Sequence record: NC_010155.1
Length of the DNA: 40,449 nucleotides
Strand: one strand, 5' to 3'
Below, piece by piece: positions 1 through 40,449 of the stretch. Position numbers and translations under genes: made by a program. The notes under the pieces are model-generated. The model was not told the DNA's origin, searched no databases, and saw nothing but the letters and a program-made list of their open reading frames with translations. Numbering within the stretch: the first letter of the stretch is position 1; every line of letters starts with the position of its first letter.

Positions 1-288
1 TAACATCAAGTATGAGGATACTACACACAACATAAAGTATCTACACAATACACGTAACATCTAGTACAAATTTAATTAGTATATAGTACCCTAAGTCATT
101 GCCTCTTATTAAGAAGATACATTTTGATATGTTACCATATGGGGGTATGGTATCTCATTTCCCGTTTCTCATTCTTTCATTTCCCGTTTCCCGTTTCTTC
201 GTACCCTATGTCATTGTTTCCGTATCTAGTTCTCTCGTTCTCATTTTCTCGTTCCTCGTATCTCTTGTCTTCGTACCCTATGTCATTT
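1..288. repeat. Left inverted terminal repeat (288 bp)
   Basis: 1-288 is the exact reverse complement of 40162-40449, checked line by line; first mismatch at 289 vs 40161. Confidence 0.97.
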
Positions 289-470
289 ATTCTCGTTCTC
301 GTTTCTCGTTCTTTCGTTTATCGTTCGTCGTATTTTCGTTCGTAGTGTCCTATGTCATTGTTTCCTTTCCTCGTTCCTCATATCTCATTTTCTCGTTCTT
401 CACATTTCGTTCGTTAGTATCTAATGTCGTTGTTTCCTTTCCTCGTTCATTCGTACCCTATGTCATTTAT
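198..470 (+). repeat. Pyrimidine-rich subterminal array of regularly spaced direct repeats (core CCTATGTCATT)
   Basis: Core starts at 205, 277, 349 and 457, with a degenerate copy at 421. TGTTTCCTTTCCTCGTTC is identical at 359 and 431. The period is 72 bp. Confidence 0.9.
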
Positions 471-829
471 CTCGATTTTAAGTCCATGATGTTCACTATT
501 ATTCCCATTATCAAATACGCCATCAGATAAACATACCCTGCTAGACATAATTTCCCCGTCAGAATTACTATTGGGAAATTCCTGCTAACTAGGTACATTA
601 AGTCAATTTCTGATATCACTCCCAGTGCATTTACGATTAGAATTAGTCTTGGTTCGCCATTCTGAATGTAATTTATTGTCGATTCATATAAGCTCCAAAG
701 TGAAAAAATAATGATTGTCGTATATACATACCACGATGGATAGCATGCATGGATTTCAATTCCCACTAGCCATCCTGCTACTGGATATATGCCCATTATG
801 AATCGTAGTTCGTGAGTTATTCTAGTCAT
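467..829 (-). CDS. Hypothetical membrane protein, 120 aa
   Basis: Last ORF of the left-arm minus-strand gene run; several hydrophobic segments. Confidence 0.7.
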   Translation of the reverse strand: MTRITHELRFIMGIYPVAGWLVGIEIHACYPSWYVYTTIIIFSLWSLYESTINYIQNGEPRLILIVNALGVISEIDLMYLVSRNFPIVILTGKLCLAGYVYLMAYLIMGIIVNIMDLKSR

Positions 830-832
830 TAT

Positions 833-1063
833 CTATACTTCCATTTCTGCTATTACAAATTTGTCTTCAATTTCTGTTGCCCTTATTAAATTTTTTACGT
901 CTTTTTTCAATATTTTAGTTATATCTTTTGTCTTTCTTTCCTCTATTTTTCTCGATATTTCTATTAACAAGTTTGCATAATCTTCCATGTCGCAGTAATT
1001 ATTGAATGTTCTTTGTGTTATTACCTGTCCTTTGTCATTAACTACTGTAACTACGTACATCAT
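833..1063 (-). CDS. Hypothetical protein, 76 aa
   Basis: Tightly packed in operon; K/E-rich typical viral composition. Confidence 0.8.
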   Translation of the reverse strand: MMYVVTVVNDKGQVITQRTFNNYCDMEDYANLLIEISRKIEERKTKDITKILKKDVKNLIRATEIEDKFVIAEMEV

Positions 1064-1069
1064 TCCCTA

Positions 1070-1255
1070 TCATCCCGTGATTATCGTTATTTTGTTTTCC
1101 ACTTTAAATACGATTTTATCTTCTCTTTCTATTTTTTCTACTTTATATCCCATTTTTTCTAAGTCCTCAACTAACATTTCTGCATATGCTGTTGTCATTT
1201 TTTGTGTTGGTTCTATTATCACTTTATTGATTTCTGCTATTGTTATTCCGTTCAT
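1070..1255 (-). CDS. Hypothetical protein, 61 aa
   Basis: ATGA overlap with upstream ORF; AGGTGA Shine-Dalgarno (SD). Confidence 0.8.
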   Translation of the reverse strand: MNGITIAEINKVIIEPTQKMTTAYAEMLVEDLEKMGYKVEKIEREDKIVFKVENKITIITG

Positions 1256-1506
1256 ATTCCTCGTATCACCTTGTTATCTGCTCTTATTATCTTTCGTAGA
1301 AACTCTGCTGGCGTTAGGACATATGCTTTTTCATTGTCTGTCGTTATTATTATCCTTGCGTAATTTTCAGTTTCCTTCAACTCGATGTTTATTATTTTTT
1401 CTTCTTTATTCTTGTTGACGATGTATGCCTCTTTGGAGTTTCGTATTATGTTTAGTTTTTCCATAACTAGTTTCCTGATTAGATTGTCATTCATGGGGTT
1501 TGGCAT
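1252..1506 (-). CDS. Hypothetical protein, 84 aa (one copy of a beta-rich T/S-x-x-x-FL repeat domain)
   Basis: GGTGA SD; abuts stop of upstream ORF; ends its domain with YVLTPAEFL. Confidence 0.8.
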   Translation of the reverse strand: MPNPMNDNLIRKLVMEKLNIIRNSKEAYIVNKNKEEKIINIELKETENYARIIITTDNEKAYVLTPAEFLRKIIRADNKVIRGI

Positions 1507-1929
1507 TTACATCACCTTTGCTGTTTTGTAAGATTCTAGGAAATCTCTTGGGCTTTGTGTGTAAATTGTCCCGTCTTCAGTTTCAGTTATTATATAGTTT
1601 CCTTCTTTTCTTATATTCGTCATTTTCTTTCCTTTGAAGAACAACTGGTAACCTTCTTTCTGTAGCTCACGTATTGTGTTTAACATGTTTTCTACTTCGT
1701 TTTCATCGACGTTCGTTGTTTTTCTCTTTTCAACTATTATCTCTCTCTCCAAGAACTGTTCTTTCGTTAGTAGTAGCATTTCCCCATCCATGAATTCTAC
1801 TATTACTATTCCATTTTTCGTGTAAATTGACTTTACTCGTTCAACCCCATCTGCTCTTCTCATTTTTACTTTTTTTCCATTTTTAATTAACGAATTGATT
1901 TGACCTATTTTTTCTTCCACGGGTTCCAT
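1507..1929 (-). CDS. Hypothetical protein, 140 aa, with internal duplication
   Basis: Two similar halves ending DGEMLLLTKEQFLE and DGTIYTQSPRDFLE. Confidence 0.85.
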   Translation of the reverse strand: MEPVEEKIGQINSLIKNGKKVKMRRADGVERVKSIYTKNGIVIVEFMDGEMLLLTKEQFLEREIIVEKRKTTNVDENEVENMLNTIRELQKEGYQLFFKGKKMTNIRKEGNYIITETEDGTIYTQSPRDFLESYKTAKVM

Positions 1930-1960
1930 ATGAGCATATGGTTATTGGTGGTTAAAAAAA

Positions 1961-2203
1961 TTATCCCTCTGCTTGTAGTATGTATTTTCCGCTTTTCGTT
2001 ACGATTAGTTCTTTTACGGCGATATTCATTCCCAGTGCTGACGTTGCCTCTTGTATTATTTTATCCTCTATTTCTTTTAGCTCGTCAATTTCTTTCAGTC
2101 TTTCTGATTTCGTCAAGTTGATTTTCGTTGTGCCAAGCGCTTCGAAAATGTCTTGTATTGACGAGACGTCGATCTCTCCTTCAATCCTTACCTTGATTTT
2201 CAT
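1961..2203 (-). CDS. Hypothetical protein, 80 aa
   Basis: GGGAG SD before ATG; operon context. Confidence 0.8.
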   Translation of the reverse strand: MKIKVRIEGEIDVSSIQDIFEALGTTKINLTKSERLKEIDELKEIEDKIIQEATSALGMNIAVKELIVTKSGKYILQAEG

Positions 2204-2471
2204 ACTCCCACATCAAGATAATTTTTCCTTCCATGGTTATTTTACCTTTCTTGAACGTTACGATGTTCGGCACTTTCTTCTTATAGAACGAGACCACGTC
2301 GTTTATGATTTCTTTCATTTCCTCGTTTTTGGTTATGTCTCTTCCTACTATTGTCGTTTCGGTGAATGATATTTCCTCTTTTCCTATCAGTTTTACAAGT
2401 GCTAGGAGGAATTTGCCTTCTTTCGTCTTTTTTGCGTCGTCACTTGTTCCGATTATTATGTGTCTGATCGT
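2181..2471 (-). CDS. 96-codon ORF missing from the ORF track, probable ACG start
   Basis: Manual translation: (M/T)IRHIIIGTSDDAKKTKEGKFLLALVKLIGKEEISF...ILMWEYENQGKD*. GGTGA SD lies 6 nt before ACG, there is an in-frame TGA three codons upstream, and the ORF fills the only gap in the operon. Confidence 0.7.
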   Translation of the reverse strand, partial: TIRHIIIGTSDDAKKTKEGKFLLALVKLIGKEEISFTETTIVGRDITKNEEMKEIINDVVSFYKKKVPNIVTFKKGKITMEGKIILMWEYENQGKD

Positions 2472-2472
2472 G

Positions 2473-3084
2473 TTACCTCACCTTTGAGAATTGACATGAT
2501 TTTCTTAACTCACAATATCTGCATTCGTTGAATGGTGCTATAAGTGTTTTTGTCATGTACATCTCTATTTGCCGTTTTATCCATTCATCGTCCACGTGAT
2601 ATTGAGAGAAGAATGTTTGTCCTGTTTCTATTTCTGTTACTTTCCCGTCTTCCACTATGAACTCCCGCATTTCATTATTCCCCACGTATACGATTACTCC
2701 TTTTGTTGCGTTCACCATGTTCATGTATATCAGCACTTGGAATATGTGTTCTTCGTAGGGATGATCTGGAGGTTTAGCTACTGTTTTGAATTCTATTACG
2801 ATGTTGTCTTCAGTTAGTCCGTCTAGTCTTCCTATTAATGTGTAGTCTCCGTACTGTTTCCTCACTTCTTTCTCAAATTCTATCTTCTTTTCTCCATACA
2901 TCGTTAGCAATTTCTCTAGTCCCTCGTGTAATGCTACTCCTCTAATTATCGACGTTTCTGGTTCCTCTCTTTTTGGTCTCAGTACGCAGTGTAAAAGGTC
3001 TGTAACGTAGACTTCGCCTTCTTTCTTTGGTGAGTGTTCTTGTTGCATTTTCTTGAATGCTTTCCTAATTTCTTCCACTATCAT
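2473..3084 (-). CDS. cas4: Cas4-like RecB/PD-(D/E)xK nuclease with 4-Cys (Fe-S) staple, 203 aa
   Basis: N-terminal Cys (DLLHC), GRLDG...IEFK, QVLIY, C-terminal [10 protein letters not shown]. Confidence 0.9.
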
Positions 3085-4862
3085 CTACAGATCACCTCAA
3101 CCATTTTTTCGCCTAGGACTGTTTTTGCTGTCTGCTTGTTCATGCATAATTCCGTCTTATTGTGTATTCCAGCTCTCATTAGCTGTACTGCTCTTTTTCT
3201 TCCAATGCCCGGTAGTCTGACCAATGCTAAGGCTTCGCTTGGGACTCCATATCTAGTTTCTAGGTAGAGCATCTGGAGTTTTTTCGCTAGTTCTGTCCTG
3301 CCGAGTGCTTTTGATATTCTGTATACACCGTACGTTTGCCACGCTAGTGTTTCTACTAGTTTGTTCAAGTCGTGTAATGACATCCCTTTTGTACTCTTCA
3401 CGATGATCTTGTCATCAACTCCTTTTATCCAGTTTTCGAAAATTGTTCTCACGTTTTCACCTTTTGATGCGTCTAGTACATTCCTATTTTCTAATACTGC
3501 ATTTACAATGTCTTCTATCGTTGCATTGTCTTTATCTAGTACGTCCTTGTATGCGATTGCGTCTCTGACGTCGAAATATGATTCTGCTACAGCCCTTCCA
3601 TAGGTCGTTGTATAGTATCCTGTGCTGTCATGTCCTAGAATGTTCGCTTCGACTAGTTTGTTTGCTGTCTCTATTATTTCCTTTTCGTCTAGTTCTCTGA
3701 ACGATAACGTGTATCTTGTCACTCTTTTCAACTTATCCTCTTTCATATACACGTACTTGGATACTGTTGCGAGGATGAAGTCTTCAAGAACATGGTGCGG
3801 TGTTAGGTTTCCGTAGTCTACGTTGAAGTAGCGCTTTCTCAATTTTTCAGCTTCTTTCATGTCAGTTGCTTCAATTACGCAAAGTCCCTCTTCGTCGTAT
3901 CCAGGTCTTCCTGCACGTCCGCAAATTTGGTCGAACTCGATTGGTGTTAGTGATCTCCATCCGAGAAATCTTCCGTACTCGATGATAGGTAATTTCAAGT
4001 CGTCGAAAATCACGGCATAGAATGGGAAGTTTACGCCTTGTCCTAATGCGGTTGTTGTTATAATGATGTTATACTTTCCCTGCTTGGTTTCTTCTAGCAG
4101 TCTCAGTTTGGCGTCTGGTTCTAATCCTGCATGGAAGAATGCAACCCTCCCCTTGTATCTTTTATCGTAAATTAGGTAAAGTTCTTCTGCCTTTTTTCTG
4201 GTGCTTGTGAAGATCATTACGACCTTGCCTTTTCTTACAAGTTTCGTAACTATATCCTCTTTCATTTCTATCTTGTCCCCATCCTCAAAAATTAGTGTTT
4301 TTCCTATTTTGATTGCCTTATAGATGGGAATTGGTCTTTCGTCAGTTTGTAATACTTCAGCGTTTGTTATGTCTGCTATCTTATCCACGTCCGGGATAGT
4401 TGCACTCATCATTATGAGCCGTATTCCCTCATTCATTGCATACGCCATAAGGTTCTCTATTGCTTTACCTCTCTCTTTATCACCAACGTTGTGTATTTCG
4501 TCTATGATAATCATATTCACGTTGTTTGTCCATCCGTAATGTCTTCTTAGTACTGCGTCAGCTTTCTCGTACGTTGTAAAGATGATCTTGGCGTCTATGT
4601 TTTCAGGGTCCTCGTCGTAAACTTCGCTTGTTAGTGCGGTAGTTGGCGTTGATGACGATATCTTTTTTTGGAAGTCGTCATTTAGCTGTAGAGCCAACGC
4701 TTTCAGAGGGACAGTGTAGAGTACTCTTCCGTTTGCTTCGCTTGACATTAGCATTGCTAGGAATGATTTTCCTGTACCGGTGGGTGCTGAGATTAGTATG
4801 TTTTTACTCGTGTTGTGGAATACGTTGAGTACTTTTTGTTGGAATTCATTGAGCTTTATCAT
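3081..4862 (-). CDS. SF2 Ski2/Hel308(Hjm)-like DNA helicase, 593 aa
   Basis: [40 protein letters not shown] and C-terminal Hh[10 protein letters not shown]. Start moved to ATG 4862, which follows a GGTGA SD. Confidence 0.95.
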
Positions 4863-5085
4863 TTTTCTCACCTGAGTAGAATTCTCTCTCATCTATTTTT
4901 CGAATTACTGAAATTTTTGAGATTTTAATGTATATTGGATTTTGTTGCTGGTCTTCACCAAGAATGTTATTGTAATCGTCTATCTCTATGATCTTTAGTC
5001 TGTATTTTCGTCCTTGAGCCAAGACCTCTACGATATCTCCAACTGAGAATGAGATTTTTCCTAAGTTGAGTTGTTTTTTAGCCAT
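4846..5085 (-). CDS. Putative Sm/Hfq-like protein, 79 aa
   Basis: LKIIEIDDYNNIL resembles Sm1; IYIKISKISVI resembles the Hfq Sm2 motif (YKHAISTV). Own TATA about 26 nt upstream. Confidence 0.55.
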   Translation of the reverse strand: MAKKQLNLGKISFSVGDIVEVLAQGRKYRLKIIEIDDYNNILGEDQQQNPIYIKISKISVIRKIDEREFYSGEKNDKAQ

Positions 5086-5146
5086 TACTTTATGGTATCA
5101 CATTCCAGAATTTAAGTTTTTTATTCCCTTTCTCCTACTGTTGTTT

Positions 5147-5332
5147 ATGAGAGTTATTGTCCACGTTGAGGGTGTTGTAGACGTAGAAGAACCTTGTGAA
5201 GACGAATTGGAATGTCTTCTAATTTATTCACAAATGCTTGAGAAGTATGAGAATGAGTTAGGCTATTGCTACGGACTGAGTTTGCAAGAAAGAGTTAAGT
5301 GTTCACACGGTTATGTCGAGATAAAGAGGTAA
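5147..5332 (+). CDS. Small acidic Cys-containing protein, 61 aa
   Basis: MRVIVHVEG... portion of ORF 5066..5332; TATA (TTTAAG 5111-5116) fits a leaderless start. Confidence 0.65.
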   Translation: MRVIVHVEGVVDVEEPCEDELECLLIYSQMLEKYENELGYCYGLSLQERVKCSHGYVEIKR

Positions 5333-5338
5333 AAAAAT

Positions 5339-5890
5339 TCATTTTGATTTAAATGCTTCATACTGTTTCTTTAGTGCTAGTAGCTGGCTGGGATGGACTA
5401 AAACCAACATCGGTTGCGGATAATCCGATTGCTGGTACGCAACCCCGACGATTACGGATCCCTGCTTAAGTTTTGGCACAACGTTTCTCAACAACGAGTA
5501 GTATACTCCCTGTGATGTTGAGAACAAGTAGACTTCTTTCTTTTTGCTATTGATCTCTTTTACTAGGTCAATGGGTATCGTTTGTTGGTCTTGTATTGTA
5601 TTGACTATCTTTTCTATCAACTGGTCGTCAGTTATTACGTATCCGTCAATTTGAGATACCTGCCCTGGTTCGTTGGACTTATTAAAGATGACATCATGAA
5701 TTTCCACTTTCTTTATAATTAGCAATTTCCAGACGTATTTATTCAGATTTTCCCTTTGAAATGGCAGTACGAGTTCATCAGACGTCGCTTGTTCTTGCAA
5801 TTCTATTTTCTGGGTTTGGGCTTCTTCTGGCATTTCTTCGCTTTGTTCTTCCTCTTGCAATTCCTCTTTTATTTTTGATTTCTCTACCAT
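5339..5890 (-). CDS. Hypothetical protein, 183 aa, with acidic disordered N-terminus
   Basis: GAGGTGG SD; E/Q-rich N-terminus followed by a globular region. Confidence 0.85.
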   Translation of the reverse strand: MVEKSKIKEELQEEEQSEEMPEEAQTQKIELQEQATSDELVLPFQRENLNKYVWKLLIIKKVEIHDVIFNKSNEPGQVSQIDGYVITDDQLIEKIVNTIQDQQTIPIDLVKEINSKKKEVYLFSTSQGVYYSLLRNVVPKLKQGSVIVGVAYQQSDYPQPMLVLVHPSQLLALKKQYEAFKSK

Positions 5891-6033
5891 TTTCTTACCA
5901 CCTCTTTCAATTCCTGTGGATATGTATCCCAGTATTGACAGAATTCTAAAAAAACTTTCTCCGTATGACTTAATGCCTCCAGGGGTAAGCCCTGGGGGTT
6001 AACTATTTTTTCACATTCCTCGAAGCTGGGCAT
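5884..6033 (-). CDS. Small protein, 49 aa (not in ORF track)
   Basis: Manual translation MPSFEECEKIVNPQGLPLEALSHTEKVFLEFCQYWDTYPQELKEVVRKW*. TTTAAATA TATA upstream, AAGGGG SD, stop overlaps start of the 183-aa gene. Confidence 0.7.
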   Translation of the reverse strand: MPSFEECEKIVNPQGLPLEALSHTEKVFLEFCQYWDTYPQELKEVVRKW

Positions 6034-6132
6034 CTTTTTCCCCTTACCAAAATGTAGTAGAACAAGTATTTAAACATTTTCTTTCGTGAAGCTTTATATA
6101 CCAGTTTGTGATATCATATTTTAGTGGTCAGA

Positions 6133-6363
6133 ATGGAGAAAAGCGTTGAGGAGGAAATTATTTCTAAGATAAGGGATAGGTTGTGTGAATCGGGATACTT
6201 AATCAGTCATGTGGTTCTTTTTAAAATGAGTGAAAAATCTGGATTTTTTTATATCGTGGTTGAAGGGGATCAGGGACTTACATTAGTTGAAAGAGGGAGG
6301 TATACCATATCAGGGAATTCTCTTATGATCCAACTTTCAACAGGTGAGACATTTTATATCTAA
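6133..6363 (+). CDS. Hypothetical protein, 76 aa
   Basis: TTTATATA box near 6093; GTGGT SD; converges with the 143-aa gene. Confidence 0.75.
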   Translation: MEKSVEEEIISKIRDRLCESGYLISHVVLFKMSEKSGFFYIVVEGDQGLTLVERGRYTISGNSLMIQLSTGETFYI

Positions 6364-6366
6364 AAA

Positions 6367-6798
6367 TCAATGAATTCTTATTTTTTTGAGCGTTCTTCGT
6401 GTTAATATGTATATTATTCTAAGTGCTTTTTTCTTTTCATTCTCTTCATCAACATTTTGTGCTAATTCTGTTATTATGTTTATTGTTGTTATTATTTCGT
6501 CTTCTTTCTTTTTGTCTATTTCGTCAATGTATAATAGATCGTTCGCAATTTCGTATGCTTTTGTAATCTCTTTCTGTAGTTTTAGTAACGTTGCTATTTT
6601 TTCTCCCTTTTCAGTTAGTATTGTGACGTCCTGGAATTCGTTTTTCTCTTTATTGAAAATTCGTTTTATTTCTGTTAGATCTTTTTTTGTGAGGCTGTTT
6701 ACAATTCGTCTCGTTTTCCCGTCTTTGATCGTAATTTGTTTCTCATCGAATAGCCGAATAAGAATTCTTTTTTCTCCTTTAGATAGCTCTTTTTCCAT
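6367..6798 (-). CDS. Winged-HTH (MarR-like) protein, 143 aa
   Basis: LSKGEKRILIRL...IVNSLTKKDL...LTEKGEKIA, a typical wHTH wing signature LTxxG. Confidence 0.65.
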   Translation of the reverse strand: MEKELSKGEKRILIRLFDEKQITIKDGKTRRIVNSLTKKDLTEIKRIFNKEKNEFQDVTILTEKGEKIATLLKLQKEITKAYEIANDLLYIDEIDKKKEDEIITTINIITELAQNVDEENEKKKALRIIYILTRRTLKKIRIH

Positions 6799-6842
6799 CT
6801 CTTTTACACCTTTATTTTATAAGAAATAGGATGAGAAAAAAA

Positions 6843-7172
6843 TTATTGAATTTCGAATAACCAAAGTTCATAGCCTATTTTTTCTAGCTCTTCTGTTGTT
6901 TTCACTACGACACCTTCAGGAAGGCGTTGCTTTAGCATAAATGCTAGGATTCTGTCTCCATGTGTCACTTTGATTTGGACTCTGTTCATTGGTACGTTAA
7001 CTCCTAAGATGCTCGACAAGAGTTCTGCTGTCGCTTGGTGACCGATGGCAGACGTGAATTGTTCTTTGGTCACTAGTTCTTTCGCTTCTTGGATAGTTAT
7101 TTCTTTTGCCTTGACAGTATACTCCTCCCCCGGTTTTAAGGGGAGGATTGCGGAATTCAAAATATACAGCAT
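6843..7172 (-). CDS. acrIII-1: DUF1874-family viral ring nuclease (anti-CRISPR against type III cA4 signalling), 109 aa
   Basis: SAIGH45, NR64, R83LPE86G correspond to the catalytic/binding residues (H47, R66, R85, E88) of the SIRV1 gp29/STIV B116 family. Confidence 0.92.
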   Translation of the reverse strand: MLYILNSAILPLKPGEEYTVKAKEITIQEAKELVTKEQFTSAIGHQATAELLSSILGVNVPMNRVQIKVTHGDRILAFMLKQRLPEGVVVKTTEELEKIGYELWLFEIQ

Positions 7173-7193
7173 ATGTTCTACTACAATCTTCGA

Positions 7194-7210
7194 ATATATA
7201 AGTTTTTTGT
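7194..7210 (-). promoter_or_regulatory. BRE-TATA promoter of acrIII-1
   Basis: Minus strand ACAAAAAAC-TTATATAT, 21 nt before the ATG (leaderless geometry). Confidence 0.75.
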
Positions 7211-7280
7211 TTAAGCCATGTCTTCATTTGTTCCTAATAATTTATTAAAGATAAAGGGATATGTTGTCTGGTGGGCTGGC

Positions 7281-7676
7281 GTGAAGAAAAGTAGAAAAGG
7301 ATTAAGTAATGCAGTTTCTGCCCTAATACTTGTAGTAGCTTCAGTAATAATAGCACTGATAGTTGTTGGATTTGCTTTCGGATTAATTGGTGCTTTTACT
7401 GCACAACCGGTAATACATGTAGTATATGCATACGTGCAAAATCATCATCTGTATGTTGTGTTACAGAATACTGGTAATGTGCCAGCTATGATAGTTGCTT
7501 ATATAATAGATGGTGAGGGACCTAATTCTACGAATATTCAAGTTCCTGTCGGAACGGTAACTATATCTATACCTCTACCGTCAAGTTTATCGCTCTCCTC
7601 TGGTCAGTTTGTAGACTTTACTTTGATTATTAGTAATGGGGAGGTTATACCAGGCGTAGCAACGGTAGAATGCTGA
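7281..7676 (+). CDS. Archaeal type IV pilin (class III signal peptide, Aap/DUF973-like), 131 aa
   Basis: GTG start after GGTGGG SD; KKSRKG/LSNAVSALILVVASVIIALIVVGFAFGL is a basic leader, prepilin cleavage site and hydrophobic N-helix. Confidence 0.85.
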   Translation: MKKSRKGLSNAVSALILVVASVIIALIVVGFAFGLIGAFTAQPVIHVVYAYVQNHHLYVVLQNTGNVPAMIVAYIIDGEGPNSTNIQVPVGTVTISIPLPSSLSLSSGQFVDFTLIISNGEVIPGVATVEC

Positions 7677-7747
7677 TTTTTTAAATTTATGCAATTTTTC
7701 TTTATGAAGAGAAGAAGGGAAGAATAAAAAAAGAGGTTGATTTTCAA

Positions 7748-8431
7748 TCAATCTGCTTTCTTAACGGGTGGGTGAACTAGTAAATAGATTCCTGGACCTA
7801 GTGTTATGGGATCATGATCGTTACTCTTGATGTCTAATCTACTGTCAACTCTTACTAATGTGCCATCCTTTGCATGTGCTAACTTTACTACTCCTTCAGT
7901 ATAGTGGTTGTAAATTTCTAACGGATAATCATAAAATTCAATGTAATCAGGCACTTCGACTTCATGGATCTCTAGATGCCCTTGCGTGAGTATTGGGGTT
8001 GATTGTATTGTTTTCACCTTGTGCGCAATATATACTTTAACTCCATAATTATCGAACTCAACCAAGTATTTCCTTGGGCTTAGGTGTTTTAGAAAATCCT
8101 TGTAGGTTTGTAAGAATATCTCTGTGAATGTTAATTTGTCTCTGGTGAACTTAAAGTCCGCCTCAAGTGTCATTTTTTTCCAGTCCATGATCCACAGTCC
8201 TCTTACTGGTTTTGCATTAATTTCTCCGTTGTTCTCGACTTCCACTTGATAGCATCCTTTCACTGTCATTCCAGAGTTGCTTATGTACCATGCACAGTCG
8301 GTGACGTTTCTGTCATATCCAGTTACTACGATTTTATATATCCAGTTACCTGACTTCAACTGTATTGCTGGGGGTTCAGGTAGATTCGGGAGTTTCAATT
8401 TTTTACTTGATTCTTGATTTTGAGTTTCCAT
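7748..8431 (-). CDS. 227-aa protein with C-terminal QGx...(H)xxH...G-x-Y...AD domain
   Basis: Start moved to METQNQ (AGGGG SD, TATA near 8467-8474). C-terminal TQGHL...KDGTLVRV...SNDHDPITLGPGIY...KKAD*. Confidence 0.8.
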   Translation of the reverse strand: METQNQESSKKLKLPNLPEPPAIQLKSGNWIYKIVVTGYDRNVTDCAWYISNSGMTVKGCYQVEVENNGEINAKPVRGLWIMDWKKMTLEADFKFTRDKLTFTEIFLQTYKDFLKHLSPRKYLVEFDNYGVKVYIAHKVKTIQSTPILTQGHLEIHEVEVPDYIEFYDYPLEIYNHYTEGVVKLAHAKDGTLVRVDSRLDIKSNDHDPITLGPGIYLLVHPPVKKAD

Positions 8432-8609
8432 ACTATCCCCTCTACCTAAATAGTTGGTAAAAAAGCTATATAAACATTTCTCTCTGTCTTTTCTGTTAAT
8501 GAAGATATTTACATAAGCCAATTAAAGTTAGTTTCAGTAGATTTTAAAGAAGAAATAATAATGCAAAAAGTAAAAAAATGAAATAAAAAAATAACTTATC
8601 TTAAATTTA

Positions 8610-8867
8610 TTATTCGCCCCAGATCATTAATCCTAGGAGATTGACATCTAATTTTTTAAGATCTTCAAAATTTTCGACACCAAAATTTTCGATATTCTCC
8701 TCCGTATCGTCTGTGTACCACCCATCTTTATTTTGGAATATAATTTTGATTTTTTTACTATCCTCCTCATCTTGAAATATTTTTGCAATTTCTTCCAATT
8801 TGTTTTTATTATCTAGTTTGTAAATTATTATTTTCTTGTTTTCGATTTCTTTTTCATACCTGGGCAT
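8610..8867 (-). CDS. Small charged protein, 85 aa, monocistronic
   Basis: Own TATA and GAGGG SD; T-rich tract downstream. Confidence 0.8.
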   Translation of the reverse strand: MPRYEKEIENKKIIIYKLDNKNKLEEIAKIFQDEEDSKKIKIIFQNKDGWYTDDTEENIENFGVENFEDLKKLDVNLLGLMIWGE

Positions 8868-9056
8868 TTCTTCTTCCCTCTTATTATATTTCTGATCCCC
8901 CCCATATATATCTTATTATGATTAGATTACCGACACTCTGAATATTTATCTCAAGAAGGCGAGAAAATAATGAAAATCGATAGATATTTTTGATAGATAA
9001 AGATAGTAATAATATCTGAAAATTGAGAAAAATGGTGTATAAAAAAAGAAATAACT

Positions 9057-9545
9057 TTATCTAAACTTATGTAAATCGTAAAGTTTGTAGCACTCAAAGC
9101 CGAGATGTGTTTCTCTACACTCCTCTTTGAACATTTTTGTTTGGACTGACAATTTTTCACGCCACAAGTATTTTAGTAACTCCTTTATGAAGATTTTTCT
9201 TAATTTGTAATCTAAGTAGCATTTTTCGTCAGTACATCCGCAGTTTTTGCAAATCATTTCCAAAAGCGGTTCGTATTCTATTTTTTTCAGCATTTCTAGC
9301 CTATCGTTCCAGTATTCAATGGTATAGTCAGTGACCTCAAAATTAAATTGTAACACTTTTTTCTCAGCTAAATCGTCTTTTATCCATAAATAATGGGATA
9401 TTTTCACAGTTATTATATTCTTGTACTCTTTTGGTTTTTTTGGTATTATAATTGTGACTTGTCTCTTTAACCAGTTTTGTTCATATATGTAAAAAAAGAT
9501 ATCTTGTTCAAAATTGTTTTCATCAAGACTTATGTCTGTCCACAT
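9057..9545 (-). CDS. Hypothetical protein, 162 aa, with Cys cluster (CKNCGC...C)
   Basis: TTTATATA promoter 38 nt upstream; GGTAGGGG SD. Confidence 0.8.
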   Translation of the reverse strand: MWTDISLDENNFEQDIFFYIYEQNWLKRQVTIIIPKKPKEYKNIITVKISHYLWIKDDLAEKKVLQFNFEVTDYTIEYWNDRLEMLKKIEYEPLLEMICKNCGCTDEKCYLDYKLRKIFIKELLKYLWREKLSVQTKMFKEECRETHLGFECYKLYDLHKFR

Positions 9546-9615
9546 TTATAGTGTCCCCTACCATTATCTTGTGCAAAATGGCTATATAAATGTTTTCTTC
9601 TCTTATTCTCTTCTT

Positions 9616-9840
9616 ATGGAGAGGGGAATATTCTCTTTAATATTAACTCTTTTGCTTTTTATAGTAATACTACGTAATTATCTAATCATGAGTACTAGAT
9701 ATGAAATTATAAAAGTTGAGTGCAAAGAAAATAACTGTTTTATCACCTTGAAGCTGATAAGAAATGGTACAATAGAGATTTTCAACTCTGTACCAATTGA
9801 AAATGTGAATAAACTGATAGAGAATTTCTCATTTTTTTAA
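9616..9840 (+). CDS. Small protein with N-terminal transmembrane helix, 74 aa
   Basis: TATATAAA at 9583-9590 fits a leaderless ATG at 9616; alternative start at 9688. Confidence 0.55.
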   Translation: MERGIFSLILTLLLFIVILRNYLIMSTRYEIIKVECKENNCFITLKLIRNGTIEIFNSVPIENVNKLIENFSFF

Positions 9841-10062
9841 CTGAAAAAGAATTTTTGATTCTGTGTAATACTGAGTTAGTTTCTAGTTCTGTTTTCTTTT
9901 CGTGTAGGGAAAAGTTTACGTTTGAATTTTCAAAATTTATTTGACGATTTTGTGTACATATTCAGGAAGAACAGTTACGTATTGTGCATGAAAAATCTGA
10001 TTGACTGACTTGTAATTACTATAGAAATTTTATTACAAAAATTTGAAAAATTGTCTGGAAAC

Positions 10063-10095
10063 TGAGAAAATACCCTAATTTGGGGCATTTTCTCA
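10063..10095 (-). other. 13-bp stem-loop in ORF-free region
   Basis: Minus strand TGAGAAAATGCCC-CAAATTA-GGGTATTTTCTCA, with one G-U pair only on this strand. Confidence 0.5.
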
Positions 10096-10224
10096 CTCTA
10101 GAACAAAGTTTTCAAGCAATTTTTCTATTGTATGTAATATATTCTGTGAAGAGTAATAAAGTGAGCTCAATCTAGAGAAAAAGATATATAAATGTTCAAG
10201 ATAATATATATAGTAGGAGGAAGT

Positions 10225-10479
10225 ATGGAAGAAGTAAATATATCTAAAAAAGTAACAATGGAAGAGACAAGAAAGCAATTGTTGAAAGAACTTGAAGTAC
10301 TAGAAAAGGTAAATGAAATTTTAGATAGTGTTAATAAGATAATGGGAGAGATCAGTGATACATGTCATATGGCGATAGAGTCAATGCCCCAGGTCAGAAA
10401 GGATCTAATAGAACAGTGTTCAAATGTTCAGAAACAGTTATACAAACTATATGATATAATTTCTGATACAGTATATTAA
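10225..10479 (+). CDS. Helical/coiled-coil protein, 84 aa
   Basis: TATATAAA promoter; AGGAGG SD before MEEVNISKK. Confidence 0.8.
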   Translation: MEEVNISKKVTMEETRKQLLKELEVLEKVNEILDSVNKIMGEISDTCHMAIESMPQVRKDLIEQCSNVQKQLYKLYDIISDTVY

Positions 10480-10500
10480 AGTCAATTCTCTTTTTTTTAT

Positions 10501-10644
10501 TCTTCTTTCGTTCTTGATGGAGAGAATTCTGAGTTATACTATAATTCATATATTATATATATGAATTATGCGTCTTCTCTTATTCTTGATGAAGAGAATG
10601 ACGTAGCATACTATTATTCATATATATAATATATGTATTATAGC
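10501..10644. repeat. Two 72-bp AT-rich tandem units, each with a palindrome
   Basis: Gapless alignment 53/72 identical; perfect 13-bp inverted repeat at 10541-10553/10557-10569. Confidence 0.85.
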
Positions 10645-10672
10645 GTTAGAAAAAGTTCAGTAAAAAATGAAT

Positions 10673-12367
10673 TTATTTCGATTCAAAAATTATACCTTCA
10701 TATTCCTTAAAAACGAAATTATATCTCTGATCAAATTGTCTCTGGAAAATTTCATTGTCATAAGCAATATCCAGTATTATTCCTTTTTGTTTATCTTTTG
10801 CAGGGCGCATTACTCTTCCTATCCGTTGAACTAATTTTATTCTACTTTTTCCCTGTGATAGTAATACTATAAGTCTAAGATTTGGAATATCTAATCCCTC
10901 ATCCGCAAGACTTGTCGCTATTAATGTTTGTATCTTTCCGTTTTTCAAATTCTCTATTTTTTTCATTCTCTCTTCTAGAGTTGTTTGGGAGGTAACATAA
11001 TCCGCAATTATTCCATTTTCGTTAAACATTTCTGATAATTTTCTGGCAACGCTAATTCTTCTAACAATTACTAATGCTGGAAATGCATTAATTGATTTTA
11101 TTTTCTCTATTATTTGAATATTTGTCATTGGTGAATTCTCAAATAATCTTAGCAGTAATGAGTAATATTTGGCAAATTCCATTTTTTCTTTTTCTTTTTC
11201 CAATTTCTTTATTTTTTCTTTCAATTTCTTTGGAATTTCTGGTACAAACGCAATATATTCCAAAGGAACTAAATAGTGATTCTTGACTAGTTCTTGATAA
11301 TTAATGGAATAAGATATTCTCCCTAGTAGTCCTAAAATTTCTAGGTCCCTGCCGTCTTCTCTATATGGAGTAGCCGTGAGCCCTAACCTGATGCTATTCG
11401 GCGAATCTAGTAACAAAGCTTTAATGCTATTGGCAGGTGTATGGTGCGCCTCATCTATTATAATCAAGTCTGCATTATTAATAATGTCTCTAAGTTCATT
11501 ATGTTTGTTGCGCTTTTTCTGAGAATAATAATATGAAATTGATAATGCTATCAAGTTGCTATCTTTTTCTTTTTTCAATTCATTCAACTCCCCTGATACT
11601 ATTGCAAAGTTTAGATCTTCTTTTTTCGCAAATTGTTGAAATTGTTTTAGCAATGTCGTTGAATTTACTGCGTATATTACTTTTGCATTTTTCTTATTCT
11701 TTAGCATTTCTAACGTTGCTAGTATAGAAATTATAGATTTTCCAGAGCCCGTTGGCGCTTTTATAATTCCTGTTCCTACTATATTAACATCAGCAATCCA
11801 TTGCTTTATTGAATTTATCTGGTAGTCTCTTAACTCAAAGTTTTTCAATGTAATATCGTGAAAACTGAAATTGGTAAATGGTTTTATTTTTATCTCATTG
11901 ACATTTAACAATCTCCAGTATAAGCCTCTATAAGTTACGAAATAATCGGAATGCTTCCATGCGAGTAATATTTCCTCCTCTTCATATTTGCCTTTATCGT
12001 AATCGAATTTTTTCAATTTATATGATAACATTTTTTTGTATTTTTCAAGGTCATCATAAATTTGAATATAGTTTCCTCTAATTTTTGCAAACACGATTTT
12101 TTTGTCATTATTAATATAAGGCGATAGTATATTGTAAATTTCTTCTCCTACAAAATCGCTCAGAAAGTCGGCAATTTTTTTCAATTCTTCTTTCTCAATT
12201 CTAGAGATTTTAAACTCGTTCAAGTACCAATTTTTGTCACTTGGATCAAAATCGGCGATAGATTTTACTGCTAAGAGATATTGTCTAAACTCATCTTTTT
12301 CTAGATATCTTTTTGGTCTAGGTATTGCAATTTTTTCATTATTAAGAGACATATTGCTCTCACTCAT
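10673..12367 (-). CDS. SF2 XPB/Rad25-like helicase, 564 aa
   Basis: ELRDYQ, APTGSGKS, DEAHH, GLTATPYREDG, LADEGLDIP, QRIGRVMR. Confidence 0.95.
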   Translation of the reverse strand: MSESNMSLNNEKIAIPRPKRYLEKDEFRQYLLAVKSIADFDPSDKNWYLNEFKISRIEKEELKKIADFLSDFVGEEIYNILSPYINNDKKIVFAKIRGNYIQIYDDLEKYKKMLSYKLKKFDYDKGKYEEEEILLAWKHSDYFVTYRGLYWRLLNVNEIKIKPFTNFSFHDITLKNFELRDYQINSIKQWIADVNIVGTGIIKAPTGSGKSIISILATLEMLKNKKNAKVIYAVNSTTLLKQFQQFAKKEDLNFAIVSGELNELKKEKDSNLIALSISYYYSQKKRNKHNELRDIINNADLIIIDEAHHTPANSIKALLLDSPNSIRLGLTATPYREDGRDLEILGLLGRISYSINYQELVKNHYLVPLEYIAFVPEIPKKLKEKIKKLEKEKEKMEFAKYYSLLLRLFENSPMTNIQIIEKIKSINAFPALVIVRRISVARKLSEMFNENGIIADYVTSQTTLEERMKKIENLKNGKIQTLIATSLADEGLDIPNLRLIVLLSQGKSRIKLVQRIGRVMRPAKDKQKGIILDIAYDNEIFQRQFDQRYNFVFKEYEGIIFESK

Positions 12368-12442
12368 TCTAATATTATATAAGGAAAATGGATATATAAA
12401 TGTTCAGCATGTCAAGAATGAGAAAGAGAGATAAAAAAAGGG

Positions 12443-13459
12443 TTAAAATTCAAACATCTTTGTATTACTATCAAGCTGATAAATGTACTTGTACATGCTT
12501 TTTATCTTCCAATAACGCACGAAATTCGAGATCCTGATACACCACATTACGTCTTTGTAGTCAACTCCGCAAAGTGCCGAGAATGCAAGATCATTGACGC
12601 TGAATCCTATGATTTTGAATATTATTTGATTTGTGCCGTCGTAATCATAATCCACAACGGCGAAATTCTGAATTCTTCTAATCCCTTGCAAACTTATCCT
12701 GTCTTCGTTAAATTTGTAGACGGGAGAAAGGAAATACTGAATATAGATGATATCACTTAGCTTTAATCTGTCTTTCAATATTGTTTCTGGGAGTATTTTG
12801 AATTCTTCTCTTTCTGCAATTTTCTTATTTAGCAACATTTTTAGAATGGCATAGCTAATTTTTCTATTCCTAATCGCTATTCTGAGTGGAGTTGGTAGTT
12901 TCCCAAACCTCGTTACGTAGTATTTTCTTCCTTTGTTGTTTATTTTCATTAAAGTCAGGTATTTCCCATTTATCTGAATCCTGGAAAAGTTAATTGAATT
13001 AGCAATTTCTCTCTCGTCATTTGTTAATTTGAATTTTGCGTTAATTATTGCATTTACTCTTCTAGGAAATGTGTTAATACTGAATTTCCTCTCACCCATA
13101 TTAATTTTTATATCAACGTATTTTATCCAGAAACTTAGAAACTCTTCAAATATTCTATTTAGAATAAATGCTATATGTATATCTTCAATTTTATTCACAT
13201 CGTCGAATGTTATATCTATTTCGTCTCCTTTTCTTTTCACTACAATTTCGTAATTATAAACCCAAATTCTCATGATTCCAGTAATGTATTTTCTCAAATA
13301 AAATTTAAAATCCTTTAAATGATAATTGTATTCCGCTACGTAAAATTCGTCTTCAAATTTATCCCAATTTTCGATGATGTCTTCTAATTTTGGAATTTCT
13401 TTCAGTAAAATATATCCTTTCTTTTTTGCTACTTTTTCTCCTTGCATACTATTTGCCAC
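12443..13459 (-). CDS. Hypothetical protein, 338 aa (C-terminus weakly DUF6745-like)
   Basis: GTG start with GGGGG SD; C-terminal ALCGVDYKDVMWCIRIS...YKYIY. Domain call is tentative. Confidence 0.8.
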   Translation of the reverse strand: MANSMQGEKVAKKKGYILLKEIPKLEDIIENWDKFEDEFYVAEYNYHLKDFKFYLRKYITGIMRIWVYNYEIVVKRKGDEIDITFDDVNKIEDIHIAFILNRIFEEFLSFWIKYVDIKINMGERKFSINTFPRRVNAIINAKFKLTNDEREIANSINFSRIQINGKYLTLMKINNKGRKYYVTRFGKLPTPLRIAIRNRKISYAILKMLLNKKIAEREEFKILPETILKDRLKLSDIIYIQYFLSPVYKFNEDRISLQGIRRIQNFAVVDYDYDGTNQIIFKIIGFSVNDLAFSALCGVDYKDVMWCIRISNFVRYWKIKSMYKYIYQLDSNTKMFEF

Positions 13460-13526
13460 CCCCTATATTATCTTACACAGAAAAGCTTATAAATTTGTGT
13501 TACTACATTTATACTAGGGAAAGCAA

Positions 13527-13895
13527 ATGCAAGCAGTCCAAGTAGTCAAGGAAAAGCCGGAAGTGAACCAAAACATGAATTTTTTAGCATCGTCAGTTTA
13601 TGAAACCCACGACTTGAGAGACAAGATAAAGCCTGGGCAAAAGTTCGTCATTAGACAGGGCGATTTAATCGTGGCAAACTACTCTATAGACTATCCAAGA
13701 AGGCACGGATTACGTTCTGTAAGTCCAGTCACAGAGAACATAAACGGAAGGTTAATTGATGTATTCAGGGATTCTCATTTCATTCTACATACTGAAGAGT
13801 TTATGTCAATCTATCATTCCGAACACGGATTAGTGATAATACCAGCAAAGGGACAAAGGTTTAGCTACTACGTTATCAATGAAGCGATAGACTAA
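13527..13895 (+). CDS. 122-aa RQGD/HxEH-family protein
   Basis: IRQGDLIV...DSH...YHSEHGLVIIP...EAID*. Confidence 0.8.
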   Translation: MQAVQVVKEKPEVNQNMNFLASSVYETHDLRDKIKPGQKFVIRQGDLIVANYSIDYPRRHGLRSVSPVTENINGRLIDVFRDSHFILHTEEFMSIYHSEHGLVIIPAKGQRFSYYVINEAID

Positions 13896-13929
13896 AAAAT
13901 TTATATATTTTTTTTCCTACTATCTATTT

Positions 13930-14205
13930 ATGACTTACACGCTTTATATTTCGAGGAAAAACTTCCCTAAGATAGACTCATTATGCAAAGAATACTCATC
14001 ATACAGAGAGTGCGTTCTGAAAAAAATTGAGGAGAAGTATGGAGTGAGGTTCAATAAAAAGTTTAATCATCATAAAAGGACGAAGACGGGGCAGTCATTG
14101 TGTCTTCACCTTTATAACGATGAAGTAGAAGTCCTGAAGAAGATAGCGGAACAGGAAGGAACGACAGTCCGAAAATTAGTCCTTAGCCTTCTTGGAATTG
14201 AATAA
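13930..14205 (+). CDS. Tandem ribbon-helix-helix regulator, 91 aa
   Basis: YTLYISRKNF... and LCLHLYNDEVEVLKKIAEQEGTTVRKLV. Confidence 0.7.
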   Translation: MTYTLYISRKNFPKIDSLCKEYSSYRECVLKKIEEKYGVRFNKKFNHHKRTKTGQSLCLHLYNDEVEVLKKIAEQEGTTVRKLVLSLLGIE

Positions 14206-14643
14206 TGGATCGAACAATCTGTAAGGGTAGTGATAAAAGGATTCTGGATATTTTTTATACACATACTTGAGAATTCTATCTGTGCTTTTTCTTACCCATT
14301 TTTTGAAGAACTTCATTATCTCCTCGTCTTTTTCATCTGGTGTTAATTCACTCTTCAGTATGTATCTTCGTCTATACGCTATTACGAAACCCGTGAAGAC
14401 GTCTCTCACTCCCCTAGCCTTCTCTTCAATTTCGCCCATTTCAACTAGCTTATCCACGTAATCTTGTAGCAGATCTGATGATGGTCCAAAGATCCATGGT
14501 TTGAAGTCAAGTCCTAAATCGATCCCTTTCTCTTTCTCCAGAAGAAAGAATATTTTCTGCAATTTAGTTGGTGTTACCCTTGCTTTTTCTTGTTTTGCAA
14601 CGTATAACAATAACTTAATTAGGTAGTAAATTCTGTCATCCAA
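14176..14643 (-). CDS. Panacea/DUF4065 (SocA/GepA-like) antitoxin-domain protein, 155 aa
   Basis: TPTKLQKIFFL...FKPWIFGPSS match the family KLQK and F-x-x-W-x-x-GP motifs. Confidence 0.75.
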   Translation of the reverse strand: MDDRIYYLIKLLLYVAKQEKARVTPTKLQKIFFLLEKEKGIDLGLDFKPWIFGPSSDLLQDYVDKLVEMGEIEEKARGVRDVFTGFVIAYRRRYILKSELTPDEKDEEIMKFFKKWVRKSTDRILKYVYKKYPESFYHYPYRLFDPLFNSKKAKD

Positions 14644-14646
14644 GTG

Positions 14647-14949
14647 TTACACCGTTATCATTATCATTTCCTTTAAAAATCTGTTGAGGGTAGTCCCTCT
14701 CTTTTTTAGTTCCAGCCTGACTAACATTTCGTTTCTCTTTTCTAGTTTGCAATTTATTCTATAGTATTTCTTTCCGTTTACGACGATATAGCTACCTTCC
14801 AAATCTTGTCTTTTGTAATCTCTAGTTTTATCTTCGATGTTAAAGTACTCCTTCAATATCTTTCTGATTACTGCCGGTACACTAACGCCTTCTTCTTGTG
14901 CCTTCTTTCTCAGAAATTCGAACACTTCTTGTTCAACTGTTACCATCAT
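14647..14949 (-). CDS. Tandem ribbon-helix-helix regulator, 100 aa
   Basis: VTVEQEVFEFLRKKAQEEGVSVPAVIRKIL and INCKLEKR...LKKRGTTLNRFLKEMI. Confidence 0.8.
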   Translation of the reverse strand: MMVTVEQEVFEFLRKKAQEEGVSVPAVIRKILKEYFNIEDKTRDYKRQDLEGSYIVVNGKKYYRINCKLEKRNEMLVRLELKKRGTTLNRFLKEMIMITV

Positions 14950-15034
14950 GTTACATCATGACAATTATTTGTAGTGCAATATTTAAACCTTTCTTTTAAG
15001 TTAAATTTAAAAATGTGCTATCATAAAGTTTCTT

Positions 15035-15325
15035 ATGGAGCTTGTTAAGATTTCCGTAAGGTTTAATCAAAAGTTGAAACTTATTTTTGATAACATAAAA
15101 CCACGAGATAAGACTAACGATGGGTTTTTGCGTGAGCTTTTTAGCGAATGTAGTGACGTCGTCGAGAAGGTGAGTTACGATCTGGGTGAGAATTTGAGAC
15201 CATATTGCCTAAGGTTGTCTCCAGAGCTCATCGAGGGTCTTGATCATCTAGGTGAGAAGCTAGGTCTGTCTAGGTCAGAAGTTATAAGGCGATTGATTTA
15301 TGCGAGGGCGAAGAGACTTTGTTAG
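15035..15325 (+). CDS. Tandem ribbon-helix-helix regulator, 96 aa
   Basis: KISVRF... and YCLRLSPELIEGLDHLGEKLGLSRSEVIRRLI. Confidence 0.85.
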   Translation: MELVKISVRFNQKLKLIFDNIKPRDKTNDGFLRELFSECSDVVEKVSYDLGENLRPYCLRLSPELIEGLDHLGEKLGLSRSEVIRRLIYARAKRLC

Positions 15326-15712
15326 TTGTGCAGGTGGTGAAGCCTGGGTTCTACATTGACTATAAGGTGAGGAGCCTTGAAGACCTTCCATGGCACTTCA
15401 TCCCCTTCGTTAAGACAATCGGGGAAGAGAAGTACGGGACAGACGATATGTGTTACGTTATCCTTCGATTACGACGAGTGGAGTCATCCGATTTTCGTGG
15501 AGGGGACTATTTGCGAACCATTACAGGAGGGGAGAGAGAAGGAGCAGGTGAGGGAAATGGTAGAAGAGCTGGAGGACCAGATCCTGGATTTGTTTGGGGT
15601 GCAAATTCTCCCTCTCCTCACAGACGAGGGGATTTGGTATGGTGGTGCTCCCGGGAAAAAGATTATTTGGTATCATCGTTATCCTTCGGACGGGAGGGAG
15701 TATACATGGTAG
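15319..15712 (+). other. Gene apparently split across two frames (+1 shift near 15450-15470), or a 111-aa TTG-start gene at 15377
   Basis: Protein-like sequence is in the 15319 frame up to about DDMC, then in the 15377 frame (FDYDEWSHPIF...EYTW*). The other frame is G/R/S-rich in each part. Confidence 0.55.
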
Positions 15713-16122
15713 ATGCTAGACAAGTTGTGAAACTAGACGTTGACGTGGACGTCACATGGTATGATCCCAACTGGCTTCTGGAGAAGAAATTATCGCTCTT
15801 GCACGCCCTAGGCTACAAGGAGGAGAAAGCCTGGTGGGAGTTGTCACCCTCTGGGAGACATGTTCACTTGATCGTAGTTCTGCAGAGCCCTCTCTCCACG
15901 AAGGAGCTCTTTGATCTTCAGTTTCTTCTAGGTGACGACCCGAAGCGTGTGGAGTTTAACTACCTGCGTTACAACGCTATAGGAGAGGACGCCGTCCACT
16001 TTAACGTTCTTTATGCGTATAAAAAGTCCTTAACACGTGTTGACAAGCTAAGGGCAATTTTCCGGCATTGGTCGAGGTCTCTGCAATATTCGAAAAAACG
16101 AAGAGATGGACAAATGACGTAG
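15706..16122 (+). CDS. 138-aa protein with primase-like (AEP) or HUH catalytic motifs
   Basis: ATG overlaps the upstream TAG, GGAGGGAG SD; LDVDVD, LSPSGRHVHL, LGDDPKR, YAYK. Confidence 0.65.
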   Translation: MVDARQVVKLDVDVDVTWYDPNWLLEKKLSLLHALGYKEEKAWWELSPSGRHVHLIVVLQSPLSTKELFDLQFLLGDDPKRVEFNYLRYNAIGEDAVHFNVLYAYKKSLTRVDKLRAIFRHWSRSLQYSKKRRDGQMT

Positions 16123-16265
16123 TACAACGTGTTAGGTATTTCTTCTACTATTGCGTAACGTACCTGCACGTTACCTATCCCTACGAATCCTTCTTCTACA
16201 ATTCTCATTTCGTTTTCTTCTCTCGTGTAGATAAATTTAAATATTTTGTATCCTACCTTATATAC

Positions 16266-16625
16266 ATGGCAGAAGAAAAGAAAGAGGACGAAATTCTCCT
16301 TCCAGAAGAGAATAAGAGTGAGACTGAGAAGATCGTGGAAAGCATTATCTCATCAATAGAGACTGACCTACCTTCGAACGTGGATTATGTAACGGGAATA
16401 TTAACTGACGAGGATAGGAACGTTCTCATCATCAAGAAGGGCAAAATATATGTTGGGAAGTCGCTCGAGGACGCAAAGCCGATAAAGGAATACATGAAGA
16501 ATGCCGACGTTCCATTCTTAATAAATGCACTATACATCCTAAAGGACATGTTGCCGTCATATAAAGACATGTGGTCAGGGAAGCTCGAAGAGGAGGCTAG
16601 GAAAAAGTACAACGAGATATTTTGA
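16266..16625 (+). CDS. Hypothetical protein, 119 aa
   Basis: TTTAAATA box near 16230; start moved to MAEEKK. Confidence 0.8.
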   Translation: MAEEKKEDEILLPEENKSETEKIVESIISSIETDLPSNVDYVTGILTDEDRNVLIIKKGKIYVGKSLEDAKPIKEYMKNADVPFLINALYILKDMLPSYKDMWSGKLEEEARKKYNEIF

Positions 16626-16631
16626 CGAACG

Positions 16632-17009
16632 TCACTCTTCTTCTCCTTCAAGGAATTTTTTCAATCTTTTCTTGTTCTTCTTCTTAAGAGGTTCAATCTC
16701 CACATTCTCTTGTTGCGACTTTTGGTTCACGAATTGTTGGGCTAACATCATTTGTAGCCAGTTCGTCGTCGACCCTTCCCCAGGTCTAATTATTCCAGAC
16801 TGTATCAACAGTTGAACCATCTCATTAATGTTGTTTAGTGCAACTTTAACGTCATCAAGTGTCCATTTTGCTTTTAGGTGGTTATCTAGAATTTCAGCAA
16901 CTGTTTTCACTGCCTTTTTCGTTTTATCTAGTTCTGCTTGTAGCTCCTCGACTTTTTTCTCCAGTTCCTCTATCCTCTGTTCTTCAGTTTTCTTTTCTGG
17001 CTCACTCAT
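16632..17009 (-). CDS. Coiled-coil protein, 125 aa
   Basis: Heptad-like IEELEKKVEELQAELDK; GAGGTG SD; downstream of MCP genes. Confidence 0.85.
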   Translation of the reverse strand: MSEPEKKTEEQRIEELEKKVEELQAELDKTKKAVKTVAEILDNHLKAKWTLDDVKVALNNINEMVQLLIQSGIIRPGEGSTTNWLQMMLAQQFVNQKSQQENVEIEPLKKKNKKRLKKFLEGEEE

Positions 17010-17538
17010 TATCTAACACCTCCTGGAGTTGTTTCCTCACGTCGTCACTCTTCTGTGACTTCATGTAAATTACCACATACCCATACTTCTCATCATTACC
17101 AAATTGTACACGTAATGATCTCATGTGATTTCCTGCTCTTGTCTTGGTTTCCTGTAGCGTCTTTTCTAGTATCCTGAGGATGACGTCACTTAATGATACC
17201 ATTACAACAGCGTCTCCGTCGTCAGTGATGTACGCCGTCGAATCTATCCCCATCTTTTTCAGCTTGGAGAGTATCTTGTTATTCACCTCTTTCAAGTCAG
17301 CATCAACAAGCTCTTTCATGCCGACTAGAAATAACTTGCCGTTCTTTATCTTGACTGACCATAACTCCTTGTTAATGTCAGCTGTTAGCTGTTCCGAGAA
17401 TTCCTGGAAGGGGATTGCCACGACTACAGACTTCTCGTTGAGTGCGCCAGAGACTACTTTTATTCCCATATTTTCCAACGAAGAGACAAACACCTTGTAC
17501 ACATACGCAACTGATCCTAGTAAACGAATTTTATCCAT
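17002..17538 (-). CDS. Hypothetical protein, 178 aa
   Basis: Own TTTTATA box; overlaps next gene. Confidence 0.85.
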   Translation of the reverse strand: MDKIRLLGSVAYVYKVFVSSLENMGIKVVSGALNEKSVVVAIPFQEFSEQLTADINKELWSVKIKNGKLFLVGMKELVDADLKEVNNKILSKLKKMGIDSTAYITDDGDAVVMVSLSDVILRILEKTLQETKTRAGNHMRSLRVQFGNDEKYGYVVIYMKSQKSDDVRKQLQEVLDNE

Positions 17539-17582
17539 AAACTAGGATTGGGAAAAAAAGTATAAAAACTTGTTATCCAAAA

Positions 17583-18083
17583 TTACGCTCTTTTCAGGAG
17601 TGCGTCTTCGATATCGGTCAACACTTTAGACATATCCACGGTGTGCGTCTTTCCGTCCTTTCCTATGAAGACGTAGATATAACCAGAGGATGTTCCTGTT
17701 GGAGCAATTGGCATTTTCTGCATTAACTCATACAGATAGTTATCATGCATCTGTGTCAACGATTCGCCCTTATAGTCCAAGATGTAGTTAGCAACAACTT
17801 TCTCTGCATACGCCATCAGTAGTCCTTGGAATGTTGGTGGGATGCCATACTTCTCGGCGACTTGCTTTGCCACTTGCTTAGCTAGGTGAGATGCTTGATA
17901 ATCACTTATCCAGTTGTATGTTTCTTGGTAAGACAACTTGTCTATTGCCTTAGCAACCCATGGATTACCAGCGACCTCTTTCCCAAGTACGTGGGCTGTC
18001 GTACCGACGTTCATGGTAAACCTTTTTGCGTAATATCTTAGGACTGAAGCTTGACTTAGTCTCCTTTTCTTACCTGCCGTCAC
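17583..18083 (-). CDS. Major capsid protein, 166 aa (Adnaviria SIRV2-fold MCP)
   Basis: Basic N-terminus AGKKRRLSQ, all-helical, paired with paralogue; GTG start with GGTGA SD. Confidence 0.9.
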   Translation of the reverse strand: MTAGKKRRLSQASVLRYYAKRFTMNVGTTAHVLGKEVAGNPWVAKAIDKLSYQETYNWISDYQASHLAKQVAKQVAEKYGIPPTFQGLLMAYAEKVVANYILDYKGESLTQMHDNYLYELMQKMPIAPTGTSSGYIYVFIGKDGKTHTVDMSKVLTDIEDALLKRA

Positions 18084-18091
18084 TCATCACC

Positions 18092-18706
18092 TCATAATCC
18101 TTTCTCAATTTCTTCAAGCGCTGAGTATGCGCTCTCCATGCTAGAGAATCCTTCAGTACCTTCGTAGTGTGGCGTGGTGGATATTCTCGCCTCTTGTAGT
18201 ATTATGCCAGCATAGGAGTTTGGTAGTGCTGGATTCTTTCTGACAATTCCATCCACGACAGAGATCACGTTACTCTCATCGAGGACGGTCTCACCAAGCT
18301 CTTGAGCAACTGCTGGCACAATTCCCTTTAACGCATTTCCAGTCTCTGCTATTATCTTTTTCACGACGTTTGGTTGTATACCTCTAGCTACGTACTTAGC
18401 ATATAAGAATGAGGCAGTCTCCTTGTGAGTTAGATATACTGCGTAGATCGCCTCGTTGATAATTTGCCATAGTGGGAACGTTGCGCCAGCTCCCGCTGAA
18501 CTGGTAAGTGTAGTTCTTAATTGATTGTGTATCTTGGTGTAGATATTTACGAATACTTTCTCGTAATTACTGTAAGCTTGCTCTACAAACTCTTTTGCAT
18601 AATCTTCTCCCATGTAGTTGACGAAGATACCATACAGTTTACCCTTCCATCTCGTCGAGGTGTCGTTCTTTACATCAAACTTACGGTGGGCTTGCCTACC
18701 TGCCAT
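18092..18706 (-). CDS. Major capsid protein, 204 aa
   Basis: MAGRQAHRKFD...RWKGK basic N-terminus; first gene of the two-MCP operon typical of betalipothrixviruses. Confidence 0.9.
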   Translation of the reverse strand: MAGRQAHRKFDVKNDTSTRWKGKLYGIFVNYMGEDYAKEFVEQAYSNYEKVFVNIYTKIHNQLRTTLTSSAGAGATFPLWQIINEAIYAVYLTHKETASFLYAKYVARGIQPNVVKKIIAETGNALKGIVPAVAQELGETVLDESNVISVVDGIVRKNPALPNSYAGIILQEARISTTPHYEGTEGFSSMESAYSALEEIEKGL

Positions 18707-18737
18707 ACTTCATCAATGTGTCTTCTTTCCATACAAA

Positions 18738-18752
18738 TATATAAACCTTTGG
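18738..18752 (-). promoter_or_regulatory. MCP operon promoter (TATA shared with divergent gene)
   Basis: Minus strand AAAAGG-TTTATATA, 32 nt before the ATG at 18706. Confidence 0.7.
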
Positions 18753-18765
18753 ATACAAACAATAC

Positions 18766-19059
18766 GTGATGACAATAAAAAAGACGACGTTCGTCAGGCT
18801 GTGTTTCTGGGCATTATCGCAGGCGAGAATGTCGGGAATCAAGGTAGCACCGAGAATAATGTTGTATTTTCTAGATGAAGTCAAGGCATCGCCACGAACC
18901 AAGGAGCGCCTACTTCTGCTTATCGACGAGCTGGATACAGGGAAAATAACGCCAAGGGAGTTTGCTCGCCGACTATTTCTAGAGTACCCACGCCCGACTA
19001 GAAAAGGTAGAGTGCTTTCGCTAAAGGAGTTTAAACGTATAACATCCCTCGGTAAATAA
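18766..19059 (+). CDS. Basic hypothetical protein, 97 aa
   Basis: Divergent from the MCP operon; R/K-rich. Confidence 0.7.
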
Positions 19060-19239
19060 GTCAGATAGTGACGAGGGAATATAAAGTACTTTCCTCTTTG
19101 CGGTTCTTACGCACTTTAGAGGAACAATCTTGTCCCCCACAACGACAGGGTAAATTTTCCCGACTTCGAAATTCGATTCTAGATATGCTGGGATGTAAAG
19201 AACCTGCTTCCCCCCTATCTGTCTTAGGCAAAGACTCAC
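19021..19239 (-). CDS. Tandem AbrB/SpoVT-like (swapped hairpin) protein, 72 aa
   Basis: Internal repeat KQVLYIP / RKVLYIP; GGTGA SD. Confidence 0.6.
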
Positions 19240-19703
19240 CTAACAATCACCCCGTGTATTCCGCAGTCAATTTTCCTGTTGTAAGTAAAAACTAGTTCGG
19301 CGCAATACCCGATAGAGTTTATTTGCATTGGATTCAGATCGTCATAAGCTTCAAAGACGACAATAGGATCTCCGTCATCATTGTACCCCTTCGTCGTTTT
19401 TTTCACTATGACGTGAGAATCGAGCCTCAACATTTTCCCTATGTACACGTACACGGCGTTATTGTAGAGAGTGAAGGGCGGTTTAACCTCAATCTCTGTT
19501 GCTCCGTCGTAGCCAAGCTCGGCTAGTAAGATGGGGACAAAAACCGGCGGAATCTTCTTGATGTGCTCGTAAGCTAACACGACGTTATAGTTGTTAGTGC
19601 AAAGATCGTAATGATTATCGTACTCATCTAGGAATTTGTACTCATCACCTTTGAGACAGACATACTTTTTACCTGAGGCGAGATACATCTCGTAGATTTT
19701 CAT
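19236..19703 (-). CDS. Hypothetical protein, 155 aa
   Basis: Operon overlap; GAGGGG SD. Confidence 0.8.
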
Positions 19704-19704
19704 T

Positions 19705-20337
19705 TTAAGTCTTCCCCTCCTTAGATATAATTTCTCTGCACAAGTTGAAAAAGTCTCCTATTGTCGCTACACATTCTGGCGAGGAACAACCCATGGCGAG
19801 TGCATTGAGTGCTGATTCGGCAGTATCCCATTTTTTAGCATACAGTGAGTAGAGCAACTCAAGTGCAGGTTTGTTGAAGTGGAAGTATCTTATCACTCTA
19901 AAGCATTCTGGGTAATGCGAGTGTACATAGTCTTTCGCCCTATAATACATTTCTCCTCTAGACTGTACTTTGCCCGTTGCTAAGTTTAGTCTAGTCAGTA
20001 TTGTGTCTAGATCTGCGTTCTGCGTGTTTGTTGGTAAGGACGGTGGTCCAGAGACAAGTTTTTCTAGTTCCTCGCAGAGACGCTTCGCCTCGGTGTAAAG
20101 TAGGAATGCATTTGTTAACGTCTGGAATACTGGCATTGTATATGCATGATACGTGTTGAGGATGGGATCGTAGTACACGTGTAAATGATCCCCCTTGACG
20201 GTTATATTGACAGAGACGGGATTGCATTGCACGAGAGCAAAGCCACGAATGTAATAAGTGTTGTACCTCTTTTCCACTGGTATCTTTTTAGCGATGTCCA
20301 ACAGTTTGACTAATGTTGCTGGTGTCCAATTTGCCAT
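19705..20337 (-). CDS. Hypothetical protein, 210 aa
   Basis: TTTTAAG promoter with leaderless geometry. Confidence 0.85.
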   Translation of the reverse strand: MANWTPATLVKLLDIAKKIPVEKRYNTYYIRGFALVQCNPVSVNITVKGDHLHVYYDPILNTYHAYTMPVFQTLTNAFLLYTEAKRLCEELEKLVSGPPSLPTNTQNADLDTILTRLNLATGKVQSRGEMYYRAKDYVHSHYPECFRVIRYFHFNKPALELLYSLYAKKWDTAESALNALAMGCSSPECVATIGDFFNLCREIISKEGKT

Positions 20338-20409
20338 TGTGTATATCTAGCAAAACCAGCTTAAAAAATTTGAAGTAGTGACGCTAGTCTAGATAAAATA
20401 GGCGTTGAG

Positions 20410-20646
20410 GTGATGAACGAGATGACGTCACCAATAGGAACGATCAAGAGAAAAAGGTTGACGTTTTCAGCAATGAAACGAGAGATGCGCTCAAGGAATG
20501 ATAAGATAGTACAAGCAACAGTAATTGCAACGTTGGCTAAATTTATCATGTTACCTTACCTTCAATCACGTATTCCCTCGCACGTTTCTTCACTTTCGCA
20601 ACCAGATCGTCATATTCGTCTTTCCCCATCGTCAAAGCATGGTTAA
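20410..20646 (+). CDS. Small basic protein, up to 78 aa (3' part overlaps glycosyltransferase antisense)
   Basis: GAGGTG SD; basic N-terminal half. Confidence 0.5.
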   Translation: MMNEMTSPIGTIKRKRLTFSAMKREMRSRNDKIVQATVIATLAKFIMLPYLQSRIPSHVSSLSQPDRHIRLSPSSKHG

Positions 20647-21385
20647 TCTCGTAGCGAAGCTCGTGAAGACTAAAATCCCACACTTTGAAGAAATTGACAC
20701 CATCTGGCGTGTAAGTGTATTCGTCCACAGGGTCAATGGGCAGTCCCACCAGGTTCTCACGATAGCCGTGAGCGTTCACGAAAATAGGGATAGTACCAAC
20801 AGCCATTGCCTCCACGGGTGGTAGACCAAAGCCCTCACTCTTTGATAGTGCTAGGAAGAATTTTGCCCTAGCGTAAAGTTCGTACTTTTGTTGTTCAGTG
20901 AGGGAGAATGCGGGGTAGTCAGGATTACCCAAGTTGCCCACGACGATCGTCTGAGAACGTAATCCCATTTCTCTAGTCAGCGAGTCAACGAGAGTAAGGT
21001 TTTTCCTATCAAAGAATCTACTTTCCCCCAACGTGATGAATAGTTTGTCCCTCTTTTCCTCCACTTGGATGGGGCGAATGTGCCTCTTCTTCATCCCCTT
21101 TGGCGGAAAACCAACTTTGACGAACATTTCAAAGTTCCACATTGATGCGACAATAAAGTTGTCGTAATGTGCCATTTCCTTCATGTAGAAAAGCGCATTA
21201 TAAACAGTATCTCCCCACAGCAAGCAGTGAACGTCATCCACTACACCCTTAATCCTTTTTAGAAAGAGTACGGGATCGTCAATGCAAACTTCAGCCTCAA
21301 ACAAGTTTCTAGTAACGACGAAGCCCTCATACCTTGCCACATTCTCATAAGAGCATTTTTCACAAGGAACGTATGCGAGAGTCAT
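20546..21385 (-). CDS. GT-B (GT4-like) glycosyltransferase, 279 aa
   Basis: SKSEGFGLPPVEAMAVG (EX7E); N-terminal CEKCSY. Confidence 0.9.
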   Translation of the reverse strand: MTLAYVPCEKCSYENVARYEGFVVTRNLFEAEVCIDDPVLFLKRIKGVVDDVHCLLWGDTVYNALFYMKEMAHYDNFIVASMWNFEMFVKVGFPPKGMKKRHIRPIQVEEKRDKLFITLGESRFFDRKNLTLVDSLTREMGLRSQTIVVGNLGNPDYPAFSLTEQQKYELYARAKFFLALSKSEGFGLPPVEAMAVGTIPIFVNAHGYRENLVGLPIDPVDEYTYTPDGVNFFKVWDFSLHELRYEINHALTMGKDEYDDLVAKVKKRAREYVIEGKVT

Positions 21386-21669
21386 GGGTTACACAACTTA
21401 CTATTCTTCAACTCGGGTATATAAGTGCATAAAACAACTATTATTTGATTCAGCATATTTAATTGTGGGCTTTCATTTAATGCTTCTTTTACCGTTTTTT
21501 CAATTCTTCTTTCGAATTCTTCACTCAAGATAATTTGTTGGACTATTTTTTCAATTTCCTTTTGAGTTTCTTCCTTTCGTGATTTGTTAATTCTATATAG
21601 ATAAAATAGTACGGTGATGAATGTTGCTACTTCATATGTTATGAATTCCATCTCTAATATTAGAGACAT
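21382..21669 (-). CDS. N-terminal TM helical protein, 95 aa; candidate virus-associated pyramid (VAP) egress protein
   Basis: One N-terminal TM segment followed by amphipathic helices; size and position fit the lipothrixvirus pyramid protein as I recall it (SIFV gp43). Confidence 0.5.
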   Translation of the reverse strand: MSLILEMEFITYEVATFITVLFYLYRINKSRKEETQKEIEKIVQQIILSEEFERRIEKTVKEALNESPQLNMLNQIIVVLCTYIPELKNSKLCNP

Positions 21670-21709
21670 GAGTAAAAATAAATAGAACGCTAAAATATAA
21701 ATATTCAGG

Positions 21710-22513
21710 ATGCAGTTAGCTTACGCAGTTGATCACGAGAATAAGATAATATATTACGACGAGAAAATGAAGGATGTAATACCATCACTAGATTATAAAA
21801 AAGTTAAAATTACTTCTAGCATATCTACATCGAAAATAAAAGAAGAGAAACTATTTCTTTTCGTATCGAGTGTTGATAATACTTTATTATACAAGAATGA
21901 GTGGTTGGGAACACACCCAAATGGTTTATTACTTCTACCCGGCGTATTTTTTAGAACGGCAAACGCTTCGATGGGATTCATTTTCCAAAATTTTGGCTTA
22001 ACTGCTTGGCACAACGTAATGATAGCACCGCACTCGAAGGGTGAGACTCCAAACGTTCCCATGATTTCATATTATGATAAAAGGCAATGGAAAGTGCATA
22101 TTCTAACTAGACCTGCAGTGTTTGTTAGTGTGTATAAGAAATTGATGAAAATGGTATTGGATTATGACGTTGCAATAGTTGAAACGACGTATAAATACCC
22201 ATATAAATATCCGGCAGTTCTAGGAAAAGAGGTGTGTGCGTATGGTGTTATTTCTGCGACTAATGGTGTAGCAACTTTCGCAAGTTATTTGCCATCTATT
22301 ATAGAAGTAAAGAGTGAATGTCCAAGCCTTGAAAGGGGTATGGAAGTGACTCTTGCGAGTGCGTATTCTGGTATAAGGAAAGGTAGAGTTATAAGCACTA
22401 ATGTGGAAATAGCGTATCACGTTGTACCAAAATTTTTGATACAAATAAAAAAGAGTTTCATGATAGATATTCCATCAATACCTGGTGATTCGGGCGGGGC
22501 AGTTTATATTTAA
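21710..22513 (+). CDS. Trypsin/chymotrypsin-like serine protease, 267 aa
   Basis: LTAWH101, DYD153VAIV, PGDS261GG: catalytic triad in canonical order. Confidence 0.8.
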   Translation: MQLAYAVDHENKIIYYDEKMKDVIPSLDYKKVKITSSISTSKIKEEKLFLFVSSVDNTLLYKNEWLGTHPNGLLLLPGVFFRTANASMGFIFQNFGLTAWHNVMIAPHSKGETPNVPMISYYDKRQWKVHILTRPAVFVSVYKKLMKMVLDYDVAIVETTYKYPYKYPAVLGKEVCAYGVISATNGVATFASYLPSIIEVKSECPSLERGMEVTLASAYSGIRKGRVISTNVEIAYHVVPKFLIQIKKSFMIDIPSIPGDSGGAVYI

Positions 22514-22572
22514 GTATTGTATCCTTTAGATATTTATATTTCTTGCACATTTATTATAGTTGAGGATAAAAA

Positions 22573-22788
22573 ATGAGCTACGCCCAAATAAGCTCTGCCT
22601 TAACCAGTGTAGCAACAAACCTAGTAGTAGCAATATCAAACTTCCTATCCGGTATCGCCTCATTTATTGCCAACAATGCCGATTTATTTGTAGGCATCGC
22701 AATAGCAGGACTCGTCATCGGGCTAGTTGCGAAATTCGCATCAAGTCTACCATTCGTCGGTCAGTTCCTTAGCTATCTAGGTTTATAA
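22573..22788 (+). CDS. Small hydrophobic (probable virion/envelope) protein, 71 aa
   Basis: A/V/I/L-rich, nearly uncharged; GAGG SD. Confidence 0.8.
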   Translation: MSYAQISSALTSVATNLVVAISNFLSGIASFIANNADLFVGIAIAGLVIGLVAKFASSLPFVGQFLSYLGL

Positions 22789-22813
22789 AAAAAGTGAAGT
22801 GAATCTATTTTTT

Positions 22814-23812
22814 TTACAAGATTTTCTCCCACATTTTCGCTATTTCTAGGTAGTTGTATCTCTCTCTGTATAGGATTGCCCTCCCCTCTAGATTCTCCTT
22901 CTTCTTTTCTGGAGTCCAGTCTGCAAGCGCCATAACGAGTTTCTGATAAGCATCCTCCACATCAGGATCCAGAAAATATCCCACGTGAAATGGATTAGTA
23001 TACCACAACTTAACCTTCCTACCTACTTTTATCCAGTAAACGTCATCCTCAGATAGAACCCACTCACTCCAGGCACCCTTCTCGGTAACTACAACGTCAA
23101 GACCGAGAGAAAGGGCTTCAATTACTGGTATCTCGAATGCACCACCTCGTACGGGATAAAAGAGAATATCACAGCCTGCAAACAAGCTATAGTACTGATC
23201 GTCGGGGAGAGGGGTTTTGACGGCGTTTAATCCTCTCAACCTAGGCTCAAGCATGTTGGAAACTAGAATAACGGGATAAAAATGATACCCAGAGTTCATG
23301 AGTTCGTGGAAAACCCTCACGACAACGTCGCCACCCTTCCTATCCCATGAATGCGGGAGAATTGCTAGAACGCAAGGATGTGGGACATTAGCAGGTTTGT
23401 AAGAGAACATGTCGGGATTTAACGCATGAGGTATAACGTAGATGGGTTGTGGAATTGGGAGACGTAAAGTGTAGAAGGCATTCTTACTCCACTGTGATGG
23501 TACGACAATCTCATCAACGGGCTGTTGTCTAAAAAAGTATAAGGCAGTATGGCTAATTGCATCAGTGTCAGATACTTCGAAAACAACGTTTTTCCCGTGA
23601 TGGGGAATCCCCTTCCAGAACAGTTGTGTGTTAAAAATCGTATAGTACACGTAGGCATCATACCCTGGTGGTAATTTTTCTTTAGTTGTTGTATTCTTTT
23701 CAAAAGGCGTAACCTCGTGACCGAGTTCCTTTAATCCTTTCTCTAGAAGTTTGCCTTGTCTTCCAAATGAGGTGTCAACAAAGTCCCTTACAAGGGCGAT
23801 TTTCATATGCAT
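22814..23812 (-). CDS. GT-B (GT4-like) glycosyltransferase, 332 aa
   Basis: SFGRQG, WDRKGGD, GAFEIPVIEALSLG. Confidence 0.92.
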   Translation of the reverse strand: MHMKIALVRDFVDTSFGRQGKLLEKGLKELGHEVTPFEKNTTTKEKLPPGYDAYVYYTIFNTQLFWKGIPHHGKNVVFEVSDTDAISHTALYFFRQQPVDEIVVPSQWSKNAFYTLRLPIPQPIYVIPHALNPDMFSYKPANVPHPCVLAILPHSWDRKGGDVVVRVFHELMNSGYHFYPVILVSNMLEPRLRGLNAVKTPLPDDQYYSLFAGCDILFYPVRGGAFEIPVIEALSLGLDVVVTEKGAWSEWVLSEDDVYWIKVGRKVKLWYTNPFHVGYFLDPDVEDAYQKLVMALADWTPEKKKENLEGRAILYRERYNYLEIAKMWEKIL

Positions 23813-23847
23813 AATGTATAAAAGCTCAAATATAAATAGATTATACT

Positions 23848-24066
23848 ATGGCAGAGGCAGTTGCGTTTCTAGCTGGTAGTAGTGGAGGAGGTATAGTTTC
23901 AGCATTAGAGGACATTGGAAATCAGATACTTGAATGGTTAAGAAAAATGTTCATGACAATTTGGAGGCATATAGTAGGACTATTTTACAGAATGATAGAC
24001 TATTTCATGAAAGACCCAGTAGGTTTCATTACAATGATTGGTGAATTAATAGTATTCCTAGCATAG
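23848..24066 (+). CDS. Small hydrophobic protein, 72 aa
   Basis: First gene of plus-strand operon; amphipathic/TM C-terminus. Confidence 0.75.
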   Translation: MAEAVAFLAGSSGGGIVSALEDIGNQILEWLRKMFMTIWRHIVGLFYRMIDYFMKDPVGFITMIGELIVFLA

Positions 24067-24076
24067 GTGATCAACC

Positions 24077-24550
24077 ATGATAAGTATGGATGACGTATAT
24101 TTCCAAATGATGCTTATGCCATTTCAAATACTTAAGATTCCGTATACTATAAAGAAAGAAGGTAATCTGTACAATGCGTATATTGACATTAAATCATTCC
24201 ATCGTCTATTTATGTCAACTCTAGGTAAAATTACTGCAATAAAACAGGATGAAAACCTAATAAAGTTATTACCAACTGGATCAACAAGTAACATCTCAGT
24301 TAAAGAAATAGAACAAGGTATACACATAGATTTTGGAGGCTTCTCAGAAATTGAGTTAACTGACGATAAACTAGTAGAGAAATTGAGGGAAACGTTTCAA
24401 GAGAGGTTTGGTAGTGAAGTAACTGTTAATAGGCAAGGTGATTATATCGTTATAAGTTGTAGTAGCCCATCACGTGTATTCATGAATGTGTTAAAGAGTT
24501 CGAATTCACCATTTGAGTTCAAGGATGGTAAAATTACTTTCAAGTTGTGA
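24077..24550 (+). CDS. Hypothetical protein, 157 aa
   Basis: AGGTGA SD; operon context. Confidence 0.85.
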   Translation: MISMDDVYFQMMLMPFQILKIPYTIKKEGNLYNAYIDIKSFHRLFMSTLGKITAIKQDENLIKLLPTGSTSNISVKEIEQGIHIDFGGFSEIELTDDKLVEKLRETFQERFGSEVTVNRQGDYIVISCSSPSRVFMNVLKSSNSPFEFKDGKITFKL

Positions 24551-24555
24551 GTTAA

Positions 24556-25305
24556 ATGTCTTCAATACTATCAATATCATTATCTGGCATAGGATCTGAA
24601 GTTGAGAATGCACTTTATAGTTATCTTCTTCAGCCTTTAATTTGTGTAATACAAGACGTGATAAATTATATAATTTATGGATTATTCTATTTCGCAAAAG
24701 TAGTGTGTGATGTATTCTTCTCATTTGTTCAAGCAATTTACAATTTCATCCTAACCATACTAAGCGACATAATATCCCTATTGGCAGGGGCAATAAACAA
24801 CATAATCTCTACATTGAGAAGTAAACTAGTTCCAGCATTTGTAGTAGCAATAACGCCAAAAGCAGAAGAAGAGTTGATAAAATACACGATAAGGGGAGTT
24901 ACTTCAGCTTCATCTGTGAAACAGGGAATAGTAAGAGGCTTATTGGGAGGACTAATGGGAATTGGAATACCATTAATATCATTTCTAGCAGGATCAATAA
25001 TAGATAGTGTAATACCAAATCAAGCAGTAGACGTAACGAATCTGTTATTCCCAATTCAGACGTTAAGACAACTTTCGAGCGATATTTGTTGTCCAATTAG
25101 TGCAGTAATTCCACCGCAATGTAAGAACACTTGTGGAGCAGTTAACGCACCAGTTTGCACACCGCCATGTTTAGAATTATCGAATGGGAATACTTACTGC
25201 TTTGGAGTACAATTTATATCACAAACAGCCACCTCAACAACTACAAGTGTACCACCATCTGAAAGCGTAACATTATCCACGTCATTCACGGTGACTCCAA
25301 CATGA
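24556..25305 (+). CDS. Membrane protein with Cys/Thr-rich C-terminus, 249 aa
   Basis: Long hydrophobic stretches; CCP...C...C...C...C then a T/S-rich tail. Confidence 0.85.
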   Translation: MSSILSISLSGIGSEVENALYSYLLQPLICVIQDVINYIIYGLFYFAKVVCDVFFSFVQAIYNFILTILSDIISLLAGAINNIISTLRSKLVPAFVVAITPKAEEELIKYTIRGVTSASSVKQGIVRGLLGGLMGIGIPLISFLAGSIIDSVIPNQAVDVTNLLFPIQTLRQLSSDICCPISAVIPPQCKNTCGAVNAPVCTPPCLELSNGNTYCFGVQFISQTATSTTTSVPPSESVTLSTSFTVTPT

Positions 25306-25982
25306 ATTTATGTAGAACATGGATAGAGGAAGAATTTCTAGTAGGAAAAATATATCCAATTGCACAAGCACAGTTTCTATATAATAATACCGTAGTAGGT
25401 ATAGGGACTGTAACGGCAAAGTTGAGTTTTGATGAATTAACTAACACTTACGCACTAGAATTAACAATTACTGATAACACGACGAATACTTACACTTATA
25501 ATGCAATAATGATAGTTGACTCAAATAATGTTAACGTTGCACTATTCACGTATGCGAAAGCGTATAGTAAAGGAACAGGTCAACTTACAGTGAAGGAAAC
25601 AATATATATCCCACAACCAGTTGCAGTGGTAAATTTTGCAACCTATGGTTTAACAGTTAAGAGTCTAGGGGAAATGATAGGAAATGCGTTAATGAATGGT
25701 GGTACCATTTACTTACCCAACTACATTTTCTTTTTTGATGCGTCTCTAGTTTTGATTGACCAAGTTCAATTTACACCCTCAATAAATATTACACCAACAG
25801 AGGTTCAAGAATATCAAACAATTAGCTGTCCAGTTTGTATTCTTACACCAGAAGTAACAGCCGTGCTAGTATACTTTGATTCATCATCAATGACTGTAAT
25901 AATATATGGCGTATATCCTATTCTATTAGGATTTGTTACAGCAAATGTACAATGGAGTATACCTTTTAACCCAAATTGCTGA
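25302..25982 (+). CDS. Beta-rich probable structural protein, 226 aa
   Basis: T/V/I/Y-rich; ATGA overlap. Confidence 0.85.
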   Translation: MNLCRTWIEEEFLVGKIYPIAQAQFLYNNTVVGIGTVTAKLSFDELTNTYALELTITDNTTNTYTYNAIMIVDSNNVNVALFTYAKAYSKGTGQLTVKETIYIPQPVAVVNFATYGLTVKSLGEMIGNALMNGGTIYLPNYIFFFDASLVLIDQVQFTPSINITPTEVQEYQTISCPVCILTPEVTAVLVYFDSSSMTVIIYGVYPILLGFVTANVQWSIPFNPNC

Positions 25983-25991
25983 TGATATATT

Positions 25992-26423
25992 ATGAGTTAC
26001 TATTACCAAGAAGAAATAGTTGACATTACTGACATTTTCGAAGTACTGAACGTCATAAAAACAACAAATCCAGCACAATATAGACAATTATACGTGAATA
26101 CTGTATACCAGTTCCTTTACATACTCTCGAACTACTTGAGCTATTTCCCGCCTGGAACTTTCACATTGTTTGAAAGTGATTCCCTCACAGTTCGAATAGT
26201 TAACAATACAATACAAGCAATATATAATGGATCACTCGTGTTAGGCTTATTACAAATAGCACAAGTGATATCATCAGTACTTAGTTACGATTTCGCTCTA
26301 CTCAACTCATTCCTCTCGGCAGTATATTACAATTTAGTACAAATAGCACGTCAAATAGTACCTCCAGATAATGTGAAACAATACCTACAAGATTTATATA
26401 ACACACTAACAAGTAAAGTATAA
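25992..26423 (+). CDS. Helical hydrophobic probable structural protein, 143 aa
   Basis: Operon context. Confidence 0.85.
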   Translation: MSYYYQEEIVDITDIFEVLNVIKTTNPAQYRQLYVNTVYQFLYILSNYLSYFPPGTFTLFESDSLTVRIVNNTIQAIYNGSLVLGLLQIAQVISSVLSYDFALLNSFLSAVYYNLVQIARQIVPPDNVKQYLQDLYNTLTSKV

Positions 26424-26424
26424 T

Positions 26425-26781
26425 ATGGGTTGCGAACAAGTTAAAAAAATGTTGGATGACATGGAAGACGGAGTAATAAAAAGTTCACACTATGAAATGA
26501 TTGCATACCAAAAAGTAGGAGATAACATGATGATAAAAGGCAAATTATTCCTAAAGGGAGTGAACAAGTTAAGACAAGTGACGAAAGATAATTTCAAGAT
26601 TGAAATATACTCAGGAATAGACTTAAACGGACAACGACTCCTAATAATAAGAGAAGTAACAAACACTATCGCAAGAAAGGATAAACAGACAATTCACGTG
26701 GAGAATTGCGACTTATACATAACTAGATTATCACCAAATGCAGAAAGTGTGATGGTAGATCTACTCAAGCAGGCTGAATAA
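26425..26781 (+). CDS. Hypothetical protein, 118 aa
   Basis: Operon context; converges with the GT-A gene. Confidence 0.8.
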   Translation: MGCEQVKKMLDDMEDGVIKSSHYEMIAYQKVGDNMMIKGKLFLKGVNKLRQVTKDNFKIEIYSGIDLNGQRLLIIREVTNTIARKDKQTIHVENCDLYITRLSPNAESVMVDLLKQAE

Positions 26782-27322
26782 TATACTTGTCGTTAACCAC
26801 GTATTTTTTTCCGTTCACGAAATGATAAGTACCCGGAATAACTTTTGCGATGGGAACGAGACGAGAGAAGAGATAAATATCAACAAAATGGGTCCTGTAC
26901 AACTCATTCTTAATATACTCGTCCATAACATCCCTAGCGAATTTTAGGAAAGATGAAGGAATGAAAAGATTAGTGGACATACAGAAAAGTGTAACGTCGT
27001 CCGAAGGCTTAGCCCTAGCTGGTATGCAGAAAGAGTAAATATTCCTAGGTAAATCGACAGGAGGAATGTAGACGTCACTATCAACTAGAAATAAGTCGTC
27101 GTTAATCCTAGAGAATATTTCCCTTAGAAGAAAAGCTATCCTATATCTTCTAGACTCCCAACTGTCGTCACTTACACCACTACTAACGTGAATTATGTTC
27201 GGATGAATGTTAGTATAATCAACTCTTTCCAAGCACTGGTTATAGTCATCGTCTACAAAAACGAGATCGTAGTTCATTAGAGGAAAATAGCAAAAGTTAC
27301 CCCCAAAAGTAACGACTTTCAT
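26765..27322 (-). CDS. Putative GT-A fold glycosyltransferase, 185 aa
   Basis: LVFVDDD and LFLVDSD (DxD) motifs. Confidence 0.6.
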   Translation of the reverse strand: MKVVTFGGNFCYFPLMNYDLVFVDDDYNQCLERVDYTNIHPNIIHVSSGVSDDSWESRRYRIAFLLREIFSRINDDLFLVDSDVYIPPVDLPRNIYSFCIPARAKPSDDVTLFCMSTNLFIPSSFLKFARDVMDEYIKNELYRTHFVDIYLFSRLVPIAKVIPGTYHFVNGKKYVVNDKYIIQPA

Positions 27323-28536
27323 GTCTGCGCTTGTACCTCATATTCAAAGTTAATTGTGAGAGTAACTTGTTGACTTAACGAGGCGTTAATATCCAGAGTC
27401 ACTACTACATTAAGCGTTTGTCCACCGTAATAGTCCTCTAGGTTGAACTCAGCAAAAGTCTGTCCTTCTAGAACGTTAACTTGTTGTGATGCTACAACTA
27501 CGCCAGATGACGTTTCAATATCAATCGTGATCGTAAATGTAGTGAATCCACTCGTACATGGGGTAGTTGAACATGAGAGCGAATATGATGGGATAATCTT
27601 AAAGTACCCAACTGGTACTAGCAACGTGTAAGTCTTTTGTATTGATCCGTTGAACGGCGTTTGAACGCTGAAAACGTACTCCTGTGGGTTTAGGATGTTA
27701 TTGTACCCTGTCACGTTAAACACGAATATTTGAGATATCTGACAAGATGTGTTTGCATAAGGTATAGCAATGACTTGACTCCACGTTATTTGATAGTCGT
27801 TGTTTGCGGTCCCGGTAAAAGTTACTGAATCAAGTTCACTTACTGATGTCATTGAAATGTTGGTAGCAGTTATTGAACCAGAATTGAGGGTTGCCGTAAC
27901 AGAATACGAGGTCAAATCTGATGGTCCGCCCGATACACTCATTATACTAACGTATCCTGATTCACTGTAGTTCACAGTTACAGAATAAGATAGTGATTGA
28001 TTGTAGAAGTAAAGTGGCTCAATGTAATAAGTAATTGGCTGTGAAAAGAATGCAACATCACCTATTGACGCAAAGCCATAATAGGGAATCGTTACAGATA
28101 TTTCAATACTAGCAGTACCACTTGGAACTGGTACAGCAATCATATAATATGTGCCACTCCCTGCACTAAGAGAAATTGAATATGAGTAAGAACCTATACT
28201 TGAGCCACTAGTATTAAGGAAATCGATAGTAATTGTAAAAGTTGCACTACTTGGTAAAGAAGATGATCCAATATAATACAAACTCCCTATTACAACAACC
28301 CAGACATTCTCAGGATTATAAACAAGCTCACTATAAGGTACTGTTACCGTGATTGTAGCTGTGGCTGTAGCTGATTCACCAGTAGTAAAAGCCAAACCAT
28401 ATCCACAATTACCGCATGGATCACCTACATATCCAGAATATGATGCACCAACACTTCCTCCACTAGCTGAGAATATGCCAGTTTCTATTGGATTACAGAC
28501 ATTGTACCATGCTATTTGAATTCCCATAATTAACAA
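27319..28536 (-). CDS. S/T/Y-rich beta protein, 405 aa (probable terminal/tail structural protein)
   Basis: Low-charge composition; adjacent to the giant adhesin. Confidence 0.85.
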   Translation of the reverse strand: MLIMGIQIAWYNVCNPIETGIFSASGGSVGASYSGYVGDPCGNCGYGLAFTTGESATATATITVTVPYSELVYNPENVWVVVIGSLYYIGSSSLPSSATFTITIDFLNTSGSSIGSYSYSISLSAGSGTYYMIAVPVPSGTASIEISVTIPYYGFASIGDVAFFSQPITYYIEPLYFYNQSLSYSVTVNYSESGYVSIMSVSGGPSDLTSYSVTATLNSGSITATNISMTSVSELDSVTFTGTANNDYQITWSQVIAIPYANTSCQISQIFVFNVTGYNNILNPQEYVFSVQTPFNGSIQKTYTLLVPVGYFKIIPSYSLSCSTTPCTSGFTTFTITIDIETSSGVVVASQQVNVLEGQTFAEFNLEDYYGGQTLNVVVTLDINASLSQQVTLTINFEYEVQAQT

Positions 28537-28556
28537 CTCGTGCTAAATTATTTAAA

Positions 28557-31500
28557 TCATTGTGAGATGTGCAACGTTCTTGCATCGAAAAGCCACTGTG
28601 CATATTGCCCACCAGTAGCTCCAGCTACTGCTAGATAATAAGTACCACTAGATGGAGCAGAGAAATCACTACCTAGAGAAGTACAACCAGTAACGAATTG
28701 ATTATTAGGTATAAAGAACATTGTATAGCACACTTCATTTGACGATGGAATATAACTCACTATGTAAAACATCTCATCACCAGATTGTACATTAGTATTA
28801 AACGTCCCACTTCCAGCACCACACACAATCTCAGTAACAGATGTACCATTAACAACAGAGATATTCACTCCTGTACCTACTTGATTTCCAGCACATGGTT
28901 CAGCCCAGTATGGATCATATTGAACTAATATAGTTGGACTTGAGGTTTCAGGAATTGACATACTTCCTTGAAATTTACAACCAGAAATTGAGGGAGCAAC
29001 AATATTAGATGTATTAAATCCACTCGAGAATATTGCAAAAGCAAAACCATCAGCAGGACACGAAGATGGATTAGACGGCATAAACAAACCACTAACTGTA
29101 AAGACGTTACCTTGCGTGTATGAGTAAGAGAATATAATACCACCATATTGTCCAGTAGTTGGCGAAGTGAGAGTATCCATAAGTGAACTATACGTGTTAT
29201 AAAGAACAAACGTAGTCCTAGCATCACTATAAAAAGCATCAATATATGGTCCAACTCCAACATACAGCGGAAGTGATGGAGTAGATATATTATAGTAAGT
29301 TAATGAATCATCGGCAGTTGATAAATCAGGAGGTCCATTCCATGGAGTCCACCATCCAACAAGATTATCAGAAAAGAGTAAGGGATCAATTGAATATGGA
29401 CCCATTTGATATATTTCTTGAATTTGTGACGCCGATAAGGCAGTATTAAACACTGCAACCCACGCAATATCACCATTGAAATATCCTGATGAACCCTCAC
29501 GTGACCAACATCCATATCCTATCCATAAGTAATAAGGATAAGGAGGTAGAAGACCACTAGATTCAGTAACAGAACCAATTTCCTGTCCATCTACGTAAAG
29601 AGTTATAGAATTATTAGAAGGATTAAGTACAACAACTGCAAGATGCCAATTTCCATCGTTATACGTACCAGACGTAGTTATACCTGTACCAGGACAACAG
29701 TAGCTAGTAGATAATTGACCATTAACAATTTGAAGTATATTATCAAAATATTCATAACATGTAGTCGTAGCACTTTGTTCATCGTAAAGTATTACACCAT
29801 TACCAGAAGTAGTTCTAAACCACACCGCATAAGTTACGGGAAAATTAAACGTATGGCTAGATGAAGCAACTTGAGGTAATTCAACCACCATATATGAATT
29901 TACACCATTAAACTCCCAGTAACTATTATCAATGTAACCAGATTGCGAAGCAGGAAATGGAGGAGCAATCATTGGATAAACTCTAGCGAAATGGTAAGTG
30001 AGAGTCAAATTACCAGTTGCATCACTATACGCAGTGCCAAGATACATGTAAACGTTACCAGAAATAGACTGATTCGGCAAACTACTAACTAACGTCACTC
30101 TATTAACAACTAGGGAAACATTATTATTCTGGTAAAATAAACCACTAATGAGCTTCCTAAATGGATAATTAATACCAATAACAGCATAAGTTGCATAACT
30201 AGTCTCACAGAACGAAGAGGACGAAGAAGGACATGATGATGGACATGTCAAGGATTGCGTACCTAATTCAACAACGTAATATGGAACACAATTACCATTA
30301 ATACTAAAATCTGCAGTCTCTTGAGGAGATGAAGATGAAATTACACCATCAGTAAAAGCATATTCTGCCCCATTCCCAACACTAATTGACGGCTGAGCAG
30401 TTCTAATGTTAGTTATAAAATTAGACGTAGAAGACATTACTTCAAACATGTAACCCTCTCCAAAGGTTTGCTTAGATTGCAAAACAACGTAACCAGTCTG
30501 CCCTTGACTAACGTTAATAATCAGATCATTATTAACTTCATAAGAGTAATCGCCACTCACGTATAGATTCCATATATCCGTGTTAAGACTAGTACCACAG
30601 AAATTGTCATAAAGAGTAAATATCTTACTCCCATTATCATTACTACAACCAGCAATTTCCTTATATGCACCAGCAACTCCATCGTAAACAAAACTTGAAT
30701 CACCAACCCATACATCAATCTGAATTACAGTAGAAAGATCAGTAGGAAGTACAACCCACATGAGCGCACTACCACCAACTATCTCCTCAACCCACGTATA
30801 CATTTCGGCACCATTATACGACAGCCTAACATTAGAGTAAGTTGAATTAGCACCATCAACATATATCCAAATTGGAATTGGGTAACCAGATGGGATAGTA
30901 GTACTAGTATTATTGAAAAGATAAATCGTGTAACTAGTAGTATAACATTGATACTTTGCATCGGCAAAAGGACAACTTATAAAAGTACCGGAAAGAATAG
31001 TCTCAAAATTAGTAGTAGATTCTGGAGACACAACAGCAGTAATTTGTTGATAAACTGAAGAAACCATAATACTCTCACTTTGAGAGGAAGAAATGGGGAA
31101 CTGGGTAGGAGTAACTTTCTCCTGAACGTAAGAGACCATAGTTGTCTCACTCTGCGCAGTCTTTAAACTCGTCACAACTTCTTTAACAGTCTCATATATC
31201 ACGGAATTTAGGAACTCCTCACTAGCGGAAGTGGAAATTGGAACTAGTGCCTTTTGAACTACTTCATAAACTGTAGAAATAAGGAATTCCTCACTAGCAG
31301 AAACAGAAACGGACTTAAGAACTTCAGTAACAACAGAATACGCAATCATTTCAATTATTGGTTTAATAGCACTCGTATACTCTGACACTAACTCTGGCGT
31401 AATAGTACGTATCATGTCTGCAACTAAGAGAATCTGAGATACTGAAGTAGGAACGGACTGTATGACAATCGTAGGCTTAATGAATTTTATTTGTAGAATT

Positions 31501-32606
31501 GGAATTGAGGATACAGTAACTTCACTTTCTTGAACGAGTTTAACTATAGGTTGGAAATATGCACTTACAGAAATGGAGGATGCAGTAACGTATTCCGAGA
31601 ATACTTGTTTCGAAACAGGATAAGAAAAGTAAACTGTTTGAATACTCCTACTAGCAGTAACGCTCTCAACTTCTCTTATGAGAGTAACAGGGTAAATGAA
31701 ATTCACATCCAACACGGGCAAAGTAGTAGTAACAACGTAATACAAGGTAAAGGAAACACTTTCTTCAACAGTTTCAGTCTCTGTCATATGAGAAGGAGCT
31801 TCCTTAATGGAAAGCAAATCACTGGGCAACACGTACTCATTCTGAGGCACTTGTTGAACTACACCAGTAGGCGTTTCTTGATAATCATAAACAGCATCAG
31901 TAGGATCCACGATATCTATTCCCAACATGTAATAACAAATACAACCGGGACATACTTCGGGACATGGTTTAGATACAACTAATATGTTTGGAGGAGTAAT
32001 AGTAGTAGGTGGTGGTGGAGGAGGTGGAGGTGGAATGGAAGTTGGTGGAACTGAAGTGGGATAAGTCACTTGAAAGGAAATAGGAGGAGGGGGAGTAATG
32101 TAACTAAATGTGGAAACTGTAGTGGGAGGAAGTGTAGACGGTATAATAACAACTGAACCCTCATTTACAAACCAAAGTTCCTCACTTGCAGTAACTCCGG
32201 GAGGAACGCAAAAACCAGTAGGAGAAGAACAAGGTTGCCCAATATCATTAGCTTGAACATTCTCATAGTATGTGTACTTTTTAACTGGATAGTTTTGAGG
32301 AAAAACCAAATCCCTAACAGTAACTTGCTCCTTTCCTCGAAGAGTTTCAAGATGTGCAGGAAACATTTGCATTTGATCAAATACTGGAATATATTCAGTG
32401 CCAATCATACTCACAGCACTAGCAACAAGTATAGTAACGTGATCCTTCGCCTCAGCAATGTAATGAGCTAAAGCACATTGAATACAACAATCATAAAACT
32501 GTTCAAAAGTAGGCTGGTTTATGCATTGTTGAAAACACTCAACATCACTACATTCCCAATTAGGAGTAGGAGTACAAGATGCATTAGGTAACTCTCCACA
32601 AGACAT
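28557..32606 (-). CDS. Giant modular adhesin/terminal fibre, 1349 aa (Cys-rich head, Pro linker, S/V/E repeats, DUF2341-like, LamG, L-type lectin-like)
   Basis: LamG: WEFNGVNSY...AVWFRT...DGNWHL...LYVDG...FNGDIAWVAVFNTALS. Lectin-like: ADGFAFAIF...VQYDPY. DUF2341-like: YTWVEE...WVVLP...IFTLYDNF. Confidence 0.85.
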   Translation of the reverse strand: MSCGELPNASCTPTPNWECSDVECFQQCINQPTFEQFYDCCIQCALAHYIAEAKDHVTILVASAVSMIGTEYIPVFDQMQMFPAHLETLRGKEQVTVRDLVFPQNYPVKKYTYYENVQANDIGQPCSSPTGFCVPPGVTASEELWFVNEGSVVIIPSTLPPTTVSTFSYITPPPPISFQVTYPTSVPPTSIPPPPPPPPPTTITPPNILVVSKPCPEVCPGCICYYMLGIDIVDPTDAVYDYQETPTGVVQQVPQNEYVLPSDLLSIKEAPSHMTETETVEESVSFTLYYVVTTTLPVLDVNFIYPVTLIREVESVTASRSIQTVYFSYPVSKQVFSEYVTASSISVSAYFQPIVKLVQESEVTVSSIPILQIKFIKPTIVIQSVPTSVSQILLVADMIRTITPELVSEYTSAIKPIIEMIAYSVVTEVLKSVSVSASEEFLISTVYEVVQKALVPISTSASEEFLNSVIYETVKEVVTSLKTAQSETTMVSYVQEKVTPTQFPISSSQSESIMVSSVYQQITAVVSPESTTNFETILSGTFISCPFADAKYQCYTTSYTIYLFNNTSTTIPSGYPIPIWIYVDGANSTYSNVRLSYNGAEMYTWVEEIVGGSALMWVVLPTDLSTVIQIDVWVGDSSFVYDGVAGAYKEIAGCSNDNGSKIFTLYDNFCGTSLNTDIWNLYVSGDYSYEVNNDLIINVSQGQTGYVVLQSKQTFGEGYMFEVMSSTSNFITNIRTAQPSISVGNGAEYAFTDGVISSSSPQETADFSINGNCVPYYVVELGTQSLTCPSSCPSSSSSFCETSYATYAVIGINYPFRKLISGLFYQNNNVSLVVNRVTLVSSLPNQSISGNVYMYLGTAYSDATGNLTLTYHFARVYPMIAPPFPASQSGYIDNSYWEFNGVNSYMVVELPQVASSSHTFNFPVTYAVWFRTTSGNGVILYDEQSATTTCYEYFDNILQIVNGQLSTSYCCPGTGITTSGTYNDGNWHLAVVVLNPSNNSITLYVDGQEIGSVTESSGLLPPYPYYLWIGYGCWSREGSSGYFNGDIAWVAVFNTALSASQIQEIYQMGPYSIDPLLFSDNLVGWWTPWNGPPDLSTADDSLTYYNISTPSLPLYVGVGPYIDAFYSDARTTFVLYNTYSSLMDTLTSPTTGQYGGIIFSYSYTQGNVFTVSGLFMPSNPSSCPADGFAFAIFSSGFNTSNIVAPSISGCKFQGSMSIPETSSPTILVQYDPYWAEPCAGNQVGTGVNISVVNGTSVTEIVCGAGSGTFNTNVQSGDEMFYIVSYIPSSNEVCYTMFFIPNNQFVTGCTSLGSDFSAPSSGTYYLAVAGATGGQYAQWLFDARTLHISQ

Positions 32607-32632
32607 AATATAATAAAGGGAAAAAGTAGTTT

Positions 32633-33514
32633 ATGAGTTTGTATGTTAGAAACATCATAGGGAATGGTTGCCAATCAGTAATAATAAACTTTAACGTGAG
32701 TGGAAACCTCACAGTTAACACGAAAGTAATAAAACCACCATTAATACTAACACCATGGAACGTATCAATAAAATACGATGATGTACTATGGGCTTCATAC
32801 AACATAGACACGTCAAGCAGTGATGACGTGTATAATTTCAGTACCGTCACGGAAAGAAAGCTTAACTACATAGAAATATACTTCTGTAATGCTAATGGGC
32901 ACCAATTAACAAGTGATGAGATTCAAGTTCAAATTACAGTAACTGATAATACAACGGGCAACACAATATACAACGACAACATAGTAATAGAAATTAATGT
33001 GGATCCAATAGAGCCAGTACCCATATTCATTCCAATAAGTGTGAACACACCAACAAAAGAGGAAACAGTACCAGTACCCGCAGGAACAACTATACCATTC
33101 CAACAAGAGATAAACATCACGTACACTCCCGTCACCCTTTATTTCTCACTCTCGACACCGAATACTTTCCTATTCAAGTTATATTTCACAATGTGCGGTC
33201 AAACATATGAGGTGGAAAATCCATCAATAGTATATCCTGGCGGATGCATAACAGAGGAAAATGAATACGTGTGTACTAAATGTAACCCAAACGGATTCTG
33301 TTATAACATTGTATACCCATTTACAAAAACACCAATATATAATAAAAATGGACAAATTGTGGGTTACCAAACAACAATCTCAAACACATTTTACATTCTA
33401 TTTAAAATAACTATCACATCACCATGTAGTGGAACTATTAACTGGACTCTTGTGCCAGAACTTGTGACTGGAAGTGGTGGAACAGCAGTAATGAACGTTA
33501 CTTTCTCAGAATGA
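32633..33514 (+). CDS. Beta-rich probable structural protein, 293 aa
   Basis: T/I/V/N-rich with several Cys; divergent from the adhesin. Confidence 0.85.
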   Translation: MSLYVRNIIGNGCQSVIINFNVSGNLTVNTKVIKPPLILTPWNVSIKYDDVLWASYNIDTSSSDDVYNFSTVTERKLNYIEIYFCNANGHQLTSDEIQVQITVTDNTTGNTIYNDNIVIEINVDPIEPVPIFIPISVNTPTKEETVPVPAGTTIPFQQEINITYTPVTLYFSLSTPNTFLFKLYFTMCGQTYEVENPSIVYPGGCITEENEYVCTKCNPNGFCYNIVYPFTKTPIYNKNGQIVGYQTTISNTFYILFKITITSPCSGTINWTLVPELVTGSGGTAVMNVTFSE

Positions 33515-33551
33515 GTAAAACAAATATAACGGGACAAAGGATATTGAAAAT

Positions 33552-34046
33552 ATGAAGCTCAAACAGCCCGTGACGATAACAGGAATTGCCACAATAAGAA
33601 TAAAACATTTAGACACGGGAAAAGTGGAAGAGTACACAACGACGAATATAATGACTAATGCAGGATTAAACGAAATAGCATCACATTGGGTATTGCCATG
33701 GACAATGCCAAGTAATTACGGTTATGTAATGGAAGTGGGAAGTGGAACTGGAACCCCATCAAACACAGACACTGGAATGTTCTCACCAATATATCCATGT
33801 TTTGAATACGTATCACCCTCAGTTTCAGGAAACCAAATCACATTCGTAGCAAGCTACTTACCATCACAATGTAACGGATATACTTTCCAAGAAGCAGGAA
33901 TAGCTTTCCCAGCACAATTACAAGAATCAAACGGACAAATAACAGGAGTATCAGGAACATTAGTAGACCATCTAGTATTCCCAATAGCAGTACAAAAAAC
34001 TTCGTCTATTTATCTCGAAATCATAATAACATTCGTGATAGTGTGA
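33552..34046 (+). CDS. 164-aa protein resembling the N-terminal attachment domain of tailed-phage fibres
   Basis: NIMTNAG...VGSGTGTPSNTDT...NGYTFQEAGI...LVFPIAVQKT. Gene is confident; family call is tentative. Confidence 0.7.
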   Translation: MKLKQPVTITGIATIRIKHLDTGKVEEYTTTNIMTNAGLNEIASHWVLPWTMPSNYGYVMEVGSGTGTPSNTDTGMFSPIYPCFEYVSPSVSGNQITFVASYLPSQCNGYTFQEAGIAFPAQLQESNGQITGVSGTLVDHLVFPIAVQKTSSIYLEIIITFVIV

Positions 34047-34837
34047 TGAAATCAATATACACACAATGCAGAAATTGCAGTTACGAATGGGTAGTAGATC
34101 AAACAATATATTACATGAAAAAGTACCACAACATCGAACTACTAAAATCATACTTCAGACCAGCACACATATACGTTGGAGATTGTAACACAATCTTCCA
34201 AGTAGCCAGCGAAGGTATTGCGTGGTGCGATACGCCTAGCGATGTTACAGCCAAACCATCACAAGGTCTAAAAGTAATTACAACATCAACGTGGTTAAAA
34301 GAACACATGGAGAAAAAGGGAATTCACGTAGAACAAGTAATACCGAGAGGAGTAAATGACGAAATGGCACAAAGATTCGTAAACTTTGATTACAACGCTA
34401 GGAGAGGGTACATTATTATAGGAAAAAATAGACCATACAAAAACATAGACAAGGTGATACAGTTGTTCGAAGGAAGAAGAGCAGAACTAACAGTCATCAG
34501 TGACCATCCGTCATCAGATTTTAACTTCTTCTCACTCCCTGAAAATGTAAAATATTACCTTCTATCACACTCACTATTTTACATAGCAGTTAGTGACGCA
34601 GAAGGATTCAACATTCCCCCAGTTGAGGCAATGAGCGTTGGAACACCACTAATTTACGTGAACAAACATGCGTATAAAGACTATGCATGCGGAATAGAAA
34701 TAGATGATGTTAACGATATAAGAAAGATAGAAATTTCAAGAGAAGAGTGGGAAGACCTAAGCTGGAAGTGCTTTTATCGATCTTTGAGGTACTACTACAT
34801 AACAATTGGTCAAGAATTGTGGGGATGGTTAAAATAA
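34043..34837 (+). CDS. GT-B (GT4-like) glycosyltransferase, 264 aa
   Basis: SDAEGFNIPPVEAMSVGTP; N-terminal CRNCSY shared with the 279-aa paralogue. Confidence 0.9.
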   Translation: MMKSIYTQCRNCSYEWVVDQTIYYMKKYHNIELLKSYFRPAHIYVGDCNTIFQVASEGIAWCDTPSDVTAKPSQGLKVITTSTWLKEHMEKKGIHVEQVIPRGVNDEMAQRFVNFDYNARRGYIIIGKNRPYKNIDKVIQLFEGRRAELTVISDHPSSDFNFFSLPENVKYYLLSHSLFYIAVSDAEGFNIPPVEAMSVGTPLIYVNKHAYKDYACGIEIDDVNDIRKIEISREEWEDLSWKCFYRSLRYYYITIGQELWGWLK

Positions 34838-34864
34838 TAAGTGAGAAAAAACAAAATGTAAAGC

Positions 34865-35284
34865 ATGGGATTCGTTCGCCACGACCCTAAAGAGTTAATA
34901 TGGCAAAGTGACATCGCTTTCGCACTGCATGCGCCAGATGATTTCCTCGTTGTAAATGTAGCTAGAGAAATAGAAAACCCAAAAGCGAAAATGTGGCTAA
35001 AATATGACGACTTTGTACCGATCGACGCTGAAGACTTGCTAACAGTAGCTGAAGTTGTCAAGTCAAGATTTGAAAGAGAGCAAAAGACGCTTATACACTG
35101 TATAGCTGGTGTCCATCGCAGTGTAACGTTTGCCCTAGCGTCACTTATGTACGTGTACAACGTAAAGATAAAGGAGGCAATGAGAATGTTATGCCCACCA
35201 TGCATTGACTTTAATACTTACGTGCACGAAATACCATATCATTTTTTATCCCTAGAAGAGTTTTATACTAGGTACATGAGGTGA
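34865..35284 (+). CDS. Dual-specificity/tyrosine phosphatase (CX5R), 139 aa
   Basis: LIHCIAGVHRS P-loop. Confidence 0.92.
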   Translation: MGFVRHDPKELIWQSDIAFALHAPDDFLVVNVAREIENPKAKMWLKYDDFVPIDAEDLLTVAEVVKSRFEREQKTLIHCIAGVHRSVTFALASLMYVYNVKIKEAMRMLCPPCIDFNTYVHEIPYHFLSLEEFYTRYMR

Positions 35285-35291
35285 GTAAAAA

Positions 35292-35489
35292 ATGGGAGAC
35301 GATATAATAATAGATGCAATAGCAGTAACTGGTGCAATAATAATAGCATCTCTTCTAATACTAATCTCAGCAACAAATCCCTCACTATTCAACAACCAGT
35401 ACTATGATAACATGTTAAACGAATTAATTATAGCTATCGCATCAGTCATATCATATACACTTGGTAAAAACGCAAGAAGATCAGGATGA
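35292..35489 (+). CDS. Small two-TM membrane protein, 65 aa
   Basis: AGGTGAG SD; two hydrophobic segments. Confidence 0.8.
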   Translation: MGDDIIIDAIAVTGAIIIASLLILISATNPSLFNNQYYDNMLNELIIAIASVISYTLGKNARRSG

Positions 35490-35496
35490 ATGAAAA

Positions 35497-35970
35497 ATGG
35501 AGAGTATTGAGGAGTATTTCAAAAAAAGAGAATGTGATTACTGGAGAGAGTATCCACACTCATATGGCATGCTTAACGTGTACCAACGTAGTATACAGAT
35601 AGTGGGAGCTGATTGTGGTTCGTCGGCTCTCTATTTCCTGTTAAGAGGAGCATCATTCGTCGTTCAATACGAGAAAGAAGAACACCTACGAAAAAAATGG
35701 GAAGAAGTTTGTGCTTATTTCAACATTTGCAACAAGGCAGTAATGAAGGGAGAATGGGATGGAGTGTACGAGAACGTTGACATCTTTGTAATGGATTGTG
35801 AAGGGTGCGAGGAAAAGCTGAACGTAAACATGCTTACCAGATACAAACAATGGTGCGTAGGAATACACGATTGGACAAAGAATCGTGTTGAGCTAATGAG
35901 AAAAATGGAAGGAGCAACTTTCACTTATGTGAGTGATGACGGAAGAGAAATAACTCTTTGTAAAATTTAA
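35497..35970 (+). CDS. SAM-dependent methyltransferase (FkbM-like), 157 aa
   Basis: IVGADCGSSALYF (motif I), QYEK (motif II), MDCEGCE. Confidence 0.8.
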   Translation: MESIEEYFKKRECDYWREYPHSYGMLNVYQRSIQIVGADCGSSALYFLLRGASFVVQYEKEEHLRKKWEEVCAYFNICNKAVMKGEWDGVYENVDIFVMDCEGCEEKLNVNMLTRYKQWCVGIHDWTKNRVELMRKMEGATFTYVSDDGREITLCKI

Positions 35971-36674
35971 AACCACTTTGCGATTTTTTTAAAGAAGTTT
36001 ATTATATCACTCACGACGGTGACGTCACTTTGTGGAATTACTAAAATCACTCTTGGAGTCACGATTGTACCCACATCGTCGATATCAAAATAATAAGAGA
36101 AGACAGCGTAAGGATCTGGAGGTGCAGACACAACAGTTCTTGCTTCTTGCTCATACTCGACGACTTCGGCATAATCATAAATGATCGCATACAAATTAAT
36201 GGAACCAGGCTTCACCTCAATTAGACGCCCGCTAAGAGAGACCAGATTGACGAACCCATACTCAGGAACGCAAATCACAGAGTTCGGAGGAAGAGAGAAG
36301 ACAAAACCAACTGTATATCGACCAGAAGGAGGCTTCAGAATCGCTAAAGAATACAAGGGAATATTATTCAAGTCATTAATATAAGACGAGGCACCATTAG
36401 CGAAGTAAACGTCAGCAAAAGCGTTACCGAAAATGTATTGAGGAACAGCGTATTGTTGACCATTAATATTAAGAACTGCACCCCTAAGCAAAGACACGAG
36501 CTTGCGTTCAGACGTTTTATTCACGAAAATCCAAATGACCTCACATTGATTAGGATTATACAAGTAATAAAGGGCAAGACTATCATTCTCCCATAGTTTC
36601 GTAGCACCTTGAGGAATATTCTCAACGACCTTCGTTAACTTTACATCTGCACGAAGATGCCTCATGTTCACCAA
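35967..36674 (-). CDS. Hypothetical beta-rich protein, 235 aa
   Basis: Long ORF with own TATA (TTTATAT); real start may be the internal MRHL. Confidence 0.8.
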   Translation of the reverse strand: MVNMRHLRADVKLTKVVENIPQGATKLWENDSLALYYLYNPNQCEVIWIFVNKTSERKLVSLLRGAVLNINGQQYAVPQYIFGNAFADVYFANGASSYINDLNNIPLYSLAILKPPSGRYTVGFVFSLPPNSVICVPEYGFVNLVSLSGRLIEVKPGSINLYAIIYDYAEVVEYEQEARTVVSAPPDPYAVFSYYFDIDDVGTIVTPRVILVIPQSDVTVVSDIINFFKKIAKWF

Positions 36675-36722
36675 ATAAAATATAAACTCCTAGAAAGTAA
36701 AAAAGATTGTGGGTAAACGAGA

Positions 36723-37007
36723 ATGGTAAGCTTATTCCACTTCAAGAAAGAGATTAAAACACCAAGATCACTCTTCGTGTCAACAAAAACAGAAATGCCA
36801 CTAGTATTAATGGTAGCAATAGGAAAACATCATGCAGTGGGAATTGGAGAAGTAGGAGATAAATCCGCAACAGTAGAGAAATTCATACCACCATTCGCAC
36901 CTAAGCCAACACCAGAAGAAATAGCAAAAGAATTGCTGAAAAAACTAGATGTACCAAAAGACGAATGGGAAACAATACTAGCAACAAGAAAAGAAATCAC
37001 TTTTTGA
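36723..37007 (+). CDS. Hypothetical protein, 94 aa
   Basis: TATAAA about 40 nt upstream; GTGGG SD. Confidence 0.75.
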   Translation: MVSLFHFKKEIKTPRSLFVSTKTEMPLVLMVAIGKHHAVGIGEVGDKSATVEKFIPPFAPKPTPEEIAKELLKKLDVPKDEWETILATRKEITF

Positions 37008-37632
37008 GCTCTTTCGCCCTCGAGATAGAACACATTATCTCGAACATATTCTCCCAGGATAATAAGTACTTGGGATTACCATGAAAAAGAAATACTGACT
37101 CGATATCATCAACAACAACCTCATTCCCATAGTACACTTTACCGTCTCTGACAACGAACTTAGAAGGATAACGAGCCATAAGACAAGCAATGTGATACTT
37201 GTAAGGTGTAACATTAGGATCCAAAGTAATCGTAGCATAAACTGGTTCACAGTAAAAATATTCACCGTCGAGTTCGTACATTGCAACAGAATTGTCAAGA
37301 AGCTTAACAAAATCAGCACCCAACAAATAAAGAACTCTACATGGATAACCAACAGAATTCATTGCAAGCTTCTTTGCATTCTGCACTGACGTAAAGCGTA
37401 CTACTGGAAATGGAGAAAATAACGATATATCGTGATAATCATAAACACAACCCTTCAAGACTTCCATAGCATACAAAATGAGTTCATTACCAGATTTATT
37501 AGTCGAGAGATCAACCATCGCAACAAAGTTATCTGGCAACGTCGACCCATAATAATATGTGAACCCCGAAGGAGTAATTATACCACCATAATATACATCA
37601 CGTGAAGCAAGAAGTACGGGGACAGTAGTCAT
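36997..37632 (-). CDS. Cassette copy 1 gene C, 211 aa, possible degenerate ART fold
   Basis: Paralogue of 38557..39180; YYYGS, FTS...A..LA, GNEVVV. Confidence 0.85.
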   Translation of the reverse strand: MTTVPVLLASRDVYYGGIITPSGFTYYYGSTLPDNFVAMVDLSTNKSGNELILYAMEVLKGCVYDYHDISLFSPFPVVRFTSVQNAKKLAMNSVGYPCRVLYLLGADFVKLLDNSVAMYELDGEYFYCEPVYATITLDPNVTPYKYHIACLMARYPSKFVVRDGKVYYGNEVVVDDIESVFLFHGNPKYLLSWENMFEIMCSISRAKELKK

Positions 37633-38333
37633 ATTTTCGCCTCCAACGTCTTTCTCATATTTTTTATACGTTCCTCACTCGTAACTTCACGATAAACTGG
37701 AACTACCATATCAAACAACTGCAGAAGATCTTTACCCTTTATCTTGTACTTAGTGCTCGAGACGGGGAATTTATAGCAACGAACCTCCAATTCTCTCAGG
37801 TATTTTATAGCACCATAATTATAAAGCTTACCATTGACAATACCAGATAATTCTGACCTAACTAGGAAATAATCGTCTGGTGCACAATACTTAGGATCAT
37901 ATTTAGCAACGAGAATAACGGGCTTTGAAGAATCAATAGCAAACAAAAGAGCAGACGCAGGTAAATAAGACCAATAGGTCAAATATGTATCCTTACCACC
38001 AACAAGATGAACAATACCACCACTAGTATAGAAACTATAGTTGTTGTTCTCCACGTAATCTAATGACGTACCACGATAAATTAAAGCACCTTGGAGCGAA
38101 ATGGAATTCCACTCGTTAACGAGGTCATAAATCTCCTTAAACACGTAACCATCAAACTTAGGAGATGCTGAAGGGTCATTAAGTAGTAAATCGTGAAAAG
38201 TATTATTCATTAAATTAACGACATCAGAGGGTAAAGCATAATCAATACTATGATAATAAGGGAGAAGATAATATACTTTCTTCATTAAAGGCAACTTCAT
38301 AATGACGTCAGCAACGACGTCAGTAGGTAACAT
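37629..38333 (-). CDS. Cassette copy 1 gene B, 234 aa, putative R-S-E ADP-ribosyltransferase
   Basis: LIYR87G, TYWS122YLPASALLFA, PVILVAKY, RE181LE183V. Gene is confident; function is from motifs. Confidence 0.75.
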   Translation of the reverse strand: MLPTDVVADVIMKLPLMKKVYYLLPYYHSIDYALPSDVVNLMNNTFHDLLLNDPSASPKFDGYVFKEIYDLVNEWNSISLQGALIYRGTSLDYVENNNYSFYTSGGIVHLVGGKDTYLTYWSYLPASALLFAIDSSKPVILVAKYDPKYCAPDDYFLVRSELSGIVNGKLYNYGAIKYLRELEVRCYKFPVSSTKYKIKGKDLLQLFDMVVPVYREVTSEERIKNMRKTLEAKI

Positions 38334-38520
38334 TATAACCCAACTCGTGCAAAACTTCCACTATTTTCTTGAAAGCGTATTCGTAATCTTTACCAGTATT
38401 CTCAATAAACATTTCAATCATGAGATTTAGCACGTGGCGATCAACAGCGTAACCAACAATATAACGTGACGACTTAAGAGTTTCAATCATATTTCGAACA
38501 AATTCGAATTCGTCAACCAT
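38320..38520 (-). CDS. Cassette copy 1 gene A, 66 aa helical protein
   Basis: Leaderless start; paralogue of 39871..40068 (EVLHELGYNV shared). Confidence 0.85.
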   Translation of the reverse strand: MVDEFEFVRNMIETLKSSRYIVGYAVDRHVLNLMIEMFIENTGKDYEYAFKKIVEVLHELGYNVTY

Positions 38521-38550
38521 GTGTTAAATGAATGAAAAGGAGACTTAAAA
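38518..38550 (-). promoter_or_regulatory. Cassette promoter copy 1 (33 bp, identical to 40066-40098)
   Basis: Minus strand TTTTAAGTCTCCTTTTCATTCATTTAACACATG: TATA followed by a leaderless ATG. Confidence 0.85.
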
Positions 38551-38556
38551 ACTTTA

Positions 38557-39180
38557 TCAACGTACTTTAGAAATCGAGCACAATATCTCGAACATATTCT
38601 CCCAGGATAATGCATATTTAGGATTAGCACAACATCTATCCCACGATTTGATATTCTCAATAACAACCTCATTCCCATAGTACACTTTACCGTCTCTAAC
38701 GACAAACTTAGAAGGATAAAGAGCCATGAAACAAGCAATGTGGTATACATAAAAGGTTTGATTGGGATCACTGATTATACTGGACTTTGATGGGGTACAG
38801 TATAAATATTCACCTTCAATCTCATACATTGCAACAGAATTATCAAGATAACGAACAAATTTTGCACCTAACAAGTTAAGAACTTTACATGGATAACCAA
38901 TAGAATTTAATGCAAGTTTTTTTGCATTCTCCCTAGACGTATAACGAACAACTGGAAATCTGAAATATTTTAAAAGATCATTAGAATCATAGATGGTATC
39001 CTTCAAGACTTCCATAGCATATGAAACATACTCGTTACCAGACTTATTGGTAGCAATCTTAACCAATGCAACAAAATTATCTGGTAATGTAGACCCATAG
39101 TAATATGTGTACCCTGAAGGAGTAATTATACCACCAACATATCTACCACGTGAGGCTGAGAGCGTAGGAGCAAATAACAT
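38557..39180 (-). CDS. Cassette copy 2 gene C, 207 aa, possible degenerate ART fold
   Basis: YYYGS, YTS...A..LA, GNEVVI. Confidence 0.85.
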   Translation of the reverse strand: MLFAPTLSASRGRYVGGIITPSGYTYYYGSTLPDNFVALVKIATNKSGNEYVSYAMEVLKDTIYDSNDLLKYFRFPVVRYTSRENAKKLALNSIGYPCKVLNLLGAKFVRYLDNSVAMYEIEGEYLYCTPSKSSIISDPNQTFYVYHIACFMALYPSKFVVRDGKVYYGNEVVIENIKSWDRCCANPKYALSWENMFEILCSISKVR

Positions 39181-39881
39181 TATTTCACCTCAAGACCTTT
39201 ACGAATTCTCTCAACTTCTTCTTCATCCATATATTGACGATAAACTGGAACTACCATATTAAACAGATCTAGGAGATCTTTACCCTTCAGCATATACTTA
39301 GTATTCGCAACGGGAAACTTGTAGCAACGAACTTCCATTTCTCTTAAATACTTTATAGCACCATGGTTATAAGGCTTATCATCAATAATACCAGTAAACT
39401 CATCAAGAATGGAAAAGTAATTATCTGGAGCACAATACTTGGGATCATACTTAGCAACTAGAAGAACTGGTCTACTAGCCTGGGAAGCGAAAATTAAAGC
39501 GGAAGCGGGAAAATAAGACCAAAAAGTTAGGAATTTACTATCACCATGAATAACTCTAAAAAATCCACCACTAGTATAGAAATCACGATCAAGATTTTCC
39601 ACATAGTCTAATGACGTACCACGATAAATTAAAGCGTTATCGAGAGAAGTTGAATTCCATTGAGAAATTATGTCATATATTTCTCGAAATTTATAACCAT
39701 CAAACTTAGGTTTCAACGTAAAATCCTGAATCAATATATTATGAAAAACAGAATCAATAGCATATAGAACATCGTCTGGTATAACATCCTCTATACTGTA
39801 ATAATAATAGAAAGATGCGTAAACTTTCTTCATAAAAGGCATCTTATTCATAACATCAACAACAACTTCATTAGGCAACAT
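39180..39881 (-). CDS. Cassette copy 2 gene B, 233 aa, putative R-S-E ADP-ribosyltransferase
   Basis: LIYRG, TFWSYFPASALIFA, PVLLVAKY, REMEV. Start moved to MLPNE (39881 = 38333 + 1548). Confidence 0.75.
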   Translation of the reverse strand: MLPNEVVVDVMNKMPFMKKVYASFYYYYSIEDVIPDDVLYAIDSVFHNILIQDFTLKPKFDGYKFREIYDIISQWNSTSLDNALIYRGTSLDYVENLDRDFYTSGGFFRVIHGDSKFLTFWSYFPASALIFASQASRPVLLVAKYDPKYCAPDNYFSILDEFTGIIDDKPYNHGAIKYLREMEVRCYKFPVANTKYMLKGKDLLDLFNMVVPVYRQYMDEEEVERIRKGLEVK

Positions 39882-40068
39882 TGTAACCCAACTCATGTAA
39901 AACTTCTGTCACTTTCTTGAAGGCGTATTCAAAATCATGTCCAGTCTCCTCAATAAACATTTCAACCATACGTTCCAATGTATGTGAATCAACCGTATAA
40001 CCTTGAATATCATGTGTTGATTTTAAAACAAGAAGCATTTTTTGAACAAGTTCGAACTCATCGGTCAT
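39871..40068 (-). CDS. Cassette copy 2 gene A, 65 aa helical protein
   Basis: Paralogue of 38320..38520. Confidence 0.85.
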   Translation of the reverse strand: MTDEFELVQKMLLVLKSTHDIQGYTVDSHTLERMVEMFIEETGHDFEYAFKKVTEVLHELGYNVA

Positions 40069-40098
40069 GTGTTAAATGAATGAAAAGGAGACTTAAAA
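40066..40098 (-). promoter_or_regulatory. Cassette promoter copy 2
   Basis: Identical 33-mer to 38518-38550. Confidence 0.85.
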
Positions 40099-40161
40099 GT
40101 TTTACCAAATAAATTGTAATAAAAATACAAACGATAGAACAAAAAATAAGATAGAGAGAGC

Positions 40162-40449
40162 AAATGACATAGGGTACGAAGACAAGAGATACGAGGAACG
40201 AGAAAATGAGAACGAGAGAACTAGATACGGAAACAATGACATAGGGTACGAAGAAACGGGAAACGGGAAATGAAAGAATGAGAAACGGGAAATGAGATAC
40301 CATACCCCCATATGGTAACATATCAAAATGTATCTTCTTAATAAGAGGCAATGACTTAGGGTACTATATACTAATTAAATTTGTACTAGATGTTACGTGT
40401 ATTGTGTAGATACTTTATGTTGTGTGTAGTATCCTCATACTTGATGTTA
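40162..40449. repeat. Right inverted terminal repeat (288 bp)
   Basis: Exact reverse complement of 1-288. Confidence 0.97.

Follow-up and report, generated by a model that had tools for sequence, protein, structure and literature searches.

Gene gp17 of Acidianus filamentous virus 3 (AFV3; Betalipothrixvirus acidiani, Lipothrixviridae) almost certainly encodes an Aap-type type IV pilin of cellular origin. The window analysed here, 40,449 bp of DNA, is the whole AFV3 record (AM087120.2 / NC_010155.1), based on sequence comparison (100% identical) and on the presence of the 288-bp inverted terminal repeats. In the public annotation the gene is ORF152, a 'hypothetical protein' at 7218-7676 (+). 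The present analysis corrects this annotation with respect to both the function and the likely start codon, and it describes a clear capture of a cellular gene by a virus with the insertion site mapped. As a whole explanation we propose that the host-derived Aap-type pilin is processed by the host and remodels the pili for virus-virus competition, a proposal that we consider as likely to be right as wrong.

The identification of the protein as a pilin is based on its N-terminus, on homology and on its modelled fold. The sequence starts with M-KKSRKG↓LSNAV..., where the arrow marks the cut site, and continues past it with a 33-residue uncharged hydrophobic segment. The features of a class III signal peptide, i.e. 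a basic residue at position -2, Gly/Ala at -1 and predicted cleavage before a hydrophobic stretch, were all found in gp17, and in a six-frame scan of the whole AFV3 genome this was the one site of the class III type followed by such a stretch. The sequence [KR][GA]↓LS at the cut site is common to all 23 aligned homologues, and the alignment of these with the AFV3 pilin contains 23 invariant columns, mostly within the helix.

Full-length phmmer matches were obtained with the PDB chains 8FJS/8FK0 (1.2e-18), 8TIB/8TIF from S. islandicus REY15A (9.3e-17), 6W8X from S. solfataricus (1.4e-15) and 6NAV from S. islandicus LAL14/1 (7.3e-15), and a weaker match with AapB of S. acidocaldarius (8Q30, 8.7e-4). 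The matched pilins in 8FJS, 8TIB, 6W8X and 6NAV are known from cryo-EM to build adhesive pili. An AlphaFold2 model, for which a 24-sequence alignment was used as input, had a mean pLDDT of 88.6 and contained a helix at residues 6-40 and seven beta strands. A helix of approximately 30 residues combined with a beta-sandwich head is the architecture of archaeal type IV pilins, and it is also that of the AFV3 model. When the model was compared to the PDB with Foldseek, the top matches were 6NAV, 6W8X and 8Q30 (TM ~0.7) and 8TIB (TM 0.54), with 31-40% sequence identity, and Pyrobaculum pili and archaellins were found at lower ranks. The class III signal peptide and the Aap-like N-terminal helix of the original prediction are thus both confirmed, by the KG↓LS site, the helix and the full-length matches to pilins in the PDB.

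Profile searches of gp17 with UpsA, Pilin_N, DUF973 and PHROGs gave nothing above threshold. With Pilin_N (PF07790) the score was 12.3 bits, compared to a gathering threshold of 25.2; this profile is insensitive to the clade of the AFV3 pilin, since the cellular relative P0004 also remained below the threshold (15.8 bits). DUF973 (PF06157), characteristic of pilA of the S. islandicus/Stygiolobus type, did not match gp17, P0002 or P0004 but did match P0010 (2.6e-13), and the AFV3 pilin is a member of a sister subfamily to the DUF973-bearing pilins. An assignment to the Ups pilins was rejected, as the score of 18.8 bits with UpsA (NF046073, cut-off 130) reflects general pilin similarity only. 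The resemblance of gp17 to Aap-type prepilins is not a matter of chance, and we discount that reading.

Table 1 Features of the AFV3 pilin gene and its surroundings (positions in the 40,449-bp window)
Feature	Position	Strand	Basis or remark
Prepilin CDS (AFV3 gp17)	7281..7676	+	131 aa and stop; in-frame GTG 7281 of ORF 7218-7676
Class III (type IV prepilin) signal peptide M-KKSRKG	7281..7301	+	Predicted PibD cut after Gly7; homologue alignment
N-terminal hydrophobic alpha-helix of the mature pilin (filament core)	7302..7400	+	DSSP helix, invariant columns
Ig-like beta-sandwich head, seven strands, Ser/Thr-poor, relatively charged	7413..7667	+	Model, Foldseek, composition
TATA-box-like element TTTATTAA	7241..7248	+	33-40 nt upstream of GTG 7281, within the insertion; putative
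Shine-Dalgarno-like box GGTGGG	7270..7275	+	6-11 nt upstream of GTG 7281; putative
T6 tract, candidate archaeal terminator	7677..7682	+	Abuts the stop codon; read from the sequence, putative
AFV3-specific insertion, ~450 bp, carrying the pilin gene	7212..7672		Four-genome alignment, junction scan, annotations
ORF109 (gp16), STIV B116-like / AcrIII-1 family	6843..7172	-	Divergent left neighbour; PF08960, E 1.3e-31
ORF227 (gp18), AcrIIIB1 homologue	7748..8431	-	Convergent right neighbour; PMC11065993 supplementary file 3

The annotated start of ORF152, ATG 7218, is probably 21 codons too far upstream. This codon sits at the insertion junction, and the 21 additional residues have no match in any homologue. 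The sole TATA element upstream of it is only 17-24 nt away, which is too close, and is part of the conserved ORF109 promoter; it is conserved in AFV6-8 and belongs there to the divergently transcribed ORF109. The putative signals of GTG 7281, TTTATTAA at -40 to -33 and GGTGGG at -11 to -6, are placed in the same way as in ORF227, ORF162 and ORF49, which have TTTATATAG-type and GGTAGGGG-type boxes at equal distances upstream. Furthermore, the residues KKSRK that follow GTG 7281 align with the N-terminus of the S. caldissimus homologue. It is the position at the junction, the unmatched residues and the ill-placed TATA element, together with the placement of the signals at GTG 7281, that make ATG 7218 the probable error. 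Given cleavage after the Gly, the 124-residue mature protein would be identical from either start.

The closest relatives of the AFV3 pilin are cellular Sulfolobaceae pilins, which are 44-53% identical to it. Two of them, P0002 and P0003, are encoded on metagenomic contigs (53%), where a neighbour gene is 60% identical to a gene of S. tengchongensis, and the others are P0004 of S. caldissimus (48%) and a 149-aa protein of S. tengchongensis (44%). The pilin loci of S. caldissimus and S. tengchongensis are chromosomal and syntenic, with an aldehyde oxidase-type gene and a DUF2203 gene upstream of the pilin. Genes for two glycoproteins with a membrane anchor, and one for a polytopic membrane protein of 793 aa, come next after the pilin in S. 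tengchongensis, and the metagenomic contigs have at least two of the three behind their pilin gene. The family has 448 members in Sulfolobales-type metagenomes and genomes. In a quick maximum likelihood tree (IQ-TREE, 126 family members) AFV3 grouped with P0002/P0003, P0004 and the S. tengchongensis pilin with an SH-aLRT support of 99; its branch is long (1.54), similar in length to that of P0004 (1.48). The GC content at third codon positions (GC3) of the AFV3 gene is 0.22, that of cellular pilin genes 0.14-0.23 and that of the viral neighbours 0.37-0.41. The cellular origin of the gene is concluded from these three observations, i.e. the chromosomal location of the closest relatives, the grouping in the tree and the cell-like GC3.

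AFV6, AFV7 and AFV8 are syntenic with AFV3 in this region, but according to their annotations ORF109 directly adjoins the ORF227 homologue in them, and the ~450 bp with the pilin gene were present in AFV3 alone when the four genomes were aligned. The junctions, which are uncertain by a few bases, lie within 7212-7220 on the left and within about 7668-7672 on the right. Coding conservation of the pilin extends through ...GVATV, and the sequence from the terminal Glu and Cys codons to the TGA agrees with the AFV8 flank ATGCTGG. From the sequence it appears that the native C-terminus of the pilin was replaced at the junction and that the frame was closed two codons on. A right junction at 7658, obtained from a scoring scan, was rejected, as ...GVATV is conserved pilin coding sequence. 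Approximately 60 bp upstream of the start, within the insert, could be loosely aligned to the promoter region that is conserved among the cellular homologues, and the pilin gene is on the strand opposite to both ORF109 and ORF227. We suggest that illegitimate recombination brought the gene, with ~60 bp of its native upstream region, from a Sulfolobaceae chromosome into the virus, and that it would in this way have been placed in a variable anti-defence island, with an AcrIII-1-family gene on one side and an AcrIIIB1 homologue on the other. The original prediction placed the pilin beside an anti-CRISPR gene, and such genes were in fact identified on both sides. In addition, ORF79b and ORF162 near the pilin gene are the candidate anti-defence genes ADG.35 and ADG.34 (PMC11065993 supplementary file 3). 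Gp17 is absent from the anti-defence list of that file.

A second copy of the AFV3 pilin was not found in a collection of 5.8 billion proteins, in INPHARED or in IMG/VR. When the AFV3 pilin was compared by tblastn to 50,697 phage and archaeal-virus records, AFV3 alone was found, which is a weak negative result considering the low-complexity filter. With the cellular P0004 as the query the same records gave nothing, and as AFV3 was also missed, tblastn must be regarded as insensitive for pilins. A pattern scan of IMG/VR is stronger evidence, being keyed to the invariant helix, and it also found AFV3 alone. A scan of genome contigs gave seven loci, none of them from Acidianus. Two pilin-bearing contigs of ~40 kb, the size of a lipothrixvirus genome, were considered as viral genomes, but both were cellular on checking. 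In a fold search of BFVD, orf26 of SMRV1 and one unnamed viral protein had pilin-like models, with a weak sequence relationship to the AFV3 pilin. Judged from these models, the AFV3 pilin may not be alone among viral proteins.

The occurrence in a single genome could mean that the pilin gene is a recent accidental capture from a cell with no role in the virus, and that the isolate was sequenced soon afterwards. Since three of the four AFV genomes compared do without it, the gene is not essential for the virus to complete its life cycle, and this argues against remodelling: it could be a recent neutral passenger. The variable region in which it is located and its still cell-like GC3 agree with this. 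However, identity to known cellular pilins does not exceed 53%, which points to either a long separate evolution or an unsampled donor, and the reading frame is open over 131 codons with no disruptions, with the cleavage site intact and the helix conserved. P0002 and the AFV3 pilin share 27 of the 33 residues that begin the mature protein, even though the third codon position differs at 8 of these 33 codons, which is the pattern expected under purifying selection on the filament-core helix. Also, the geometry of the promoter and Shine-Dalgarno elements is similar to that of the neighbouring viral genes, and an in-frame stop was gained just two codons beyond the junction. On balance we find it quite unlikely that the gene has no function in the virus.

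Unlike the helix, the head of the protein differs from those of cellular pilins. With 124 aa, the mature AFV3 pilin is the shortest among the 118 family members compared, in accordance with the short globular head originally predicted. Ser and Thr together make up 16%, the second lowest proportion; the median of the family is 22%, and the closest relatives reach 28-31%. There are 8 charged or His residues, compared to a median of 4. A single N-X-S/T sequon is present, and the protein ends in a Cys, with ...TVEC compared to ...TVLS or ...VVSS in its relatives. Position +3 is Asn in AFV3 and Gly in 21 of the 23 aligned homologues. Since Sulfolobales adhesive pili are heavily glycosylated (PMC11178815), a Ser/Thr-poor head would be expected to show a different surface.

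Judged from the sequence, the C-terminus altered at the junction or the Asn at +3 could impair assembly. It is conceivable that the viral pilin enters the assembly platform via its helix and then, owing to its altered C-terminus, the Asn at +3 and its truncated head, stalls or caps polymerisation, so that the pili are lost and other viruses are excluded by removal of their receptor. In addition to the unusual Asn, the shortest mature length of the 118 pilins and the junction-derived C-terminal Glu-Cys would fit with such an effect, and bacterial phages are known to block type IV pili against competitors (Tip, PfsE; PMC12426801). Nevertheless, the head appears to be complete, as all seven strands were modelled at high confidence and superposed on those of filament-forming pilins, and no specific feature of the protein predicts capping. 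A pilin that poisons assembly in this manner therefore seems quite improbable to us.

No matches to T2SSE, T2SSF or Peptidase_A24 were found at Pfam sensitivity among 20 AFV3 ORFs of at least 203 aa. The scan covered 20 of the 22 ORFs of this size, those of 207 and 227 aa being left out, and within this scope the original statement that neither a pilus ATPase nor a peptidase is encoded holds. The Pfam matches obtained in the scanned ORFs were to helicases, a nuclease, glycosyltransferases, the major capsid protein and a lectin-like domain. As no assembly genes were detected, the function of the pilin, if it has one, must be exerted via PibD and the pilus machinery of the host. A different possibility is that the pilin-like protein is a component of the virion, located in the terminal structures or the envelope. 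The N-terminal helix is membrane-anchoring and the virions of lipothrixviruses are enveloped, but AFV6, AFV7 and AFV8 do not have the gene even though its flanks are syntenic and closely similar in them, and the cleavage site and helix are typical of cellular filament subunits. We consider a role in the virion extremely improbable.

The following course of events is proposed for the pilin. The TATA-like box at 7241 would drive transcription of the gene on its own and GTG 7281 would start its translation, after which the prepilin would be inserted in the membrane and its 7-residue leader removed by the host PibD after Gly7. The 124-aa mature pilin would then be polymerised by the Aap ATPase and platform of the host, either mixed into host pili or forming filaments of its own. 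We regard it as somewhat probable that gp17 is processed and assembled by the host machinery. By analogy, assembly is made credible by the haloarchaeal pleolipovirus SNJ2, whose two pilins hijack the PilB/PilC machinery of the host: they are assembled by PilB2/PilC2, and the pili that result are the dominant ones (Xiang et al. 2025, PMC12426801). A core helix near-identical to those of cellular pilins, combined with a shorter, more charged and Ser/Thr-poor head, would result in pili with a changed surface; it is this difference between the helix and the exposed head that led us to propose a changed surface.

The likeliest selective value of such pili would be in virus-virus competition, by altering the structure by which rudiviruses, fuselloviruses, STIV-like viruses and AFV1 adsorb or enter. 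Many SSVs and SIRVs cannot infect S. islandicus without its pilA1/pilA2 genes (6NAV family; PMC7217056), and AFV1, SIRV2 and STIV attach to filaments of this kind (PMC12426801, PMC10791045). The authors of the SNJ2 study propose that viral pili replace chromosomal pili as an exclusion strategy, citing the prophage-encoded FimU of Pseudomonas (PMC12426801). Remodelling of the receptor is favoured because of these three points, i.e. the requirement for pilA1/pilA2, the binding of viruses to the filaments and the proposal made for SNJ2. That receptor remodelling or superinfection exclusion is the purpose of gp17 is nevertheless a tentative view, for which we put the chances somewhat below even. 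The more specific version, in which a glycan-poor viral pilin replaces or dilutes the heavily glycosylated host pilin, gives the universal receptor of Sulfolobales viruses a new surface and so hides infected cells from pilus-dependent competitors, is more speculative, and the chances lean clearly against it.

The original prediction assumed that filamentous Sulfolobales viruses adsorb to pili. This is the case with AFV1 and SIRV2, but SIFV, the best-studied betalipothrixvirus, is reported to bind the cell surface directly (PMC10791045). Because of this behaviour of SIFV, it is likelier that competitors would be excluded than AFV3 itself. For the soluble 'decoy' role that was also suggested for the AFV3 pilin, we found nothing in support.

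The precedent of SNJ2 can also be turned against exclusion. In this one tested case, the viral pili made a receptor and helped the host: they serve as the receptor for SNJ1 and contribute to biofilm formation and motility (PMC12426801). By analogy, AFV3 pili could be of direct use in adhesion, biofilm formation, twitching or cell-cell contact, or as a receptor for a co-resident virus, with no exclusion involved; a persistently infected host and the spread of the virus would both profit. The SNJ2 pilins, the sole experimentally characterised archaeal virus-encoded pilins, work in this way (PMC12426801), and the AFV3 pilin, with its conserved helix and confidently modelled fold, looks competent for assembly. 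Interplay between viruses is plausible, considering that AFV3 and AFV6-8 are close relatives and that the RefSeq host of AFV6-8 is Acidianus convivator. On the other hand, the pyramid-egress protein of SIFV has homologues in betalipothrixviruses (PMC10791045), which implies lytic release and thus a shorter time in which the host could profit. Moreover, the gene is located in an anti-defence island rather than among lysogeny or maintenance genes. Pili that are useful in the manner of SNJ2 are in our opinion an unlikely explanation for AFV3, and remodelling of the pili for virus-virus competition is the explanation that we retain.

Adhesive type IV pili are a shared entry point of several unrelated Sulfolobales viruses, and a virus with its own pilin could control further entry into the cell. 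If the remodelling hypothesis is true, receptor substitution would be a form of superinfection exclusion encoded inside an anti-CRISPR island and directed against rudiviruses, fuselloviruses, turriviruses and AFV1-like viruses. The idea is directly testable, because Sulfolobales already offer solved pili, pilin knock-outs and a set of viruses known to depend on pili. Virus-encoded archaeal type IV pilins are already known from Pleolipoviridae (2025, experimental) and from BaiyanV2 (2026, predicted). In full-text searches of the literature we found no paper tying AFV3, lipothrixviruses or other Sulfolobales viruses to an encoded pilin, and AFV3 would extend viral pilins to the hyperthermophilic Thermoproteota and to a filamentous virus with linear dsDNA that is probably lytic.

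Among known systems the closest in sequence and fold are cellular. The Aap-type pilins of Saccharolobus and AapB of S. acidocaldarius, to which the AFV3 pilin is ~40% and 31% identical, respectively, share with it the leader, a near-identical helix and the Ig-like head. Members of this family form heavily glycosylated pili that are entry factors for SIRVs and SSVs (PMC11178815, PMC7217056). In comparison to them the AFV3 pilin is encoded by a virus, its head is shorter, with fewer Ser/Thr and more charged or His residues, and it ends with the Glu-Cys derived from the junction. It also differs from the S. islandicus/Stygiolobus pilins in having no DUF973 match, and its filament formation is predicted only. 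With P0004, the S. tengchongensis pilin and P0002/P0003 it has in common the post-helix motif ...QP/SPxI[HQ][LV]VxAY...LY...NTG... and the C-terminal motif ...[PS]G[VT]A[TI]V; unlike AFV3, these pilins are chromosomal and have Ser/Thr-rich heads (28-31%).

The viral systems are similar in strategy. As in AFV3, the PilA1/PilA2 genes of SNJ2 (PDB 8GI2) are host-acquired pilin genes that occur alone and rely on the secretion and assembly machinery of the host, and the proteins are distant homologues, 8GI2 matching the AFV3-clade pilin P0002 with an E value of 0.004. SNJ2 differs from AFV3 in realm, family, host phylum and its temperate provirus lifestyle, and the function of its pilins has been demonstrated, whereas that of the AFV3 pilin is inferred. 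BaiyanV2, an Asgard adnavirus (PMC13700489), is like AFV3 a filamentous virus of Adnaviria with a lone host-type pilin gene and no machinery, and both cases are predictions. The BaiyanV2 pilin is almost identical to that of the host, which indicates a very recent capture, while no known cellular pilin exceeds 53% identity to that of AFV3. FimU (prophage), Tip (D3112) and PfsE (Pf phages) change or block the pilus against pilus-dependent competitors (PMC12426801); these proteins and their machinery are unrelated to the AFV3 pilin, and it is by function only that they can be likened to the role proposed here.

Among the viral models in BFVD, the closest structural match to the AlphaFold2 model of the AFV3 pilin was A0A2Z5WQ18 (E 1.4e-8, 141 aa, 25 % identity). 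The model of orf26 from the rudivirus SMRV1 was also matched (E 5.5e-6, TM 0.55), and its sequence showed weak similarity to the pilin profile, covering only 27 C-terminal columns (hhalign 54 %). SMRV1 orf26 may be a second, independent pilin-like gene within Ligamenvirales. In the protein, a basic leader and a possible RA|LA cut site are combined with a hydrophobic helix and with a head whose C-terminal end is …LANGDKVLVAV. Its gene is adjoined by the coat protein gene and a glycosyltransferase gene.

Features discussed, with their coordinates (AFV3 genome unless an accession is given)
Feature	Location	Strand	Description
SMRV1 orf26	JX944686 20383-20775	-	130 aa, UniProt K4NZB6
Pilin-associated gene set	L022 (S. 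tengchongensis CP146016) 2785-7046		likewise in L005, L007 and L023
ORF1349	28557-32606	-	giant conserved protein
ORF227, mechanical ORF	7748-8521	-	start TTG 8521, 257 aa
ORF227, annotated start	ATG 8431	-	227 aa
Region upstream of ORF227	upstream of 8431	-	
Region upstream of ORF162	upstream of 9545	-	
Region upstream of ORF49	upstream of 6033	-	

In a conserved cellular locus, the AFV3-clade pilin gene, i.e. that of the nearest cellular relatives of the viral pilin, is followed by genes for two sequon-rich, membrane-anchored proteins (about 190-234 aa), a polytopic membrane protein and an amino-acid permease. The polytopic protein (772-793 aa) had no Pfam match, and the gene set accompanying the pilin is uncharacterised. 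A single cellular contig (JGI 3300017482, 40.9 kb) carries three pilin genes of the DUF973 type, which flank a block of small ORFs including an RHH protein; this block may be an integrated element amid pilin paralogues.

Residues 918-1063 of ORF1349 form a concanavalin A-like lectin / Laminin_G_3 domain (E 6e-15), which is a candidate glycan-binding module for receptor recognition at the AFV3 virion termini.

For ORF227, the AcrIIIB1 homologue convergent with the pilin gene, the annotated start is supported over the mechanical one, because TATA and GGTAGAGGGG signals precede it. A promoter and leader architecture is common to ORF227, ORF162 and ORF49: the ATG is preceded at about 36-43 nt by the promoter element, (A)TGTTTATATAG or TTTAAATA, and at 6-17 nt by a GGTA(G/A)GGG box. 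An early or anti-defence regulatory motif has been described for AFV3 (PMC11065993), and the architecture shared by these three genes probably corresponds to it.

Follow-up and report, generated by a model that had tools for sequence, protein, structure and literature searches.

A conserved three-gene module of betalipothrixviruses, duplicated in Acidianus filamentous virus 3, with a predicted R-S-ExE ADP-ribosyltransferase-fold protein

Introduction

In the conflict between viruses and their bacterial or eukaryotic hosts, ADP-ribosylation is a central weapon. Among ADP-ribosyltransferases (ARTs), the combination of Arg, Ser and Glu-x-Glu (R-S-ExE) is the signature of the protein-modifying R-S-E clade and differs from the H-Y-E set and from the R-H-R-R set of Tpt1. 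Functions have been assigned to only a minority of crenarchaeal virus genes, and to our knowledge almost nothing is known about host reprogramming by filamentous archaeal viruses. Packaging of ARTs into virions has been described as common in phages, and a systematic survey of NAD/ADP-ribose systems in viruses, from 2022, recorded ARTs for caudoviruses, NCLDVs, baculoviruses and rare ssDNA phages only (PMC9503650). Our full-text literature searches and that survey yielded no description of an ART in lipothrixviruses, in agreement with a preliminary description of the locus studied here, which knew of no functional account in these viruses.

Results

Two diverged cassettes at the right end of the AFV3 genome

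The window, by which we mean the whole stretch of DNA that was analysed (40,449 nt of record NC_010155.1), is from Acidianus filamentous virus 3 (AFV3). Two diverged copies of an operon, A-B-C, occupy positions 36997-40098 on the minus strand at the right end of the genome, with the following features:

40069..40098, minus strand: promoter/5' element of copy 2 (30 nt), immediately preceding the A2 start codon; a repeat of the copy 1 element
39871..40068, minus strand: A2 (ORF65b), 65 aa, acidic (pI 4.7), probably helical; 66% identical to A1 (E 6e-31)
39180..39896, minus strand: B2 (ORF233), predicted ART paralogue, 238 aa from the first ATG (RefSeq start at 39881, 233 aa); 60% identical to B1 (E 1e-109), retains R, S and ExE
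~39288-39632, minus strand: predicted ART core of B2
38557..39180, minus strand: C2 (ORF207), beta-rich, 207 aa; 68% identical to C1 (E 4e-105)
38521..38550, minus strand: promoter/5' element of copy 1, an exact 30-mer repeat that begins right after the C2 stop codon
38320..38520, minus strand: A1 (ORF66), 66 aa, acidic, probably helical; orthologue annotated as virion protein
37629..38333, minus strand: B1 (ORF234), 234 aa, predicted R-S-ExE ADP-ribosyltransferase (AF2 model, Foldseek and invariant columns)
36997..37632, minus strand: C1 (ORF211), beta-rich, 211 aa

The two copies match end to end in a DNA alignment. In copy 1, A overlaps B by 14 nt and B overlaps C by 4 nt, as expected of a single operon. 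All three genes of both copies show a dN/dS of ~0.26 at a dS of ~0.9-1.2; averaged over genes, this ratio indicates constraint and not positive selection. Purifying selection thus acts on both AFV3 copies. The divergence of B1 and B2 is patchy: in windows of 15 residues, the surroundings of the R block, of beta3 and of ExE are 80-86% identical, and identity falls to 20% at residues 31-45 and 26% at residues 106-120. The preliminary description, which had reported a duplicated three-gene cassette, conserved blocks shared by both B paralogues with diverged sequence between them, and the residues R87, S122, E181 and E183 of copy 1, was accurate in each of these respects, including the positions of the ORFs and the residue numbering.

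The cassettes lie in a conserved right arm near ORF94, which encodes another virion protein, and the 3' end of C1 overlaps this convergent gene by 11 nt. Virion-protein, glycosyltransferase, methyltransferase and phosphatase genes surround the cassettes. No RNA family was matched by an Rfam scan of the region.

The 30 nt preceding A1 and A2 are identical, with two occurrences in the window and none expected in shuffled sequences. The same element is present unchanged in AFV6 and AFV7 and with 29 of its 30 positions in AFV8. A TATA-like octamer is centred ~27 nt before the A start codon in both copies. The spacing between TATA box and transcription start in Sulfolobales is known and serves to predict leaderless transcripts; the position of the octamer thus predicts a leaderless or near-leaderless cassette mRNA. 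Of the earlier proposal of an identical leaderless promoter before each A gene, the identity is borne out by the exact 30-mer repeat, and the leaderless part is a prediction from spacing. A bacterial promoter and terminator scan was uninformative for an archaeal virus.

Distribution of the module and origin of the second copy

B is present in AFV3, AFV6, AFV7, AFV8, AFV9, SIFV and SIFV2, and the complete trio occurs in every known betalipothrixvirus. It is a core betalipothrixvirus module rather than a variable accessory one. In ~90 viral loci from hot springs the three genes are strictly linked, in the order A-C-B or A-B-C, and A-like, B and C-like ORFs were almost never separated on those metagenome contigs whose length allowed a judgement. 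The 80 metagenome loci included 45 with A-C-B, nine with two A-C-B cassettes, three with A-B-C and nine with C-B, and genomes with two cassettes recurred (12 of the 80 loci). An A-like gene adjoins even the most distant B homologue, on contig L007. No relative of B was found in 185,579 cellular genomes, and the family was found in viral contigs only.

The single cassette of AFV6 is 91-99% identical to copy 1 of AFV3, and the terminal region of AFV6 and AFV8 has its orthologue in the sequence upstream of copy 2. B2 stands at the same distance (52-61%) to the B1 clade as to the uncultured lineages P0006-P0008. Judging from these comparisons, the second AFV3 cassette was probably gained by recombination. 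A recent tandem duplication in situ was also considered and is unlikely, given a dS of ~1 and a distance between B2 and B1 that equals the distance of B2 to other lineages.

B forms a sequence family with few invariant residues

Searches of Pfam, NCBIfam and PADLOC with B, and with 13 of its relatives singly, returned no match, nor did searches of PDB sequences with single sequences or with profiles of 13 and 29 sequences. In PHROGs, the matches of A, B, C and the 13 B relatives were without assigned function, save for PHROG 16569, matched by A2. A profile search of 1.84 billion proteins retrieved only 11 matches. Among the 13 relatives found by HMMER, with identities down to 23%, R87, S122, E181 and E183 were among ten invariant columns. 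When the set was enlarged to 91 unique relatives (median identity 29%), only R87, S122, C150, Y155, E181, E183 and C186 remained invariant; the invariance of E181, E183 and C186 in this set is partly by construction, since the metagenome scan relied on a pattern that contained these residues, whereas R87, S122, C150 and Y155 lay outside it.

One candidate for a bridge to known ARTs was rejected. P0016, a protein of 7,059 aa weakly retrieved by the B profile, was the sole sequence link to a recognisable ART-like domain, and its repeat gave a weak, sub-threshold match to the DRAT family of Pfam (PF07357, E 0.003). The link is not robust: the E-value of 3.8e-11 between P0016 and B is only apparent because eight near-identical weak repeat matches were summed, and hhalign assigned a probability of 13-19%, which fell to 1% with the 91-sequence alignment. 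The profile of the P0016 repeat found no match in the PDB, and B and its relatives found none to PF07357.

The predicted structure of B contains a probable ART core

The AF2 model of B1 (pLDDT 83.5, pTM 0.83) consists of an N-terminal helical region (residues 1-77), a predicted ART core (residues ~84-198, positions ~37740-38084) and C-terminal helices (residues 201-233). The core has six strands, with helices after beta1 and beta2, in the order beta1 (R87), helix, beta2 (S122), helix, beta3, insert, beta5 (E183) and beta6. In the model R87 lies in the strand of residues 84-90, S122 ends the strand of residues 118-122, and E181 and E183 stand at the start of the strand of residues 183-187. The BFVD model of B2 (A7WK89) superimposes on the B1 model with a TM-score of 0.88.

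Against the PDB, the top Foldseek matches of B1 included the A chain of cholera toxin and that of heat-labile enterotoxin (probability 0.87-0.98, E ~0.02), as well as Vis, Tpt1, Arr, TreX, pertussis toxin S1 and PARPs. These scores are borderline, with E ~0.02, TM-scores of ~0.3 and an rmsd of 5-6 A over ~150 columns. In a viral library, matches outside the B family included DarT, Tpt1, proteins named as ART domains, proteins of Bacillus phage G, and large phage proteins annotated as structural, head-morphogenesis or minor capsid proteins; Rhs-type ART toxins were also among the structural matches of B. The top matches were nearly all ART folds in both of these independent libraries. The preliminary description had assigned B to the R-S-E ARTs from its motifs and had proposed a comparison with ART folds: the matches retrieved are borderline ART folds, the model keeps the split beta-sheet core, and R, S and ExE are invariant in the 91 relatives. 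The models thus argue with moderate strength for a split beta-sheet ART core, and the assignment of B as a predicted R-S-ExE ADP-ribosyltransferase-fold protein is supported by predicted structure rather than by sequence.

The partner genes A and C

The orthologue of A in AFV9, ORF67, is one of eight AFV9 proteins deposited as "viral structural protein"; in that deposit the label is on the A orthologue, and B and C are without such an annotation. PHROG 16569, matched by A2, is likewise named "virion structural protein", and C2 matches PHROG 13134, of unknown function. In SIFV, gp69 is a remote homologue of A1 (hhalign probability 92%) and gp68 of C1. The AF2 model of C1 (pLDDT 65.5) is good over residues 1-130 and poor over the rest, and a fold search with it gave no meaningful structural match and no sign of a macrodomain or ADP-ribosylhydrolase. 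Sequence searches with A and C in Pfam, NCBIfam and PADLOC identified no antitoxin, macrodomain, ADP-ribosylhydrolase or Xre/ParS family.

Discussion

Taken as a whole, the explanation that we favour and regard as rather probable is that of a conserved, probably virion-linked module built around an Arg-type ART. Each cassette would be transcribed as one operon from a conserved TATA-type promoter into a leaderless or near-leaderless mRNA, and the A, B and C proteins would act together. A would be small, acidic and helical and would become part of the virion, C would be a beta-rich partner, and B a very divergent member of the ART superfamily with the Arg, Ser and Glu-x-Glu of the cholera-toxin-like (R-S-E) clade. 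B would most likely bind NAD+ in its split beta-sheet cleft and ADP-ribosylate a macromolecular target; its E-x-E motif makes a protein arginine the default expectation for this target. A and C are probably partners of B, for example as a virion tether or in target choice. The gene anatomy, the duplication, the purifying selection on both copies, the strict linkage of the three genes, their distribution, the predicted ART-like fold and the invariance of R, S and ExE are results of the analysis; that B uses NAD, what it modifies, what A and C do, delivery by the virion and when the genes are expressed are inferences. The second AFV3 cassette, flanked by the right terminal repeat on one side and the ancestral copy on the other, would be old and still constrained; its most likely source is another lipothrixvirus, with recombination having taken place at the shared promoter. 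A bolder form of this explanation, which we hold to be fairly unlikely, is a device carried by the virion that enters with the DNA and ADP-ribosylates a host protein, for example one of transcription or defence, with A as tether, B as enzyme, C as specificity factor or partner, and the second cassette as a second specificity.

The preliminary description had instead viewed the cassette as an early host-takeover or anti-defence module, with B as a toxic ART, A as its immunity protein or regulator, and two paralogues directed at different targets. The A of AFV-type cassettes, being small and acidic (pI 4.6-5.3) and overlapping B by 14 nt, does have the typical layout of an antidote gene before its toxin, the A-like gene beside the B homologue of contig L007 is in keeping with such a pairing, and recurrent, deeply diverged duplication (AFV3 and 12 of 80 loci) resembles arms-race diversification. 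However, a dN/dS of ~0.26, averaged over genes, speaks of constraint and not of positive selection, the deposition of an A orthologue as a virion structural protein runs counter to an immunity or regulator role, and the position of C between A and B in most relatives weakens a strict pairing of toxin and antidote; neither A nor C matches an antitoxin, macrodomain or ADP-ribosylhydrolase family. With regard to timing, the A promoter is without the TTTATATAGCC-type element and leader found before the early anti-defence genes gp14, gp18 and gp20. The AFV3 entries of the published early anti-defence list, which came from a screen of single genes only and not of operons, are limited to gp12, gp14, gp18, gp20 and gp28, and the list contains no cassette gene and none of its orthologues, nor any gp6x gene of AFV3, AFV6 and AFV8 or gp7x gene of AFV9 (PMC11065993). 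The core, non-accessory status of the module in all betalipothrixviruses also opposes an anti-defence role. We therefore consider this reading unlikely, although the two B paralogues may have different targets.

B could also be a genuine NAD-using enzyme of ART fold whose substrate is not a host protein, namely nucleic acid, virion proteins, or NAD+ and NAD-derived signals. DarT, Tpt1 and Arr, which act on nucleic acids or small molecules, match the B1 model at similar scores, A is virion-associated by annotation, and the adjacent virion-protein, glycosyltransferase, methyltransferase and phosphatase genes suggest a modification or maturation neighbourhood. We judge such a substrate improbable nonetheless, as the invariant R, S and ExE form the protein-modifying R-S-E signature and the best-scoring solved structures belong to that clade. 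At the other extreme, the ART assignment may be a false positive or B a decayed pseudo-ART, leaving A, B and C as minor structural or assembly parts of the virion, for example of its terminal structures. The low TM-scores, the lack of an ART signal at the sequence level (Pfam, NCBIfam, PADLOC and PDB), the structural annotation of A and the location of this core module in the conserved right arm near virion protein ORF94 are compatible with this reading. Yet in 91 sequences invariance is limited to four catalytic-type residues (R, S, E and E), two Cys and one Tyr, which is not the set that one would expect a pseudoenzyme or a protein of purely structural role to preserve, and nearly all top matches in two independent libraries are ART folds. 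We hold a non-enzymatic B to be very unlikely.

If the favoured explanation of a conserved Arg-type ART module holds, it would assign an enzymatic function to one of the few core betalipothrixvirus modules, extend ADP-ribosylation to hyperthermophilic archaeal viruses, for which the 2022 survey recorded none, and delineate an ART family that is an orphan in sequence and whose partner genes are obligate. If B were moreover delivered with the virion, it would be the first case of an archaeal filamentous virus that delivers an enzyme effector, and the realm Adnaviria would gain its first ART. With ~90 natural sequence variants in hand, the hypothesis is directly testable by structure determination.

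Among described systems, the toxin-antitoxin or immunity pairs DarT-DarG, ParT-ParS and Tre1-Tri1 resemble the AFV-type cassettes in that a small gene overlaps a gene for an ART-fold protein, and DarT and Rhs-type toxins are among the structural matches of B. The cassettes differ from them in the usual order A-C-B, in a family found in viral contigs only, and in A and C proteins that are unlike macrodomain, Xre/ParS or ADP-ribosylhydrolase antidotes. DraT (PF07357), a prokaryotic Arg-specific R-S-E ART, is the sole sub-threshold Pfam match, reached through the P0016 repeat and not from B or its relatives, and that bridge is not robust.

Virion-packaged phage ARTs, of the T4 Alt type or in MuF-fused and polyvalent proteins, are virus-encoded, of R-S-E type and genetically tied to a virion protein, as is predicted for B, and the B model matches large phage proteins annotated as structural, head-morphogenesis or minor capsid. 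Unlike them, B has no MuF or portal fusion, Pfam domain or significant sequence similarity; hhalign comparison with the P0016 repeat (13-19%, and 1% with 91 sequences) likewise gave no homology to polyvalent-protein ART domains. AFV3 infects a hyperthermophilic crenarchaeon, its enveloped, filamentous virion has neither head nor injection machinery, and B is accompanied by two dedicated partner genes, with the virion label on the A orthologue only. The best structural matches remain those of the cholera-toxin-like clade (cholera toxin and heat-labile enterotoxin A chains, and Vis; probability 0.87-0.98), with which B shares the order of Arg in beta1, Ser at the end of beta2 followed by a helix, and Glu-x-Glu at the start of beta5. 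In contrast to these toxins, to which it is 12-17% identical over aligned columns at a TM-score of ~0.3, B is a cytoplasmic protein encoded by a virus in an archaeal system, without a secretion or B-subunit context, and it adds an N-terminal helical region, C-terminal helices, a beta-rich insert of ~35 residues between beta3 and ExE, and the invariant cysteine pair C150 and C186.

Results

The 40,449-base window is the genome of Acidianus filamentous virus 3 (AFV3, Betalipothrixvirus acidiani; AM087120/NC_010155); the 3,102 bases that carry the cassettes are 100% identical to the deposited record. The duplicated three-gene cassette of the preliminary description, with a gene B read there as an ADP-ribosyltransferase (ART), was confirmed at the level of the observed sequence: at the right end of the window, on the minus strand, six ORFs make up two units in tandem, which lie directly inward of the inverted terminal repeat annotated at 40162-40449.

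ORFs of the two cassettes in the window
39871-40068, minus strand, A2 (ORF65b), copy 2
39180-39896 (RefSeq start 39881), minus strand, B2 (ORF233), copy 2
38557-39180, minus strand, C2 (ORF207), copy 2
38320-38520, minus strand, A1 (ORF66), copy 1
37629-38333, minus strand, B1 (ORF234), copy 1
36997-37632, minus strand, C1 (ORF211), copy 1

Because genes overlap within a unit (in copy 1, A/B by 14 nt and B/C by 4 nt), each unit reads as operon-like. The first ATG of the B2 ORF, five codons 5′ of the RefSeq start (39881-39896), could serve as a start, and a metagenomic relative (P0003) has an N-terminal extension of five residues like that of the longer B2. ORF94 (36723-37007, plus strand), whose product carries a virion structural protein annotation and which is conserved as AFV9 ORF93 and SIFV gp72, runs toward C1, and the 3′ ends of the two genes share 11 nt. 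The right terminal repeat contains two direct repeats of 66 nt (40163-40300; 76% identical, 72-nt spacing), both opening with the same 20-nt motif, which is found again in the AFV6 terminus.

The 30 nt immediately 5′ of the A1 and A2 start codons are identical and occur nowhere else in the window; comparison of this promoter element with shuffled sequences gave zero matches. It is also identical in AFV6 and AFV7, and 29 of its 30 positions are kept in AFV8. The spacing from TATA box to start is known for Sulfolobales promoters. Since the distance of the TATA-like octamer (centred ~27 nt 5′ of the A ATG) fits it, the cassette mRNA is predicted to be leaderless or nearly so. Of the identical leaderless promoter initially described, the identity thus stands, and the leaderless character is a prediction from spacing only.

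A B homologue was found in every betalipothrixvirus record (AFV3, AFV6, AFV7, AFV8, AFV9, SIFV gp67, and SIFV2 gp62). BLAST recovered A and C in AFV3, AFV6, AFV7, AFV8, and AFV9, and in one short metagenome contig ordered A-B-C. By profile comparison, A has a homologue in SIFV gp69 (probability 92%) and C a likely one in gp68 (63%), the latter supported by a BLAST match of the SIFV-type C to AFV9 ORF197 (E 1e-4). With gp67 as B, these assignments indicate that SIFV-type viruses have the same trio in the order A-C-B. Scans beginning from a short peptide pattern detected B relatives at 84 hot-spring metagenome loci and none among 185,579 bacterial and archaeal genomes.

Gene layouts at 80 metagenome loci (census with ORFs and HMMs)
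ACB: 45/80
ACB..ACB: 9/80
CB: 9/80
ABC: 3/80
CB..ACB: 2/80
B..ACB: 1/80
B..A: 1/80
B alone: 10/80

The partial layouts come mostly from short contigs, and the census indicates that A, B, and C are nearly always together. Two B genes are present at 12 of the 80 loci. A SIFV-like contig of 45.7 kb (L019, the same as L088; IMGVR_UViG_3300027931_000001, Ga0208312_100002) carries two A-C-B cassettes within 1763-7114, with identities of 67% for A, 39% for C, and 52% for B. Each adjoins its own pair of small gp71-like and gp70-like genes, and ORF94-like and ORF235-like genes stand between the two. This duplication is larger than that of AFV3 and independent of it. The most distant B homologue (P0017; 258 aa, 23% identity) retains R, S, and ExE and is encoded on a 46-kb contig of an uncultured hot-spring element with a family-B DNA polymerase (L007; JGI 3300025462, Ga0209120_1000046), which suggests that the B family may reach beyond Lipothrixviridae. 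There (4717-6865), the P0017 gene overlaps a 5′ gene of 231 aa and is adjoined by a divergently transcribed gene for an A-like protein of 68 aa and by a gene for a membrane protein of 67 aa.

Proteins of the A family (65-69 aa) are acidic, with a pI of 4.6-5.3 among betalipothrixvirus members and 6.1 in the distant A-like protein of L007; they share a single invariant His and a conserved C-terminal end. ORF67, the AFV9 orthologue of A, was labeled 'viral structural protein' by its depositors, as were seven other AFV9 genes, those of the two major capsid proteins among them, and for A the label was carried over by RefSeq and PHROGs. The model of C (pLDDT 65.5) is good only in residues 1-130; a fold search with it gave no meaningful structural neighbor, and C is not recognizable as a macrodomain or hydrolase.

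By sequence, B matched nothing in Pfam, NCBIfam, or PADLOC, fell into a PHROGs family without function, lay outside every curated ART family, and had no match among PDB sequences, whether searched as a single protein or as 13- and 29-sequence profiles. The B profile retrieved a metagenomic protein of 7,059 aa (P0016), in which a domain containing, in order, invariant Tyr-Arg-Gly, Ser-Trp, and two Glu one residue apart is repeated nine or more times; one repeat gave a sub-threshold Pfam match to DRAT (E 0.003). We discounted P0016 as a bridge to known ARTs. Its HMMER E-value sums eight near-identical weak matches, profile-profile comparison of B with the repeats gave probabilities of 13-19% (1% with a larger alignment), and the resemblance is at the level of motifs and is not evidence of homology. 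The repeats are interspersed with a recurring short His/Gly-rich motif and other domains, and P0016 looks like a phage 'polyvalent'-type protein with unusually many ART-like modules.

The AlphaFold2 model of B1, built on eight relatives, is confident (mean pLDDT 83.5, pTM 0.83) and opens with an N-terminal helical region. Strand 84-90 comes next, then a helix, strand 118-122, helix 125-133, and strand 138-144; a beta-rich insert and a short helix lead on to strands 183-187 and 194-198, and the model closes with helices at the C terminus. Its top Foldseek matches in the PDB were nearly all ART-fold proteins, including the A chains of cholera toxin and heat-labile enterotoxin, Vis, tRNA 2′-phosphotransferase, Arr, the Rhs toxin TreX, pertussis toxin S1, and PARPs (probability up to 0.98, E borderline at ~0.02, TM ~0.3, rmsd 5-6 Å over ~150 columns). 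Among predicted viral structures, the model matched its own family (B2, TM 0.88; SIFV2 gp62, 0.67) and, outside it, three kinds of protein: DarT and Tpt1; large phage proteins labeled 'structural', 'head morphogenesis', or 'minor capsid'; and proteins named as ART domains, together with several from Bacillus phage G, which according to a 2022 survey encodes at least ten ARTs (PMC9503650).

The motif blocks and residue numbers first read from the sequence (R87, S122, E181, E183) were correct, and in the predicted model these residues occupy the positions used by the R-S-E clade: R87 lies in beta1, S122 closes beta2 with a helix next, and E181-x-E183 is at the entry to beta5. All four belong to the ten columns that never vary across 13 relatives gathered with HMMER, the most distant of them at 23% identity. 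Across 91 unique sequences of full length, whose median identity to B1 is 29%, only R87, S122, C150, Y155, E181, E183, and C186 are invariant; the constancy of E181, E183, and C186 is partly by construction, since the metagenome scan pattern included them, and R87, S122, C150, and Y155 lay outside it. Predicted structure and conservation, not sequence homology, make it very probable that B is a divergent R-S-E-type enzyme with an ART fold.

The two AFV3 copies align end to end as DNA, and their proteins are 66% (A), 60% (B), and 68% (C) identical (E 6e-31 to 1e-109). The divergence noted earlier between the B motif blocks was borne out: identity is 80-86% where the R, beta3, and ExE blocks lie and drops to 20-26% in windows 31-45 and 106-120. 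AFV6, AFV7, and AFV8 have a single cassette, the orthologue of copy 1 (B 74-91%, C 91-99% identical). The terminal sequence 5′ of this cassette in AFV6 and AFV8 matches the region 5′ of AFV3 copy 2, which places copy 2 between the terminus and the ancestral copy; the junction between the copies lies at the shared promoter, immediately past the C2 stop codon. Judged from the sequences, copy 2 is old or foreign, since dS between the copies is ~0.9-1.2, and B1 (60% identity) and the uncultured lineages P0006-P0008 (52-56%) are equally far from B2. Both copies are constrained (dN/dS ~0.26 in all three genes). Copy 2 is more simply explained as acquired from another lipothrixvirus by recombination; the alternative is an ancient duplication followed by three losses. 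The AFV8 B orthologue (gp60, ORF240, P0004; L013 3291-4013) is >90% identical to B1 at both ends; in between, similarity breaks down over some three short stretches, which also differ slightly in length and touch the Ser and ExE regions. Compensated frameshifts, errors in the sequencing, or genuine decay could account for them; tblastn gave no better match in any other frame.

Discussion

Our data are consistent with a conserved operon in which B would use NAD+ as a substrate to put a single ADP-ribose on a macromolecular target, with A, which is virion-associated, and C serving B as obligate partners. We favor this reading and consider it reasonably probable. The default target would be protein arginine because of the E-x-E motif; that the substrate is viral or not a protein, or that B consumes NAD, is unlikely. 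A non-enzymatic structural role for B, or a false fold assignment, is very unlikely.

The preliminary description had favored an early host-takeover or anti-defense module with A as immunity or regulator, a toxin/immunity reading that we regard as improbable. A 2024 study predicted early anti-defense genes of archaeal viruses via shared regulatory sequences and named AFV3 gp12, gp14, gp18, gp20, and gp28, none of which lies outside the leftmost third of the genome; the cassette genes and their orthologues are absent from its list, for which single genes only, not operons, were screened (PMC11065993). A TTTATATA-type box lies ~35-40 nt 5′ of the start codons of gp14, gp18, gp20, and gp23 (window 6100-12400), followed by a G-rich leader in gp18 and gp20. 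This box fits the published early anti-defense promoter class, and gp23, a putative helicase, has it yet is outside the published list. The A promoter is unlike the gp14, gp18, and gp20 upstream regions; its box type and spacing are similar to those of the promoter of gp39, a virion-protein gene. Since the A promoter differs and the distribution is core rather than variable, an accessory early anti-defense island is argued against, a point that bears on the type of module and not on its expression time.

No ART was described for lipothrixviruses in our literature searches, in keeping with the initial impression, and in a survey of 21,191 viral proteomes ARTs are reported from no groups other than caudoviruses, NCLDVs, baculoviruses, two RNA viruses, and rare ssDNA phages (PMC9503650). 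Because B also falls outside the curated families, we rate it as a sequence-orphan candidate ART family with two dedicated partner genes; what is new is that an ART is predicted, computationally, for a realm of viruses previously lacking any known one. An attractive extension, by analogy with the virion-delivered ARTs of phage T4 (Alt) and the MuF-fused phage ARTs (PMC9503650), is that the module may likewise be delivered with the virion, which we hold only tentatively. In its predicted mode of working B is like the R-S-E ARTs, from which it differs by an N-terminal helical region, an insert before ExE, and an invariant Cys pair (C150, C186) and Tyr.
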